Virus record (IMG/VR): IMGVR_UViG_3300028840_006004
Coordinates: 28,627-92,626 of that record
Direction: 5' to 3' (one strand)
Length of the DNA: 64,000 bases
Source: a virus
In this document: positions 1 through 64,000 of the stretch, piece after piece
Numbering within the stretch: position 1 is the stretch's first letter
Layout of the letters: each line of letters starts with the position of its first letter
Made by a program: the position numbers and the translations under genes
Notes under the pieces: model-generated
Seen by the model: only the letters and a program-made list of their open reading frames with translations
Database searches by the model: none
Told to the model about the DNA's origin: nothing

Positions 1-3000
1 TTCTAATGTAAAGAAAGGATCCCCTGACTTAGTTGTTTTAGTCATATCCACATTACCGAATATGGTTTGAACCAGGTTATAAAAGATTGTTTTACCAGCA
101 GGATTTGTTGCCTGTTTGGATGCAGGCCTGGTAAGCTCTTGAATAATGTAAGCATCAATGAGCTTTTTATTTTCAGCATAGGAAGCCTGTTCAACATCTT
201 TATAAATAGATAAACTCTTATTCTTCAGCTCACGCATTGTTTTGCTAACAGCGATATATACAGAATTAGGGATCTCACCATAAACAACATAAGGCTTCTC
301 TTCTCCTTCGATTATTTCAGACCCATCGAAATAACGGAATACTTTTCCAGCTTCACGCCTTGACATATAATAGTCGTGATATTCCATTAAGGTCTGATAC
401 ACTTTCTGAACTGCACTTTGGAACGAATGTACTCCAGCAAACTTTTCTTTAGCAGATACGGATTTACCTATACCGTAGAAAGAGAAGATCATTGGAGCAA
501 TGTTTCGTTCTGCCCAGAAATCTATATTCTCATTACTACCGAACAGGAATGTTTTCTGTTTACGTACTATATCAGTGTTGAATTCATTTTCGATATCAGC
601 TACTTTTGGGAAAATGATGGCTTCCGGATTAGATGGTATTTTATATTCGTTGTTGGCAAAGTATCCATCATCAACCTGAGCCAAAATAGTCTGGATATCG
701 CTGGAGAATAATTTGAATTTCGAGTACAACCATTTCTTAATCTGAAGAAGTACTCTGCCGATGTAGGTAGTTGGTCGATAATTTTCGTATTCAAACTTTT
801 CGGCAAGATACTCATGCGCATCGCCATAAGTTGCACCTGCAGGTAATTCTTTCTTTGCAGCATTGATCAGAGAAATTCTTTGTTTGTCACCCATTAAGTA
901 TTCGATAACAAAGTGAAGTGATTCGTGATCAGGAGTAGTTCCTTCAATTCCTTTACTTATCTGAGCGATCTTCATCAGACCGTTCTTAACAATTCCCCAG
1001 TGAGCTGTTCCCTTATAAATAATCAGTCCATCTTCAAAACCAAGATACTTCTGAGCATTCTCACTACCGATCAATTGTGCTATTCTCTGCAGTGCAGCTT
1101 CTTTTGAAATATAGGTAGTTTGACCTGGCACCCATTTCTTGCCATACTTTTTAAATCCAGTCTGGAATGGATTATCGTTATCACTTGTTTGACCTATATC
1201 TTCTTGTCCAGTCTTTGCGTCTTTTGGTTTTGGGCCAATGTTTGCAGATTTGCTACGAGCAACAGATTGGTTCACGCCAATAGTATTGGTTGTCAAATAT
1301 TCGACATTAACCTTCTTGCTATCATCATCGCGAACAATAACTGGGTAATAAAAGCGTAAAGGCCGTGACCTTCCTGCAATCTTTGTTGTTGCGGTAAGAT
1401 TTCCATTCTGATCAGCATAACGATTCTCAATCGCCTTAATAATATGCGGAACAGCTGCCTTGAGATTCAGGAGCCTTTGTTTATAGGTACCTCCTTTAAC
1501 CTGAATATTTTTATAAGTTACCCCGCTTTTAGAGGTAACTTCTTTTGTTTTGAAAAAACGCTCAAGATTAGGATCGGAAGCTATCATGGACGTAGCCATT
1601 TCTGAATTTGCATCCATCCATCTCGAGATTAACGATTCTCTTACAATACCATCCTGAGCACGTTTTGTTAACGCTTTAAATTCAGGATTATCTTCGATAT
1701 CCTCATTCCACATTTCCTCTATTTCCTGGACCAAAGCATCATATTTTTTCAACTCTTGAGTAGCGCCGGTAAAGAAAGATTTAATCACATCGATATCGCT
1801 CTCATTCGATTTTGGTGCTCTTTTCATTGGAGCAGCATCAAATATTACATCCACAATATTACCATCTGGATCTTTGAAACTGATCAGGATATTAAACCTG
1901 CCTCCTCGTTTGTCCCTGCTATATTTCAACGGAGTAATAAATCCTTCATCATCGAGATCTTGAACTAAGCTAAAACCATCATTTTGCATCTGTTCTAACA
2001 GACCGATAAAAGACATACGTTGCGCTCTGGAAGGCATCAGAAGATTTTTTTCAATCGTAACTTTCGTACCAGTAGTTCCCGGTGTTTGATTATTGTGAGC
2101 TTTATGAACCTGAACAAACTTGGCCACATTCATATCGATAGTATTCTCCAGTAATTCCTGGTTTTTAATTGACTTAGCAAAACTATCTTCCAAATATGCA
2201 TAAACAGCTTGCTTTGCATCTTTAAATGGCATTCCTAACCATTTATTGAACTCAGGAACTTTAGACAGCCAGTTGTCAGAGAATTTTTTATCCTTATTAT
2301 TAGGAACACGAGCCTCAGCCGGTGTATCGATACCAACGAAATCAAGGCCGAGCTCTTTCATTTGTTTTTTACTGATACCAATTTCTTTTGCTACAAAATC
2401 TAATTGTTCTTCAGTAAAGCGTATTTCAAATACGTTATTATAGATCTCACCTTCATAGGACCTGGTGCTACGATTTGGTACAGTATAAACTGCGCTTACA
2501 CGATAAATCTTGTCCAGGACTGACATCTTAGCCGGAAGTTTAGTGATCGCATCCAGTGATTTTAATTTCAGATCGAACCATTTATTTTTCTTACGATTAA
2601 ACATATTGGCACCTGAACCCATTTTCTTTTTCCACTCAGCCTCATTAAAATCAGGACTGGATTGTGGAGCAAGCATGTGTGTAACATAGATCGTGCGATC
2701 TGTTTTATATTCAATTGCACTACGCTCACGAATAAGTTCCGGAGTTCCTTCGACAGGATTCCAGATATTATGTGTTAAATAACTTTGCGGAACTGTAATT
2801 ATTTCTCCCGTTACCTGGTTTTCAAGATTAGCAATTAATCCGTTTTTATCAAGCAGAAGATCTCTAACAAAATAAGCTTCGCCCGTTTCTTTTTCTACAA
2901 TAGGATCAGAGGTAAATATATCTACACCATCTCCAAGATGAGCAACATCGATTTTGCGTTTTAAGGCAAAGAGAACGGTAGGATCCGCAATACGAAATTC

Positions 3001-6000
3001 AGTTCTTTTTAATCCAATTGCTTTGGCAACATCTTCAATAGGAACATCAGTTGATTCAACTTGATCAACAAAATATTCTGCTGGTAAATCACTTTTCTCA
3101 ATTTCTATCCAGGATTTACTATCAGCGATATTAACGTTGTACACATTGTTAACAATCCATCCTTTTTCTTCAGCAATGAACCGGTAGGTGTGGGCCAATG
3201 CTTGACCGTACTTATTCAGTTCTCTCGGGTGGAGTGTATAAGTTCGTGTAAATATGTCTACGATAGGATTTCCATTTTCATCATAACCGACAGTTTTGAT
3301 CATATATGGACTTCCTTGAATATCCAGATCTTTTGGTTTAATATTTGGACGATGGACGCTGAATTCATTATAACCCATAGTTTCTGCTACTTCTTGGGCA
3401 ACAGCGATCATTCTACGCTTAAAACCATTAACCCTTCCGTTCCATCTTGCGGTTCCTTTACCCTGATTCTCTTTATCAGCATCTTTCTCTTCCTTGTTCA
3501 TTGGACGATACTTTCTGATTAAAGAATCGAGCAGGTTTTCAATTGATTCAACTTCATCTTCTTTCGCTATCACGCGCTGGAAAGCAACATCAAATATTGC
3601 TCGGCGTTCTTTAAGTTGTTTATTCTCGAGAATTTGGCTTTCAGTTTTTTCCTGCTTATCCTGTAACCATTGAGCAGCTATGTCAGAAGCGTGACGGAAA
3701 CCGGGATATGTTTTTGTTTCAGTTGTTTTCTTGAATGCAGCTTCAGCATCATCAATATTATAACCACCATCTCCAAAATACATCTGCGAATCAACCTTAT
3801 ACAGGTCATCAAGTTTCGCTTTCTTTTTACCCTTACGTTTCTTTTTCTTCTTCTTTTTATCAGTGCCTTCTTCTTCGTCAGTAACTTCTTTTTCCTCAGT
3901 TCCAACGATTTCAAAATATGCAGCACGTTCCATTCGCTGTGCTGTTAAGCGGGCGAGCACATCCTCATCAGTTTCTATTGTTGTGGAATATCCACTGATA
4001 GGAGTATTGTCAGTAACTTTTCCTGAAATCTCAGGATTACCAAACATTTCAACATATTGTGAAGCGCGGGATACAGCAGTAAGCATAATTGCTACAGCGT
4101 CACCTTCTCTGCCACCACTTTCAGGTAATGCAAAAAGACCGGCATCGCCTTCAAGCATTGAAGCCATATCAAATGGAATGAATACCTGGTCAGCTTTCAA
4201 TCCTGAAGCATTATACTTAAATCGTTTTGAATCCTGGCGGATCTTCTTAGCATCATATTCAAGAGTGAATATTTTATCTTTATGCATTCCAAGCCTGTCA
4301 CCATACTTATCAATTAGCTGTTCCATATTTGCATAAGTAGGAACCAAAAGCATTTGTGTTTTACCGGTTTCATTTGCTTCAGCAAATTCAACTTGATCTA
4401 AAAAGTTTTGTACAATCTGATCAAGTCCCTCTGTCCTTTTAATATATCGAACACCGACATTACCATCAGGAGATGTTTTCCATTTAGTTTCGGTAGTTCC
4501 GATAGCTTCATCAATTTGTTCAGTAGTTACTCCAAGAGCCCTGCGATATCCTTCCTGTAATGCACGGATATAAATAATTCCTGTACGGAAAATCTGATTC
4601 AACGCATTTGTTTTCTCACCAAAATTATCAACAGGATATAATGCATGTGAGTTGTTTAAACTCTTTACCTGGCCTTCATCACCGAGAATAACTACACGTT
4701 TTTTATGTTCACGTTGCCATGATCTGAGTAAATTTCCTTCTTCTTTAGCATTTTCTTCAACTGGATCCGGAGCAGGAATGGTTGACCCTTCTTCATAAAT
4801 AATGATATCAGCATCCTTATAAAGATCCTCATTATTTACCAGATCGTGTGCCGGGATAAAAACAGGATTAATTGTAGCTTCGGAACCTATTTCTGAAAGC
4901 CGTGTATTGATTTCTTCAACAGCATCACTATGAATTTTTTCTACTCCTTTTGTAGGAATAATGTAGAGTACATCAATAGCTTTGTTTTCCAGCGCTGCAT
5001 AATATAACAAAGCATTCTTCGCTACCATTGCGCTTTTACCACTACCTGCATAACCACGTACAAATAGGGTATGATCGATAAGCATTTCCCTGGTTCCTTC
5101 AGGATAGTTCCAGTCTTCTTTATCCTGGGACTGCATGAAAGCAACAACATCAACAATAGCATCCAGTTGCTCGAATGTTTCCAGGTCGTCATTATTAGCT
5201 TTTGTAAGATTATTCAAGTTGAGCTTCTCAGCCTGAGCAAGCATCTGTCTTCTGGTATTGGTCTTTCCATTACCAAGTGAATTTGCTACTGATAAGAATT
5301 GGAAATAGCTAAAAGTATAGAGCGAATATTCATATTCTTCCTGTCTGAATTTTTGTTCCTGAATATATTCAGAAGCGCTTTTCTTTCCGCCTTCTTTTTT
5401 ATAATCAGAGAAAGATTTCCATACAACTCTACCGTCATCATATTTTCTAACCGAAGCAAGTCCATCGTATGTCCCGGAAGACATATTGTATACAGGCTCA
5501 TCGGCAATCTCGGTGCTTATGTAAGGAAGTTCATTATTGGAAGTTTTTTTAACATGCTCAATAAAACCACCAAGTTTACCCGAGAAAATCTCTTCGATGT
5601 CCATTAGCTCTTTATCAATTAAAGCAATAGCGGCTTTTACACTATTTTTTTCAGGAGATTTTCCATCTGACGTATAAATGCTATTGTAATAGAGAGGGTA
5701 TAATTGTTCCGGATAAACATGATCATTGTCAGCATTTTCAACATCAGAAGTGGTTTTGTACTTACTGATTGTCTTTTTTATGATTTCACTGATCTTTCTG
5801 CTTTTGTTGGTGACAGTAGCAATATCGTCCTTTGTGAGTTTATGTTTAATGTCATCGTTACCCGCATCGATAGCAACAGATCTCATGTGATGAAGCATCC
5901 TGGACTGGTTTCCAAGTTTAACTTTCACGCTTTCACGTTCAGTACTTGCTGACTCCAGCCGTTTATCCATCTTCCACGAATCATTGATCACTTTCTTGAA

Positions 6001-9000
6001 CCGCTTAACGAATTCATCGATGAACTGACGTTCTTCTCCAAATGGATCCAATCGCCATTTTGAATTATCGTCTTGGTGATAAATCGAGTGCTCGTTGCCT
6101 TGACCTGAAGGTAATTTCTCAATATGATTCTGGGTAACATCTACCATTAATTCCATCATTGTGGTAATTGTATCCAGTAATTGATCAGCAATATCAAGTT
6201 TATTAATCCACTCTGCTCCATTGTCGATCGGGAGATTTGGATTTCCGAATACAATCTGAGCGTCATTGATGATATCAGCAATGGAGGTTTCAGCTCCATT
6301 TGATAATGTGAATTTATTATTCAGCATTCCCAGTAAAAGTCCCAGCTTATATGTACCGATCTTTGCATCACGGAAAGCCTGCGATCTGCCATCCTCATCA
6401 ATTTCAAATAGATCCTTGATAGTTTGAGGCGCATTACGAAGCATTTCTCTTAAATGTTCCTGCATAACAACTTCAGGCATCGCATCAATTGTACCCTCAT
6501 ATTTAGCCAGTATACCGGCATCACGCTTAGTATTGAATTGTTCGACATCAGCTACTCTCTGAGCAAGATCACCTTCATCTACAATATCATCACCTATTCC
6601 TGTTTCAACAGGTTTTCCTTCGATAACTTCAACTGCATTATCATAAATCAGATTCATTATTTCGACAGCTCTCTTACCCTGCTCAAGCGCACCGGTAAAT
6701 ACGCCAACAGCGGTTTCATCATAGAGCATCGCTTTTACATTGCCGAATACCTTAACAGCATTTTCGATATACTTATTGATTTCAGTATTCAAACGCTGTC
6801 CCTTCTTAATCATTTGTCTGCCATATTCCCCTCTGGCAATAACTTCATTGATAGCATCCACTATCCCAAGACCAGTTTTCTTTGGAAATAATACTGCTGG
6901 TTTTCCTTCGCCTTCTTCAATTGTTGTTGCAACTTCACGACCAGCTGTTTCGGAAACACCTGCCTCTTCCTGAATTCTAATTTCCTCTTCCCATTCTGCT
7001 ATCTGAGCATCGAGCCCTTCATCCTTGCTTCCACGTTTTTTCCTGGCTTTCATATCAGCCAGTTCTTTACGTAATACTGTCAATGGTTTTGCAACCTTAG
7101 CTGCAGCTTTTCCTTTTTTAGGAGGCTGTTCCAAGACTTCTTCAAAGTCAAATGTTTCACCCTCGATCCTTGCCATTTCAGCAAGCGGTGACTGTAGGTC
7201 AAGATTTTCCAGATTACTTTCCTGCGCCCTGGAATTGTGAGCATCAATTACTGACTGAAGACCATTCGGTCCCCATTCTTTAAGAGCTTTGGTCAGCATT
7301 TCCCATACAGGATATATTTTACGATCATTCAACGCCTCGAGTATTACCTGGCTGGTTGAATTTTTGATCTTTTTCATTTCCTTTTGGTAGGCATCTACTG
7401 GAACAACATCACCATAACGTTCCTCGATATTCTTCTTGGCTTTTTCAGAGATCAGTACATCAACTGCATACAGACCGTTCATTTTTTCAGTGAATACTTG
7501 AGAGGTAGTAACCTCAACACCATCAACTACATTGGTCTTTTTTTCTGTAAGCATTTTCTCATAAGCATCATTACGTTCAATCCAGGCTTGAATTTCCTTT
7601 TCGTCAGTAATACGCTTAACACCTATTTTATCCCATTCAGCATTAAGAGCCTGCTCTCTCGCTTCAGGTTCTAATTGCTCATTATCCATAATCGCCAAAA
7701 TCCCTTTAAGGGATTTGGTTGTTTCTTTTGTCTGTAAAAGGTCGAACAGAAAAGATTTATCACCTCCGAGTGTTTTTATTAACTCAGGATTATCCAGATT
7801 ATGTTCATTGATTGCGGCAACATAATATTCAAGATCTTGACGGAAACCTACTTTAACATCATCTCCGACATTTTTTTCGAGATGGCCCATCTTAACCCAG
7901 CTGTCCACCATACCATCAATTTTATCGAATACGGTAGGATCATCTTTGGCTCTCATAGCAAGATCCATCATCTGTTGTCCCTGGCGATTTTGACCTGCAG
8001 TAATATTATGAGCGATACCCATAGTAAAAGTAGATGATAGAAACGCAATAGCAGGCTCCTCCCAACTGAAACTCTCATCAAGCGTTCTGGATCCATCGAG
8101 GATACCTTTAGAAAATTCGATTTGACGCTCAATTTTCCTCTTCTCTTTCTCGTTCACACGATCAATTGTAATACCATTGGAATTCTTCATGGCATAATCA
8201 CCACCAGGTAGCGGATCGAATGTAGCACCTCCATTCTTACGGAGATTATTTTTAGCCATATTCCTTTCAATAGCATTAAAAAGCGAAGCGAAAGTCATGT
8301 GACCTACACCCTCAGCTGCCTCTTCAAAACCTTCTTCAACACCTGCGCCTACAGCTTTGCCTGCTCCTTTAAGCAATCCTTTTCCCGCAGCCATCTTATG
8401 AAAGTTCCTTCTCAAAGCTCCAGTATATTTATTGGCCCAGAATCCTTTTGCCGGCATTTCTAATGCTTCAGCTTCAGCTAATCCTTTTACCATTCCTCCG
8501 GACACATCCTCGATTACTTCGGCTGCAGAAACTCTACTGAGATTATTAAATATTCTCTGTCCTTGCTTCACACCAAATCTTTGTACAAGGTTAGCTGAGA
8601 TAATATTTTCTGAACCGTGAGTAATAAGTCCGAACATTAATCCCATTGCTTCAGCCTCCTGGGCTGAGTATCCTTTTCTGACAAGATCATTACGTGTAAG
8701 ATCATATACTGTAAGAGATCCTATACTGATTGACATTTGAGTAGCAAGTTTGGTTCCGACACCAGCTGCGCCCAGGGAGAAACCTGATGCGATCATCGGT
8801 AAGAATTGACCAACTCCGTCCCAAAATGAATACAATATTGAATTGGCATTATCAAACACACCTACAGCTTCGTCATAATTTTGACGTTGCATTGCTGAGG
8901 CTGCATTTGACCATTGGTTCGCAAGATCATTTAATTGACTTGCGTTGACCGCTTCTGTATAAGAACGATCTGTACCGACCATCAAAGCCGGTGCTGCAAC

Positions 9001-9735
9001 AGCATTAAGTACATGGAGTAATCCACCTCCAGCCTGAACAGTTTTTCCTACTGCGCCAGAAATAGTACCTCGAGATGCAGATCCTAACCAGGTAGAGTTT
9101 AGCTCCCGCGCTCCTCCTACCCATTCATAAGGTTTAATCTTAGCAGGATCCCCGAGCTCACCATCCTTGAGCTCCCGATAAACCCATGTATTTAGTTTTT
9201 CATCCCACTCATTCTGAAGTTTATTTGTGTTGGAACGTTTGTCGTATTCCTCTAATGGAAGAAGAATACCATTACGATCATAATAAAGCTCATTCTTTTC
9301 AGCGATCTGATCCTGATGTTCTATGATTACTGGTTGTTCAAGTCCAAGAAAATTGGCATAATTGGAAGGGCCTGTATTAATCCAGGATTCATCTTTATCG
9401 AACCATTTTAACTGGCCTTTCTCAGCCTCGGTTCCACCACCCGTATCATAAGTGCCTTCATAATCATAAAGATTCCACCTGCGGTTTTTATAAATATCAA
9501 ATTCCGCCTGCGCATGACCATAAGCAAATTTAAGATCTTCTTCAGGTATTTCCTTATCGGTTTTTGACTGCATTAAGGTAGAGAATTCCTCGTATGATTC
9601 GAGCTCTACCGGTAAATTGAAGTTTTTTTCTGCCTGGTAGATTGCTGTCAAGTCATGTTCCTGCATACGCGATTGGACATAATTGATCGCTGTTGGCTGC
9701 CTACCCTGGCCGTCACTTCCTGCTAATTTTGTCAT
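1..9735 (-). CDS. Giant virion/ejected polyvalent protein (>3245 aa, 3' end outside window) with N-terminal hydrophobic segments, SF1 (RecD/Dda-like) helicase domain and zincin (HExxH) domain; positional equivalent of the crAss virion RNA-polymerase-associated giant proteins
   Basis: ATG at 9733-9735 overlaps the upstream TGA (ATGA). No stop in the segments translated, and the track would have listed a closed ORF if one existed. Motifs: GYAGSGKS (5032-5055), IIIYEEGS, VILGDEGQ, LNQIFRT, TAVSRA (4063-4080), HESLH (913-927), EYLAE (799-813). Confidence 0.88.
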   Translation of the reverse strand, partial: MTKLAGSDGQGRQPTAINYVQSRMQEHDLTAIYQAEKNFNLPVELESYEEFSTLMQSKTDKEIPEEDLKFAYGHAQAEFDIYKNRRWNLYDYEGTYDTGGGTEAEKGQLKWFDKDESWINTGPSNYANFLGLEQPVIIEHQDQIAEKNELYYDRNGILLPLEEYDKRSNTNKLQNEWDEKLNTWVYRELKDGELGDPAKIKPYEWVGGARELNSTWLGSASRGTISGAVGKTVQAGGGLLHVLNAVAAPALMVGTDRSYTEAVNASQLNDLANQWSNAASAMQRQNYDEAVGVFDNANSILYSFWDGVGQFLPMIASGFSLGAAGVGTKLATQMSISIGSLTVYDLTRNDLVRKGYSAQEAEAMGLMFGLITHGSENIISANLVQRFGVKQGQRIFNNLSRVSAAEVIEDVSGGMVKGLAEAEALEMPAKGFWANKYTGALRRNFHKMAAGKGLLKGAGKAVGAGVEEGFEEAAEGVGHMTFASLFNAIERNMAKNNLRKNGGATFDPLPGGDYAMKNSNGITIDRVNEKEKRKIERQIEFSKGILDGSRTLDESFSWEEPAIAFLSSTFTMGIAHNITAGQNRQGQQMMDLAMRAKDDPTVFDKIDGMVDSWVKMGHLEKNVGDDVKVGFRQDLEYYVAAINEHNLDNPELIKTLGGDKSFLFDLLQTKETTKSLKGILAIMDNEQLEPEAREQALNAEWDKIGVKRITDEKEIQAWIERNDAYEKMLTEKKTNVVDGVEVTTSQVFTEKMNGLYAVDVLISEKAKKNIEERYGDVVPVDAYQKEMKKIKNSTSQVILEALNDRKIYPVWEMLTKALKEWGPNGLQSVIDAHNSRAQESNLENLDLQSPLAEMARIEGETFDFEEVLEQPPKKGKAAAKVAKPLTVLRKELADMKARKKRGSKDEGLDAQIAEWEEEIRIQEEAGVSETAGREVATTIEEGEGKPAVLFPKKTGLGIVDAINEVIARGEYGRQMIKKGQRLNTEINKYIENAVKVFGNVKAMLYDETAVGVFTGALEQGKRAVEIMNLIYDNAVEVIEGKPVETGIGDDIVDEGDLAQRVADVEQFNTKRDAGILAKYEGTIDAMPEVVMQEHLREMLRNAPQTIKDLFEIDEDGRSQAFRDAKIGTYKLGLLLGMLNNKFTLSNGAETSIADIINDAQIVFGNPNLPIDNGAEWINKLDIADQLLDTITTMMELMVDVTQNHIEKLPSGQGNEHSIYHQDDNSKWRLDPFGEERQFIDEFVKRFKKVINDSWKMDKRLESASTERESVKVKLGNQSRMLHHMRSVAIDAGNDDIKHKLTKDDIATVTNKSRKISEIIKKTISKYKTTSDVENADNDHVYPEQLYPLYYNSIYTSDGKSPEKNSVKAAIALIDKELMDIEEIFSGKLGGFIEHVKKTSNNELPYISTEIADEPVYNMSSGTYDGLASVRKYDDGRVVWKSFSDYKKEGGKKSASEYIQEQKFRQEEYEYSLYTFSYFQFLSVANSLGNGKTNTRRQMLAQAEKLNLNNLTKANNDDLETFEQLDAIVDVVAFMQSQDKEDWNYPEGTREMLIDHTLFVRGYAGSGKSAMVAKNALLYYAALENKAIDVLYIIPTKGVEKIHSDAVEEINTRLSEIGSEATINPVFIPAHDLVNNEDLYKDADIIIYEEGSTIPAPDPVEENAKEEGNLLRSWQREHKKRVVILGDEGQVKSLNNSHALYPVDNFGEKTNALNQIFRTGIIYIRALQEGYRRALGVTTEQIDEAIGTTETKWKTSPDGNVGVRYIKRTEGLDQIVQNFLDQVEFAEANETGKTQMLLVPTYANMEQLIDKYGDRLGMHKDKIFTLEYDAKKIRQDSKRFKYNASGLKADQVFIPFDMASMLEGDAGLFALPESGGREGDAVAIMLTAVSRASQYVEMFGNPEISGKVTDNTPISGYSTTIETDEDVLARLTAQRMERAAYFEIVGTEEKEVTDEEEGTDKKKKKKKRKGKKKAKLDDLYKVDSQMYFGDGGYNIDDAEAAFKKTTETKTYPGFRHASDIAAQWLQDKQEKTESQILENKQLKERRAIFDVAFQRVIAKEDEVESIENLLDSLIRKYRPMNKEEKDADKENQGKGTARWNGRVNGFKRRMIAVAQEVAETMGYNEFSVHRPNIKPKDLDIQGSPYMIKTVGYDENGNPIVDIFTRTYTLHPRELNKYGQALAHTYRFIAEEKGWIVNNVYNVNIADSKSWIEIEKSDLPAEYFVDQVESTDVPIEDVAKAIGLKRTEFRIADPTVLFALKRKIDVAHLGDGVDIFTSDPIVEKETGEAYFVRDLLLDKNGLIANLENQVTGEIITVPQSYLTHNIWNPVEGTPELIRERSAIEYKTDRTIYVTHMLAPQSSPDFNEAEWKKKMGSGANMFNRKKNKWFDLKLKSLDAITKLPAKMSVLDKIYRVSAVYTVPNRSTRSYEGEIYNNVFEIRFTEEQLDFVAKEIGISKKQMKELGLDFVGIDTPAEARVPNNKDKKFSDNWLSKVPEFNKWLGMPFKDAKQAVYAYLEDSFAKSIKNQELLENTIDMNVAKFVQVHKAHNNQTPGTTGTKVTIEKNLLMPSRAQRMSFIGLLEQMQNDGFSLVQDLDDEGFITPLKYSRDKRGGRFNILISFKDPDGNIVDVIFDAAPMKRAPKSNESDIDVIKSFFTGATQELKKYDALVQEIEEMWNEDIEDNPEFKALTKRAQDGIVRESLISRWMDANSEMATSMIASDPNLERFFKTKEVTSKSGVTYKNIQVKGGTYKQRLLNLKAAVPHIIKAIENRYADQNGNLTATTKIAGRSRPLRFYYPVIVRDDDSKKVNVEYLTTNTIGVNQSVARSKSANIGPKPKDAKTGQEDIGQTSDNDNPFQTGFKKYGKKWVPGQTTYISKEAALQRIAQLIGSENAQKYLGFEDGLIIYKGTAHWGIVKNGLMKIAQISKGIEGTTPDHESLHFVIEYLMGDKQRISLINAAKKELPAGATYGDAHEYLAEKFEYENYRPTTYIGRVLLQIKKWLYSKFKLFSSDIQTILAQVDDGYFANNEYKIPSNPEAIIFPKVADIENEFNTDIVRKQKTFLFGSNENIDFWAERNIAPMIFSFYGIGKSVSAKEKFAGVHSFQSAVQKVYQTLMEYHDYYMSRREAGKVFRYFDGSEIIEGEEKPYVVYGEIPNSVYIAVSKTMRELKNKSLSIYKDVEQASYAENKKLIDAYIIQELTRPASKQATNPAGKTIFYNLVQTIFGNVDMTKTTKSGDPFFTLE

Positions 9736-12281
9736 TCTTCTTTATACTTTAAACTAAATGCATTTGTTAATGATTTTGGAGTTTCGTCTATTTCAGCTCC
9801 TCTTACTTTTCTGTTTTCTGCCCATTGCTCTGTGGTGAAATTCTTGTCCCTTATTAACCAGAACGGAATCATGTACATACCCTCAAAGGCATCTTCTTCA
9901 GCCTTCAGACTTTCTGTAATACCGAACCGGCCTAAAGCCTTCAGATATTCGCGTATTTCAGGTCTTCCTGATTTGTACATACTGGCAACTGAATATTTAT
10001 CCACATCACCATAGATCTCATGGTATTTATGCTCTTTTCCTTCACGATCAGTCCAGCCGTACTTTTCAAGATCATCTTCACTAACGACAACCATAGTTTC
10101 TGTGTACAACTCATTTTTACCTCCGAATCCGAGCCCTATTGATTTTTCTCCTGCAACAAAGAAACCTGACTTCATAAGTTCCTTCTGTCTTGTTACAGGA
10201 TCATAATAATAAACATCACCTGCACCGGAATATTCGCCTATATATGGTGAATACTCATTCATGCTGGTAATATCTTGTCTGATGATATCTATTGTACCAC
10301 CTTTACTTGCTTCCATTATAATTTTATCGCCAATATCCTGCTCAGCTGACGGGCCAACTGCAGCTGCAATATAGTTGTCAACTGACCATAATTGCTTTTG
10401 TTCTTGAGTTGAAAGATTTTCTTTTGCCCATTTCTGAAAATCGGGATGACGCATCACTGAACCCCAGTCCATGTGTGCAATGTTATCCAATATAAAACCG
10501 TGTTTTCCGCTTACTTGGATACCAGCATCATATTTAGTCTGAACTTCTCCTACTTTACCAGCAACACCTGGTCCGGATCTTCTATCGATACCACGATCGA
10601 TACCGCCACTGATTGTTCCCTGATGGATTTCAACGAATGTTTCTCCTTGAAGAATTTTAGGATTTTTTGTTAACGCAGTAATAAATTTATCCAGGATATC
10701 ACCCTTGCTTTCTTTTATCAGATAAGGTGATATTCTTTCCTGATAACCATTATCACTCCAGAATTTCATTTCATCAAGTTTGTTACCCTGAGTAGCAACA
10801 TACTCCATTGCTCTGTCAACTTTTCGATCGCTACTCAATGTATATGCGGCAGCATTACCAGCTAAGTAGTCATCAGCTATTTTTACACCTGTACCATCAA
10901 CAACTTTGCGATAAGGTGAAGCGAGAACCGGAAACTCAAATTTACCTGTCTGAGCAAGCCTGATCAGTCTACCTGCAGCATACTTAAATTCTTTTCCTCT
11001 TGGGATTTTATAATATGATGATAGAGCTGTGATCTCATCTCTCATCTGCTCTTCCAAAAAGATTTGTCCTTTTGCATTTGAGGTGATTATTGATTCTTCA
11101 GCATTGGCAAATAGCAAAGAATTTTCTACAAGAAGTCTGTTGGAAAGCAATTTCTCGTACTGGGCTTTTTGTTGTTCAGTAAGAGTTTCATCTGCTTTGA
11201 CAAGATCAATTATTCTTCCAGTGTTTCCGAGCAGGAATTCATCAAATGATTCTATTCCAACCTGGTCCTTGATATCAGAAAGCATTGTAAAAGCATTATT
11301 GTAACCATCTCGTTCTATCTGTGTGGCTTTTCTCAGGTTATAGGCTCTCTCATCAGCTTTGTTATTCAGCATTACTGAACGATTCCTTTGTAAGGTAGGA
11401 TCATTTGGAACATAGTTTTCGTGGAATTGCTGTATCAGGTTTCCAATTTGCTCTGAATCCATTGTAACAACATATCTGTCACCATCTTCTCCGACTTTTG
11501 TTGTGCCATGCATTTTAGCAAGCTCTTCCATTGCTGCATAATATTCTCCAATATCCAGGGCCATCACGTCATCAAAACCATAACCAAGCGGAAGAAGATC
11601 TTGCATCGCTATACGGGCTTCCTTATTCAGATAGAATGGATTTTTATTCTCAGCGATATAATTTAACAACTGTTCACCCTTTAAGTTTTTCACCTCAGGA
11701 TCTTTGCCGTCAATTCCAAGATATGCAAGCGTTGTATTTCTTTCTCTATCAAGTGCAGTAACAAGAGCTTCGCCTTTAAGTACATCATCAGATCTCATAC
11801 GATTTCCAATTGCATCATACAATGGTGTACCTGGTGCCATCTGATAAAGATCACTCTCTTTAAACTCGCTCATTTCTTTTTGAGCCAGAGCGTGATATTG
11901 CTGAACCCTGTTTCTTTCCTGGATAACTTTTGCAGTTGCATTATGGACAGTTCCCTGTTCGTTTTTCCAGAATTCCTGGAAGTTTCCTCCATATTGATCA
12001 AATGTTGCTTGTAATGCAATATTAACATCAGCTTCAGCCAGCTCAATATTTGTCTTCATATTAAAATAATCAGAAACTCGGCTGTCAAAAGCATCAATTT
12101 CTGCAGTAAGATCATTACCCGGTGTTTCGATAAAATCTGAAATATCGAAAGCCTGTTTTTGAACTGCTTGCGATCCTGATTTTTTACTACTTGATTGCCT
12201 CAAGGCTCCTGCTCCTGAAGGAATACTAAGAGCGTATGATCCATGGACCAGACCTGAAGGGCTATTTTGCTGTTGTGCCAT
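9732..12281 (-). CDS. Virion cargo/ejection protein (849 aa)
   Basis: Long ORF between the muzzle gene and the giant protein, the crAss cargo position; no recognisable catalytic motif. Confidence 0.65.
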   Translation of the reverse strand: MAQQQNSPSGLVHGSYALSIPSGAGALRQSSSKKSGSQAVQKQAFDISDFIETPGNDLTAEIDAFDSRVSDYFNMKTNIELAEADVNIALQATFDQYGGNFQEFWKNEQGTVHNATAKVIQERNRVQQYHALAQKEMSEFKESDLYQMAPGTPLYDAIGNRMRSDDVLKGEALVTALDRERNTTLAYLGIDGKDPEVKNLKGEQLLNYIAENKNPFYLNKEARIAMQDLLPLGYGFDDVMALDIGEYYAAMEELAKMHGTTKVGEDGDRYVVTMDSEQIGNLIQQFHENYVPNDPTLQRNRSVMLNNKADERAYNLRKATQIERDGYNNAFTMLSDIKDQVGIESFDEFLLGNTGRIIDLVKADETLTEQQKAQYEKLLSNRLLVENSLLFANAEESIITSNAKGQIFLEEQMRDEITALSSYYKIPRGKEFKYAAGRLIRLAQTGKFEFPVLASPYRKVVDGTGVKIADDYLAGNAAAYTLSSDRKVDRAMEYVATQGNKLDEMKFWSDNGYQERISPYLIKESKGDILDKFITALTKNPKILQGETFVEIHQGTISGGIDRGIDRRSGPGVAGKVGEVQTKYDAGIQVSGKHGFILDNIAHMDWGSVMRHPDFQKWAKENLSTQEQKQLWSVDNYIAAAVGPSAEQDIGDKIIMEASKGGTIDIIRQDITSMNEYSPYIGEYSGAGDVYYYDPVTRQKELMKSGFFVAGEKSIGLGFGGKNELYTETMVVVSEDDLEKYGWTDREGKEHKYHEIYGDVDKYSVASMYKSGRPEIREYLKALGRFGITESLKAEEDAFEGMYMIPFWLIRDKNFTTEQWAENRKVRGAEIDETPKSLTNAFSLKYKEE

Positions 12282-12283
12282 GG

Positions 12284-13255
12284 TTAATATATCGATGGTT
12301 TAACTGATTTTCCTCTTAACATATTTGTTACAATACGCTTCTCTCTATCTGTGAGCTGTTCATAAGGTATGTTAGGCCTAACACCGGGAATACCTTTCTT
12401 AATTTCTTTGTCTGCCTTAATAACTTCTTCGGTGCTGAATGGTATATCGTCAATTTCTTCTTCCTGATCAAGATTAAATTTAGTTGCGTCCTGAGTGTAA
12501 ACATAATCATTCTTGTCAAGTCCGATATTTTTCATTTCTCTGTTCATCACCTCAAAATTAAATAACCCGCTTTCATCCGCTGTTTGATTTTGAGGATGTG
12601 CCGACCTCCAAAGATTATAATCATCAACTTTTTTCATTTTATTAAAATCGTAATCTATAAGCTTTTGGCGTTCAGAAAGTCCTTTTATTCCAAGCTCCGC
12701 ACTCAAGCGATTAGCAGCGTCCCTTGAAATAATATTCGACACATTTGCAATCCTGCCGGTAAAGTCTGACAGAGCTTTGGATTTCATTCCAGCCCTGGCT
12801 CCTTTAGCGCGAAATTCCATTTCTGCATCTTTAGCAGCCATTTGAGTATTTACAAGGTCTGCTTTCATTCCAGCTTCAAAGTTAAGCTGAGCTTCAGTAT
12901 CCCTTCTTTGAACATCAAGCTTTGCCTGTTGCTCATCAATCGCTGCTACGCCTTTCTGGAACCCTGCGATCAGACTTGCTCCAACATCCTGACCTGTTTC
13001 TCTTGAAAACTTCAGGTTTGTCAAAAGAGCTTTGTTCAGATCTTTCATTGCTTCTCTTCTCACATCAATACCGGTAAGGCTGATTGTGCGGGGAGTCATT
13101 CTGGCTGGTGGCTCATATTTGACTTGATTGGCAAGATTTGTTTGGCCCAGATAATCACCTATGCCAAGAGCGGTCTGGAGTGTTGCTCCAGCTAATGTAG
13201 CATCCTTGCTATATTTCTCATAGTCTTTAAAAATATCTTCGTATTTACGTGCCAT
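12284..13255 (-). CDS. Putative cargo/ejection protein, Ala/Gln-rich helical (323 aa)
   Basis: Position; coiled-coil-like composition; N-terminal Gly/Ala hydrophobic stretch. Confidence 0.6.
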   Translation of the reverse strand: MARKYEDIFKDYEKYSKDATLAGATLQTALGIGDYLGQTNLANQVKYEPPARMTPRTISLTGIDVRREAMKDLNKALLTNLKFSRETGQDVGASLIAGFQKGVAAIDEQQAKLDVQRRDTEAQLNFEAGMKADLVNTQMAAKDAEMEFRAKGARAGMKSKALSDFTGRIANVSNIISRDAANRLSAELGIKGLSERQKLIDYDFNKMKKVDDYNLWRSAHPQNQTADESGLFNFEVMNREMKNIGLDKNDYVYTQDATKFNLDQEEEIDDIPFSTEEVIKADKEIKKGIPGVRPNIPYEQLTDREKRIVTNMLRGKSVKPSIY

Positions 13256-13266
13256 AACGGTATTTT

Positions 13267-13590
13267 TTATGCTGTTTCTTCTTCTACAAGCTCTTCATCA
13301 GGTTCAGGTTCTTTAACCTGCTTGGTTCCCATATTCATTAATCCACCAAGAGCAACGGTGAATTGTCCAGTTCCCATTAAACCTCTTTTGAGCTTTTCGT
13401 TTTCATCAATTATGTTACTATGAACCTGTTCGTTTAATGAAGCAACCTGGTTGCCGAACAGACCTGCATTTCTCAACGATATCGGATCTGGAGAGAATGT
13501 TTTGTGCGTTTCGGTTACATTCTTAGTACCAATCGCTCCAGCAGCTATTTCTGCAGCTGTTCCTACTGCCTGTGTTATTAATCCTATCAT
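13267..13590 (-). CDS. Small putative internal virion/ejection protein (107 aa)
   Basis: N-terminal MIGLITQAVGTAAEIAAGAIG resembles podovirus ejection proteins; ATGA-coupled to the muzzle gene. Confidence 0.6.
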   Translation of the reverse strand: MIGLITQAVGTAAEIAAGAIGTKNVTETHKTFSPDPISLRNAGLFGNQVASLNEQVHSNIIDENEKLKRGLMGTGQFTVALGGLMNMGTKQVKEPEPDEELVEEETA

Positions 13591-16500
13591 ACAAAACTCT
13601 GTTTAAATTGTGTAAAGATATCGCTGATATAAAATTTAGAATTACCTCTGAAATATAAGCTTATTTTTATCCACTTTCCGCGGAAAACACTGTCATCTTC
13701 ATAATATTCATCATCACTATCTTCTATTTCTCTGATAATCGGTGTATACCAAGCGCCTTCTTGCCATTCGCTATCTTTCCAAAAATCGCTACTATCCTCG
13801 CTGAACGTGTAAGTGCCGGTTTGAAGTTCGGTTTCGTATTCAATACGATCAAGTACCTGATGAGGAGAATGAATCTCTATGCTTTCAAATATTTTCGTCA
13901 ATGCAGATGTGTTCTCTTTTTCTGTATTACCATTAACAATGAATGATAAAGTATTTAGCTTGCTTTGACCATAAAAAGTTGGCAATGCATTTTCAGCATC
14001 ATTTTTATAAACATCGTGGGAAGAAGCTCCATTTCCATTTAAGGTCATCAGCTGACCTTTTTTAAACTTAATGAAAGTCGAAGATATGTCGTCAGAGGTT
14101 CCGATAAAGAAACTCAGTCCTTCACTGAAAATCAAATTCTGAGATGACTCTCCATTAATGAAAGAAAAATACACCTCATCGTAATCCTCATTATAACCGA
14201 GCGAAATTCCGTTCATATCCATCGGAGTAGTTCTATTTTCATTCAGTGTAGCAATAATTTCTTTTAGCTCTTTTTCTATCATCAGGGTCTTTGACAACTG
14301 GTTTACTTTTGGTGTAGTAGCACCAGTAGTGGTTCTCTCAATCGATATCCTGGCAATCATCTCATATTTGGTATCAACGATATAAATCGCATCTTTTGTT
14401 TTCAGGAAACCATGCCAGTCTTGTAAACCATAATAAGCTAACGGGACAGCTTCATCTGAGAGATATATTAATGAATCATCGTATTGCAGATTTTCAGTTA
14501 TTTTCTTCTGACCAACCGAGTGACGCATGATTGCTTCATTTCTGATTGTGATAAGAAATCCATACAATTCCTCGATACGTACAATTTCTCCATAATTAGT
14601 TTCAAAATCCTCTTTGTTTTTGATGTCCATGGACCGGTACCCATCACGGAAAGAATCTACTATTCTACGTTCAGAAAAAGCGATTCTGGTTTTCTTATTC
14701 TGAGAATCAAATGGAAGATCAGTATCTACTCCAATAGCTTCAACATAAGCATCAGTCTTGTTATACCCATCATTAATATTAACAGATTCGACCAAGTCTT
14801 GCAGTTGGGATGAAGAGAATATCCATGAGAGCGGATCCAGTGAATCTGCTACTTGAGGAAAAAATGTGTAGATTACATCGCTTCCGTCTTCATTGGTGAT
14901 CTCAAGAACTGATCTTAACGAAACATTTCTTCTGTTCTGAGTAAACATACCATACATTATTCCATGACCATAAGCTGCATCAAGCAGGTATGCGCTTTTC
15001 AAATATTCTTTCTCTGAAAATACACCGGTATCCTGGAATACTTTCCTGTACCATGAACGAAAACCATTGGAAGCGTATCCGGAATCAGTATTATCATCAT
15101 AATCTACTTGATGGGACATTCTGAACCAGGACATTGATTTAAAGTTATCGCCTTTATACAGCGTTTTCTCAATATCAGTATCATCTATTTTGATCATATT
15201 AGAAATAGACCAATACCTCGAGTATTTTGGATTATATGCATTAAGCGAATTGTTGAAGAAATCAGCTCCACGAGGATCATCTTTATAAACTCTGACCATA
15301 TAGGATTTTCCATCTTCGTAAACAATACGTCCTTCATTGACAATCACACCCATATAAGCTGGAGTCTGATAAGATCTGTTATAGTGCACCAGTGCAAAGG
15401 ATCCTTCGACCGCACCAACTGGTGCAGCGCAAGTATGGATCAATCTTCCTTCAAGCGTATAATATCCTCGTTTTCCCTGGATATTGTATTCTTTACCATC
15501 TTCAGCGTATGAAGAGAATTTGCCTCTTCCTTTATGAACTCCTTTTTCGATATTATATATACGAACTGAATGATATTCCGGAATAAATGAAGGCGGAAGT
15601 GATTCAGGCGGAATTTCATAAGGGCCGTCACTGGCACAGACTGGTCTTACCCAGTTATCACCATCTCTGACTGACATAGGAAATTCGTAAACTCCTCTTT
15701 CCTGACTGTAAACTTCCATTGTAAGAACTTCAGCCCAATATGGTCCTGCTGATGGAGATCCACCTGGCTCAAAATCATCAATTGTTTCACGCTGAATTAT
15801 AACTTTAATACAAACCCAAATTTTACCGGCATGAGTAACAAAACTGTCCAGGTTCGCATTATATGGCAATGTATAAACTCCACTTCCGATTGGCTTTGCT
15901 ATTGCAGGAACATAATCACTACCTTCTGTCCATGCCAAAAGACCAATATAATCAGTCGGACAACCTGCAATCCACTCTAATGGATTTTTCTGGCTTACAC
16001 CTCCAGCTGTTAATGCCTCAATTTCTTTATAAATAAATGTATTGAATGTTGCAGGCTCCAGAGAAGTTCCACTGCCAATTTCAAATACGCGAGTTCTCGA
16101 AGGTTTTAAATGCACATGTTCATTTCCCTGGGGAGTTAATCCATAAGTTCCCTGAGAATAATCAGGATAGTCTATTCTCCGATAAATTTCCAACCAGTAA
16201 TCACTACCGCTTTGAGTGAGGTGATCTTCTTCAGTCATAAAGTCTGGTGAAAATATCGCAAAATGATCATCAGATATTTTTAATCGTGTATCAATTGCTT
16301 CCTGGACTGTAAGATTAACGCCTGCGTCACCTTCAGTACCAGTATCATTGCTATCCTGAATTGCTGCAGGAACATCAACAGCAAGTGAATATTCCCATTT
16401 TGGCCTTTCTTTACCAGTAAGCAGATCTTCTATAAAATCAGGAACAGCTGAAGTAAATTCAGAACGTTCATTACCGTTGTCATTATAAACAGCGTGAGGA

Positions 16501-18239
16501 AATATGTACTTAGTTTCACTCAATGGATATTGTTGATTCTCGATAACGTGATTTATCTTGAATACAGGAACATGGTAAGCACCATTTTCGTCTTCAGAAG
16601 CAAACCATAAGTCTTGCTGATTGTAATACCAGCATTGTTTACCATTATTTTTACCAGTAACTTCCTTCAAGGTTTTACGATTTTGACTAAGCCTTATACC
16701 GTTTGCTGTTTTTTCCAGCATACCATCATAGAGCATATTTACGATACGTTCACCACGCAGGATGTAAATACCCCTTATTTTAGTATACCTACTGTCCGAA
16801 TTGATGAGATCTACTGCTTCCTTGATCCTGGCTTTAACTCCAATAATATTGATCTCTTTGTTAGGAAGGTATGGCCGAAATAAACCTTTAATATTTGTCG
16901 TACCGTATTTTTCATCTTTTCCTTTTACAGGATATGCGTCTGTTATCGTTCCATCACTCAGTAAGAACTTGGCTGCAAATGGATATATTTCCTGATCGAA
17001 ATAACCCAGGTACTTATAAATATTTGCCGGATCCTGGTAAGTCATCAACTCAGTCCTCGAAAGATTGACAATATCATTATAACTCGCTCTGGATACTTCG
17101 TTTCCTTCGTGAGATGATAATGTAATTAATTGCGCAAGCTCTTCAAAAATGGTCTTATCGTAAACATTCGCCTTTAGGTTGGCTTTCCAGATCCGTGAAT
17201 TGTAAAAACAGTGATCACCACTGATTCTTTCCTTCAGGTATAAATTGTAAAGCGTACCTGCATCCAGGATAACGGTATCTTCATTACCGGTTATCTCGAT
17301 CTCGAGTGTATCGCCATCGATGAAATGATCCTGGGCCACCTCATATTCTTCATGGAAGAGATTTCCATCTCCATTCCCAAAGAACCGCATAATACCAACT
17401 GATACATATTTATAGTCTTCATCGATATTTGAAAGATTCAGAACAATCTTTTTATTGGTATAGTTAATGTTGTCATCGGAATCTTTATCAAGTTCACCGT
17501 ATGTATCTGTGATCGAATCGCCATAAGCTACGCTTATTGGAAAAGACTCGGTACCATATTCAGTACGATCGAATGAGGCTGTTTTGTAGGCAAAGAAAAT
17601 ATGGTATTGCCCGGGACGTAATGTTCCTCCTCTTGGAACGGAAACATCTTCTATCTTCGGAGGATCCAGAGAATATAGAACATGGTTGATTTTTCCATCA
17701 AAATCACTTGCCGTGTAAACAAAATCATTTATGGTGCCATCAATTCTGAAGCCAGAGTTGACTGCTTTATCCATATTTACCCCATCACAGAGGTAAAGAT
17801 TTACACTTTCATCAAAGGCATCATCGATAATAAGTTTTAATTTCGATTGAGCAGTGTATCCAAAAAGTTCGGTCCGGAAGTCAATTCTTGATATTGGTTT
17901 TGCCAGGGAATAATTCTTCAGTGCGCGATATTCATCCGAAAACCCATCGGTTCCATTTATCCACTGATTAGGGTATGGATAGCACCCGATTTCAGTATTA
18001 GTGCCATCAGAGCTAACCAAATAAACTATTCCACGATGTTCTTCGGCTGCTACTACAGTAAAACCTTCACCAATCTCAAAGAGCTTCTCGTTACCGAGTT
18101 TTGATGAAACGACAAATCCCTGACCTCTTTTATTGTATATACGAATATTGTGAGTAGGAAATACCCAGTTATCAGGCTTCACATGATTATAAGCAAGATC
18201 AGCAACGATACCTTTTATGAATGCGTTGTTCTGTTTCAT
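13587..18239 (-). CDS. Tail stabilization/muzzle protein (P22 gp10-like, crAss type), 1550 aa
   Basis: N-terminal NAFIKGIVADL...NIRI; GYFDQEIYPFAAKFLLSDG; C-terminal FRGKWIKISLYF; conserved position. Confidence 0.85.
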   Translation of the reverse strand: MKQNNAFIKGIVADLAYNHVKPDNWVFPTHNIRIYNKRGQGFVVSSKLGNEKLFEIGEGFTVVAAEEHRGIVYLVSSDGTNTEIGCYPYPNQWINGTDGFSDEYRALKNYSLAKPISRIDFRTELFGYTAQSKLKLIIDDAFDESVNLYLCDGVNMDKAVNSGFRIDGTINDFVYTASDFDGKINHVLYSLDPPKIEDVSVPRGGTLRPGQYHIFFAYKTASFDRTEYGTESFPISVAYGDSITDTYGELDKDSDDNINYTNKKIVLNLSNIDEDYKYVSVGIMRFFGNGDGNLFHEEYEVAQDHFIDGDTLEIEITGNEDTVILDAGTLYNLYLKERISGDHCFYNSRIWKANLKANVYDKTIFEELAQLITLSSHEGNEVSRASYNDIVNLSRTELMTYQDPANIYKYLGYFDQEIYPFAAKFLLSDGTITDAYPVKGKDEKYGTTNIKGLFRPYLPNKEINIIGVKARIKEAVDLINSDSRYTKIRGIYILRGERIVNMLYDGMLEKTANGIRLSQNRKTLKEVTGKNNGKQCWYYNQQDLWFASEDENGAYHVPVFKINHVIENQQYPLSETKYIFPHAVYNDNGNERSEFTSAVPDFIEDLLTGKERPKWEYSLAVDVPAAIQDSNDTGTEGDAGVNLTVQEAIDTRLKISDDHFAIFSPDFMTEEDHLTQSGSDYWLEIYRRIDYPDYSQGTYGLTPQGNEHVHLKPSRTRVFEIGSGTSLEPATFNTFIYKEIEALTAGGVSQKNPLEWIAGCPTDYIGLLAWTEGSDYVPAIAKPIGSGVYTLPYNANLDSFVTHAGKIWVCIKVIIQRETIDDFEPGGSPSAGPYWAEVLTMEVYSQERGVYEFPMSVRDGDNWVRPVCASDGPYEIPPESLPPSFIPEYHSVRIYNIEKGVHKGRGKFSSYAEDGKEYNIQGKRGYYTLEGRLIHTCAAPVGAVEGSFALVHYNRSYQTPAYMGVIVNEGRIVYEDGKSYMVRVYKDDPRGADFFNNSLNAYNPKYSRYWSISNMIKIDDTDIEKTLYKGDNFKSMSWFRMSHQVDYDDNTDSGYASNGFRSWYRKVFQDTGVFSEKEYLKSAYLLDAAYGHGIMYGMFTQNRRNVSLRSVLEITNEDGSDVIYTFFPQVADSLDPLSWIFSSSQLQDLVESVNINDGYNKTDAYVEAIGVDTDLPFDSQNKKTRIAFSERRIVDSFRDGYRSMDIKNKEDFETNYGEIVRIEELYGFLITIRNEAIMRHSVGQKKITENLQYDDSLIYLSDEAVPLAYYGLQDWHGFLKTKDAIYIVDTKYEMIARISIERTTTGATTPKVNQLSKTLMIEKELKEIIATLNENRTTPMDMNGISLGYNEDYDEVYFSFINGESSQNLIFSEGLSFFIGTSDDISSTFIKFKKGQLMTLNGNGASSHDVYKNDAENALPTFYGQSKLNTLSFIVNGNTEKENTSALTKIFESIEIHSPHQVLDRIEYETELQTGTYTFSEDSSDFWKDSEWQEGAWYTPIIREIEDSDDEYYEDDSVFRGKWIKISLYFRGNSKFYISDIFTQFKQSFV

Positions 18240-19201
18240 CCTGTAAGTAAATCTTTAATTTTTCGCATATAGCCACCTTCATCAAATTCGACCTCTTGTC
18301 CAGGTTCAGCCATGAATAATCGTTGTTCATTTTTCCTTCTTCTGACTAGTCCGCGTAATCTCTCACCAGAACCATAAACAAATCCTTTCTGAGGGTCAAA
18401 TGCTTCAACATTAAATTCTTCCATGTTTCCTTCAAGCAATGCTTTCCGTGCATTTGATTTATACCAGCTTTCAGGACTTACGTTATAAAGCATTGAAACC
18501 AATGCAGCACGTTGGTTGTAATTTAACTTACCTCCAAGGGCATCGTTGATCTTGTCAACCTCATTTATCCTCATTGACAAATCCCGGTTAAGCCTATCGA
18601 GAGCTTCTTCTTCAGTTATGGTAAAACCCTCTTTAATATCATCATAATTTAAGCTGGTAGATCCATAACCTATTGAAACAATCCCTCTCTCCTTTTCCTT
18701 TTCAGTAGCATAGTAAGCATTAGGACGGAACAACTCGTGTTTTTTGATGTAGTCAGTAGCAATTTTACGCATATACTCATCTTCCCTGGCTTTGATCAAT
18801 TGCTCTCTTTCAAGCGCCTCCTTAGTTGGTATTTTTGGTTTAGGCAATACCTCAATCGGAGGACTCGGCACAATTGGATTAGGATCATAATCTTCTTCAG
18901 CTGAAGGGTCGATTATTTCTTGCACTTGGTTTTCTGGCTCAGTTTTTTTAACCGGCTCTGGCTTTGGTGTTTTTTCAATGATTTCATTGTTTCTTTTTAA
19001 TTCATTAACTTTTTCGTTTGTAATTGCACCGATGGTATTATCAAGCTGTAACATTCTTTCCTCAGAAATGGTAGAGATGATATCTTCACCAACCCTGTTC
19101 CATAAACTATTGGTTATGGTTTCCCTGGCTACATCTTCGGTTACACCGGTTATATCTTTATCAACAGGAATTATTCCTGATTCTTCAAACAGAGGTGGCA
19201 T
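18236..19201 (-). CDS. GH24 (T4/P21-like) lysozyme with long low-complexity N-terminal extension; probably virion-associated
   Basis: IKKHE.FRPNAY, SIGYGST, LNYNQRAALVSMLYNV, LRGLVRRRKNEQRLF. Confidence 0.85.
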   Translation of the reverse strand: MPPLFEESGIIPVDKDITGVTEDVARETITNSLWNRVGEDIISTISEERMLQLDNTIGAITNEKVNELKRNNEIIEKTPKPEPVKKTEPENQVQEIIDPSAEEDYDPNPIVPSPPIEVLPKPKIPTKEALEREQLIKAREDEYMRKIATDYIKKHELFRPNAYYATEKEKERGIVSIGYGSTSLNYDDIKEGFTITEEEALDRLNRDLSMRINEVDKINDALGGKLNYNQRAALVSMLYNVSPESWYKSNARKALLEGNMEEFNVEAFDPQKGFVYGSGERLRGLVRRRKNEQRLFMAEPGQEVEFDEGGYMRKIKDLLTG

Positions 19202-19820
19202 TGTTTGTGTATTTATGTGCTAATGGTTGAAATCCGATTTTGGGTATCTCGTCACCCATTATAATGGTCATGTCAGCAAACTCTTGCGCTCCCCAATCTC
19301 TAACATCTGCTTTTGGAGCCTGGATCATACCATCAAAACGTTGTTCCCAAGTGTTGTAGGTTGATAGGTTGATTCCTGACTGAGTATAAAGACTCTCGGC
19401 CTTGAATCCATTCAACTGGCAGAGTGTAACACAAGCAATGAAGTGTGTTTCGTGGATATAAGGGATACAGGTTTTGGTATTCATTGGAGTGCCAATATAA
19501 TTTACCCAAATCACGTCACCCTCGAAATTATACAAATTTTTTACAACATTCCCTTGTCGATTGTATCTTACCCTCACATTATTATTATTCTTATCGAACA
19601 CATCCAATAATTTGTAAAGGTTATCAGGAAGATAAAACTTGCTATTATTAACCACATTGAGAGGAATTTCCATGTATTTCCACATCGCATCAGGATCAGC
19701 AATATAAAGAGTTTCTATTTGCTGACACCAACGGTAGACCATGGCTTCATCCCATTTTTTATCCGGGAACTGATCTTCCAGTTCTCGCAAAACTGCTTCA
19801 TGTGTTATATAACTCGGCAT
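19185..19820 (-). CDS. Tail tubular/ring (head-tail connector) protein
   Basis: LPDNLYKLLDV, IWVNYIGTP...IPYI; upstream of the muzzle gene as in crAss phages. Confidence 0.7.
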   Translation of the reverse strand: MPSYITHEAVLRELEDQFPDKKWDEAMVYRWCQQIETLYIADPDAMWKYMEIPLNVVNNSKFYLPDNLYKLLDVFDKNNNNVRVRYNRQGNVVKNLYNFEGDVIWVNYIGTPMNTKTCIPYIHETHFIACVTLCQLNGFKAESLYTQSGINLSTYNTWEQRFDGMIQAPKADVRDWGAQEFADMTIIMGDEIPKIGFQPLAHKYTNNATSV

Positions 19821-20437
19821 TATTTCTGTTTTTTAAGTATCGTATACCATTCTTTGCTAAAGATCATTCGCTCTTTTTCAATCTTATGAGAAATCATTCC
19901 TGACATCAGTGGTGTATAAAAAGCATCGATTCTCATTACCCGGTGATGAACCCTCTTTTTGATGGCCCTGGGAAATAAGATAATCGGTGAAATTGCTACC
20001 CTGATTACAGGATAAATCCCTCTAAGCTTTCTAAAATACTTATAAGGGACATTTCCCAATTTTCTATGTGTTGGAAGCTGTGTAATATGCATTGACATGA
20101 AGGAGTTATAAAAAAGGATCCTGTTACCCTTGAGTAACTGATCAAGCAGGATCCTGACTAACACTCTGGCATAAATACCAATTATTACTCTCCTTACCTG
20201 TCTGTACCTTACACTATCACGCTTCAATCGTTTATTGTTACGCGACAAAACCTTTTCCATGAATAAATGGAACCGGTTATTAAAATCTTCCGTTTCAAAG
20301 AACTCTTTATCAATAATATTTTTTTCGATCGCACCATCCTGTTCCGTCAACCTGAGCTTTTTTCGCTTATCCTTAATATATACTATTCCTTTAGGATGAT
20401 CCGCCGTATCTTTTATCAATTCGCCGTTTAGTTTCAT
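19820..20437 (-). CDS. Basic protein, putative crAss IHF/HU-like DNA-binding protein
   Basis: Very K/R-rich; ILLDQLLKGNRILF resembles the HU/IHF core; syntenic. Confidence 0.45.
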   Translation of the reverse strand: MKLNGELIKDTADHPKGIVYIKDKRKKLRLTEQDGAIEKNIIDKEFFETEDFNNRFHLFMEKVLSRNNKRLKRDSVRYRQVRRVIIGIYARVLVRILLDQLLKGNRILFYNSFMSMHITQLPTHRKLGNVPYKYFRKLRGIYPVIRVAISPIILFPRAIKKRVHHRVMRIDAFYTPLMSGMISHKIEKERMIFSKEWYTILKKQK

Positions 20438-20816
20438 ACCATTCTCCTCGATAATCGGATTGATCTGCCCTCTTTTTAACTGGGTCAGCGATATTAAATG
20501 TTTCTTTCCAAGCTTTCACATAATTCCCATCTTCAACATACGCATCAGTGGTGATCTTTTGATTCCATGCTGGATGTGTATAATCATTGTTGTATATTTC
20601 TGCTTCAGCATCACTGAGCTCTGCAATATAAGTTCCAGGAATGGTATAAATCACACCATCTACCTGTAATCTGAATTTCCATTTTATCTTATCTGCACAA
20701 TCAGTACACGGATCCGTATCAACGAACTCGTATTTATCCAAGTATTCCCAAATAGAATTTCTCAGGAATGTTACCTGGCGGTCGATCGTGTAGTTTTCAT
20801 GGAATTTAATCTGCAT
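20391..20816 (-). CDS. Hypothetical structural-module protein (start probably MQIKF at 20816)
   Basis: Fills the gap between neighbours with short overlaps. Confidence 0.55.
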   Translation of the reverse strand: MQIKFHENYTIDRQVTFLRNSIWEYLDKYEFVDTDPCTDCADKIKWKFRLQVDGVIYTIPGTYIAELSDAEAEIYNNDYTHPAWNQKITTDAYVEDGNYVKAWKETFNIADPVKKRADQSDYRGEWYETKRRIDKRYGGSS

Positions 20817-21483
20817 CTCTTTCTTTTTGTTTTGGTGGTTGAGCCAAAACTCTTTGCGCATCACTGATCAGGTCAGGAGGAAATCCCAACGCTTGACCAA
20901 TATGTTGTACAGTTAATATTTCCAGGTTCCTTTCGGAAGGTGTAGGGAATTCATCATCAGCACTCCAGCTACTCACCTGCCGTGGATCTCTCCATAACCC
21001 ATTTACGTTAACATATTTTTGTCCTGCAATATCAGATTTTCTGAATAGCAGGTATTCTCTTGAAAAAGCAAAGGAAGGTTTCGGAAGATCTAAGTACCCG
21101 GTAGGGCCTCTCAGGAGGCTTTTAAGCGACTTTTCTACAAAGAGGACCGAGTAATCAACATTGGAAACGAAATCAATCGCTTTACCCTTTAATCCGCTGA
21201 TCAACGGCTTTAAGTCTGCATAACAGAACAGGGTGTGATTGTTGATTGAGATACCTTCGATCTCGAATGACTGATTGAATGATTTAATTTCGAGTTTCTC
21301 ATCCAGCATATACAAAGTCTGATCAAGCCGGCGTTCATCGTTTGCCTTCCTGATCAGTGTCATATTCTGAGTGATGAGTTGATCCTCTATCCAAAGATTT
21401 GTAATAGGAAAATCGTCTGTATGATTGAAACTTGATACTGCTTCAAGTACACTATAAGTTAACTCTTTCAATGATTTTGACAT
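20806..21483 (-). CDS. Ring/head-tail connector protein
   Basis: VNVNGLWRDPRQV...DEFP...PPDLISDA, typical of crAss ring proteins. Confidence 0.7.
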   Translation of the reverse strand: MSKSLKELTYSVLEAVSSFNHTDDFPITNLWIEDQLITQNMTLIRKANDERRLDQTLYMLDEKLEIKSFNQSFEIEGISINNHTLFCYADLKPLISGLKGKAIDFVSNVDYSVLFVEKSLKSLLRGPTGYLDLPKPSFAFSREYLLFRKSDIAGQKYVNVNGLWRDPRQVSSWSADDEFPTPSERNLEILTVQHIGQALGFPPDLISDAQRVLAQPPKQKERDAD

Positions 21484-21496
21484 AGCTGCAGATTTG

Positions 21497-21530
21497 AAAA
21501 AAGGGTGGGCGAAATATTCCGTCCACCCTT
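21497..21530 (-). terminator. Intrinsic terminator after the capsid operon
   Basis: Minus strand AAGGGTGGACG-loop-CGCCCACCCTT followed by a T-run. Confidence 0.8.
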
Positions 21531-21553
21531 AAATTACGAAATTAAACTATCGT

Positions 21554-22906
21554 TTATACGGCTGCAGCCCAGGCATCAAATAATGTCTTCAGGTCAGCAA
21601 CACAACCGGCGACACCAGTGGTGGCACCGTTGTCAGCAACATATAGAACGAGCCCGTTAAGGTAATCGTTTCCATGTGAAGCTCCGTGCATATTCCCGAC
21701 TGATTGCGTGGTCTTCAGAATAAACTTAGACCAGTTGTACACATTAGCCGGTTTCTCCTTAGCCCAGTGATTACTCAGCGGAACATCGTGTCCCATGTGA
21801 GTGAATTCACGATACACATCTTTCCATGGCATTAATTCAAATGCTCCCTGGACTTCAATGGTGGCTACACCATCAACTTCCTGTAATTGGAAAGTGGTTT
21901 CATCCTGGTACTCATCCTTGGTTACTAAATGGATGCTATGCTCAACCAGAGTTTCAGCTCCGGGAACGTGAACGATAAATCCGTAACCAGGATTAGTAAT
22001 ACCGGCAGCGCGGTTGACTACTGTTTCTGGCTCTGCAGCAACAGTAACGGTAGCGCCAGCGGCATTTGTCCATGGCTGACTTACAGTAAGCACGGTATTC
22101 ACGGCTCCAACCTCAATTTTGGTAATAACCTGAGAAGCTGGAGTAGCTACACCAATGGTCAATTCCTGTCCAACATACAATGACGCGGCAAACGCATTGG
22201 TCATTGTTAAGGTATTATCACCAATAACTGTATTACCTACAGTAGCAACACCAGCTTTTACGAGCGGGCTGTCAATGTAAGCAGCGGCAGCGGCAAGGGT
22301 AACTCCATAAAGACCTGCAGCTGGAATATCAAATGTACCGGCAGCTACAGTACCGCTGAACTCCATTCTCACGGTAGGCTCAACGATCGCCTCAACATTT
22401 CCTTGCATGTGACCGTTGTAACGGCCAGCGTCATCAGTGATTTGCTGTGAGATGTCCTCGTAGGCTCTCATTACATCAAGATCGGAAATATATCCGCCTG
22501 ATAATGGATCAAGTGCTTTAAATTTATGAGAATAAGTACGGAGCTGACCATACAGATTATCATTCATAACACCAGGTTTGCGGTTAATTGCTTTCACAAT
22601 AAAACCAAGTTCGTGATCGCATTCGTCACATGGACCACGATCATCAAGAACAGCTTTTATCATTCTTGCGATTGAATCTTCGTGATCTACCTGAACTACG
22701 GTAGCTCCGCGAGCTGCTCCGCCAGGGATATAATCGCCCGAACCCTCAATAAAGAGAACGCTTGCGGCTACAACGCCTGGATTAATACCGGCATCAACAA
22801 CGAGCCTGAACTCCTGTGGTGCCACTCCTGGGTTTGCAATGATCCCAAAAGAATTCCTGAATTGTTTGTTTTCAGGATAAGTTAAATTTCCTCCGTATCC
22901 TTTCAT
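21554..22906 (-). CDS. Auxiliary capsid/decoration protein (450 aa) with Ala/Thr/Val-rich beta insertion
   Basis: Last gene before the terminator in the MCP operon; structural composition; syntenic with the crAss auxiliary capsid gene. Confidence 0.6.
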   Translation of the reverse strand: MKGYGGNLTYPENKQFRNSFGIIANPGVAPQEFRLVVDAGINPGVVAASVLFIEGSGDYIPGGAARGATVVQVDHEDSIARMIKAVLDDRGPCDECDHELGFIVKAINRKPGVMNDNLYGQLRTYSHKFKALDPLSGGYISDLDVMRAYEDISQQITDDAGRYNGHMQGNVEAIVEPTVRMEFSGTVAAGTFDIPAAGLYGVTLAAAAAYIDSPLVKAGVATVGNTVIGDNTLTMTNAFAASLYVGQELTIGVATPASQVITKIEVGAVNTVLTVSQPWTNAAGATVTVAAEPETVVNRAAGITNPGYGFIVHVPGAETLVEHSIHLVTKDEYQDETTFQLQEVDGVATIEVQGAFELMPWKDVYREFTHMGHDVPLSNHWAKEKPANVYNWSKFILKTTQSVGNMHGASHGNDYLNGLVLYVADNGATTGVAGCVADLKTLFDAWAAAV

Positions 22907-22992
22907 TTTTTCTTTTTTTAAGGATAAATAAATCTATTTAGTTACCGTTGCGTTTATAAAAACGTCTTCCATCTGGGCACTAACTGTCTGTA

Positions 22993-23721
22993 TTATTTAG
23001 GTATCGAACCCTTGACTGGTATTGCAGTCTGTAAACGAGGATTCTCGACCACTTCAAGATATTGCACTACTGCAAGATCAACTATTTCTTTATTTTGTGC
23101 GGGTTTAAAACTTCCTGCTTCATCTACTCCGTCACCGTATTTGATCTCATCGGGATAACTGTAATATTCGAGTATCAATCGGTTGAACTCCTTTTCCTTT
23201 GATATCCCATATATATAACCTCCACGATTCTCGAAATACATCCAGGTTTCATCATCTGGCTGACGATAAGGATTGTCCTTCCGGACAACCCTGTTATCAG
23301 CTCTAAGAATCTTTCCTGGTACCTGATAATTCAAAGAAATAACAACGCTATTAGGGACTCCCCTAATATCATCGTCACCATCATCAACAGCATCACTGTT
23401 AATGTTGCCAAACTCCGCTGATAAGCCATGCATATAAGCAGGATGATCTTCTGAACTGTAAGGTATTTGAAAAATATTCGAGATATTGTTGAAAGCTTTT
23501 ATATATGGATACTGGCGACCATCGGTGAGGACTTTGATAGCCTCCAGGTCGTCAATACGCTTCTGAGTAAATTCATTTTCTGGCAATTTTGTTTTTATCC
23601 AATCAATTACGACAGGATTAATAAAATCAGTCCACCTCTGAGGTGTAATGACTATCGTTCTCGTTTTCCTGATTTCTTGCAGGAAATACTTGAACATTTT
23701 TTCGCCAGTGTCCAGTATCAT
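22993..23721 (-). CDS. Ring protein (crAss head-tail connector family)
   Basis: EFTQKRIDDL, DNPYRQP, LEYYSYP, EIVDLAV..YLE..ENPR. Confidence 0.75.
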   Translation of the reverse strand: MILDTGEKMFKYFLQEIRKTRTIVITPQRWTDFINPVVIDWIKTKLPENEFTQKRIDDLEAIKVLTDGRQYPYIKAFNNISNIFQIPYSSEDHPAYMHGLSAEFGNINSDAVDDGDDDIRGVPNSVVISLNYQVPGKILRADNRVVRKDNPYRQPDDETWMYFENRGGYIYGISKEKEFNRLILEYYSYPDEIKYGDGVDEAGSFKPAQNKEIVDLAVVQYLEVVENPRLQTAIPVKGSIPK

Positions 23722-23722
23722 T

Positions 23723-24571
23723 TTAAGCCTCTATTTTTGCTTTCATTTCTTCCAATAAACGTCCCCATTTTGACACACTCGAATCATTATCTCTCTTGGC
23801 AATGAAGCGAAGGAATTCAGTTGAATCAGAGCAAATGAATTTCTGACCATCATAATATCCGTCAGGACGGCGGGCAAGGATCTTTTTCTCTACCAATTGG
23901 GAGAAGAAAATAAGATCTTTACCTTGTTCTGAGAATATTCTTACGATCGAAGCAGGATCCCGCTCGGCTTGTTTGAGCAGAACCTCTTTGAGCCTGTTTG
24001 AATTCATTGGCCTCCAGTCAACATGGAAACCCTGTACTGAAAGGTTTAAAGCCATTACAAGTTCTGAGTACTCACTAACATTAGCCTCCTCGTGAATCTT
24101 CTTCTGAGCCGCGTAGACTTCATCGGCCTGTGAAACAAAGAGCTTGGCAGCCTCTTCTTTATCATCGAGATAAAACTTGTGCGTTGACTGTGCTTTAGCT
24201 TCAGTCGGCGCAACCAGGCTTGTCTGCTCAATAATAAATTGTGCCTCCCAATAATCTTTGGGATTCACCGGTATACCCTTGTCGTCTAACCGACAATCGT
24301 ATGGCTTGTTATGAATAATCAGAACAGTAGTATGCTGATCTATCCTGGGCGAGAATTTAGCCTTTCTTGCTTTAGGAGCGACTTCAATCTCTCCGATGAT
24401 CTCTTCTTGAGTCAGAAAACCTGTTCTATCCGGATCTGATGGATCAGCATGCTGTCCTGTAACGTAAATGTTCAACTTTGTGTCTAACGGTGCTACTGCA
24501 GGATAGGGTGTTGAACGATACTTCCTATCGTGTGCAATGAAGCGTACAATCTTTCCGTCTAATTTTCTCAT
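23723..24571 (-). CDS. Conserved crAss-like protein downstream of MCP
   Basis: Position; KFYLDDKEEAA and AERDP patterns. Confidence 0.65.
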   Translation of the reverse strand: MRKLDGKIVRFIAHDRKYRSTPYPAVAPLDTKLNIYVTGQHADPSDPDRTGFLTQEEIIGEIEVAPKARKAKFSPRIDQHTTVLIIHNKPYDCRLDDKGIPVNPKDYWEAQFIIEQTSLVAPTEAKAQSTHKFYLDDKEEAAKLFVSQADEVYAAQKKIHEEANVSEYSELVMALNLSVQGFHVDWRPMNSNRLKEVLLKQAERDPASIVRIFSEQGKDLIFFSQLVEKKILARRPDGYYDGQKFICSDSTEFLRFIAKRDNDSSVSKWGRLLEEMKAKIEA

Positions 24572-24613
24572 TTTTTCTCTGTTAATCTAAGTTATAATTA
24601 AAATAATCAACTA

Positions 24614-26086
24614 CTATGAGTTGTAAGGTCTGAATATACGATAAATTTTGTGACGTGAAATAATACCTGACTGTACAAGTACATGTTTTGAGGTACCATC
24701 AACTGAAGAAGCCATTTCACCACCTTTGTCAATACCGCTCACGGTACCAGACTTAGCTGGACGAAGCTGGATCAATTCCAGTCCTTTGTCACCTGTTTCA
24801 GTCATTCCCATAGGAACAACGAAACCGTCCCATGAACCTTTGGTAGATCCATCAGACAAATATTTGTTTGGACGCTCAATTGAGTCGAACCAGCGAATGC
24901 GTTTTGGAATGATGCGAACATCACCATACTGATAGTATGCGTAGTCCATATTAACGCCTTTGTCAGAACCGTCACCAACAACATTGTTATTCTGTGTGAC
25001 AAAACCTTTGTCGGCCATATAATCAGCAAATCCCTGGATCAGCTCCCATCCACCTGCAAGCAGGACTTCTTTATGCCCGTCTTTACCGGCACGAATGTCG
25101 ATATCACGTAGCAATCCATGGAGGAATTTCTGTGTCCAGCCATTCATCGGTTTGTCATAAGCACCTTCACCTTGGTACAACAGTCCGTCACCACCCATGA
25201 TCTCACGACCACGTTTGTCTTTCAGGATTGTTTCACCGTCAACTGTTACAGTTGAACGACCAAAGATCATTTGGTACTCGTGATACGCTGCAATGCGTTT
25301 CCACATTGTTTTCTCAGCATAATCGATGTAACCGGTAACATTTTGACCTTTCGCATTCTGGAAAGCATACCAGGAAGCATCAGCACCCATAGCAGCTGCG
25401 GTACCTGAATAGCTCATCTTAACCCTTTGCAGAGTCATGTAAGCGTGTCCCCAACCATCATAAGTATACTTCTCGTGGCCTGTTTCTGAAAAGTCGTGCT
25501 CATACATGGTCATACCAACACCTGTTTCATTTCCTTCTTCGAAGAGAGCAGTATTAAATGAATCGGATTTTTCGTTGGTGACAAGCTTGATAGCATAGAT
25601 CCATGCACCATTGACCTCAATCGGTTCTTCATGGTCATAAATGAATCCTTTGGTTTCGTTATCATTGAACTCAAGAACTTCATTTGGGCGAGCCCAGTTC
25701 GAGTCAAGAGCAATATAAACAACGGATTGGTATTTACCTGGCTCAGTTGTATAAGCTGGGCAATAATATGTGGCTGATGCAGCTCCACCAACTACTGTCA
25801 TGTCGGCTGCGATCAGACGAGGTTTACGAACATCACTGTTCTTGATTGGATACATTACATGGTTACTCTTAACCACGCGATATGCGCTTGTGTTCATTCC
25901 GTCCACAAGACCTTTCGATGTCAGCCCTTTGGCTGCAAGCAGCGCTGATAAAGGAGCTTCTTCATCTGCAAAAACCTGCCACACACGAGGGAGTACATCA
26001 GGATTGTTAACCGCGGCACGAATCAGGGAATACGAACTTATACTCTCACCTGCAACGTCTAACGGTTGACCTGGTAATAATCTCAT
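24614..26086 (-). CDS. Major capsid protein (crAss-like, HK97 fold)
   Basis: 490 aa; YEHDFSETG, MTLQRVKMSYSGTA, GREIMGGDGLLYQ; follows portal and scaffold; ends TAG TAG. Confidence 0.9.
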   Translation of the reverse strand: MRLLPGQPLDVAGESISSYSLIRAAVNNPDVLPRVWQVFADEEAPLSALLAAKGLTSKGLVDGMNTSAYRVVKSNHVMYPIKNSDVRKPRLIAADMTVVGGAASATYYCPAYTTEPGKYQSVVYIALDSNWARPNEVLEFNDNETKGFIYDHEEPIEVNGAWIYAIKLVTNEKSDSFNTALFEEGNETGVGMTMYEHDFSETGHEKYTYDGWGHAYMTLQRVKMSYSGTAAAMGADASWYAFQNAKGQNVTGYIDYAEKTMWKRIAAYHEYQMIFGRSTVTVDGETILKDKRGREIMGGDGLLYQGEGAYDKPMNGWTQKFLHGLLRDIDIRAGKDGHKEVLLAGGWELIQGFADYMADKGFVTQNNNVVGDGSDKGVNMDYAYYQYGDVRIIPKRIRWFDSIERPNKYLSDGSTKGSWDGFVVPMGMTETGDKGLELIQLRPAKSGTVSGIDKGGEMASSVDGTSKHVLVQSGIISRHKIYRIFRPYNS

Positions 26087-26109
26087 TTTTTTAAGATTTA
26101 AAAATTAAA

Positions 26110-27141
26110 TTAAGCAAAATCCTCCGGCTTCGGAACTGCAACTGTATGCAGCGAGCCATCTTGTTTTCTTGGAGCAAGTCTGGTTTTGTCTAATAATTCT
26201 TGCTTATACTCTTCTTTGAAGTTGCTGAGAAAATTCTTCAGCCCTCCCTCACTCTGTTTCAATTTATGATAAATGAAAAGAGTGTCATATAAGACTTCAT
26301 CATCACTGAATAATTCGCGTGTCCTGGAGTAACCTGTTTCAGGATTAATCTCAACAGCATCAGTGAAAATTTGTTTGAACGCTTCCTGTTCCTGTGGCGT
26401 GTGTGGAATTCCTCCGATATCCGTAGCGGAAGCTTTTTTTGCGAACAGCGCATCGACTGTCTGTTTCACCGTAGTAGCATTTGCTTTCTCAGCTTCAACC
26501 CGGATATTCTCCGATAACTTTGCCTGGTGCTTTTCGTTTTCCAGGTCAATGTTTTGATATAACTGATTTTTACGCTCATTGGCTTTCGTATCCCTGTCAA
26601 TGGGGTTCATATTGTCTACATAGGATTCAACATCTTCCCTGGTCCATCCATTAGGATTTTCCTCTGTTTTTCCATTTTCTTGAATCAAACTCTGAATGAG
26701 AAAATCTCTGCTCGGCATTGCTTTTACCGTTTCGGCAAGCATTTGCTGACGGATAAACTCTTCAGAATTTAAGCCTTGTTCTTTTGCCTTGTTATAAGAC
26801 TGAACAAATGGATCATCAGTTGAAGATGTTACCCCGCTGGTAACATTCTGTTTAAAAAAATCATACTGCTCCTGAGGTGACATTGTTGAAAAGTTTTCAG
26901 GGAGAGTAAACTCTTTCCCATTAATTTTCATGTCATTCAAAAACGCAGTATTAAAGTCTGCAGCCGGTGTTGGATCCGCTGGCGGGTCTTTTGGCGGGTC
27001 TGCGGGTGGAGTTGCCGGTGGATTAGCTGGTGGGCTTGCCGGCGATGTTGGATTAGGATCTGGTGTCGGCGGATTTGCCGGGCCTGGAGGCTGTGGTCCG
27101 TTAATGGACTCCTCAATAGAAATAAATTTACTTCCTTCCAT
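26110..27141 (-). CDS. Putative scaffolding protein with Pro-rich N-terminus
   Basis: Between portal and MCP; acidic, helical, (PPA/DP)n low-complexity tract. Confidence 0.65.
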   Translation of the reverse strand: MEGSKFISIEESINGPQPPGPANPPTPDPNPTSPASPPANPPATPPADPPKDPPADPTPAADFNTAFLNDMKINGKEFTLPENFSTMSPQEQYDFFKQNVTSGVTSSTDDPFVQSYNKAKEQGLNSEEFIRQQMLAETVKAMPSRDFLIQSLIQENGKTEENPNGWTREDVESYVDNMNPIDRDTKANERKNQLYQNIDLENEKHQAKLSENIRVEAEKANATTVKQTVDALFAKKASATDIGGIPHTPQEQEAFKQIFTDAVEINPETGYSRTRELFSDDEVLYDTLFIYHKLKQSEGGLKNFLSNFKEEYKQELLDKTRLAPRKQDGSLHTVAVPKPEDFA

Positions 27142-27145
27142 GGTA

Positions 27146-27180
27146 CAAAATTAATTTAAAATTTAAAAAATATCAATAAG
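27146..27180 (-). promoter_or_regulatory. Bacteroidota sigma-A-type promoter (ATTG-N20-TAATTTTG) for the scaffold/MCP operon
   Basis: TAATTTTG at 27146-27153, 4 nt before the ATG; ATTG at 27174-27177. Confidence 0.65.
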
Positions 27181-27197
27181 TGTCATAATTTATAATT

Positions 27198-29750
27198 TTA
27201 ACCAACCTGAATGCCTCTCGACACTCCAGTTGTTTTTAACAATGCTTCTAATTGTAATTCGGAAGTTTTCAAGATCTCATCTGCCCTGTTTGCTCTTTCA
27301 ACTTCTGACTGCTTACGATCTTCAGCCATTATATCGCTCGCGTCTTTATTTGCTTTTAGTGCAGTATCGCTCGCATCCTTCTGGATTTTTGCATCTGTTT
27401 CTCTCTCCTTGATATCGAGTTCGCGGTTCTTCAGATATTCATCGATTTTTATCTTGGCTTCCTGCAGTTTGGTTTCCATTGCTTTCATCTGAGCCTCGAA
27501 CTGTTGTTCCATTGCAGTTTGCTTTTCTTTTGCTTTCGCCTCAGCCTCGATTGTGCCAAGCGCATTCAATCTTGCGATTTCCTGCTGTTTCTCTGTCTGC
27601 AACTCAACCAGGTGCTCCATTTCTTTAATAGAATCAATGGAAAATATATTGAATAGAAATTCAAATGGAAGATTTCCGTTTGCAGTCATTTGAGCTGACA
27701 TGCGTTTAAGTTCATCAAGGTCCATATCCTGTTTTGATGAATTCAAAAGCTTCATTCGGAATTTTCTGTCAGGCATATCCCAGGGAATCCTGATTAGTTC
27801 AGTTTCTTCATCGGATACATCAACAACCTGGTTTGGCTTATATCCATACTGCATGGCCAGATTAAGTAACGCTTCTTGTGCCTTGATCTCAATCTGGTCA
27901 TGTTCAGCATAGAGGATCTCTGTAACCAACGCAGCCTGACGGTTGCTTTGATCAAAAGTTCCAACTTGGTCTGTTGCTTGCACTTCTCCTTGCCGTTGAC
28001 GTGGCACACCCATTATAGTACCAATTTGGTATTCGATGCCCTGCAAGATTGCCTCGAAATACTGAATTGAATTGGTTAGCGTCTGATCTACACGGCTGAA
28101 TTGATTATATGAAAGATTTTTCCTTGCTCCTGTTTTTGTTAAAGTCTGAATTAGGTAACGGCCAAGCTTCATGTGATAAAACCATTCTTCTTTAGTCATA
28201 CCATCAGGTTTCTGGCTGAGGTCAAAGACAACACCAGAAGCACCTGCGAGAGCGAATGTCAGTTCCCTATGGTATGTTACTATCCAGTACTGTTTTTGCA
28301 GTTCTGTCGTGGCCCATATAATTGAATAAGGAAACTCACCGATACCATTATATGTTCTGCCGACTATCGGCAATGGAGTGTAGTGGTAATTGTCGTGAGG
28401 ATGTGGCTGAACCATATCCTCTCCTTCTAAAAGAAGAACATTTCCAATATTTACTCCCCAGTATCGTTTATCAAAATACCTGGTTTCCTTAGTTTGTCCT
28501 TTGGATGAGTTATAGGTTTTTACTTCATCTTTTTTTCTTTCGATGCCTGTCTTTTTATCCCGGTAAATATTTTCTTTCTGATCAAATTCGTTTTCCTGGG
28601 TATCGATCAGATCCCTGTCGGTAACGAACATTGTAAGCTTTTGATCTTTGTTGTATTTATTTGGTGATTGAATTGCCTCGAGCTTTTGATCACATCTCCA
28701 CCATACCTGACGTACACGGATACCTTCTCCGGTAATATTGTATTTGCGGGACTGGTCATCTCTTTTGTTATCAAGAACAACAACCTGTCCAGGACCAGTA
28801 ACGAATGCTCCCTGCTGGGAACTTTCGATAAAGGATATTCCATCGAGCGTTTTCAATTGAGTTGCATCAAGATTCCAGTTGTTGCGGATCTGCTCTTTGG
28901 TCATGTGGGACTCAACCATAATCCAGGGAAGATCCTGTGTCCATTTGATTGATTCGATATTTGGATAATAAACACGATATGGGTTAACCGCAGCATATTC
29001 GAGCTCATCTAACCTGGCATTGTAATTCACATAATAATACTCCCTTCCAACAACAACCTTATTTCTCATATTCTCAAGGCTGACATCTTTGGCATCCATT
29101 TCCTCGCGTATTTTCACCAATAATTTATGAGCATATACCTCATATAAATCCTGATAATCGTCTTTTATCTTGTTTTGAAATTTATCATGCTCTTCTTTAG
29201 TCAACTCCATTGCCGTTGTCATATTATCAGTAACAAGTTGTATGTTGAACTTAATCTGAGGAAGAGCTTCGCGAATCATGGATTGCTGCTGTTGAATTTC
29301 TGCATTTTCAGCTGGCTCTTGAAGAACCTGCTCCATTTGAGCTACTTGTTGATTTAATTGCGTGATTTGAAATTCTATTGTGCGATATTTTTGGTTTAGA
29401 AGAGATGTGTACATCATCATCATTGCCTTGTAAAGCCGGCTGATCTTTTCGTTGATCCCATGCTTATCGATGATTCTTATACCGTATCGTGGATTTCGTA
29501 AGGATTGTTGTGATAGCAGGATATTTGCCTTAGATCGTTGTATTGGAATTCTGCGGATCTTTGCCGGTAATGAGAATTCACCGACCTGGGTAAGAAAAGT
29601 AAATTCCTGTTCATCACCCGTATTATTAAACATTTGCCAGCATTCATCATCCCGGGCCCTTAAATAACTATTGTCTACTCTTTCAGTAAGCTGTTTGACG
29701 ACTTTTTTCCTGCCGTCAGAGGTTTTGGATAATTTTTCAATATTGTCCAT
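27198..29750 (-). CDS. Portal protein (850 aa)
   Basis: PAKIRRIPIQRSKANILL, IMGVPRQRQGEV...VG, C-terminal coiled coil; follows terminase. Confidence 0.9.
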   Translation of the reverse strand: MDNIEKLSKTSDGRKKVVKQLTERVDNSYLRARDDECWQMFNNTGDEQEFTFLTQVGEFSLPAKIRRIPIQRSKANILLSQQSLRNPRYGIRIIDKHGINEKISRLYKAMMMMYTSLLNQKYRTIEFQITQLNQQVAQMEQVLQEPAENAEIQQQQSMIREALPQIKFNIQLVTDNMTTAMELTKEEHDKFQNKIKDDYQDLYEVYAHKLLVKIREEMDAKDVSLENMRNKVVVGREYYYVNYNARLDELEYAAVNPYRVYYPNIESIKWTQDLPWIMVESHMTKEQIRNNWNLDATQLKTLDGISFIESSQQGAFVTGPGQVVVLDNKRDDQSRKYNITGEGIRVRQVWWRCDQKLEAIQSPNKYNKDQKLTMFVTDRDLIDTQENEFDQKENIYRDKKTGIERKKDEVKTYNSSKGQTKETRYFDKRYWGVNIGNVLLLEGEDMVQPHPHDNYHYTPLPIVGRTYNGIGEFPYSIIWATTELQKQYWIVTYHRELTFALAGASGVVFDLSQKPDGMTKEEWFYHMKLGRYLIQTLTKTGARKNLSYNQFSRVDQTLTNSIQYFEAILQGIEYQIGTIMGVPRQRQGEVQATDQVGTFDQSNRQAALVTEILYAEHDQIEIKAQEALLNLAMQYGYKPNQVVDVSDEETELIRIPWDMPDRKFRMKLLNSSKQDMDLDELKRMSAQMTANGNLPFEFLFNIFSIDSIKEMEHLVELQTEKQQEIARLNALGTIEAEAKAKEKQTAMEQQFEAQMKAMETKLQEAKIKIDEYLKNRELDIKERETDAKIQKDASDTALKANKDASDIMAEDRKQSEVERANRADEILKTSELQLEALLKTTGVSRGIQVG

Positions 29751-29765
29751 AACTCATTTCGAGAT

Positions 29766-31859
29766 TTACCATGTTTGAACTATTTTTCCTCCTTGCATTT
29801 TGAAGACAGGCATGCCTTCATCAGCTTCAATCTCGGATTCTGAAATAACTTCCATTTCTCTAATATCTTCTGCATAGGTTTCACAAAGTGATGTAGAAAT
29901 GGTAATATCACAATTGTACCTGATCCTACCCGGTGCATATTTAAACTTAGCCCAGGCTTTCAATAACTCAGGAAACATGCATTTTTCAATATTTTCTCTC
30001 ACGTTCAGGTATTCTGCCATCATCGTAAGCCAATGTATCTTAGTCGAAGGATCAATTCCATAAAAATTGGCACCCTTTGATTTCTCGATCATCTTTGCAA
30101 GAACGAATTCAGGACGCTCTTTAAGCAGTCCTTCAAGCCCGTTTCTGATGTACCATTCTGTAATCAGAATTTTACTCCACTCAACGAGATTTTTACAAAA
30201 GTAATACATTGTTAATAGAGCTGTATGCTCGTAGAATAAATTTTTACCTCCCTCAGCTGTCTTAGGCCTTTCAACAACACCTGCTACATAAGTATTATAG
30301 GTCGATTCAGAGTTCAAGAATCTTTTTTTCACCCAACAACTTCCCTGAGATGTTGTTGTGTAGCTTTCATCCTGATCATAACTGTCAGTAGCGGCTACAT
30401 ATAAATTATGGTATGGATTTCCATCTCTATCACGAATAGGATGTTCAGCGATCATAAACGGACCTTCCGGATCAGCTTCAAAATAAACACCTTTCCATGG
30501 ATCCTTACGATCTTTCCACCTTAACCAGCCACGCTCGACAATCTGTTCTTCGCGGTGAGTCTGAATGTGAGCAAGACGCTCGTTGCACCAGTTTGCGACT
30601 TCTTCGCCGAAGAAACCACCTGTTTTGATGAGAAAAGCGTCTGATGCATAGAGCGCCTGCTGTGTGATATGAGTATAACGATCTTTTGGCTTTTTAGTCT
30701 TTCGATCTGCCAGGACTTTTTCTCTTCCAAGCTGTTTGAATGAATTACCATCGTCATCGATAATCGTAAACAGATCTGCTGGAGTAAAGTGGCCTGTCCT
30801 TGCAGTAACATTTTCATCACGGTCCCATTCGTTTTCAAAACTCAGCGCATTGATAGCATCAGGATCGTAGTGGAAATCCTGAAGATCCTGGGCACCTTCT
30901 TCCATATCACCACCGGTTCCGATATAGAGGGCGTAACCGGTCTTTACACCCTCTGCATTCAGTGAGGCTTCAACAAATTCCCTTGCTTCTTTGATCAGAC
31001 CGGCCTTCCATTTTCCTACCTCTTCGTATACAACGAAAGATGGAGAGAAACGTGAAAGGGCTTGCGCGTTATCCTTACAGGATATCGAGCGGATCTCAGA
31101 GCGGAAGTTCTTGGCCCTCCAGTAATCAGATTTATTTTTATCTCTTTCTTTATAGAATTGAGTATTGACTAATTGACGTAAGCCACGTTGGGTTCTTTCC
31201 ATGGTATAGTCAGCATCATCTGACATACCACCAGCAACAATATTGAGAGAGGATCTATGAAACGTATAGTTATATCCCAGTTTGCAGGAGAGCTTCTCTG
31301 ACATCCCCTGCTGGCGGGACTTTGCCTCTATACCGTCTTTTTCCTGTTCGACCATCATATCCAGCCTTCGCCAGAAAAAAAAATCAGTGTCCAGAAACTT
31401 TGGCGGAAGCACGTCTTTCCGCTTGGCATCATCCATCTTACGATAGATCTTCCAGAAATTTAGGTAAAAATAATGTTCGCCCGTGATGTGAACTTCTCGA
31501 TTGCGAATAAGTAAATCGTATTGCGGAATGTAGCAAGAATTTGGAGGGATTGTGTAATCGTATTTTTTAAGGTATCGTGTTTCGGTTGTGCTATCATTCC
31601 AAAAACAGTGTTTTTCGTCAACGTATGCGTCACCTCCCTTTTCAATAGCCGCTGGCACAGTATAACCCTCAACACATCTTCGATATTGTTCATTCCACCA
31701 CTCTGTATCAGTTACTATATTATGAGTTTCGATATAATCCTGATATCCTTTGGAAGTTTCAGGCACAGATTCAGGTTCATGGTGAAACAAATCGTATTCC
31801 CATGGCTTATCATCTCCAAAGATGACGGGTGAAAATCTCTTAGTGTCAACAAATCTCAT
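29766..31859 (-). CDS. terL: Terminase large subunit
   Basis: ITGEHYFYLNF, KSRQQGMS (Walker A-like), VVYEEVGKW (Walker B), IGTGGDM, AATDSYD (RNase H-like nuclease). Confidence 0.93.
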   Translation of the reverse strand: MRFVDTKRFSPVIFGDDKPWEYDLFHHEPESVPETSKGYQDYIETHNIVTDTEWWNEQYRRCVEGYTVPAAIEKGGDAYVDEKHCFWNDSTTETRYLKKYDYTIPPNSCYIPQYDLLIRNREVHITGEHYFYLNFWKIYRKMDDAKRKDVLPPKFLDTDFFFWRRLDMMVEQEKDGIEAKSRQQGMSEKLSCKLGYNYTFHRSSLNIVAGGMSDDADYTMERTQRGLRQLVNTQFYKERDKNKSDYWRAKNFRSEIRSISCKDNAQALSRFSPSFVVYEEVGKWKAGLIKEAREFVEASLNAEGVKTGYALYIGTGGDMEEGAQDLQDFHYDPDAINALSFENEWDRDENVTARTGHFTPADLFTIIDDDGNSFKQLGREKVLADRKTKKPKDRYTHITQQALYASDAFLIKTGGFFGEEVANWCNERLAHIQTHREEQIVERGWLRWKDRKDPWKGVYFEADPEGPFMIAEHPIRDRDGNPYHNLYVAATDSYDQDESYTTTSQGSCWVKKRFLNSESTYNTYVAGVVERPKTAEGGKNLFYEHTALLTMYYFCKNLVEWSKILITEWYIRNGLEGLLKERPEFVLAKMIEKSKGANFYGIDPSTKIHWLTMMAEYLNVRENIEKCMFPELLKAWAKFKYAPGRIRYNCDITISTSLCETYAEDIREMEVISESEIEADEGMPVFKMQGGKIVQTW

Positions 31860-32060
31860 TTATTTCTTTTTCCACTTTCTTGCATTAGCGGCAAATGTGG
31901 CTTTTTTTCTTATTGCCGATGAGGATGACCTTTTTCCTGCAGCAATACAGTCTGAAGTTACTCCCCCATATCCTTTCTTTTTACACCAGTTGGTGAATGT
32001 TCCGCGTTTACTCGGTTTTATATAGATTGTTGACTTAGCTTTATTATTATGTAAGGCCAT
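31860..32060 (-). CDS. Small basic protein (66 aa), IKPSKRGTFT...RKKATFAANARKW type
   Basis: Tightly packed ORF; motif recalled from crAss-like virion modules. Confidence 0.7.
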   Translation of the reverse strand: MALHNNKAKSTIYIKPSKRGTFTNWCKKKGYGGVTSDCIAAGKRSSSSAIRKKATFAANARKWKKK

Positions 32061-32070
32061 GTCACTTATT

Positions 32071-32688
32071 TTAGTTGTCGAATTGTCGTGTTAAGGAAGT
32101 CTTTTTCAAATCATTTTCAATCTGCTCTTTTTTCAGAGCTTCTTTTAGAACAGCTTCACGCTTGAGCAGCTTATCAATAACGTCCATCGCTTTAATTTTT
32201 TCTTCCGAATTATCGATTGTCACACGAACCGATAATGGAATAGTTTCCGTTTCCTCTTTCTCAGTTTTTTTCGAGTACCAGGTGACTTCCTTTTCTCCGA
32301 TAACTCGAGCTGTTTTTGTCAGTTCAATCTTGGAAAGTTTATCCATCATTACTTCGATATCATTCAAGAGGCGGATATAAATCTTCTCCTTAAAAGAATA
32401 ACACATATCGATGTAAACATCGATGAGATCTTTCATTCCGGATATTCCTTTGAAATAACTCACGGTTTTATCCGGAAAGACCATCGTGACCACTTTTTTC
32501 TCTCTTTCCTTTGGCATGTAGTTTCGATATATCGAATCCCTGTGCCATACGTGATACACGAACCGCATCCATTTCTCAAAGGATACTTTATGATTACTTT
32601 TATCGGCTTTATAGACTTTTTTAACGATAGCGAGTTCCATGCCCTGCTCGTTTACTACTGCTTTTCCTTCTACCAGGCTTATAAACAT
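32071..32688 (-). CDS. Conserved protein upstream of terL (possible terminase small subunit)
   Basis: KVYKADKS.HK..FEKWMRFVY..W.RDSIY; helical; position. Confidence 0.5.
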   Translation of the reverse strand: MFISLVEGKAVVNEQGMELAIVKKVYKADKSNHKVSFEKWMRFVYHVWHRDSIYRNYMPKEREKKVVTMVFPDKTVSYFKGISGMKDLIDVYIDMCYSFKEKIYIRLLNDIEVMMDKLSKIELTKTARVIGEKEVTWYSKKTEKEETETIPLSVRVTIDNSEEKIKAMDVIDKLLKREAVLKEALKKEQIENDLKKTSLTRQFDN

Positions 32689-33311
32689 TATTTCTTCTTC
32701 CTCCCCTTATTAAAGCACCAATACATAGTAACATACAGATCCCTGTTGAGTATATCATAATGAGCTGAATAAGCATTTCTTTTCTTTGAAATGAACATAA
32801 AGGACGGTGCCAGTCCAAACTCGGTCGGCGATCGTCCAAGTCCGATTCCTCCGTAGAATTCAGCTTTATAAATTCTCTCAGTTCTTTCTACATAATGTGT
32901 ATGAATGACAGGTTCATATAAAAAAGAACGGTGAACGATCCTATTCTCGCTCACCGAATCTTTGACTATTACTCTTCCATTGGTATCGTCTACCAATACA
33001 TCTTCATAATAATTTATTGCATAATACTCAACGAATAATTGTTCGCATTGTTTAATGAATTCCAGTGTATCAATATTCTGCTCTTTCCATTGTATCAGAA
33101 TCTTCGTAGATCCTGTATCCCTATACTTGATTTCCGGCACCTTCTCTATAACTGGATACGGAATGAGAGAATCTCTCCACTCGATAACATATTCAACATT
33201 ATCATCACACGGCTCTGGTGAACTACATTCTCGTAAGAACATAATATAAACAAAGGCTGCTACAAGTAGCAACCCCATCACCATATTCATTGATTTACTT
33301 AGACTGATCAT
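32688..33311 (-). CDS. Membrane-anchored spanin-like protein
   Basis: N-terminal TM helix, D-T/S-rich stalk, C-terminal amphipathic beta strands; next to a holin candidate. Confidence 0.5.
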   Translation of the reverse strand: MISLSKSMNMVMGLLLVAAFVYIMFLRECSSPEPCDDNVEYVIEWRDSLIPYPVIEKVPEIKYRDTGSTKILIQWKEQNIDTLEFIKQCEQLFVEYYAINYYEDVLVDDTNGRVIVKDSVSENRIVHRSFLYEPVIHTHYVERTERIYKAEFYGGIGLGRSPTEFGLAPSFMFISKKRNAYSAHYDILNRDLYVTMYWCFNKGRKKK

Positions 33312-33534
33312 TACGCATAGCTTTTTCGAGAATCTTAGTCTTGTCAGAACTTCCTTTTGAGCTACCGTAATGATAATTGATTATTGTAGTGAATGCTGCG
33401 ATTACTGCGCCTATCAAAAGATTGACTGCAGATTCATACTTTCCGGTGCTGATCAGATAGAACATGACTGAAAAAAACCCGAGGGTGACTACAATGGATA
33501 AACTGATCTTTATCCAGGATGTTACTTTCTCCAT
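33295..33534 (-). CDS. Holin-like two-TM protein
   Basis: Two TM helices followed by INYHYGSSKGSSDK, a motif typical of small phage holin-like proteins. Confidence 0.7.
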   Translation of the reverse strand: MEKVTSWIKISLSIVVTLGFFSVMFYLISTGKYESAVNLLIGAVIAAFTTIINYHYGSSKGSSDKTKILEKAMRNDQSK

Positions 33535-33539
33535 AAGAT

Positions 33540-34016
33540 TTAATTTATTGGTAAACTATTATAATTCCACCAGATCAGTCCGATTCCGACCAACAGGAAA
33601 AATACTTTGATCGCAATCTGTAATCCAGTGCTTTTTGTTACTTGATCAGTCTTGGCAACTGTACCCGTATAAAAGGGAAGCATGCCTCTAAACCAATTTA
33701 AATTCAGATCAAACCAGAACCATCTTATCGCAAAGGCGAGTTCTGCAAATATTAAAATCCACCAACTCAACCCAACAAATGCAAAAATAAGCCAAGCGAC
33801 AACCCATCCTTTGACAATAGAGTCAATTAGGTGCCATCGCTTGTTAGCCTTTAAAGATTTTTCTTGAAAATCTTTTTTAATATCAGGCGTTTTGAATTTT
33901 GCAGCCTTTACCGCAAACTGTTTGTCTTTTAAGACTTCTGAATCATGCCATGCATCCAATGTAAAATAACCCAGCAGGAAGACCACCAGGTAAATAATGA
34001 TAAGTAAAATTGTCAT
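33540..34016 (-). CDS. Multi-pass membrane protein (start MTILL at 34016)
   Basis: About 4 hydrophobic helices; ATGA overlap with the upstream stop. Confidence 0.65.
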   Translation of the reverse strand: MTILLIIIYLVVFLLGYFTLDAWHDSEVLKDKQFAVKAAKFKTPDIKKDFQEKSLKANKRWHLIDSIVKGWVVAWLIFAFVGLSWWILIFAELAFAIRWFWFDLNLNWFRGMLPFYTGTVAKTDQVTKSTGLQIAIKVFFLLVGIGLIWWNYNSLPIN

Positions 34017-34498
34017 TTGCCATTCTTTTTGTACACTACGATAATGTAAGTTTCTTCTTGCGAAGATAATACGAAATGCCATTCACCGGGTTCCACAATT
34101 TCAATTTCACCAATTTCTGTCAATGAAGCTTCCCTTACAATCTTTAACATATCAGCGTCTTCATAGACTTTTACTGTAAATTTTCCTTTGATTAAAATAA
34201 ATTTTTCCACCATGTTATGATGGTGGTGAAAGATTGATTTTGAATTTGGATAAAGTTTTGTAATTGAGTAACTCCAATTTGAGCTGTCTTCGCCTAAACC
34301 CATTATCTTCATGTAACCGCATTCAATAGCCTCCCTCGGCACCGGCATCCACATATCCTGACGAATTTCAGCAATAGGTCTTCCTTTGGCCTCAAGTGTT
34401 ATTTTTTCCATGACATTATCAAGGGCTTTTACAGCTTCTCTTGATGCTATTTCAGGATCGTTACACATAGGTTTAATTTTTAGTATTGTTTTGAACAT
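34013..34498 (-). CDS. Cupin-fold protein
   Basis: HHHHNMVEKFILIKGKF and IVEPGEWHFV match cupin motifs 1 and 2. Confidence 0.7.
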   Translation of the reverse strand: MFKTILKIKPMCNDPEIASREAVKALDNVMEKITLEAKGRPIAEIRQDMWMPVPREAIECGYMKIMGLGEDSSNWSYSITKLYPNSKSIFHHHHNMVEKFILIKGKFTVKVYEDADMLKIVREASLTEIGEIEIVEPGEWHFVLSSQEETYIIVVYKKNGK

Positions 34499-34859
34499 TG
34501 ATCAGTATTTCGTGATCTCTGTCCTGGTTATTCAAAATCTTTTCATGCTCTCTTGATATCATATCGCTTTTAACATCGTAAAGTGAAGCGACTGAAAGAG
34601 CTTTGTCAGCAAGATCATTTATTCTGTCATCCCTTTTTTTTAATTCCTCTTTATGAGCATCACAGGTTTCCAGACAGGCTTTCTCATGCTTATCAATAAT
34701 GTCTTTGATCATTTGTTTATGCTCTTTTTTTAATTGCTTGGTATCCTTATACTGATACCACGCAATGAGCCCAAGCAAGACAATTATTGGAGGCTGCATA
34801 AACAGCCAACCCCACTGGTCCGACACAGGAACCTGCAATATGACGAACAATTCATCCAT
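34473..34859 (-). CDS. Single-TM plus coiled-coil protein (holin/hemolysin-like)
   Basis: N-terminal TM helix followed by a charged coiled coil. Confidence 0.55.
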   Translation of the reverse strand: MDELFVILQVPVSDQWGWLFMQPPIIVLLGLIAWYQYKDTKQLKKEHKQMIKDIIDKHEKACLETCDAHKEELKKRDDRINDLADKALSVASLYDVKSDMISREHEKILNNQDRDHEILINVQNNTKN

Positions 34860-34876
34860 AACAAAATTAACCCAAT

Positions 34877-35437
34877 TTACTTTATGTATTCATTCCTGCT
34901 TCCCCAGGAATCTATTTGATAGTGAATATCAAATTCAAGAAGTTTTGCATCTGCTCCATAACCATCTCCACCATCACCACCAATCCTGGCAATTTCAACT
35001 TTCATCATGGCACTTACAGAATCGATACCAGTCATGTCAATATCTCCAAGCTCTGTTAATAAATGCTCTCCTGCAGTATCATTATCAGTAATGATAGAGG
35101 TGGTTTTAATACCAAGATCAGTCCATGTTCCAGGATAAACATCTCCAAGTTTAGCAATCTGATATCTCATCCTCCATGCAACATTTCCTGTTGCTGAGGT
35201 TGTTTTATGCCAGTGAACATGTGGACTTACTATTGATTCTAATTTCCATTTATGTGGAAACTGCACCTGAAAAAATAGAAGCTCAGTAGAGCCAGGATCA
35301 AACAACCAGCATCCGTCAGTTGGATCAATATCAGGATCCGAAGCAGCTCCCGGTGGATTTACTGCTGAAGCGGGAAAACGTAAATCATCCCACATTACTC
35401 CTGATTCACTTATTCCATCTCTGTTTTTATACGACAT
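34877..35437 (-). CDS. Putative tail-fibre-associated beta-sandwich protein
   Basis: WDDLRFP, QFPHKWK, PHVHW, LLEFDIHYQID.GS, a recurring phage fibre C-terminal domain. Confidence 0.6.
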   Translation of the reverse strand: MSYKNRDGISESGVMWDDLRFPASAVNPPGAASDPDIDPTDGCWLFDPGSTELLFFQVQFPHKWKLESIVSPHVHWHKTTSATGNVAWRMRYQIAKLGDVYPGTWTDLGIKTTSIITDNDTAGEHLLTELGDIDMTGIDSVSAMMKVEIARIGGDGGDGYGADAKLLEFDIHYQIDSWGSRNEYIK

Positions 35438-35442
35438 AATTT

Positions 35443-35895
35443 TTATATTCTAAAAAATGGTCTTATTGTTGTTGTTATATTATCAAATGTAACCACATCC
35501 CCATCACCATCAGCAGTCACTACAAGCTGTATCTTATCTCCATTCTCAAGATAAACAACTGCAGTTCCACTCATAGACTGAGGCTCATTGGCTGTTTTTA
35601 AATAAGCAGGTGTGTTCATTGGCGTAAAAAGTGTACCGTTCTTCTTAATTGAAGCTGTAATCGTCATTCCGTTAGAATCTCCTTTTACGTTGGCATGAGC
35701 ATCAATCTCAAAATAATGGCCATGATCACCATCATACTGTATAGCGGGATCCGCAACAAGAGAAAATGACTCGATAGGATCATTACCGAAAGTTCCGTTG
35801 ATAGGGTAATAAGTTCCTGCGGTAACTACTGTAGTAGAAGCTGGTGCCTGTAAATAAGCAAAGATTCCTTCTCTCACATATTTTCGATAAGCCAT
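35443..35895 (-). CDS. C1q/TNF-like structural (fibre tip) protein
   Basis: IKKNG, VVYLENGDKIQLVV pattern. Confidence 0.55.
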   Translation of the reverse strand: MAYRKYVREGIFAYLQAPASTTVVTAGTYYPINGTFGNDPIESFSLVADPAIQYDGDHGHYFEIDAHANVKGDSNGMTITASIKKNGTLFTPMNTPAYLKTANEPQSMSGTAVVYLENGDKIQLVVTADGDGDVVTFDNITTTIRPFFRI

Positions 35896-35906
35896 AGTCT
35901 TTCATT

Positions 35907-37421
35907 TTAGATTACAAACCAGTTTGAGCCATCACAATATAAAGTAATAGCTTCATAGTTACTTTGCAATAAGAATGAAGCTGCTCCGTCAATAGTCTGT
36001 GCTCCTTCAGTTGTGATAGTGATATTATAAGTTAAAGCTCCTCCTGCAGCATCTTTAATGACTACTTTTCTTCCAGCATAAGTTTCTGCAGTAGCAAGAT
36101 CGATAGCACAAGTTCCTGTCGCGGTCCTGGTAACATGAAGAATTTCTTCTCCAGCTCCTAAAGTATGTGTTGCAGTAGATACTGTTGTTGGTAATGGATT
36201 TGGATCAAGCGTACTCCAGTTAGTTCCATCATAAACAAATAATCCTTTTTTGTCAGAATCATAAACAACGGTTCCGGCTTCAAGAAGAGTAAGGGCAATT
36301 CTTTCAGCTGAAGTATATGACCAGTATTTGTGGCCCATGATATAGACCATGTTTGGCTGTACTGCATTTTGTGAGTCACCTCCAAGGATAACAGATTTAG
36401 TTGCTGATGATTGATTTTCGTGATTAATTCCACCGAAAATACCTGAGTCATTAGCCTTTTGAAATCTATCGCTGGGAACTGCAGTTGTTACTCTAAACAA
36501 GGAATAGGCATAAGAACCATCACATTCAAAACCTTTTGTAGAGGTATGATATCCATAATGAAAAGAACCGATACCATCTATTTTACTGTATGCTCCAGCA
36601 GCAAATGAAAAAGTTCCGTTAACATCATTACTTCTGCCGAAAGCTACAGATCCGTCACCATCAGCAGTAGTTTGCTGACCGCAGACAAAAGCATAACTTC
36701 CGCTTGCCTGACATGTATTCCCAAAAGCAACCGAATATGTTCCAAGGCTTCTTGTGCTATATCCTAAAGAAGCTGAATAATCACCTGTTGCTCCTCTACT
36801 ACTACTACTGGGAGTAGATGCGTCAAAAGCACCACTTCCAATATTTCCATACGATCCACCACCTGATATAGGAGCATTTTGAACTCTCCATCCAAGATTA
36901 CCTGCTTGCACGATTGTCTTTACTCCTATGTCTTCATCATAACCAACTATTTTAGGTATTCCCAGGGTAATATTGTAAATATCCTTTGATCCAATAACAA
37001 GACCATTTTTAAGAACAAATTGTGTTAAGGATATCATCGGCTCGAAAGCTATTGCTGGAGTAAAAACAACATCAGTGTCTTTGATATAAGTGGAAGTTGT
37101 TACAGTAACAATAGCTGTGTTTCCAACACCATCACTAAGCATCATGTCCTGACCAACAACATAAATAGCACTATAATCCCCTGGCATTTGAAAAACAGTA
37201 GGGCCAAAGGAATTTTTTATACTCATATCTGTTTCTGTGCCATCGTTGAATGATTTGATTGCAGGAATCTCGATTACCTCATCGAAAAATCCGCCTCCTT
37301 CCCTTCTGGTAAAAAAACGACCATCATAAGTGTTGACCGCAATTTCTCTTGCTAAAACTTCAGAATACAGAGGAGTGTCGTCTGGCGTAGAGCTGTATTT
37401 ATGTAATATTGTATAACTCAT
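35907..37421 (-). CDS. Tail fibre with Mtd/hyaluronidase-like N-terminal domain, YadA-head-like repeats and C-terminal beta domain
   Basis: EIAVNTYDGRFF; GxxSxAxG repeats; GRKVVIKDA...TIDG...DGSNWFVI. Confidence 0.8.
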   Translation of the reverse strand: MSYTILHKYSSTPDDTPLYSEVLAREIAVNTYDGRFFTRREGGGFFDEVIEIPAIKSFNDGTETDMSIKNSFGPTVFQMPGDYSAIYVVGQDMMLSDGVGNTAIVTVTTSTYIKDTDVVFTPAIAFEPMISLTQFVLKNGLVIGSKDIYNITLGIPKIVGYDEDIGVKTIVQAGNLGWRVQNAPISGGGSYGNIGSGAFDASTPSSSSRGATGDYSASLGYSTRSLGTYSVAFGNTCQASGSYAFVCGQQTTADGDGSVAFGRSNDVNGTFSFAAGAYSKIDGIGSFHYGYHTSTKGFECDGSYAYSLFRVTTAVPSDRFQKANDSGIFGGINHENQSSATKSVILGGDSQNAVQPNMVYIMGHKYWSYTSAERIALTLLEAGTVVYDSDKKGLFVYDGTNWSTLDPNPLPTTVSTATHTLGAGEEILHVTRTATGTCAIDLATAETYAGRKVVIKDAAGGALTYNITITTEGAQTIDGAASFLLQSNYEAITLYCDGSNWFVI

Positions 37422-37424
37422 GGC

Positions 37425-37988
37425 TTACTGTTTTGATCGTTTATAAATTGAATCGCCTTCCAGTTTTACATTTTCATTACCCCTGGAATATACCGTGCTT
37501 TGTCCTTTTGCAAAAATAGTTGCTACACCATTTCTTTTGATGAACACACTTTCTTCGGCATATATTGTTTCAAGACCGTTTGATATAATTCTTGATTTTC
37601 CGCTGGCACGGATAATACAATTTTCATCACCATAAACATAGGCTTTTGCATTTTCACTGAGCAAAACCTCTCCGCTTGTAACGACTACTTCAGCATCTCC
37701 GAAAACAGCAACGGTTCCTGCAGTAACAAGACCATGGCCCTCGTTAAAATCAGCATTGAAATAAATACCGTTTTTATGCAAGGTTTGTGGATCAAGCTTA
37801 TTTAAAATAGCTTCTGTAAACCATCCTGCTTCATAACTCCACACCAACCATTTTTTTGCGTGATTGATAATGTCCGTATATTTTGTCGCTGCCTCTAAAG
37901 CGTCTTTTGATTCCTGGCAATAGCCATGTTCAGCTGCAAGCTTAATGGTTTCTGCCTTGAATTCTTCAAAATTCATATATTGTGTCAT
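37425..37988 (-). CDS. Hypothetical protein with C-terminal beta-helix-like repeats
   Basis: Repeats such as VAVFGDAE, AYVYGDE, IRASGKS, FAKGQST. Confidence 0.6.
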   Translation of the reverse strand: MTQYMNFEEFKAETIKLAAEHGYCQESKDALEAATKYTDIINHAKKWLVWSYEAGWFTEAILNKLDPQTLHKNGIYFNADFNEGHGLVTAGTVAVFGDAEVVVTSGEVLLSENAKAYVYGDENCIIRASGKSRIISNGLETIYAEESVFIKRNGVATIFAKGQSTVYSRGNENVKLEGDSIYKRSKQ

Positions 37989-37999
37989 TATTGCAAATT

Positions 38000-38212
38000 T
38001 TAATAGGTTCCACCATCGATTACACCACCAATAGAGCCAACAAGCTCAACAAGATTTCCACTCGGATCCCGATAATACCATTTTCCGGTTGATGGATCAT
38101 AAATTAACTGACCTTCCTTAACTGCGTTTGGAGGCAATGTATTCAGCGAATGAACCGTTCTTGAGGCTAATGCGCGAACCTTTCCGTCTGTTCTTCGTTT
38201 TTTGTTTTTCAT
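38000..38212 (-). CDS. 70-aa protein paralogous to the N-terminus of the 38214-39752 fibre, ending IDGGTY
   Basis: VKEGQLIYDPSTGKWYYRD versus VKEGQMVYDKSTGQWAYRD. Confidence 0.8.
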   Translation of the reverse strand: MKNKKRRTDGKVRALASRTVHSLNTLPPNAVKEGQLIYDPSTGKWYYRDPSGNLVELVGSIGGVIDGGTY

Positions 38213-38213
38213 T

Positions 38214-39752
38214 TTACACTGATGTTATTGTTTCCCATGCTGCACCTGTCCAAACTTTAAGTTTATTAACAGTGGTATCGTATGCTAATGTACCGGCTTC
38301 AGGCGAACCAGGAAGAGATCCTGTTGCCTGACCTTGAAGTTTAAGTGCTGGAACATAAACCATATTGGCTTGAACTCCGGATTGACCGGTTCCGCCAAGA
38401 ACAACGGTATTATCACCAGTATTAGGAATGTCATTGTCAGTTCCGCCAAGAACCGCACAATAATCACCCTGTATGGATTTTGCTGATGTTGTGTGTTGAA
38501 ATCCGAATGCTCCGATTCCATCAACGGTAAAAAGTGCTGCTGGCTGACCGTGACCTCCACCAAATGTGTAAGGTTTGTTTGTTATGACATAGTGACCACA
38601 AACAAAACTTCTGTCTGCAGCCGCATAAGCCTGGGTTCCCTCACCGAATACAGCTGAATAATCACCGTAAGCTTTTGAGTATTGACCAACTGCTATACTG
38701 TATTTTCCTGATACTTCTGACCTGTAACCTCCAGCAATGGATCCTTGCCCTGTTACAGAGTTCTGATAATTGAGGCAAACAGAGTATGTACCTTTTGCTC
38801 CATAAGTTGAGGTTGTTGTTCCGGAATAAGAAAGGTCAACTGCATGGTTTCCGATATCTCCATGATGTGCAGGATTTCTGTCAGAAATTCTATGGCCAGT
38901 ATTTGCACCTTCTTTTAATTCTTTTAATCCGGCAAGATTCAGCCAAACATTAGCTGCCGGAGTATCATCAAAAAGAACTTGATGCCTGTCAAGATCTGAA
39001 TCATAAACGATAGTTCCAAGCTGAGAGTCCGGAAGAGCGGAAATTTGAACCGTAGTGTAACTAAGATATTTAGTTCCCGGTAAGTAGACCATATCAGGCT
39101 GTGTCGCAGCTTGTGAGTCACCTCCTAAAACAACTGAACGTAATCCAGCAGACCCTATACTATTATTACTTCCACCAACTATCGCTCCGTGAGCAGCTGA
39201 CACATCAATAACGTTTCCTTCTCCGCCAAGCGCTGCAGTAAAATCACCAAAAGCATCATTGGTTTTACCAAAAGAAACTGAAGCTTCACCCCCAGCCCGT
39301 ACAGTACTTCCAACAGCTAATGCAGCTACACCCGTTGCTGAAGATGCCAATCCTCCTGCAGTTGAATAATCTTTTTCAGCGTAAGTACCATTTCCAAACG
39401 CAAAAGAATAATCACCTACTGCTCCAGCAAATATTGTGACCCCTACACTTTCGCTCAAGTCAGTCGCTTGCTCTCCAATATCACCATAAAATGTAGGCGA
39501 TTTGCCTACAAGTCTGTAACCATCATTTCCTCCTTCAGTAATCTTTTCAAGTCCAGAAGGAACAACTATTGATCCTGCAACAGGAACATACTGAATAGTA
39601 CCAGTATTGTCACGATAAGCCCATTGCCCGGTTGACTTGTCGTAAACCATCTGGCCCTCCTTGACCTTGTTTGCATTTATAGTGTTAACTTGATGAATCA
39701 CCCTTTGAGTAAGGGATCTACCACGCCCAGTGCGTGTATCTTTTTTCTTCAT
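38214..39752 (-). CDS. Tail fibre with two tandem YadA-head-like repeat modules
   Basis: Duplicated GL....EG.N.G.R...GDIG..A.DLS / VVLGG..Q...Q..MVY.P / GT..YD units. Confidence 0.8.
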   Translation of the reverse strand: MKKKDTRTGRGRSLTQRVIHQVNTINANKVKEGQMVYDKSTGQWAYRDNTGTIQYVPVAGSIVVPSGLEKITEGGNDGYRLVGKSPTFYGDIGEQATDLSESVGVTIFAGAVGDYSFAFGNGTYAEKDYSTAGGLASSATGVAALAVGSTVRAGGEASVSFGKTNDAFGDFTAALGGEGNVIDVSAAHGAIVGGSNNSIGSAGLRSVVLGGDSQAATQPDMVYLPGTKYLSYTTVQISALPDSQLGTIVYDSDLDRHQVLFDDTPAANVWLNLAGLKELKEGANTGHRISDRNPAHHGDIGNHAVDLSYSGTTTSTYGAKGTYSVCLNYQNSVTGQGSIAGGYRSEVSGKYSIAVGQYSKAYGDYSAVFGEGTQAYAAADRSFVCGHYVITNKPYTFGGGHGQPAALFTVDGIGAFGFQHTTSAKSIQGDYCAVLGGTDNDIPNTGDNTVVLGGTGQSGVQANMVYVPALKLQGQATGSLPGSPEAGTLAYDTTVNKLKVWTGAAWETITSV

Positions 39753-39798
39753 AACACTTTGTGTTAAGGGTCGTCCCTGGCGGGATGCCCACGATTAT

Positions 39799-40110
39799 TT
39801 ATATAATCGGCTCGTGCCAGTGTACCTGGACACCTAAAATTCTTGACTTTTGTTTCTCGCCGTTAACTGGTTTTGGCTTTGCTCTTAATATTTTATCCAC
39901 ACCGAGAGGAGTCCATAGATCCCTGATATGATAGACTGTGTCCATTTCTTTGAAATGATGACCGGATCTGTGCGCTTCTGCCCATAAATCAAGGACTTCT
40001 TGCTGGCCTGCTTCGGTTGGCTGTTCCCTTGCTTCGATAGCAACTTTTTCAGGTACAAGCCATTCTGTGTGATAGCGATAATACTTTTGAGCTTTGCCTC
40101 TATTCTCCAT
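39799..40110 (-). CDS. Hypothetical protein (start probably MENRG at 40110)
   Basis: ATG 8 nt downstream of a TACTTTTG box. Confidence 0.6.
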   Translation of the reverse strand: MENRGKAQKYYRYHTEWLVPEKVAIEAREQPTEAGQQEVLDLWAEAHRSGHHFKEMDTVYHIRDLWTPLGVDKILRAKPKPVNGEKQKSRILGVQVHWHEPII

Positions 40111-40118
40111 ATCAACAA

Positions 40119-40154
40119 CAAAAGTAACTATAAAATCGAATTCTGTCAATAAGG
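40119..40154 (-). promoter_or_regulatory. Bacteroidota-type promoter (ATTG-N20-TACTTTTG)
   Basis: Same geometry and CTTATTGA upstream element as the promoter at 27146. Confidence 0.65.
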
Positions 40155-40214
40155 ATTCTTCAGAAAATTTTAACTGCAAAAAATATTTTGCGAAACCCGC
40201 GTGGCTCTAAGGCT

Positions 40215-40242
40215 AAAAAATTAGCATCACTTGATGCTAATT
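40215..40242 (-). terminator. Intrinsic terminator after the HNH gene
   Basis: AATTAGCATCA/TGATGCTAATT inverted repeat followed by a T-run on the minus strand. Confidence 0.6.
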
Positions 40243-40243
40243 A

Positions 40244-40768
40244 TTAAAAATTGAACCTTTTCTCTGCTTCTTCTCGATGGATCCAGTGTTCTTTTCCGTC
40301 AATAATGAATGAAATGATCTTACCATTATAAGAAAAGATTTTTCCTCCTTTATTTATTATAGGAGCACACAACTCGAAGAAAAAAACAACCTGTCGCGGA
40401 GTTTCGACAACCTGGCCAAATCGTTTCGCAGTTCTGTAGTTCACTGAATACTTATTAACACGTTCCAGTTGATAACCTATTTCCCGGCGAAAACCTTCCA
40501 GATCAAAACTGTGCTTGAAATTATTACACCTTCTGCAGGATGGATTAAGATTATCAATGTGATTAACGTCCAATTCAGTGAGGTGTGACAGGAATTCTGG
40601 GACTAATTCCGGGACAGCAGACTTGACATCGGCCATGAATCGGTTTTTGGCAATTATGTGATCAATTTGCCATTGTCTTTGCTTGAGCTCTGTACCGCAA
40701 TACGCACAATATCCGCCGTACTTATCGTAAACCTGCTTCCTTAGCTTTTTCGAGATCGTTTTTTTCAT
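40244..40768 (-). CDS. HNH endonuclease (start MKKTISKK at 40768)
   Basis: CAYCG...QIDHII...NLNPSCRRCNNFK. Confidence 0.9.
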   Translation of the reverse strand: MKKTISKKLRKQVYDKYGGYCAYCGTELKQRQWQIDHIIAKNRFMADVKSAVPELVPEFLSHLTELDVNHIDNLNPSCRRCNNFKHSFDLEGFRREIGYQLERVNKYSVNYRTAKRFGQVVETPRQVVFFFELCAPIINKGGKIFSYNGKIISFIIDGKEHWIHREEAEKRFNF

Positions 40769-40919
40769 ATTCTTTAAATTTCTTTTGCCACTCTTCTGAG
40801 GCATAGGTAATATCAAGCTCCCAGTATGCGCCATAATCAGCAATTAAGTGCACACCTTCCCAGCTTATTGGATGTCCTTTATGAATTAATACTATTATAG
40901 TTTTGAATTGAAATATCAC
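40722..40919 (-). CDS. Small hypothetical protein
   Basis: GTG start overlapping the upstream stop; fills the gap. Confidence 0.45.
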   Translation of the reverse strand: MIFQFKTIIVLIHKGHPISWEGVHLIADYGAYWELDITYASEEWQKKFKEYEKNDLEKAKEAGLR

Positions 40920-41344
40920 ATCCTAAAGTTCTTGATCACAAGTATCGCTTCTTTATCATTCTCCATTACTTTATGGAACCGTTCCATCGTGTCACCCGAA
41001 TTCGTGATATCAAGATATCTATCTTTATCGATGTCGGCTGTTGCCGATCCGAGAGCAATGCAGCCGTTGAGATCTCTCCAGAAATTAGCCGAGTGGAATT
41101 TGCATTCCGATCTGTTCGGCACATCCTTGATCTCCCAGAGGTCCTTGCTAAATCGAGCAGAAGCTTCCAATTTGACGGGATAGGCTCCCTGTGGTATGCA
41201 ACTGATGTTAGGCTGATTATTTCTCCACCCGCGTTCAAGTGAGAGCGCGGAAAATAGAGGTTGCTGGTGTTCGTCAAGGACAGTACAGTTGCCGAGTGTC
41301 TGGTTTTCATTTGTTGTGTATCGTGTGATCAAAATTGTTTTCAT
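40916..41344 (-). CDS. DUF5675-family protein (L,D-transpeptidase-like fold, endolysin candidate)
   Basis: LERGWRNN...SCIPQG.Y...VPNRS...FHSAN....LNGCIALG. Confidence 0.85.
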   Translation of the reverse strand: MKTILITRYTTNENQTLGNCTVLDEHQQPLFSALSLERGWRNNQPNISCIPQGAYPVKLEASARFSKDLWEIKDVPNRSECKFHSANFWRDLNGCIALGSATADIDKDRYLDITNSGDTMERFHKVMENDKEAILVIKNFRM

Positions 41345-41484
41345 CCGAATATTGTTATAAATATGATTTCAATTAGCAACATAGTAACAATGAACCATAA
41401 AAAGCCATTCCTGGCTCTTTTGATCGGATCGTGCTTAGAACGTTTTACAGCATCGGGACCGATCGGTGGATCAAACATTCTCAT
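41341..41484 (-). CDS. Unlisted 47-aa C-terminally anchored membrane peptide
   Basis: MRMFDPPIG...RNGFLWFIVTMLLIEIIFITIFG; ATGA overlaps at both ends. Confidence 0.7.
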   Translation of the reverse strand: MRMFDPPIGPDAVKRSKHDPIKRARNGFLWFIVTMLLIEIIFITIFG

Positions 41485-41963
41485 GCATTCAGGCTTTTAA
41501 TATGATTGAAGATCTCTGCAATCTGCTTTTGAGCATGCAAATCACTTCTCCCATTTGATCTTGCTTTCGCATAAGCAATATCCGTCCAATCCCGTGGCTG
41601 ACCAAGAGTATTAACAACAGCAAAATACTTTTCAGTTTCAAACTCCTTATAAGTCTTCATAAACTTACCAGAGTTAGTCATCCTTACCATCACTCTTTCT
41701 TTGCCAGTTATAAACCTTCGATCCTTCATTGTATAATACTCGTGACAAATATAAGCCCACCCGTCTTCACAAATGCAAACATCCTGATCTCTCGCCCATC
41801 CTTTATCGGGACCAAACTGAAATATTTTCGTGTTTAACTTTGTAAACTCTTCGCTAAGAGCGTTCTCAAATCTTGGTATTCTTTCCGGAACCAGTTTTTT
41901 TGGTGCTATCACTGCAACTCCCGCTGCAATTCCTATACTCTTTAGAAAATTTCTTCGCTTCAT
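41481..41963 (-). CDS. Protein with twin-arginine (Tat)-like signal
   Basis: MKRRNFLKSIGIAAGVAVIAP. Confidence 0.7.
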   Translation of the reverse strand: MKRRNFLKSIGIAAGVAVIAPKKLVPERIPRFENALSEEFTKLNTKIFQFGPDKGWARDQDVCICEDGWAYICHEYYTMKDRRFITGKERVMVRMTNSGKFMKTYKEFETEKYFAVVNTLGQPRDWTDIAYAKARSNGRSDLHAQKQIAEIFNHIKSLNA

Positions 41964-42019
41964 TTTTTCTTCGGTTTAGGTTTTTTGACCACTTTAGGTC
42001 TGCGTTTTTTACATGCCAT
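41960..42019 (-). CDS. Unlisted 19-aa highly basic peptide MACKKRRPKVVKKPKPKKK
   Basis: A-rich leader; ATGA coupling to the next gene; fills the intergenic gap exactly. Confidence 0.65.
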   Translation of the reverse strand: MACKKRRPKVVKKPKPKKK

Positions 42020-42030
42020 GATTTTATAGT

Positions 42031-43095
42031 TTAATAAGGTACTGCCCTGAAATATTGTAACATGTCTTCCGTGACAATCTTAAACGGAATTACAGTGTCG
42101 CCAACCTGCTTTGCATGATATAAAAATCCATCAGGCTGAACAAAGAGCATATTGTTGTTTATATTATAAGGTATACCTGGTTTCAAAAGTATTCCACCAT
42201 CAACCCACCAAAATCCTTTCTCAAATGTCGAGGTGTACCACCTGTCAGGCTCACTCCAGTAAGTCGAAAACCACATCTTCCCATCACGCTGAGTATCTGA
42301 CATTCCAAATTCCAGATTTGCAACATAAGTAGTCGTATCATTTCCTTTTATAAATACCCTGATCTGAGCATTTAATCCTTTTACCGGTGAAGGTGTTTCA
42401 ATAATTACATCAATAGTTGGTGTCTTTTGATTAGAATACGGCGTTACCCTGTGAACAACCATAGCGGCGGAATCAGGAATACCAGTATCCAGATATATAT
42501 AAGGACTGAATGTTGAATCCGAACTCGGCGGAGGAACTCCACCACCACCACTCGCATAATAATTCGGAAATAAGGATTCCAGTTTAGTAGTGTCCCCTTC
42601 AAACCACTCAGGGTAAGGATATGTGTAACGGCAATTATTTGTCGTTATCGGATCTTCCGCTTCATGGATCTTGTATGGCCCTGCATTGAAATAACAATTT
42701 GAGTAAAGAATGTTATCCGTAATATGAAAATGCCCGCTCGGATAAAAAAACAAACTCAGATTGGATAACAACGCATAATCAATAGCAAAACTGTCCGACA
42801 CAACAAGATAATCAAACCTGTTCAAAGCCAGCATAACCCGAAGATTAGTTCCATTCCATGCAGAGCTTGAGTCCGGATGCATGATGTCCTGCAGGTAGAT
42901 CTCATTTGAATAGAATTTGTAAACCTCCTCATAAGGCGATTGGGATTTGTTTAACTGCTGTCGTGGATATGTTCGCTTCTGAATAACCTGGGCCTTCCCG
43001 GAAAGCCAGAATCCAAAAGAAATAAGTAATGAAATTATTATCACAACAAAAAATTTAAACCAATAGGTTTTCCAGGGTTCGTTAATTCTTCTCAT
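42031..43095 (-). CDS. Secreted/membrane protein (Sec signal ending KA-Q), 354 aa
   Basis: Hydrophobic N-terminus; YPEWF motif; GGGGVPPP linker. Confidence 0.65.
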   Translation of the reverse strand: MRRINEPWKTYWFKFFVVIIISLLISFGFWLSGKAQVIQKRTYPRQQLNKSQSPYEEVYKFYSNEIYLQDIMHPDSSSAWNGTNLRVMLALNRFDYLVVSDSFAIDYALLSNLSLFFYPSGHFHITDNILYSNCYFNAGPYKIHEAEDPITTNNCRYTYPYPEWFEGDTTKLESLFPNYYASGGGGVPPPSSDSTFSPYIYLDTGIPDSAAMVVHRVTPYSNQKTPTIDVIIETPSPVKGLNAQIRVFIKGNDTTTYVANLEFGMSDTQRDGKMWFSTYWSEPDRWYTSTFEKGFWWVDGGILLKPGIPYNINNNMLFVQPDGFLYHAKQVGDTVIPFKIVTEDMLQYFRAVPY

Positions 43096-43419
43096 TTATT
43101 TTATTTTTAAAAAATGTTTCGCACTCGTAATGGCAATCTCCAACGCCTGATCAGTAACTCCATTAATAAATATTGCATCATAAAAACGCTTGCCTTTTAA
43201 GTAAATCGTGTTTTCGATTTTAACAGCTTCGTCTTCCGATGGTAAGAGCTCATGCCTTTTAATAAGGATAGGCCCTGGCACTTTCATCTTCATTTCATTC
43301 AAGATCTTCAGGTACTCAAGAAAATCTTTTGTAAGCATATTTCGCGGACGATCACCGTCCATGAACTGATACATGTTTGTGTTGTAATCAGGCAACCGAT
43401 CATTGATCCAGAATCCCAT
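43096..43419 (-). CDS. Hypothetical protein
   Basis: Tightly packed ORF. Confidence 0.6.
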   Translation of the reverse strand: MGFWINDRLPDYNTNMYQFMDGDRPRNMLTKDFLEYLKILNEMKMKVPGPILIKRHELLPSEDEAVKIENTIYLKGKRFYDAIFINGVTDQALEIAITSAKHFLKIK

Positions 43420-43420
43420 A

Positions 43421-43648
43421 TCAATTCATTTGAATAATCAATTTATTTAATCTGGCGGTATCATCTAAGGCATGCATGACAGATTCCGTTTGCACCGTAG
43501 TATAGTGCGTACCGGCGGTGGTTTCAATAATAGTGATCCCGTCTTTTCTTTTGACCTCGATCACATATAATGGATTCAGCCATGCGGTGTAGTTTGCCGC
43601 ATGAGGCCCTTCCATTTTAAAGCAGTTAAACCTGCACAATTTGAACAT
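43421..43648 (-). CDS. Small beta protein, FlbD-like pattern
   Basis: WLNPLYVIEV...TIIETTAGTHY. Confidence 0.45.
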   Translation of the reverse strand: MFKLCRFNCFKMEGPHAANYTAWLNPLYVIEVKRKDGITIIETTAGTHYTTVQTESVMHALDDTARLNKLIIQMN

Positions 43649-43964
43649 TGCTTACCTTTTTTTTATAAATTGAAATAGTTTCTCCAGTATATGCTTCATT
43701 GCCGTTAAACTCGAAATATATACGCCTTCCATCTTCTGTAAGAGTGAATGAACCCAATTCATCAGATCCCGTTTCGCCGGTAAGTTCCCATCCATCCCGG
43801 ATTCGTCTATTACTTCCTGTTCCAATCCAGGCCGCATCATTATACCTTCTCCAGAGGCCCGTTTGCGGGCACTGATACCTTGACGCTCCGTCCTGGAATC
43901 CCGGAATCCTTTTTTGGTTGTACTTAACTTTTTTAACTTCTTGCGCGTTCTCATTAGTTCCCAT
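43626..43964 (-). CDS. Hypothetical protein
   Basis: ORF with A-rich leader. Confidence 0.55.
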   Translation of the reverse strand: MGTNENAQEVKKVKYNQKRIPGFQDGASRYQCPQTGLWRRYNDAAWIGTGSNRRIRDGWELTGETGSDELGSFTLTEDGRRIYFEFNGNEAYTGETISIYKKKVSNVQIVQV

Positions 43965-43976
43965 AATATTTAATTT

Positions 43977-44201
43977 TTATGATTTCTTAATTCTGTTTTC
44001 GTATAACGCCTTTCCTCTTTTTGATTTTGCATAATCGGAAAGCGCCACGATAAAACCATTCTTCTCGTACCATCCCTGGTCCCGTTTAAGTGCTTTTCCA
44101 AGACCCCCCGGGCTCATTTTAATCACTCTCGCCGCTTCAGACCTATCGGTACATACATGGACTTTTTTATCTTCTTTTAGTATAATAACATGAACTTTCA
44201 T
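43977..44201 (-). CDS. Small HTH DNA-binding protein (NUMOD1-like); start MKVHV at 44201
   Basis: DRSEAARVIKMSPGGLGKALKR. Confidence 0.6.
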   Translation of the reverse strand: MKVHVIILKEDKKVHVCTDRSEAARVIKMSPGGLGKALKRDQGWYEKNGFIVALSDYAKSKRGKALYENRIKKS

Positions 44202-44205
44202 ATAG

Positions 44206-44213
44206 CAAATATA
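44206..44213 (-). promoter_or_regulatory. Consensus Bacteroidota -7 box TATATTTG at the head of the minus-strand module
   Basis: TTTTTTG-TATATTTG-CTAT-ATG. Confidence 0.65.
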
Positions 44214-44419
44214 CAAAAAAGTATCATTCTATTCCGCGCCATTAAAAACTTTTTTAAAAATCTCGGTTAGGGTATAAGACCTTTTGACCCTTAATCCGGT
44301 TTTCCGTAATAAAAACACCCCCCGTAGATAGTTTACACGCTTGCGAGATAACCCCCATACCCCCCGCATAGCTTACAGTAATTAAAGTTAATTTAATAAC
44401 ATTAAAAAATTCGTGCTTT

Positions 44420-44722
44420 ATGTATTTAACAAAAGAACAGTTTGACAATGCAGTAATCGGCAAAGGCTTGATAGATGCCGATACCAACTATGACCAAGTA
44501 ACCATTGTGGAAACAAAGGGAACAAAGGAATGGCGACCAACTATTATGCAGACAAGCAAAGAAAAGGTGAAACACGTTGTAGAGTTTGAAACCTTGATTG
44601 GCTTGGTGCGTGAAAGTGGGAAAGCTAAAGCAAAGAAGGAAGGTAACAAGATCGTTGGTTACGATTTTGACTGGAAAGATATTCCAATGAAAGTTAAAGA
44701 TGGTACATTAATGAATGCATAG
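44420..44722 (+). CDS. First gene of the plus-strand (early) module, hypothetical
   Basis: Clean ORF followed by its own terminator. Confidence 0.75.
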   Translation: MYLTKEQFDNAVIGKGLIDADTNYDQVTIVETKGTKEWRPTIMQTSKEKVKHVVEFETLIGLVRESGKAKAKKEGNKIVGYDFDWKDIPMKVKDGTLMNA

Positions 44723-44744
44723 TTAAACTCTAAAGAGTAGTGCC

Positions 44745-44784
44745 TAACACCCTGAACTGATATGTTTGGGGTGTTATTTTTTTT
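44745..44784 (+). terminator. Intrinsic terminator
   Basis: TAACACCCTGAAC/GTTTGGGGTGTTA followed by T8. Confidence 0.85.
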
Positions 44785-44945
44785 GGTTTGCATTCTATAT
44801 AAGGATGTGAAGGATACATTACGTATAACAGGATGACTACATTCAAGCTCGAATGATATTTTTTTAATTATAGCACAATGACTACGTGTCAAGTGCAACT
44901 GTGTACACCAGATTGGATATTAATCACCACTAAATAAGAAGAAAA

Positions 44946-45257
44946 ATGAAAACATTAATTTATTCATTGCTCGTGATAGCTATTATGAGCAGTTGTACAG
45001 GCACATCAACACGAATACAAGTGTTAGATGTAGACTCACAACAAATCGAAACAGTAAGGCTTGGCAAGTATGCTGGGCATATCCACATGAATGATACAAT
45101 TGTAATCGAAGAGTATTTCAGCTCAGTATCGATACGCAATGAAATCTATTCACTAAATGTTGATGAATTACCTAAAGTAAGTTTCATTTATTCCAATGAT
45201 TCGTCAGATGTATCAATGTTCAGTTATTACAGAGCAATTGTTTTATCAGATATTTAA
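44946..45257 (+). CDS. Putative lipoprotein
   Basis: MKTLIYSLLVIAIMSS-C lipobox. Confidence 0.7.
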   Translation: MKTLIYSLLVIAIMSSCTGTSTRIQVLDVDSQQIETVRLGKYAGHIHMNDTIVIEEYFSSVSIRNEIYSLNVDELPKVSFIYSNDSSDVSMFSYYRAIVLSDI

Positions 45258-45276
45258 CCACTAAAAGAAGAAGAAA

Positions 45277-45597
45277 ATGATCGTAGAATTATTAAAGAAC
45301 AACGGTGTCACAGGCATTAAAATTGAATTAAGTATATTTCAAATGCAGGCACTACAAACAAAAATGGTTGAAATCCATCGATTATCGATGCCAATAGAAC
45401 CAAAACAACCTGAACGCAAACCTCGTCATGTATTAAAAGAAAAATTACGTGATGAACAGCATTATGAAGAGCTTATAGCCAAGCTTCGTGATTTACAGCG
45501 CTTTATTGACAAAATAGCACCTGTTCCGTCCAAGCAAGAAGTAAATGATACATTGTTTAGTATAACACCTAAACCAGATGAAGATGGAATGCATTAG
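45277..45597 (+). CDS. Hypothetical protein
   Basis: Leader repeat shared with the gene at 44946. Confidence 0.65.
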   Translation: MIVELLKNNGVTGIKIELSIFQMQALQTKMVEIHRLSMPIEPKQPERKPRHVLKEKLRDEQHYEELIAKLRDLQRFIDKIAPVPSKQEVNDTLFSITPKPDEDGMH

Positions 45598-45979
45598 AGT
45601 TTTTTCAGTATACCATAAAGAATTTGTTAATGTAGAAGAGCAGGCGTGGAAGTCACGCCACTCTTCACCTAACAATGGATACATTAAATGTGTATTTGCT
45701 TCAGGTGATAGCCAAGAGATCCCAATCATTTATCTCAAAGAAGAAAATGAAAGAATGCGAGTCGAAGTTAGTATCGAAGAATATTACAAAGCACGTAAGA
45801 CCACAATGCTTAGTATTGTCATCGAGAATGACGGCTCAATGAGATTAGTCAGACGAGGATCAAAAAACCGATTTAACATGGACGAGCTTGTCAATTTATT
45901 AATTGATGATAAGGCGCGGATCAGACTCTACAATGACCAGGATCAACGTATAGCAACAATCGAACCGATAAGGGAATAA
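45578..45979 (+). CDS. Hypothetical protein
   Basis: ORF. Confidence 0.55.
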   Translation: MKMECIRVFSVYHKEFVNVEEQAWKSRHSSPNNGYIKCVFASGDSQEIPIIYLKEENERMRVEVSIEEYYKARKTTMLSIVIENDGSMRLVRRGSKNRFNMDELVNLLIDDKARIRLYNDQDQRIATIEPIRE

Positions 45980-45984
45980 TAGTA

Positions 45985-46121
45985 CCGTCAAGAACCAGTG
46001 TTCGGACACAAGCTTATACATACAGGAATCGCAACCATTATATGATGCTGGTGTCACACGGTTAGCCTTGACGGGAGATATTGTATATCAAGTAGCCATT
46101 GGCACTAAAGGAATATCTCCT
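45985..46121 (+). ncRNA. Candidate structured RNA/leader
   Basis: CCGTCAAG/CTTGACGG, GTGT-TCGG-ACAC and GGAGATATT/AATATCTCC helices. Confidence 0.4.
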
Positions 46122-46160
46122 GTTATAGGGCTTAAATTCAAAACAAAAAAAGAAGAAAAA

Positions 46161-46556
46161 ATGGAAGAATTATCATTAGAAGACATAATGAAAAGTAATG
46201 TTAAACCTACAAGCTTACGTAGTACCGGCAAATTCTTTTCAGTCTACCTGAAATCAGGTCAAATAAGATTAAGTAAACCAATGCAAAGAGATCTGGGTGA
46301 TCCAAGTAGAATAGCATTCTTTATCAAAGGAAGTTATGTATTTTTTATTCCAGATCCAGATGGCAATGAACTTACTACCTTTTGTGTTAACAAGAAGAGC
46401 GTTGACTGTACAATATCTTCAGTTGAATTAGCAAAACAATTAGGTACAGCTCTTAATGTAAAGATGGAAGATGATACCAAGAGTTTTCAAATTGTATATG
46501 ATACTCATAGTACAAACAAGTTTGGAATAATATTCAAAGCAAGTTTAAGAGAATAA
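46161..46556 (+). CDS. Hypothetical protein (start MEELS at 46161); possible swapped-hairpin DNA-binding fold
   Basis: SGQIRLSKPMQRDLG; A-rich leader. Confidence 0.6.
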   Translation: MEELSLEDIMKSNVKPTSLRSTGKFFSVYLKSGQIRLSKPMQRDLGDPSRIAFFIKGSYVFFIPDPDGNELTTFCVNKKSVDCTISSVELAKQLGTALNVKMEDDTKSFQIVYDTHSTNKFGIIFKASLRE

Positions 46557-46568
46557 AATAAAACTACT

Positions 46569-46946
46569 ATGAGAAAATATAGAATACAAAAGCGTAAATA
46601 TAGCACGAATGCCATAGAATTTAGCGATGATAATGGCAGACATTGGCAAGTATATATGATGATTGGCCAATCCTTTAAAAAAGCTGATGGCGATAAGATA
46701 ATCCAATCTCTGTTCGAGCAAATATGCTACGAATATCAATCCGAAGAGGAAGAGATGGTGGTTAATCTGGTGAATAGGGCAGCAGGACGTAAAATCCTGC
46801 TCCCTTTTATGTCTGAAATGATTATGCAAGCCAGATTAAGTAATTTAAGTAACCAACAGCTTTATACACCAGGCAATCTGGTATTTTTGCTCAAAAGAGC
46901 TTACGAAACGTTTAAGAACTATGGTGTCGTAACCTGGTCCAAGTAA
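46569..46946 (+). CDS. Hypothetical protein
   Basis: ORF. Confidence 0.6.
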   Translation: MRKYRIQKRKYSTNAIEFSDDNGRHWQVYMMIGQSFKKADGDKIIQSLFEQICYEYQSEEEEMVVNLVNRAAGRKILLPFMSEMIMQARLSNLSNQQLYTPGNLVFLLKRAYETFKNYGVVTWSK

Positions 46947-46953
46947 TAAATCA

Positions 46954-46973
46954 GGGAGAGTTTCGGCTCTCCC
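46954..46973 (+). other. Stable TTCG-loop hairpin without U-tract
   Basis: GGGAGAG-TTTCGG-CTCTCCC. Confidence 0.6.
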
Positions 46974-46987
46974 ACAACAATTAAACT

Positions 46988-47416
46988 ATGTACCCAAAAA
47001 AAGAAATGATGTTTTTAATTGCAGAAGCAATTAGAGGTAGAGCTGATCTTACCAAACCAGAAAATGCTCCTCTAAAGAATTTTATTGATATAGTTGATAG
47101 AATGAAACGTATTGAAGAGATTTTGCATAACCCTGATAAAAATCTGCAAATGGATGAAATGACTATTGAGTTAGGATATTTGATGTGTCAAACAACAGGC
47201 AAAGATTATAATCAAATACTCAGTAGAATAAAAGAAAAATGGCCTGAAATTAAAATACCTAATTATGAAAAAGATACTTTTAATGGTTTCAATGTTACTG
47301 TTGTCGATTTTAGCGATGGCTCAAAATCGGTACAATTTGATAAGTCCGGAAGAAATGAAGATACAAAAGAATCAGATGGACCGCGTAAAAGACCAAACCG
47401 TAGCCACATTAATTAA
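46988..47416 (+). CDS. Hypothetical protein
   Basis: ORF. Confidence 0.6.
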   Translation: MYPKKEMMFLIAEAIRGRADLTKPENAPLKNFIDIVDRMKRIEEILHNPDKNLQMDEMTIELGYLMCQTTGKDYNQILSRIKEKWPEIKIPNYEKDTFNGFNVTVVDFSDGSKSVQFDKSGRNEDTKESDGPRKRPNRSHIN

Positions 47417-47666
47417 GCGTGACAGTGAGATGAGGATCGGACATGAATCAAACATCAACTCACTTGTTAAAACACGCAGAGGGATAAAAAAACCAAGCCC
47501 AGTGACCACTCAAAAACAAACAGAATACACATATTATGAGTATCGCGATGTAAATGTCAATATAAACAGAATTGAGCCGAGATGTTTGCCAAATTCGGGA
47601 GCTCGTGGTGTTGTATTACTGGGTACTTCAATTATTCCTACTTCTATCTATTCATTTAGATATTAG
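47265..47666 (+). CDS. Secreted protein (signal peptide AMA-Q)
   Basis: MKKILLMVSMLLLSILAMA-Q. Confidence 0.65.
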   Translation: MKKILLMVSMLLLSILAMAQNRYNLISPEEMKIQKNQMDRVKDQTVATLIKRDSEMRIGHESNINSLVKTRRGIKKPSPVTTQKQTEYTYYEYRDVNVNINRIEPRCLPNSGARGVVLLGTSIIPTSIYSFRY

Positions 47667-48006
47667 TGCCGAGATGGGCGGACCAAAGCTTTTTATCGTA
47701 TTTATTGCGATCAGCTTTGGCTCGTCCTCTCTTTTTATTCGCTTCTTTAAATCTCTCGTGTGATTTCTCAATAGAATATTTATCGATTATATCTTGAGGT
47801 TTGGTAAATAGGTAAAAGAATTTTCCAAAGAATAATACTGCAGGATTATTAGAATACAGGAAATCAAAGATCCGAAATGTTGCTGGTTTATGTATAAGCC
47901 ATATATCTTTTTCTGATACTTCTCCTACATATTTTTGAACCGTGGCTGACTTATTTATCTCCTCAGCAAATATCTTTGCAAATCGTCCAATCTTAACAGT
48001 TTCCAT
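47656..48006 (-). CDS. Antisense gene inside the early module (116 aa from METVK), basic C-terminus
   Basis: TATTTTTG box at 48012-48019, 5 nt before the ATG; covers a stretch with no long plus-strand ORF. Confidence 0.55.
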   Translation of the reverse strand: METVKIGRFAKIFAEEINKSATVQKYVGEVSEKDIWLIHKPATFRIFDFLYSNNPAVLFFGKFFYLFTKPQDIIDKYSIEKSHERFKEANKKRGRAKADRNKYDKKLWSAHLGTNI

Positions 48007-48439
48007 GGATACAAAAATACATATTAACAAAATATCAGATGCAATCAAGACTGCAGGCGTATCATGTCCTTCAGCTGAAGATGTATACAATAGATTAAAT
48101 AATCAAATTGCAGTTATTGATGATGAATTCATTGATAAATTACTTGAACGCTATAACCAGTATCAACTGGCTAATCGTATCAAAAATGTTGGTAAAGATC
48201 CTAAGTTCATTGGTAAATCTGATGCATTATTATCACTCGATGATTTTATATTCAGAAGAATGTATGAGCATACATTTCCATTACCTGAAGGCACATTTAC
48301 AGACGCAATGTTTGGTGAGAATAATTTTTATGATCTCCTTGAGGAGTTCAAGACAATAGATGCTAAGTTGAAGAAAAAGCAAAAAGAAAATGTTGAAAAG
48401 TACAAAGACATTCTTAATCCGCCATCATCAGACAGGTGA
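48005..48439 (+). CDS. Hypothetical protein upstream of the helicase (possible replication initiator/loader); start uncertain (47942 or 48005)
   Basis: Position; protein-like composition. Confidence 0.5.
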   Translation: MDTKIHINKISDAIKTAGVSCPSAEDVYNRLNNQIAVIDDEFIDKLLERYNQYQLANRIKNVGKDPKFIGKSDALLSLDDFIFRRMYEHTFPLPEGTFTDAMFGENNFYDLLEEFKTIDAKLKKKQKENVEKYKDILNPPSSDR

Positions 48440-48443
48440 GGCG

Positions 48444-48725
48444 ATGAGCTTTTCTACTCAGAAAGGCGAAGTAGTCATCGAAAAAGATGGCCCAATTACA
48501 GTTATACATACTGAACGAGATGATTTATTCTCTAAACAATTGAAAGTTATCATACGTAAACAAATCGAGATCGAACTTGACTTCAAGAATGTTGTTCTCC
48601 ATGAAAATTATGAAGGCTTTGTGTTCGATAATAAGGTATACTTTCGCGTTGGAGAACGATATTTAGGACTTGGTCCAAAGTATTTAAATGGTAAATTAAA
48701 CATTCACAAAGCAGGAATATGTTAG
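48444..48725 (+). CDS. Hypothetical protein
   Basis: ORF from MSFSTQ. Confidence 0.55.
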   Translation: MSFSTQKGEVVIEKDGPITVIHTERDDLFSKQLKVIIRKQIEIELDFKNVVLHENYEGFVFDNKVYFRVGERYLGLGPKYLNGKLNIHKAGIC

Positions 48726-49999
48726 GAATAGAGGAACGGGCCAAGCTTGAAAGAAAGATCCTGGGAGCATTCCTTGAATTACCTCAGCTTGGTAAAGTTG
48801 AATGCGTCAAACTCAAATCAAATTATTTCACTTCAGAAACACGACAAAATATATTTAATTTCATTTTGTCAGAATCGAAAAAGGGTAAAGTCGTCACCTT
48901 AAATGAAATTAATGAAACAGAGCTTGATATTCAGGAAATCACAGAGTGTGTGCTCGCTTCTAATCTTCCTAACTTAAAACCTAATATACGTGAGTTAATC
49001 ACGGAAACATTCTATGATGACCTGTGGAGATTAGGTCAGAGCATACAAGATATGGTAGTAAATGATGCAACACTCGAAACTATTATTCAAGAGATCTCTA
49101 AAGTAACATCTCAATTGGATCCAGATTTCGAAAATGAATATGATATGACCATGGACCAAGCTCTCGGTAAAATTGAAACAGGACAATTACGATACAAAGA
49201 ATATCCTATCGGCTGGAAAGCTATTGATGAACACATGCCATTCTCTTCTCAAAGTATTACCATTGTTGGAGGTAATGAAGGTACGTTCAAGACCAAGCTA
49301 ATGATTTACTGTGTGCGTTTGCTCTTAATGAAATATCCGAACATTTCTGTTCTATGGTATTCAATGGAAGATCCGGCAGATAAATTGATTCGTGGCTTTG
49401 TAGCTCAGGAAACTTTGTTAGATGATGCTACTCTTAAACGTGGCCGTTGGCAAGATATTATTCCAGATGATGTTAAAAAATACGATATTGAGTTCGTAAC
49501 TAAAAGCTCCACAATAAAAGAAGTGGGACAGAAATATGCAGAATTCAGATCTAAACGGGATGGTAAATTCAACCTTTTAATTATCGATAATATTATGAAG
49601 ATTATTCCGATAAATAAAGGCCGCGAAATGGATGTTGACTTAGAAATTATCCGGGAAATTGAATCCTGGAACATCAAAACCAGTCCTAAAGAGAATGCTG
49701 TTATTTTGCTACATCATTTCACGAAGGCTACTCTCGAAGAAAGCAATCTGAAAAATGCCTATGAGCCTGAAATGATCCACCTCAGAGGTGCTGGTAGATA
49801 CAAAGACTTTTGTACCAATGCCATGCTGATCAATTCTATGTATTATCATAGTTCAATTAAGAAATTATTTAAGAGAAATGTTGACTTTATCGAAAAATAT
49901 TACATCGTTAAAATCGATAAAAATAGGAACGGCAAGAAGAAGATTATACGGATGCTTGCCTATCCAGAATTTAATCATTTCTACCAAATCGGTAAGTGA
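48719..49999 (+). CDS. DnaB-like replicative helicase
   Basis: N-terminal LERKILGAFL; GGNEGTFKT (variant Walker A), YSMED, LLIIDN, LRGAG, KIDKNRNG. Confidence 0.85.
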   Translation: MLGIEERAKLERKILGAFLELPQLGKVECVKLKSNYFTSETRQNIFNFILSESKKGKVVTLNEINETELDIQEITECVLASNLPNLKPNIRELITETFYDDLWRLGQSIQDMVVNDATLETIIQEISKVTSQLDPDFENEYDMTMDQALGKIETGQLRYKEYPIGWKAIDEHMPFSSQSITIVGGNEGTFKTKLMIYCVRLLLMKYPNISVLWYSMEDPADKLIRGFVAQETLLDDATLKRGRWQDIIPDDVKKYDIEFVTKSSTIKEVGQKYAEFRSKRDGKFNLLIIDNIMKIIPINKGREMDVDLEIIREIESWNIKTSPKENAVILLHHFTKATLEESNLKNAYEPEMIHLRGAGRYKDFCTNAMLINSMYYHSSIKKLFKRNVDFIEKYYIVKIDKNRNGKKKIIRMLAYPEFNHFYQIGK

Positions 50000-50011
50000 T
50001 CATTTTTCTTC

Positions 50012-50040
50012 ACCCTGCTCAGAGATGGGCAGGGTTTTTT
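50012..50040 (+). terminator. Intrinsic terminator
   Basis: ACCCTGCTCA/TGGGCAGGGT followed by a T-run. Confidence 0.85.
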
Positions 50041-50073
50041 ATGACCTATTTATTAACAATTAAATACATTTAA

Positions 50074-50478
50074 ATGAACAAAATTGAAAACACTGTATTC
50101 TACAAAAATCTTGTGAATACGAATGAGAAAATCAAACAAGATCGCGGTATAATGCTTGCTGGTCAAGCTGAACGTGCCAAGCGTAAAATTGTTGAAGATC
50201 TCATCGACAAAATCGAAAACGAGAAATTCAAGCTTGAACGCATGTATGATCTCTCACCGAAGGAAACAACTGATCTTGCTTACCGTGAGGACTTCAATCC
50301 AAAAACCTGGGCTGAAGAAACACAGAAAATCGAGGATAACATTTTTGCTCTTACAGTAAAAATGACTACCGCGAAAAAAGCATACGAGAAACAATTTGGG
50401 ACGCTTAACATCTCTGTTGCTGGTGGAGCTCCTGATACAGATATTGTAACAGATCCAGACAAAAGTTCTGATGGTTAA
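50074..50478 (+). CDS. Conserved coiled-coil phage protein
   Basis: KQDRG...KIVEDL...DLSP...FNPKTW. Confidence 0.65.
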   Translation: MNKIENTVFYKNLVNTNEKIKQDRGIMLAGQAERAKRKIVEDLIDKIENEKFKLERMYDLSPKETTDLAYREDFNPKTWAEETQKIEDNIFALTVKMTTAKKAYEKQFGTLNISVAGGAPDTDIVTDPDKSSDG

Positions 50479-51250
50479 GATCTATGTTTCAAAAAGTAAT
50501 CTCTCTGTACCTGATGATTGGCACCAGGTACGGGAGAAACTTTACTCGAAAAGCGTTGAGCTTACAAAAGCGACCGGTTTCGGAGCGAACTATTCTGACC
50601 GTCCTATTCGTGAAGCCGATGCTGTCGTTATTATTTCTCACGATGAGGCCTTCAGCAAAGAAGAAATTAGACATTGTAACCTTGGAAAAGGTATCTCTAC
50701 TGAAGGAAGAGTGGGATTTGAAGTTGGTATACCGGTATACATATACCATGCGGATCATGGTTGTTTTTACAAATTAGCCGGCATCCAAGACAATATAACG
50801 ACTGATTGGGATCGCAGATACGCCAGAGGCAGAGTAAAAATAGCCGCCTGCGATTTGAATGCTATTATGCATGATATTGCAGTAAACAACGAACAGCGTG
50901 AAAGTTCAGAGTTTTATTACGAATGCGCTGAATGTTTTGAAAAAATAAATCGTGAAGAAAATCCTCCTTATGTTGTTACTGATCCTGATGGTGAATATCT
51001 GGTATGTGATGAATGCCATGACGGAATATCCAATTGCGATGAATGTCGCTATATAATGGATGTAAATGAAGTCAATTATTATGCTGAACATGATGAAGGA
51101 GAACCTAAAAAACTATGTGATGTTTGTGTAGATTTTCCTAAATACAAGGATTGGATGAAAGTAGAAAATGTTGTTGGTACAAAACCTACGATCAAAATTC
51201 CTAATGCCAAACAAGAAAATCCAATTGATGACATTTTAAAAATAACATAA
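50471..51250 (+). CDS. Nucleoside 2-deoxyribosyltransferase/TIR-like domain plus Cys-rich zinc fingers
   Basis: IYVSKSN, ADAVVII, LGKGISTE, IPVYIY; several CxxC pairs. Confidence 0.6.
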   Translation: MVKIYVSKSNLSVPDDWHQVREKLYSKSVELTKATGFGANYSDRPIREADAVVIISHDEAFSKEEIRHCNLGKGISTEGRVGFEVGIPVYIYHADHGCFYKLAGIQDNITTDWDRRYARGRVKIAACDLNAIMHDIAVNNEQRESSEFYYECAECFEKINREENPPYVVTDPDGEYLVCDECHDGISNCDECRYIMDVNEVNYYAEHDEGEPKKLCDVCVDFPKYKDWMKVENVVGTKPTIKIPNAKQENPIDDILKIT

Positions 51251-51705
51251 TGGAAAAAAGAACTCACATACGTATTTACATTTCAAAACATGTTAACGCT
51301 CCAGATGAGCATCTTCAGACTGTAATTGCTGGTTGTAAGGTATTCGGGATTGATCCTCTGTACCATGTGAAAGGATCCACATACGACAAATATATGGTCA
51401 AGAATGCTCATATTGTAATCATTATACCGTGGTATGATGAAGATTTCTTTAAACTCGGAAAGGGAACTGTATTCGAATATGATCTTGCAAAAACCTATGA
51501 ATCGCAAGTTGTCTTTTATAATCGTGTCAGTAAAAAGCTTCAGGCTATACCTGGCATGACTCCAATGAAAGGTGAAGGCATTCATTTTATGGGACTTCTT
51601 AAACCAGGTGGTGAATCAGTTGATATGGGTGATTTGATTGAAAAGGCTAAACAGTCTGATCGACCATTTTACGAGCCAACAGATAACCCTTCGGGAGTAG
51701 TTTAG
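51250..51705 (+). CDS. Paralogous NDT/TIR-like protein
   Basis: IYISKHVN, AHIVIII, LGKGTVFE. Confidence 0.6.
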   Translation: MEKRTHIRIYISKHVNAPDEHLQTVIAGCKVFGIDPLYHVKGSTYDKYMVKNAHIVIIIPWYDEDFFKLGKGTVFEYDLAKTYESQVVFYNRVSKKLQAIPGMTPMKGEGIHFMGLLKPGGESVDMGDLIEKAKQSDRPFYEPTDNPSGVV

Positions 51706-51721
51706 TAGTTTAATTGTTAGT

Positions 51722-51777
51722 CAGGGCTGCACATCATCATACAATAGTTTTTGGTAAAACTTTCTCGTGTGGCCCTG
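51722..51777 (+). ncRNA. Hairpin with large loop; candidate small antisense RNA or terminator
   Basis: CAGGGCTGCAC/GTGTGGCCCTG stem with inner AGTTTT/AAAACT. Confidence 0.4.
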
Positions 51778-51787
51778 CTTTTATTTA

Positions 51788-52363
51788 ATGCTTATGTGTT
51801 TAGAAACTTATCATAAACCAAAATTACGTACAGCTAATCAAGATCTACATGTTTTTAAGATTGTTGTACAACATAGAAATCCAGATTCATTAGGACAATG
51901 GTTTACACCGTTTCAGCATGTGCCAATTGAAAAAAATGGTTCCTATACTGCAAATGTGCCTACTTATACAGAGAATTCATATAGATATCCTCCGGACACT
52001 TATAGATTTTTGATCAAGGCTGGTATTAATTCATTTGCTACTCTTGAAGGTGCACGTAAAGCTGTATTCGATTATAAAAAATCGATGGGATTAACATCAT
52101 TTACTAATCCTACAATTGTACCGTGCTTAATTCCTAAAGGATCTCAATATTATAAAGGTTTTTTTGGTATGAATAATTTATGTTACGCTTCTACAGCAAT
52201 AACATATCCGTCATCATTTAAAGGAATACCGCATATAAAAAAAGAAAAGAAAGATGAAAAACAAGATTCACATGTTCTTCCATTGCAAAAAATGCATAAA
52301 AGAAAAACCAGATGGAATATCTCCAAGAGATTACGCTTCATTAGAAGTTGGATGGACTCCTAA
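51788..52363 (+). CDS. Conserved crAss-like hypothetical protein (MCL...CLIPKGS.YY.G...YAS family)
   Basis: Recognisable motif pattern. Confidence 0.65.
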   Translation: MLMCLETYHKPKLRTANQDLHVFKIVVQHRNPDSLGQWFTPFQHVPIEKNGSYTANVPTYTENSYRYPPDTYRFLIKAGINSFATLEGARKAVFDYKKSMGLTSFTNPTIVPCLIPKGSQYYKGFFGMNNLCYASTAITYPSSFKGIPHIKKEKKDEKQDSHVLPLQKMHKRKTRWNISKRLRFIRSWMDS

Positions 52364-52493
52364 AGGATTCCAGGTATGGTGTAAGCGACATGAATGTAAT
52401 GTTGCTGCAATAGATTTTATGGGCCAAAAAGTAGCTTATGAGCAAAATGAAGATGAACGTTTGCGAACTCCGGAAAGATCGAATATAAACTAA
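52254..52493 (+). CDS. Small Zn-binding phage protein
   Basis: HCKKC...SPRDYASLEVGWT..GFQVWCKRH. Confidence 0.7.
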   Translation: MKNKIHMFFHCKKCIKEKPDGISPRDYASLEVGWTPKGFQVWCKRHECNVAAIDFMGQKVAYEQNEDERLRTPERSNIN

Positions 52494-52529
52494 TTGAAAA
52501 GATGAATAAAATTAAACTTTCATTTTAAA

Positions 52530-52745
52530 ATGACTGATATATTCAAACTTACTTATAAAGTAGGAAACAGAGAATTTCCTCTTTATTTTGACAGTCAAGA
52601 CAGAGCTGAACGCTTTAGAAATGTAATTCTTGAAATAGCAACTGATCGTAACCATCCGGCTGTACATCCTAAAGCTGAAATCATAAAATTAATTGATTCA
52701 GATGCAGATATTGTTGATGCAGCCAAAGCATCTGGAATAATATAG
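52530..52745 (+). CDS. Hypothetical protein
   Basis: ORF. Confidence 0.6.
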   Translation: MTDIFKLTYKVGNREFPLYFDSQDRAERFRNVILEIATDRNHPAVHPKAEIIKLIDSDADIVDAAKASGII

Positions 52746-52751
52746 TAAAAT

Positions 52752-53430
52752 AGGGTTAAGACTTCATAACTCCGCCCTGTTTTAATCTCCTGCCTGAAAG
52801 CAAATAGTAAGAAAACAGGAATGCGGATGAAGATTTGCTGAAAATCAATGTGAGTGCAAAATATCAAGCTGGCTCTGAATATATTACAGCCTGCAGTAGG
52901 CGTTGTTTGTGGAAGGGATAACAAATTAAATATTACCATCACTTGAAAAGGTGAAAAAGGTCGTTCTTCGGATATATCTGGGTGGTTAAGTCCAGCTGGC
53001 TCAGTCCCAGAAAATATTTAAATTATTCACTGACTGCACAGTGACAGGAGATTTTTAAAACATACTCAATAGAACCATTGAGATAACTTGCAGGTACAAG
53101 ATTGGAATGGAATAATGGTTGAAACCCCAACTGATCCTCTTTATCATAGCTGATGTAAGTTCAGGTAATATGGCGAACCTCCAACGCCTGCAGGTTTTTT
53201 TAAATAATGTGTATGCATCAAGGCTACCAGTAACAAGTAGAAATACTTTCGGTACTATGGCATAAATATTAGTGGTGGCGATGTTACTGGTTCAGTCCAC
53301 TAAGCACATTTAAAAGAAGCGAGGCCGAGTACTTAAACAGCTTGTTCACAGGTTCCGAAAGATATCAAGATGAGCAAGGGTACGATGATGGTGACTAAGC
53401 AGGATATGGCCTATCACCCGCTTCTTTTTA
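52752..53430 (+). ncRNA. Large, multi-domain structured non-coding RNA candidate (~680 nt)
   Basis: Largest gap without a plus-strand ORF in a dense genome; many 5-10 bp helices, several crossing (see findings); strand inferred from flanking genes and G-U pairs. Confidence 0.7.
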
Positions 53431-53445
53431 TAAAATTTACTTCAC

Positions 53446-53691
53446 ATGGGAATATTAATGGAAAGATTACAGGCACAGCTGAAAAGACCTGACTATAAAA
53501 AAGATGCTGAAGATTGTATAAAAATATACAATTGGATAAAAGAAACAGATCCGGAAGGTAGAGTATGGAATAGCAGATGGCGACCTTTAGTAGATGTTGC
53601 ATTCAAAGGATTTCCAAGTGATGAAAGAAATTATAAACCTTCTATTACTGGATATGCTGTATTAAAAGGAATTGAAAATGAAGAGAAATAA
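53446..53691 (+). CDS. Hypothetical protein
   Basis: ORF. Confidence 0.6.
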   Translation: MGILMERLQAQLKRPDYKKDAEDCIKIYNWIKETDPEGRVWNSRWRPLVDVAFKGFPSDERNYKPSITGYAVLKGIENEEK

Positions 53692-53875
53692 TTTACCGAT
53701 GCAGAACAGATTGAATGCTGCAGGAATTACTACATTTCGTACAAATATATGGCCTCCTGGAGCTCATAGTGTCACTGAAAATGTGTATCTTAGATATAAA
53801 GACAAAACCACAAAACGCCCTCATGTAATGCGTTGTCCTGATATTGTAAAAACAAAATTTGGTATAGAAATATGA
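53672..53875 (+). CDS. Hypothetical protein
   Basis: ORF; ATGA-coupled to the helicase. Confidence 0.55.
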   Translation: MKMKRNNLPMQNRLNAAGITTFRTNIWPPGAHSVTENVYLRYKDKTTKRPHVMRCPDIVKTKFGIEI

Positions 53876-55368
53876 TTACACTACGAGATTATCAAGACAA
53901 AATTGTGAAGAAAACTCAAGAGAGTCTTCGTCATGGAAACAAAAGAATCATGGTGTGCGCACCAACTGGTGCCGGGAAGACTGTTATCTTCTCCTACATC
54001 GCAAAGAAAGTCCAGGAACAGGGTAAAAAAGTACTGATGGTCACTCACAGGAAAGAGATCCTGTTTCAGACTGGAGGTACATTTGATAACTTCGGCATAT
54101 TAGCCCATGAGCTGACCGCTAAGACACGCTTTGTTCCAGACGGAGATATAGTCGTTGCAATGGTAGAAACGCTATTCAGGCGCATGCAGAATCGTGGAGA
54201 GTATGAAAATTTTGTTTCTGACTTCGACCTAATAATTGTAGATGAAGGACACATCGGTAATTTCGATAAGATATTTGAATTCATACCACGTAATAACATA
54301 GTTCTTGGTTTCTCAGCTACGCCGTATAGAAAAGGACAGGCCAATAGCCTTGACTCGTATTATGATGATCTTATCCAGGTTGTCGATGTTCCGGACTTGG
54401 TTAGTGATGGATGGCTTTCAAAGCCTTCTACTTACGGAATGCGTATCAATTTAGACAATGTTAGACTGTCTAATGTGGATTACAATTCAGAAGATATGCA
54501 CCACGAATTCATTGATCAACGTGTGTATGAAGGAGTGATCAAAAATTACAACAAGCATACTCCAAATAAAAAAGCTATTCTGTTTGCAGCTTCAGTGGAA
54601 TCCTCAATGGATATTAACTGGCGATTTAATCAAATCGGTATTCCATCGGCCCATGTGGATGCCAATACACCTGATGAAGAGCGCAGAAGAATATTCCAAT
54701 TGTTCCGGGAAGGTGATATCAAGATTTTGTGTAATGTAGGCATTGCTACTATGGGTTTTGATGATCCAACCATCGAAGTTGTTATTCTCTATCGCGCTAC
54801 TAAATCTTTGCCATTGTTTTTGCAAATGTGCGGTAGAGGATCCAGGATAGCTGATGGTAAAAATGAATTTGTTATACTTGATTTCGGTAACAATTCATCT
54901 CAGCATGGATTTTGGGAACAACCACGTAATTGGTCATTGCAAAATGATACAGAAAGATTTCGTAGAGAAAGCAGTATGACTAAAGAATGTCCCAACTGCG
55001 AGAGAATGGTTCCAATTGGTACAGTAGAATGTGTATGTGGATATGTATGGCAACGTACCAGGATCGAGCAAATCGAAGAGCGTATTGAAGCAGATCTTGA
55101 ATTACTCGATGGTTTCCAGTTGCAAATCTATGCCCTGGGTAAAACATTTGAAGAACTCAGGATCATTCAACAAAAGAAAGGATATAAAGAGTCCTGGATA
55201 TTGCATCAGCTAACATCTGAAGAAGAGCTCAGAGCCTATGGTCAATGGCGTAATTACAAATCAGGATGGTTTTGGTATGCACGTCAAAAATTTGAACCAA
55301 AGACTATCGAACAACGTGAAGCTGAAATTGAAGAATTCAAAGAACAAAATCGTTTAAGAAATATGTGA
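53872..55368 (+). CDS. SF2 DEAH-box helicase (RadD/YejH-like) with C-terminal zinc ribbon
   Basis: LRDYQ, APTGAGKT, DEGH, SAT, GFDDP, QMCGRGSR, CPNC..CVCG. Confidence 0.92.
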   Translation: MITLRDYQDKIVKKTQESLRHGNKRIMVCAPTGAGKTVIFSYIAKKVQEQGKKVLMVTHRKEILFQTGGTFDNFGILAHELTAKTRFVPDGDIVVAMVETLFRRMQNRGEYENFVSDFDLIIVDEGHIGNFDKIFEFIPRNNIVLGFSATPYRKGQANSLDSYYDDLIQVVDVPDLVSDGWLSKPSTYGMRINLDNVRLSNVDYNSEDMHHEFIDQRVYEGVIKNYNKHTPNKKAILFAASVESSMDINWRFNQIGIPSAHVDANTPDEERRRIFQLFREGDIKILCNVGIATMGFDDPTIEVVILYRATKSLPLFLQMCGRGSRIADGKNEFVILDFGNNSSQHGFWEQPRNWSLQNDTERFRRESSMTKECPNCERMVPIGTVECVCGYVWQRTRIEQIEERIEADLELLDGFQLQIYALGKTFEELRIIQQKKGYKESWILHQLTSEEELRAYGQWRNYKSGWFWYARQKFEPKTIEQREAEIEEFKEQNRLRNM

Positions 55369-55718
55369 TGGAAAAAGAACATTTTGAAATAATACAAATA
55401 GCACCTCTACGGCAAACAGCTGTTGTTGGAACGAACCACGTAATCGAACTTGTTGAGATTGGACGTGAAGAAAAATGTCACTGGAAAGTCAGAATTAACA
55501 ATCCTGAAAATAAACCATTCTGGGAAACTACATTTTATAATCTGGAGCACGCTAAAGAAAATTTTGCTGACAGATTACATACAAGAAGGCTTATTGAAGA
55601 AGTGGCTTATCATACAAGACGAAAGATCGAGGTTATATTACCTGCAGAACAACCAAAAGCACTCTGGAAATTAAATCATATAAATCCAATTGACGATATT
55701 TTAACTCCAAAGCTATGA
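55365..55718 (+). CDS. Hypothetical protein ending NPIDDILTPKL
   Basis: ORF coupled to both neighbours. Confidence 0.65.
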   Translation: MMEKEHFEIIQIAPLRQTAVVGTNHVIELVEIGREEKCHWKVRINNPENKPFWETTFYNLEHAKENFADRLHTRRLIEEVAYHTRRKIEVILPAEQPKALWKLNHINPIDDILTPKL

Positions 55719-56230
55719 TGAAATACGAAACACATTTCAATAGAACTTTCATCCATGATGTTGATTCGATCATCAAAATTATTAAGATATTTCATCCTGA
55801 TATACCTGATTTTATATTACAGGTTGAGGTTCAAGGCCGTTTCAATACCGGTGGAATATCCAGAAGTAATGCTATTAGAGTAAAACAAGGTAACTATGAC
55901 TGGGTTACTTTAGAAGGAAAGATTAAAGATTATGGTCAAGTAGCTATTGGGATTGATAATTGTCATAATTCAACATTGTTTGGTCCTAAAATTACTCGAG
56001 ATCACATGCGAAAAGCAATTGAAAAAGGAGATGTTACTTTCAAAGTATGGAGATTTGCTCACGATATAGGATCTAAAAATGATCCAATACTTGTTATGAA
56101 TCCTATTGACAGAATACTTACACCTTTTCCTGATTTAACTGAGGAAGAGAAAGCAATTGAAATAATTAAAAAGGCAGGTCATCGCCTTCAATCAGTAGAC
56201 GAATGGTATAAACTTTATTATCAAGATTAA
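55715..56230 (+). CDS. Hypothetical protein containing NPIDRILTP
   Basis: ORF. Confidence 0.65.
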   Translation: MMKYETHFNRTFIHDVDSIIKIIKIFHPDIPDFILQVEVQGRFNTGGISRSNAIRVKQGNYDWVTLEGKIKDYGQVAIGIDNCHNSTLFGPKITRDHMRKAIEKGDVTFKVWRFAHDIGSKNDPILVMNPIDRILTPFPDLTEEEKAIEIIKKAGHRLQSVDEWYKLYYQD

Positions 56231-56232
56231 AT

Positions 56233-57555
56233 ATGAGCACAGTAAAAATGAACATGATCAACGTCAGGTTGATCGAGAAGCTTACTGCAGAATTAACAAG
56301 TGGTAGGTTATGGTTTGTTAGTGGATCAAACAGCAAAGGAAAAACCACATTTATCAAAGCATTAGTAGCCGCACTCAGTGGTAAAATACCGAAAGACATG
56401 CTTACCAATGGTGAGAAAAGTGGTCTTATCGATGCTATGATCGAACCTGTACCAGGTGAACAGTACAGGATAATGATTAACCTGAAGGAAGGAAAAACTC
56501 CATCGTTCAAAATTATCACGCCAGAACTAACCACATCCACACGTAAGACAGATCTTGAGCACATTTTCAAATGGCAAAATGTAACTACTGATGAATTTCT
56601 CGGATTAGGATTAACTGAAGCCGGTAGGCGCAAGCAAGCTGAATATTTTATTAAACTGATGCCTCCACCTGTTCGTCAAAGATTGATTGAAATAGATGGC
56701 CAGGTAAACGAAAAGGACGGTACATTATATCTTGACAGAAGAGATGCCAGTATTCAGCTCAAAGGTATCCCGGAAGCTCAGGATATGGATGATGAAACAA
56801 TTGAGATGGCTAATTCCTATAAAGAATGGAAAGAAGACTACGACAAAATGCTTAATCAATATCAAGAAGACAGGTCTGCAATGCAGGATTTTACTCTTGA
56901 AAAAGATAGGATTGATCGTGAACTTTCTAATATTGGAGGAGAAATCGAAGAGCTTGAAAATAAACTTGAGATTGCCAAAATCAAACAACAACAATTAAAA
57001 GAACTAAGAAAAGATTTAGTTGAGCCTGATGGTGATCTCGAGCAAAAAAAGATTGAATTGGATGCCAGCAAAGAGGCTGTAGATGCTGCATACGAAGCAT
57101 ACATTAAATTAAAAGCCTCAGCTGACAATATCAATAAACGTAAAGAATTAAAAGAGAAACATGAGAACGCAGATCAGAAAATCACGGAGCTTCGAGCGGA
57201 GAAGAAGATCATTATCGAAAACAACTTTAATATTGATGGTATACAGATCGAAGACGGGCAATTATATTATAAGGAAGGTGAAGACCTCGTCCCGTTCACG
57301 GAAGAATCGCTTTCCTATTCAAGAGCTATTATTACCGTAGCAGATCTCATGTTAAAACTGAATCCTAACATGCCATTGGTTTGCCTTGGTAAAGCCAGTG
57401 AGCTTGATCATAAAAGCATTGAATTACTCGCTAATAAAGCAGAGAAAAACGATGCCATTATTGTCCTTGACTATGTAAAAGGCGTAGAACAAGGACTTAC
57501 AATTGAAGTATTTGAACAATTAAACGAAGAAGCTAATGAAAGCGAAACTACTTAG
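56233..57555 (+). CDS. SMC/Rad50-like P-loop ATPase with coiled coil
   Basis: GSNSKGKTT; long coiled coil; degenerate signature LSYSR; C-terminal ELD. Confidence 0.8.
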   Translation: MSTVKMNMINVRLIEKLTAELTSGRLWFVSGSNSKGKTTFIKALVAALSGKIPKDMLTNGEKSGLIDAMIEPVPGEQYRIMINLKEGKTPSFKIITPELTTSTRKTDLEHIFKWQNVTTDEFLGLGLTEAGRRKQAEYFIKLMPPPVRQRLIEIDGQVNEKDGTLYLDRRDASIQLKGIPEAQDMDDETIEMANSYKEWKEDYDKMLNQYQEDRSAMQDFTLEKDRIDRELSNIGGEIEELENKLEIAKIKQQQLKELRKDLVEPDGDLEQKKIELDASKEAVDAAYEAYIKLKASADNINKRKELKEKHENADQKITELRAEKKIIIENNFNIDGIQIEDGQLYYKEGEDLVPFTEESLSYSRAIITVADLMLKLNPNMPLVCLGKASELDHKSIELLANKAEKNDAIIVLDYVKGVEQGLTIEVFEQLNEEANESETT

Positions 57556-58279
57556 TTTTAAACCGGCCATTGATCAAAATGGAAATCATAGATCCTGGAC
57601 CGGTCGAAACAATGCTACATTCTATGTATTTGATACAGTATGGAGCAATGGTGTTACCGGTCAACGGAATGCCAAATCACAAAGCCCGAGTTGGGAAGTT
57701 GGAAAAGAATATGAAATCCAGCATGAAGAAAAATCTGCAAACAATTATACCTGGACTCAAATTACCAAGATGGATGATCCTGATAGAAGTAAAGGTGGCG
57801 GTGGAGGACGTTACAAAAAAGAAATGTCCAAAGAAGAGCAAAAGGAAATAATGATGCAGGTTGCCATGATTGCCGCTAACTCCATTATGAATAAACTTGC
57901 TGAAGATTACAATACAATCATTGCCAGGTTTATGAATTGGTTAGTTCAGGAAGGTTTCAAGCCTAACAATAAAGCCATTGGTGTCCAAGGAGTCTTAAAA
58001 ATAGCGTGTGAATACTGGGCACAAGTTCCTACTCAACAAGTTACACTGGAAGCAATAATTGATCACGCAAACAAATGTTTAACCGCAGTAAATCAAGCAC
58101 GTACATGGAGAGAAAGCAGTCCCCAGCAGAGAAGCTCGCCAAGCTCAGAGCAAAGCATGGCAACAAATCAAGAGAATCAACCGAGCTTCCAACCAGAACA
58201 TCAGAACCAGCCGGATCCGAACCAGAGCGAAAACTCGATACAGGACGGGAAAGGACCAGAGAGCTTCCTGATCGTTTAA
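57536..58279 (+). CDS. Putative ssDNA-binding/annealing protein (OB-like N-terminus, Q/P-rich tail)
   Basis: W.GRN...YVF, WEVGKEYE, GGGGG linker; lies between the ATPase and the exonuclease. Confidence 0.5.
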   Translation: MKAKLLSFKPAIDQNGNHRSWTGRNNATFYVFDTVWSNGVTGQRNAKSQSPSWEVGKEYEIQHEEKSANNYTWTQITKMDDPDRSKGGGGGRYKKEMSKEEQKEIMMQVAMIAANSIMNKLAEDYNTIIARFMNWLVQEGFKPNNKAIGVQGVLKIACEYWAQVPTQQVTLEAIIDHANKCLTAVNQARTWRESSPQQRSSPSSEQSMATNQENQPSFQPEHQNQPDPNQSENSIQDGKGPESFLIV

Positions 58280-59238
58280 AGAAAATATTAGACGATGATT
58301 ATCCTCCGTGCATAGTATATGAAGGAAACGATATCAAAAAGATTTCCATCAGTTCTACATTGATGGGATCTTTATTCTGGAGAGGTGAAGCCAGACCATA
58401 TTGTCCACGTAAGATCAAGCATACGATATTACTTGGTGACAGGAAAGCTCCGCCTACAATGAGTATGATGTACGGCAGATATTTTGAAGAAGTATGTTTT
58501 AAAGGAAGATATATTGATGAATATGATAGAGCCATCAGATTATCTTCAGGTAAAAAGTCTATTCAGCAATTACGAATCGAAGAGCAAGCTGATATGTTTC
58601 CAATGATAGCCAATCGTTATGGTATCCAGGTACACAATAGTGATGAAAAACGAAATATCTGGAGAAGATTACATGGTAGATTGGAAGTAAAGGAACATCC
58701 AGAAATAGAATTCGAGCTCAAGGGTACGTGTGACATTGAAAGCCCGGTCGAGATGACAGGTTTTTCTTACACAAAAGCTATTATTGATTTGAAATTAACC
58801 ATGGACCGGGAGTCCAAGTTCGGTGAATATTGCTGGGGAACTCCAGAATATATGGATTTATTTCAAATTGTATTCTATTCTTACCTGGGACAGGTTCCTG
58901 GTGCTTATTTGGTGTTTGATTACAGACCTTCAGGCAGAGGGCATAAATTTATACCAGTAGCAACTGAAGCCATGTTTCATAATCCTGATGGCAGTCCTAA
59001 TCAAAAGATGATAACGGAAAATGCAGAATTTTATCAAGCTGCAAAAGATAGACAAGTAAAGTTACGAGTATTGATCAAAGATACAGTTGACGCTATCTTA
59101 AAAATGGACGCAGAAGGATATCCGAAAATGCCAAGTTATGATAATTGTTCTAATTGTCCATTAAATCCAGTAAATCAATTGGAAGAAAAGGACGAAAATT
59201 ACATCTGTAGAAAAGCAGGAGCGATACAACAAGTATGA
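58105..59238 (+). CDS. PD-(D/E)XK exonuclease (RecB/Cas4-like); start uncertain
   Basis: YCPRK, M..GRYFE, LKGTCDI, IIDLKLT, Q..FY, C-terminal CSNCP...C. Confidence 0.8.
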   Translation: MERKQSPAEKLAKLRAKHGNKSRESTELPTRTSEPAGSEPERKLDTGRERTRELPDRLKKILDDDYPPCIVYEGNDIKKISISSTLMGSLFWRGEARPYCPRKIKHTILLGDRKAPPTMSMMYGRYFEEVCFKGRYIDEYDRAIRLSSGKKSIQQLRIEEQADMFPMIANRYGIQVHNSDEKRNIWRRLHGRLEVKEHPEIEFELKGTCDIESPVEMTGFSYTKAIIDLKLTMDRESKFGEYCWGTPEYMDLFQIVFYSYLGQVPGAYLVFDYRPSGRGHKFIPVATEAMFHNPDGSPNQKMITENAEFYQAAKDRQVKLRVLIKDTVDAILKMDAEGYPKMPSYDNCSNCPLNPVNQLEEKDENYICRKAGAIQQV

Positions 59239-59417
59239 CAAAAGAAGAAAAAAAAGAGTTGATGGAAACTTTAGAAATGATCACCATGAACATGAATAAT
59301 TTCCAACAACGACAGAAACAGATGATTGATGAAATGACAAAAATGCGCAAAGAAATCAATCAGCTTAAATCGAAAGATCGAAGGTTGAGAGGTAATAATA
59401 ATAAACTTTTAAATTAA
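59235..59417 (+). CDS. Small coiled-coil protein
   Basis: ATGA-coupled ORF. Confidence 0.6.
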   Translation: MTKEEKKELMETLEMITMNMNNFQQRQKQMIDEMTKMRKEINQLKSKDRRLRGNNNKLLN

Positions 59418-59425
59418 ATAAGATT

Positions 59426-60061
59426 ATGGGATTTGACTTATCAGGCGAGAATCCAATTGTAAATGGAACAGCGCCAAAAGAACCAAATTGGGAAACGGCT
59501 ACCAAGGAAGAAAAAGATTTATACTTCAAAAAGAGTCGTGAATTTCAGGAACAGAATCCTGGTATTTATTTTCGTAACAATGTATGGTGGTGGAGGCCAT
59601 TGTGGGGATATATATGTGATACCTGCGGTGATGTTCTTACCGAAGAAGACCAGGCTGCAGGCTGTTTTAATGATTGGCATCTGATCGAAGAGGATAAAGC
59701 CATTAAAATAGCTGAAAGATTACAAGCTATGGTTAACATGGGCCATACTTTTGAATTTATGAAAACTTACATGAAAGATCTGGAAGATAAGCCAGATGAA
59801 AAATGTGAATTTTGTAATGGAACAGGTATTCGGGTTTGGAGTGAGAAAGATATCGAAATACATGCCAGGACAGTTGATGCCATTAGCGATCTACTTAATA
59901 CTGATTTACCAGTAATTACTAAAGAGAAAACCACAAAATGTAATGCATGTGGTGGTAAGGGAAAAAGAAGACCATTTGAAACAAACTATCCATTTAATGT
60001 GCAGAATGTAGAGGATTTTATCAAATTCTCTTCTCAATCTGGTGGATTTAGAATAGGGTAA
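59426..60061 (+). CDS. Conserved phage protein (MGFD...YFRNNVWWWRPLW...SGGF) with DnaJ-like CxxCxGxG insertion
   Basis: CEFCNGTG and CNACGGKG. Confidence 0.75.
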   Translation: MGFDLSGENPIVNGTAPKEPNWETATKEEKDLYFKKSREFQEQNPGIYFRNNVWWWRPLWGYICDTCGDVLTEEDQAAGCFNDWHLIEEDKAIKIAERLQAMVNMGHTFEFMKTYMKDLEDKPDEKCEFCNGTGIRVWSEKDIEIHARTVDAISDLLNTDLPVITKEKTTKCNACGGKGKRRPFETNYPFNVQNVEDFIKFSSQSGGFRIG

Positions 60062-60062
60062 T

Positions 60063-60641
60063 ATGGGATTAGATATGTATTTAAGTCGAAAGACTTACGT
60101 TAAGAACTGGGATCACATGACACCAGAAGAAAGAACTGAAATTAGTGTCAGTAGAGGCGGTAAGCCTCTACCTGGCATTGATGTCAAAAACATTTCTTAC
60201 ATCGAAGAAGAAGTGGGATACTGGAGAAAAGCCAATCAAATTCACCTATGGTTTACTGATAATTGTGCTGATGGTGTTGATGAATGTCAGACTGTTTGGA
60301 TTGACCCGGAAAAGCTCAAAGAACTTTATGAAATCTGCGTAAAGATCAAGAATGAAGTTATTATGGGAGAAGATGATATTGAAAATGGTTACACATTCAA
60401 GAAAAATGAAGAAGGAAAAGCTGTTAAAGTTCCTCTTATGGAAAAAGGACTTATAATGGTTAATCCTCAGATTGCTGAAGAACTTTTACCTACACAATCA
60501 GGTTTCTTTTTTGGTAGCACTAATTACGATCAATGGTATATGAGAGATATTGAACTTACAATTGAAATCCTAAAACCATTAGTCGAACAAGAGGCTCAAA
60601 AAGGTTTATCACAAGAATATTATTATAGAGCAAGTTGGTAG
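60063..60641 (+). CDS. Conserved phage protein (MGLDMYL...YWRKANQIH.WF...GFFFGS...YYY.ASW family)
   Basis: Recognisable motif series. Confidence 0.75.
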   Translation: MGLDMYLSRKTYVKNWDHMTPEERTEISVSRGGKPLPGIDVKNISYIEEEVGYWRKANQIHLWFTDNCADGVDECQTVWIDPEKLKELYEICVKIKNEVIMGEDDIENGYTFKKNEEGKAVKVPLMEKGLIMVNPQIAEELLPTQSGFFFGSTNYDQWYMRDIELTIEILKPLVEQEAQKGLSQEYYYRASW

Positions 60642-60643
60642 TT

Positions 60644-61024
60644 ATGGGATGGACATCATATAAATCAAGTAAACCATTTGAAATTGAATTTCAAGGTGAA
60701 TTCAGCAGAGATGGTTATCAAATCTTAGCTTTCAATGAAGTAGCTCAACCATCTCCTACACAAGGAAACGATGGTGTCGAGCGTTCTGAGATTTATGCTG
60801 CTATAAGGCACCCAAAAGGATATGTCTTTGGATTAGTTGTTCTTTTTGAACGTGATGCTGAAGGCATGTTGTACTATAAGGACATGGACGAAAGTGTCGG
60901 TCCTAATTATTACGAAGCTTCTGAAGAAGTAATGAATGCGTTATCAAAACCTGAAGAATTTCCAAATGGAGATATCAGTGATTATGCAAAAAATTGGAGA
61001 TCCGAATGTTTAAAACAATTGTAA
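60644..61024 (+). CDS. DUF6927-like protein
   Basis: MGWT...YAAI...YKDMDESVGP.YY...YAKNWR..C. Confidence 0.65.
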   Translation: MGWTSYKSSKPFEIEFQGEFSRDGYQILAFNEVAQPSPTQGNDGVERSEIYAAIRHPKGYVFGLVVLFERDAEGMLYYKDMDESVGPNYYEASEEVMNALSKPEEFPNGDISDYAKNWRSECLKQL

Positions 61025-61648
61025 ATGGGACAATACTACAAACCTGTATGCATTGACTCCAGAGAGTATATGTATACGCATGATTACGATAGCGGATTAA
61101 AGTTAATGGAACATTCCTGGATACTAAATGATTTTGTTTGGGCAGTTGAAGGATTGCTTACGCCTAAAGGACGTTGGTGTGGACAAAGAATTGTCTGGGC
61201 AGGTGACTATATGGATGAAAAATTATTTATTGATATGAATTCTTCAGAATCCCAAAGAATCATTGATCATATTTGGAAGGAGAATCTTGAACAAAAAGAA
61301 GAACATCGTAGATATAAGAGCAGGGAGGAGGTTGGTTTCACTCTGTATCATTTTGCATCCGAAGCCTATCGAAAAATAAAACCTGCATTTGTAAATATGC
61401 TTGAAGCAAGATTCTTTTTTATCAATAATATAAATAAGGAAGTGTTTGTTGACAAGCGTGAATGTCCAGAAGATGATGGCTGGATAATTCATCCATTACC
61501 ATTATTAACCTGTTCCGGTAACGGACGAGGCGGAGGTGATTACAGAGGAGATAATCCTCATGTAGGAACTTGGGCTGGTGACAGGATTATTATTACTAAA
61601 GAACCGATGAAAGAATACAAAGAATTTAAACCCGATTTTGTAGAATAA
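61025..61648 (+). CDS. Conserved hypothetical protein (MGQYY...GLKLMEH...GTWAGDRI family)
   Basis: Internally duplicated GRWCGQRI / GTWAGDRI. Confidence 0.7.
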   Translation: MGQYYKPVCIDSREYMYTHDYDSGLKLMEHSWILNDFVWAVEGLLTPKGRWCGQRIVWAGDYMDEKLFIDMNSSESQRIIDHIWKENLEQKEEHRRYKSREEVGFTLYHFASEAYRKIKPAFVNMLEARFFFINNINKEVFVDKRECPEDDGWIIHPLPLLTCSGNGRGGGDYRGDNPHVGTWAGDRIIITKEPMKEYKEFKPDFVE

Positions 61649-61665
61649 ATAACATTTTTTAAAAC

Positions 61666-62544
61666 ATGAAAAACGAAATTAAATTTACCGATGACGTAAA
61701 GGTCATAGACTTGACTCTTGATGAATTGAGAGCAACAGCAGATTACCAGGGCGGATCCAAACACGAGGTCAGCCATCATCAATTATTTTCAGATGTAATT
61801 GAAGATCTTGAGAATCGTGGTTATGTAGCCAGAGTGGATAAACTCCATGTATCAAAAACAGGTATCAAACCTCCGACTCCACGAGAAGTTGAGCGTAAAG
61901 GATATAAATCAGTTTACGATATTACCGGCACTATTGTAAACAATTGTATTGGCAGGATTGCAGTTGATGGTGAGGATTTTTCTAACGATAAAACTCATAC
62001 TGAAATTGCTATCAGCTATAACAAACAGGGTATTGCATTAGCAATGGGCCAACATGTAAACATTTGTTCCAATATGAATATATTCGGTGGTCAAATGATT
62101 CAAAATTACGGCTCCCAGGGAATGCCATTTCTACGAATGTTAGAGATCCTCAGTTCATGGATACAAAATATGCGAAAATATCGCAAACGTGATATGGAAA
62201 TTCTTAAAGCTCTTCAGAGTACAGAGATTGATCCTATTGTTGAAGTTGATACAGTTGTTGGAAATCTTCACAGATTATGTGAAATGAATAAGAAGAATAC
62301 TAAGATCATTGCTCCATTATCACATTCCAGGATTCACGATATGCAACGTGGTATGATGAATTTTGAAGGTGAGCTGGCAACAGCATATCATCTTTATCAA
62401 GCCGCCACTGAAGTTTCTACTCATCAGCAGGTAATTGAGAACAGGTTGGAGAATACTGGTGCACTGGGATTGTATTTCCAGGAACGCTACAAAGTGATTA
62501 AAGAAATCGCTGAAGAAGCAAAAGAACCGGTTAAGCTTACCTAA
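61666..62544 (+). CDS. DUF932-like protein
   Basis: SHHQL, AISYN, G..VNICSN, TAYHLYQAATEV.TH. Confidence 0.7.
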   Translation: MKNEIKFTDDVKVIDLTLDELRATADYQGGSKHEVSHHQLFSDVIEDLENRGYVARVDKLHVSKTGIKPPTPREVERKGYKSVYDITGTIVNNCIGRIAVDGEDFSNDKTHTEIAISYNKQGIALAMGQHVNICSNMNIFGGQMIQNYGSQGMPFLRMLEILSSWIQNMRKYRKRDMEILKALQSTEIDPIVEVDTVVGNLHRLCEMNKKNTKIIAPLSHSRIHDMQRGMMNFEGELATAYHLYQAATEVSTHQQVIENRLENTGALGLYFQERYKVIKEIAEEAKEPVKLT

Positions 62545-62783
62545 TGGGACGAATTAAGGAAATTATTACCGAGTTACGTAAAGGGATCCAGCCTGCGGAT
62601 CCCTATATGAAACTTATTGACGACTTAGAGCAAGAACTTGCTTTATTCGAAATTGATTTGATCAAAACAAATGAATCACTAAATGGCCGTATAAAGCTCT
62701 TAGAAGAATTTTTAGCCCGAGTGAACCATAGCATCAAATTTGATCTAAACGTTCCTATTCCGTCAAAAGGTAAACCATTTTAA
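62544..62783 (+). CDS. Small coiled-coil protein
   Basis: TAATG-coupled ORF. Confidence 0.55.
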   Translation: MGRIKEIITELRKGIQPADPYMKLIDDLEQELALFEIDLIKTNESLNGRIKLLEEFLARVNHSIKFDLNVPIPSKGKPF

Positions 62784-62792
62784 AGCAAAATT

Positions 62793-63095
62793 ATGCAAGT
62801 ACAGAAATTTCAAATTACACCAGGTATCCCGATTCAAAAAGTATTCATGCCACAAGGTTCAATGTTGCTTACAGGGATCCACAAAATAGATGATAATTTT
62901 TATCTATATGCTATATGCGAATCAAAAAATCCTAATATACCACGAGAACTCAGAGTTTATCCTACATTTCAGGAAATAAATATTGACTCAGGTATAATGT
63001 ACGTTGGTACTTTCCATGATTATGTGCAAGGATACCACGTCTTTGAATTAGAGTCGCCGGAACATCCCGGTGATATTGAACAAACCTCTCAATAG
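62793..63095 (+). CDS. Conserved small phage beta protein
   Basis: MPQGS.LL...LYA...YVGTF.....YHVFE. Confidence 0.6.
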   Translation: MQVQKFQITPGIPIQKVFMPQGSMLLTGIHKIDDNFYLYAICESKNPNIPRELRVYPTFQEINIDSGIMYVGTFHDYVQGYHVFELESPEHPGDIEQTSQ

Positions 63096-63115
63096 AGAGT
63101 CTTATTTAATTTGTT

Positions 63116-63139
63116 AGAGTGCCTTCGGGCACTCTTTTT
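63116..63139 (+). terminator. Intrinsic terminator
   Basis: AGAGTGCC-TTCG-GGCACTCT followed by a T-run. Confidence 0.85.
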
Positions 63140-63150
63140 AATTTATTATC

Positions 63151-63540
63151 ATGGACAGAGTAAATGTTTTAATTCTTATTCCGATAAATTCTAAAACCAA
63201 TAGAAAGATGATCAATGAAGTCACCATTCTTATGGAAGATGGTGGAATTGCTACATTACACTATACAGGTGAGTATATGCTGACTGATTATTATCAGTCA
63301 CGAATTAACTTATCAAAGAAAAATATTTACGAAGACATTTATGAAGGTAAAGCTTATGCTCGAGAATGGAATGGAGAAAAGTATGTTACCGACAGAATGA
63401 TTCACGATGCAATGCATTGGCTTATGCCAACTGCATTCGATTACAAAGTAGTGTATCAATATCACGAACCTGATCACGAACCAGAACCGGTTTTGATAAG
63501 AGAATTCTTGCAAAAATTTTCATATAATATAAAATATTAA
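63151..63540 (+). CDS. Hypothetical protein
   Basis: ORF. Confidence 0.55.
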   Translation: MDRVNVLILIPINSKTNRKMINEVTILMEDGGIATLHYTGEYMLTDYYQSRINLSKKNIYEDIYEGKAYAREWNGEKYVTDRMIHDAMHWLMPTAFDYKVVYQYHEPDHEPEPVLIREFLQKFSYNIKY

Positions 63541-63586
63541 TTTTACAAACGGCAATATTGCCACATAATTTAAAGAAAGGAGTGAA

Positions 63587-63946
63587 GTGATGAAAAGAGC
63601 CACATTCGCAATATTATTGCTCTTATTTATCACGGCCTATCCATTGTACATGGCCGCTGATATCTCACCTCCAGTAGAGGTGGAACTATGTATCGACCTC
63701 GACCAGGAATGTGAGGTAATGATCATTCAAACAGAAACAATTACCCTACCAGACAACTACATGTTAGTCGTCATGTATTGGGAGTACATGTGTCAGAATG
63801 ATCAATTCAACAAATACCAATTAAACAAAAGTGATAGTTGGTATAGTTCGCTGAACATTACAAAAACCGGAGAACATAGTCCCGGAAACCTCAAGAACTT
63901 TCTTGGTCCTGGCGATATACATTACTCTTCGGAGTATAAAATATAA
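63587..63946 (+). CDS. Putative secreted/membrane protein
   Basis: MKRATFAILLLLFITAYP signal-like N-terminus. Confidence 0.55.
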   Translation: MMKRATFAILLLLFITAYPLYMAADISPPVEVELCIDLDQECEVMIIQTETITLPDNYMLVVMYWEYMCQNDQFNKYQLNKSDSWYSSLNITKTGEHSPGNLKNFLGPGDIHYSSEYKI

Positions 63947-63965
63947 TTGATTTATAAATGATTTT

Positions 63966-63994
63966 AAGCCTCCATCCTAAGTGGAGGCTTTTTT
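63966..63994 (+). terminator. Intrinsic terminator
   Basis: AAGCCTCCA/TGGAGGCTT followed by a T-run. Confidence 0.85.
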
Positions 63995-64000
63995 AATGTT

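Follow-up and report, generated by a model that had tools for sequence, protein, structure and literature searches.

A 700-nt non-coding gap in the genome of a distant crAss-like phage as a candidate region of modular structured RNA

Between a cluster of small genes and an operon headed by the gene p81, the genome of an uncultured marine phage carries a 700-nt gap that is non-coding and in which exact inverted repeats of 7–9 bp are about three times as frequent as in shuffled sequence. We propose, with a probability of about 0.4, that this gap is a lineage-specific, rightward-transcribed region made of two to four stem-closed RNA modules. Together with the proposal of a single ornate RNA, it gives about even odds that the region exists for a structured RNA; a large folded RNA is only moderately supported. 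At present the gap is known from one sequence, the signals of which are suggestive without being decisive, and its value is mainly that of a candidate for a phage intergenic structured RNA, a loosely defined kind, and not that of an established new class.

The non-coding gap and its genomic setting

The DNA analysed here (the window, 64,000 nt) corresponds to bases 28627–92626 of a 92,626-bp IMG/VR virus record, the termini of which have a 144-bp repeat in common; all coordinates below are window positions. PHROG matches were obtained for TerL, portal and MCP of the phage, and its TerL is 24–28% identical to those of Crassvirales, with matches that include Bacteroides, Flavobacterium and Cellulophaga phages, so that "distant crAss-like phage" is a fair label. 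A preliminary description of this DNA, made from its letters, had called the phage crAss-like, which holds with that qualification of distance. crAss-like phages are among the most abundant phages known. DNA of this one was found in only two public runs, one sediment and one seawater metagenome, which may be the source samples and which both contain one identical 89-kb contig with zero variants; two added runs contributed next to nothing.

The genes of the phage run rightward from position 44420 past the genome end to base 13323 of the complete record (G000), while the remaining part is oriented leftward. Cumulative GC skew tracks this gene orientation and reaches its minimum at position 44376, the divergence point, 8.4 kb upstream of the gap; the gap itself is located 8.3 kb inside the rightward block. 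Upstream lie a DnaB-like helicase (48719–49999) and then six small genes without known function, and downstream follows a tight operon consisting of p81 (81 aa), a 67-aa gene, an SF2 helicase, two small genes and an SbcC-like ATPase. The features in and around the gap are the following:

52530–52745, plus strand: 71-aa ORF, the last of the upstream small-gene cluster, with positive coding potential in its own frame
52595–52942, minus strand: 115-aa ORF, judged spurious, with no coding potential in its own frame and overlapping the coding-scoring 71-aa ORF
52746–53445, plus strand: 700-nt non-coding gap, with stops in all six frames and no coding potential, the largest intergenic region
53446–53691, plus strand: p81, 81 aa, first gene of the p81/67-aa/SF2 helicase operon, with 46 homologues at 56–82% identity
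53872–55368, plus strand: SF2 DNA helicase, 498 aa (phrog_16, E 1e-87), whose homologues have Pfam helicase domains

No Pfam or PHROG family was found for the 71-aa ORF, and the 115-aa minus-strand ORF likewise had no family match.

The preliminary description had pointed to a 700-bp gap without a plus-strand ORF in an otherwise gene-dense genome, and this observation was confirmed on several counts. TAA, TAG and TGA are all present in each of the six frames between 52746 and 53445, where the longest open run is about 50 codons. With all three kinds of stop in every frame, the gap cannot be opened by any reassignment of stop codons, which rules out recoding as an explanation. A dicodon scan trained on the phage's own genes gave scores of -0.5 to 0.02 for every window starting between 52660 and 53320, in the lower tail of the genome (5th percentile -0.16), and one window, at 53350, scored 0.22; the flanking 71-aa and 81-aa ORFs were recognised as coding in their own frames by the same scan. 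The 92,626-bp genome has 21 intergenic regions of at least 40 nt, and the one next in length measures 223 nt. The GC content of the gap is 38.9% and even along its length (35–42% per 100 nt, with no AT-rich dip), as compared to 34.7% for the other intergenic regions pooled. None of the proteins of the phage or of its relative G001 aligns with the gap, nor does any segment of it have a second copy across the 92.6-kb genome; the gap is therefore neither a freshly decayed gene, of which no residual coding signal or protein similarity was detected, nor the template repeat of a diversity-generating retroelement, for which a near-repeat of some part of the gap was sought in the genome and none was seen. 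A second apparent gap in the window, at 57556–58074, turned out to be coding after all.

We then compared the gap with described RNA classes. Rfam 15, which includes GOLLD, ROOL, HEARO, OLE, raiA, RNase P, riboswitches, small ribozymes and HDV-like elements, returned no match at gathering thresholds over the whole 64-kb window. When E values up to 10 were admitted for positions 52500–53700, only eight chance-level matches to snoRNA, miRNA and leader families were obtained (14–20 bits); the comparison with Rfam suggested in the preliminary description thus assigns the gap to no known class at either threshold. At standard settings ARAGORN detected no tRNA or tmRNA, either in the gap or in the rest of the genome, and under relaxed settings the density of matches in the gap equalled the genome background. 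The Rfam covariance models for tRNA and tmRNA gave no match in the gap at E up to 10 either, and the same tools do detect a tmRNA (50.8 bits) as well as tRNAs in related loci; by these tests the gap does not belong to the tRNAs or tmRNAs. A group I or II intron in a split gene was also considered and rejected: no intron model matched, p81 is a complete stand-alone protein, and the downstream frame is closed until 53434. These results agree with the earlier remark that hallmarks of tRNA, tmRNA, RNase P or introns are missing from the gap, to which the ribozymes can be added.

Complementary segments and predicted RNA modules

All 17 complementary pairs listed in the preliminary description, together with its two "T-loop-like" strings, are found exactly where it had placed them. 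In order to assess whether such pairs are in excess, exact inverted repeats were counted in the gap and in dinucleotide shuffles of it, which gave 40 versus 20.0±6.0 for k=7, 17 versus 5.2±2.9 for k=8 and 6 versus 1.4±1.4 for k=9. Only 1–3% of the 700-nt windows in the 64-kb window match these counts. As the gap had been chosen for its missing ORFs and not for its repeats, the test for this excess is fair, with a p value near 0.01, and the claim that the gap is filled with complementary segments survives as one of enrichment. The inverted repeats each have a different sequence and their arms are 46 to about 290 nt apart, which fits the folding of a strand and not a set of repeated protein-binding sites. 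Besides, several helices depend on U.G pairs that are present only on the plus strand and become C.A mismatches on the minus strand, namely CTTGTTCA/TGAGCAAG, CACTT-GAAA-AGGTG and AATGTGT/GCACATT. The "T-loop-like" strings are part of a 12-mer, CTGGYTCAGTCC, that recurs in the gap with one mismatch; by our own estimate about 0.5 such recurrences are expected by chance in 700 nt, so that the recurrence is not significant and was set aside as a meaningful repeat, whereas the positions of the strings stand. Outside the gap, CTGGYTCAGTCC is absent from G000, G001, G008 and the first 12 kb of phage phi14:2, and the motif AUUGRAGAUA gave scattered single matches only.

The folding energy of the region as a whole does not follow the same trend. 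The minimum free energy (MFE) of the complete 700 nt is no better than that of shuffles (z -0.98 on the plus and -0.73 on the minus strand), an outcome that the preliminary description had named as one that would count against a structured RNA, and in sliding 150-nt windows the gap folds like its coding flanks. Taken alone, the sub-domains score z -3.6 on the plus and -3.4 on the minus strand for A (52760–52842), -1.8 on the plus strand for B (52888–53196), -2.3 on the plus versus -1.0 on the minus strand for C (53204–53312) and -1.4 on the plus strand for D (53310–53430); these values are optimistic, because the boundaries were set after the helices had been seen. The statistical signals of the gap have p values of about 0.003–0.03 and are not mutually independent. 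The predicted elements are:

52762–52832, plus strand: module A, an interrupted 19-bp hairpin directly past the stop of the 71-aa ORF, with verified helices and z -3.6 alone
52778–53061, plus strand: long-range helix AATCTCCTG (52784)/CAGGAGATT (53045), pair probability (P) 0.71 in the nested ensemble
52889–53201, plus strand: module B, with a 13-bp bulged closing stem CCTGC-AGT-AGGCGTTG/CAACGCCT-GCAGG followed by T7, z -1.8 alone
53206–53310, plus strand: module C, in which a closing stem AATGTG(T)/(G)CACATT encloses the 10-bp helix ACCAGTAACA/TGTTACTGGT, z -2.3
53312–53433, plus strand: module D, closed by the 10-bp stem AAAAGAAGCG/CGCTTCTTTT, which ends in a T run, P 0.91, z -1.4

Pair probabilities were derived from nested folding tools, which cannot score crossing pairings. 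In the full-length partition function (700 nt, nested), P reaches 0.79–0.95 for the helices of modules C and D and for the small hairpins of B: the inner hairpins TCACTG/CAGTGA and CTCAAT/ATTGAG of module B have P 0.93 and 0.85, and in module C the closing stem has P 0.85 and the inner helix ACCAGTAACA/TGTTACTGGT P 0.95. On a reading of its sequence, module C presents a 7-bp acceptor-like stem stacked upon a 7-bp stem, and the crossing stem TTAGTGG/CCACTAA proposed within it obtains P 0.00 in nested folding. The interior of module D holds the helix CTTGTTCA/TGAGCAAG, the U.G pair of which is valid on the plus strand only, and its closing stem ends 17 nt upstream of the p81 ATG. The long-range 9-bp helix 52784/53045 extends to 14 bp over a bulge by way of GTTTT/AAAAC, and its 3′ arm enters T5. 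Two other elements have low probabilities in the same ensemble on account of this helix. Hairpin A is given P 0.14–0.19, since the long-range helix competes for its 5′ arm, and the closing stem of module B P 0.08–0.15, since it crosses that helix, so that only a pseudoknot could accommodate these two.

Each of the three T runs of at least five in the gap is associated with the 3′ arm of a long-range repeat: CAGGAGATT enters TTTTT at 53052, TTTTTTT comes directly after CAACGCCT-GCAGG at 53195, and CGCTTCTTTT runs into one more T and then ATAAAA at 53425. Two of them are located beside or within the 3′ arm of a perfect 9–10-bp repeat and the third after the 13-bp bulged one. Genome-wide, 19 of the 122 T runs on the transcribed strand adjoin an exact arm of at least 8 bp, about half of these being ordinary short-loop terminators in intergenic DNA, and the arm of module D is the longest beside any T run, tied with two other sites. 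Canonical hairpin-plus-T terminators occur elsewhere in the genome and are oriented as its genes. The stems with T runs at 53182–53201 and 53419–53433 resemble intrinsic terminators in that they contain G+C and have a T run directly 3′ in the direction of transcription, but the stems of the gap enclose 97 to about 290 nt, while terminators have loops of 3–8 nt. With loops of about 276 nt and 97 nt, neither of these two sites is called by a simple terminator consensus scan, in which the proposed ends showed no canonical terminator and only a short hairpin at 52889–52901 matched. The host-type promoter box TAnnTTTG is absent from the plus strand of the gap.

On these grounds we favour a model in which the gap, placed between small early-type genes and the p81/67-aa/SF2 helicase replication operon, would be transcribed rightward along with the plus-strand gene block. 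The transcript would fold as two to four modules (A, 52762–52832; B, 52889–53201; C, 53206–53310; D, 53312–53433) and not as one giant pseudoknot. Because T runs lie at or within the ends of two closing stems (B and D) and of the long-range helix, these could work as factor-independent terminators or attenuators with large loops. Termination there would delimit the upstream transcription unit on its 3′ side, and end-paired, exonuclease-resistant non-coding RNAs would remain, for which a trans-acting role like that of the early non-coding RNAs of phage phi14:2 may be envisaged. Of the two forms given in the preliminary description, the tandem array of two to four structured RNAs fits better than a single RNA (sub-domain z -3.6, -1.8, -2.3 and -1.4), with boundaries that are post hoc; from the other form, a large pseudoknotted RNA, the non-coding character and the enriched complementarity are retained, and the step to one pseudoknotted molecule goes beyond the whole-region z of -0.98. 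Several results weigh against our model. Neither the whole-region MFE nor the 150-nt windows set the gap apart, the promoter box is absent from the plus strand, the consensus scan called no canonical terminator where the modules would end, and closing stems with "loops" of 97–290 nt are unusual for intrinsic terminators. To these can be added the comparisons with other phages: no homologue of the gap was recovered from GenBank phages, from helicase, MCP and p81 loci of IMG/VR and of metagenomes, from four related genomes or from the phi14:2 region, and a family-level relative, G001, has only coding DNA between the corresponding genes.

Related phages and the gene downstream of the gap

In order to find counterparts of the gap, several collections were searched by sequence and by structure. 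No homologue was detected by blastn against GenBank phages, by nhmmer against 107 helicase loci, by DNA search of five related IMG/VR records, among 14 p81 loci and L152, or with a T-loop-pair pattern in IMG/VR. A covariance model built from modules C and D matched only itself over 447 kb of related DNA. The SF2 helicase has thousands of homologues, of which a handful exceed 60% identity, none of those in IMG/VR; the closest (P0002–P0006) are 61–70% identical, and in a metagenome scan the closest helicase locus among the matches listed is 63% identical, spans 1.3 kb and ends short of the gap. The nearest relative with DNA is G001, which is largely syntenic with the phage (MCP 67% and helicase 50% identical). 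It has coding sequence only between the corresponding genes and no such gap; two apparent gaps in it, at 51778–52166 and 61201–61541, are small coding genes, and it carries two tRNAs.

The gene that follows the gap is more widespread. The 46 homologues of p81 (50–112 aa) start with MGK and are present in otherwise unrelated phages, those designated P0122–P0135 being 74–82% identical. The AlphaFold model of p81 is confident (pLDDT 90), and a fold search with it returned a winged-helix resemblance only, weak and non-significant. Among 15 fetched loci, upstream genes abut the p81 homologue in nine, and in five (L142, L143, L147–L149) tRNA genes, once a tmRNA, lie within 1.5 kb of it. The p81 homologue of L142/L143 has a tRNA and a genuine tmRNA (50.8 bits, with a clear tRNA-like domain) 1.0–1.5 kb upstream of it, and that of L147–L149 lies within a tRNA array. 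One locus, L139, has the same local order as the phage: a 198-aa homologue, three small ORFs, a gap of 235 nt and p81. That gap ends in a hairpin, AGAAGAGAG/CTCTCTTCT, with a T run, 16 nt upstream of the p81 ATG, and a strong hairpin occupies the same spot in L142/L143. Judged by sequence, the closing stem and T run of module D look like the element of L139 and L142/L143 with a 97-nt insertion in the loop. Comparative support is confined to this hairpin upstream of p81 and would bear on the right end of the gap only.

Alternative explanations and described analogues

The main rival explanation, which we regard as rather unlikely though it deserves weight, is that the gap is a spacer with no role as RNA, a recent acquisition or DNA left behind at an operon junction. 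The repeat excess would then reflect chance or composition, and the right end of the spacer would hold a terminator and a promoter at most. Such a spacer agrees with the lack of conservation in any accessible relative, G001 being coding there, with the nine of 15 loci in which genes abut the p81 homologue, and with an MFE z of about -1 and a repeated 12-mer at chance level. It is harder to reconcile with a genome that is otherwise extremely compact (next intergenic region 223 nt), with the missing residual coding signal or protein similarity of a decayed gene, with inverted repeats in the top 1–3% in a region chosen for lacking ORFs, and with a GC content that is not AT-drifted, unlike that of other intergenic DNA. 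At the other extreme, the whole gap could be one ornate pseudoknotted RNA of about 650–700 nt and a new class comparable to GOLLD/ROOL, with an H-type pseudoknot in domain C; because helix 52784/53045 crosses the closing stem of B, a single molecule requires a long-range pseudoknot. We consider this improbable. All the proposed helices do exist, the long-range one being 14 bp with a bulge (P 0.71), and large unexplained RNAs occur in phages, crAss-like ones such as phi14:2 included, but there is no Rfam match up to E 10, the whole-region z is -0.98, homologues are missing, hairpin A shares bases with the long-range helix and competes with it, and T runs behind internal closing stems suggest separate units. 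We attach an equally small chance to the farther-reaching idea that the gap encodes, as a single molecule or as several modules, a new class of phage RNA, large, pseudoknotted and stem-closed, which would be restricted to a small marine crAss-like clade and act in trans in the early-to-middle switch, for instance as a decoy or scaffold.

The inverted repeats might also serve at the DNA level, as a replication origin or single-strand initiation site with hairpins in unwound DNA. The position of the gap between the DnaB-like helicase (48719–49999) and the SF2 helicase with the SbcC-like ATPase would suit such an element, as would the many inverted repeats and a hairpin A that folds equally well on either strand. 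We nevertheless consider it improbable: there is no AT-rich unwinding element, GC staying at 35–42% throughout and above that of other intergenic DNA, no iteron family is apparent, short direct repeats being at chance level only, the inverted repeats differ in sequence, and the GC-skew minimum, near 44376, lies 8.4 kb upstream. These features do not place the gap among typical phage replication origins. The proximity of p81 homologues to tRNA genes, once to a tmRNA, in five of 15 loci and the two tRNAs of G001 bring to mind a decayed or highly divergent tRNA/tmRNA region, remnants of which would perhaps still be processing signals. The gap contains GGTTCAGTCC and GGTTAAGTCC, which we take to be one base short of the common T-arm sequence, and the 7-bp acceptor-like stem of module C on its 7-bp stem points the same way; yet no covariance model matches up to E 10, ARAGORN finds nothing, or the background density when relaxed, and the genome is free of tRNAs, which makes this origin very improbable.

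Returning to the proposal of two to four separate modules, we compared the gap with described phage RNAs. It has several hundred nt, many helices, proposed pseudoknots and a phage setting in common with GOLLD and ROOL (and also HEARO, OLE and raiA), and differs from them in having no Rfam match, no conserved family and no whole-molecule thermodynamic signal. The T4 species 1 and 2 RNAs (rnaC/rnaD) are stable small RNAs in a phage tRNA region. Together with phage tRNA/tmRNA clusters they resemble the gap as stem-closed non-coding modules, p81 being found beside tRNA/tmRNA genes in other phages; the difference is that the genome here is tRNA-free and that no similarity to the tRNA loci of p81 was found.

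The closest described analogue is a pair of early RNAs of phi14:2, a cultured crAss-like Cellulophaga phage, in which two abundant, persistent, rightward non-coding RNAs arise from long early intergenic regions (bioRxiv 10.1101/2020.03.07.982082). Their sources are the g004–g005 and g005–g006 intergenic regions and their function is unexplained (Drobysheva et al., bioRxiv 10.1101/2020.03.07.982082). Both these regions and the gap are ORF-free, long and situated in the rightward early/replication block of a marine Bacteroidota-type crAss-like phage, and neither has an Rfam family. In contrast, the early block of phi14:2 begins with its two regions, which total about 1.7 kb and have 29% GC, whereas the gap lies 8.3 kb into the block, has 700 nt and 39% GC and is known from DNA alone, expression having been demonstrated for phi14:2. 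The likeness does not extend to homology: nhmmer and sensitive blastn gave no significant similarity between the phi14:2 non-coding region and the gap, and the covariance model of modules C and D had no match in phi14:2 (L118), so that the gap was rejected as a sequence or structure homologue of these RNAs. If the gap were another such RNA, RNAs of this sort would be common in the crAss-like group and would evolve too fast for detection by sequence, and the gap would offer a compact set of modules with clear stem boundaries, suited to probing. Finally, a stretch of about 1.8 kb that is poor in ORFs lies just within the early block of a more distant relative, G008; it gave no Rfam match and is not similar to the gap.

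The p81 gene and its neighbours

The first gene of the SF2 helicase operon, p81, is a small gene that is conserved and mobile, with 46 homologues (56–82% identity) from otherwise unrelated phages. AlphaFold models the protein with confidence (pLDDT 90) as helices followed by a beta hairpin and a final helix. The sole structural resemblance, to winged-helix regulators, is weak and non-significant (E ~0.4). In 5 of 15 loci p81 is adjoined by tRNA or tmRNA genes. On a 27,976-bp phage contig, a tRNA and a full tmRNA are housed in an ORF-free stretch of 1.1 kb; this tmRNA, with a clear acceptor and T-arm domain, is detected by the Rfam model at 50.8 bits, while ARAGORN made no call for it. The source phage genome carries zero tRNA genes, whereas its relative G001 has two at the start of the early block, one of them called as tRNA-Phe with the odd anticodon AAA.

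Window 53446-53691: p81, 81-aa protein (homologue loci L138-L152)
L142 1438-2040 and L143 93-465: tRNA and full tmRNA of the phage contig
L117 9483-9562 and 10522-10620 (G001 near 69.5-70.6 kb): two tRNA genes

ORF-poor early regions in related phages

In the complete 85-kb relative G008, whose major capsid protein is 54% identical, three ORF-poor stretches lie just within the early block, and neither tRNA genes nor Rfam matches were found in them. It is possible that they are the counterpart of the early non-coding RNAs of Cellulophaga phage phi14:2, for which abundant long non-coding RNAs have been described from the g004-g006 region (bioRxiv 10.1101/2020.03.07.982082). The interval taken here from the annotated phi14:2 record, from which every small ORF call was removed in 2020, agrees with the region reported in that preprint as their source.

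G008 42308-45251 (L130 2308-5251): three ORF-poor stretches of 367, 360 and 1,045 nt
L118 2905-4601: ~1.7 kb between g004 and g006 of phi14:2

Genome ends, a giant ORF and promoter-like boxes

The two ends of the genome share a 144-bp repeat, inside which a canonical hairpin-plus-T terminator is present; instead of being a physical terminal repeat, this sequence may result from overlapping assembly ends of a genome that is circular or circularly permuted. A single 6,810-aa ORF presumably encodes the giant virion protein that characterises crAss-like phages; it has homologues in G001 (~6,700 aa) and G008 (5,733 aa), with 23–25% identity over 3,000–4,000 residues. Finally, Bacteroidota-type -7 boxes (TAnnTTTG) are found just 4–5 nt ahead of some start codons, so that, if these are promoters, the mRNAs made from them would have little or no leader.

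Whole genome 1-144 and 92483-92626: 144-bp terminal repeat
Window 1-9735 (whole genome 17929-38361), minus strand: 6,810-aa ORF, truncated by the window start
Window 47930-47941 and 27142-27153 (minus strand): TAnnTTTG boxes
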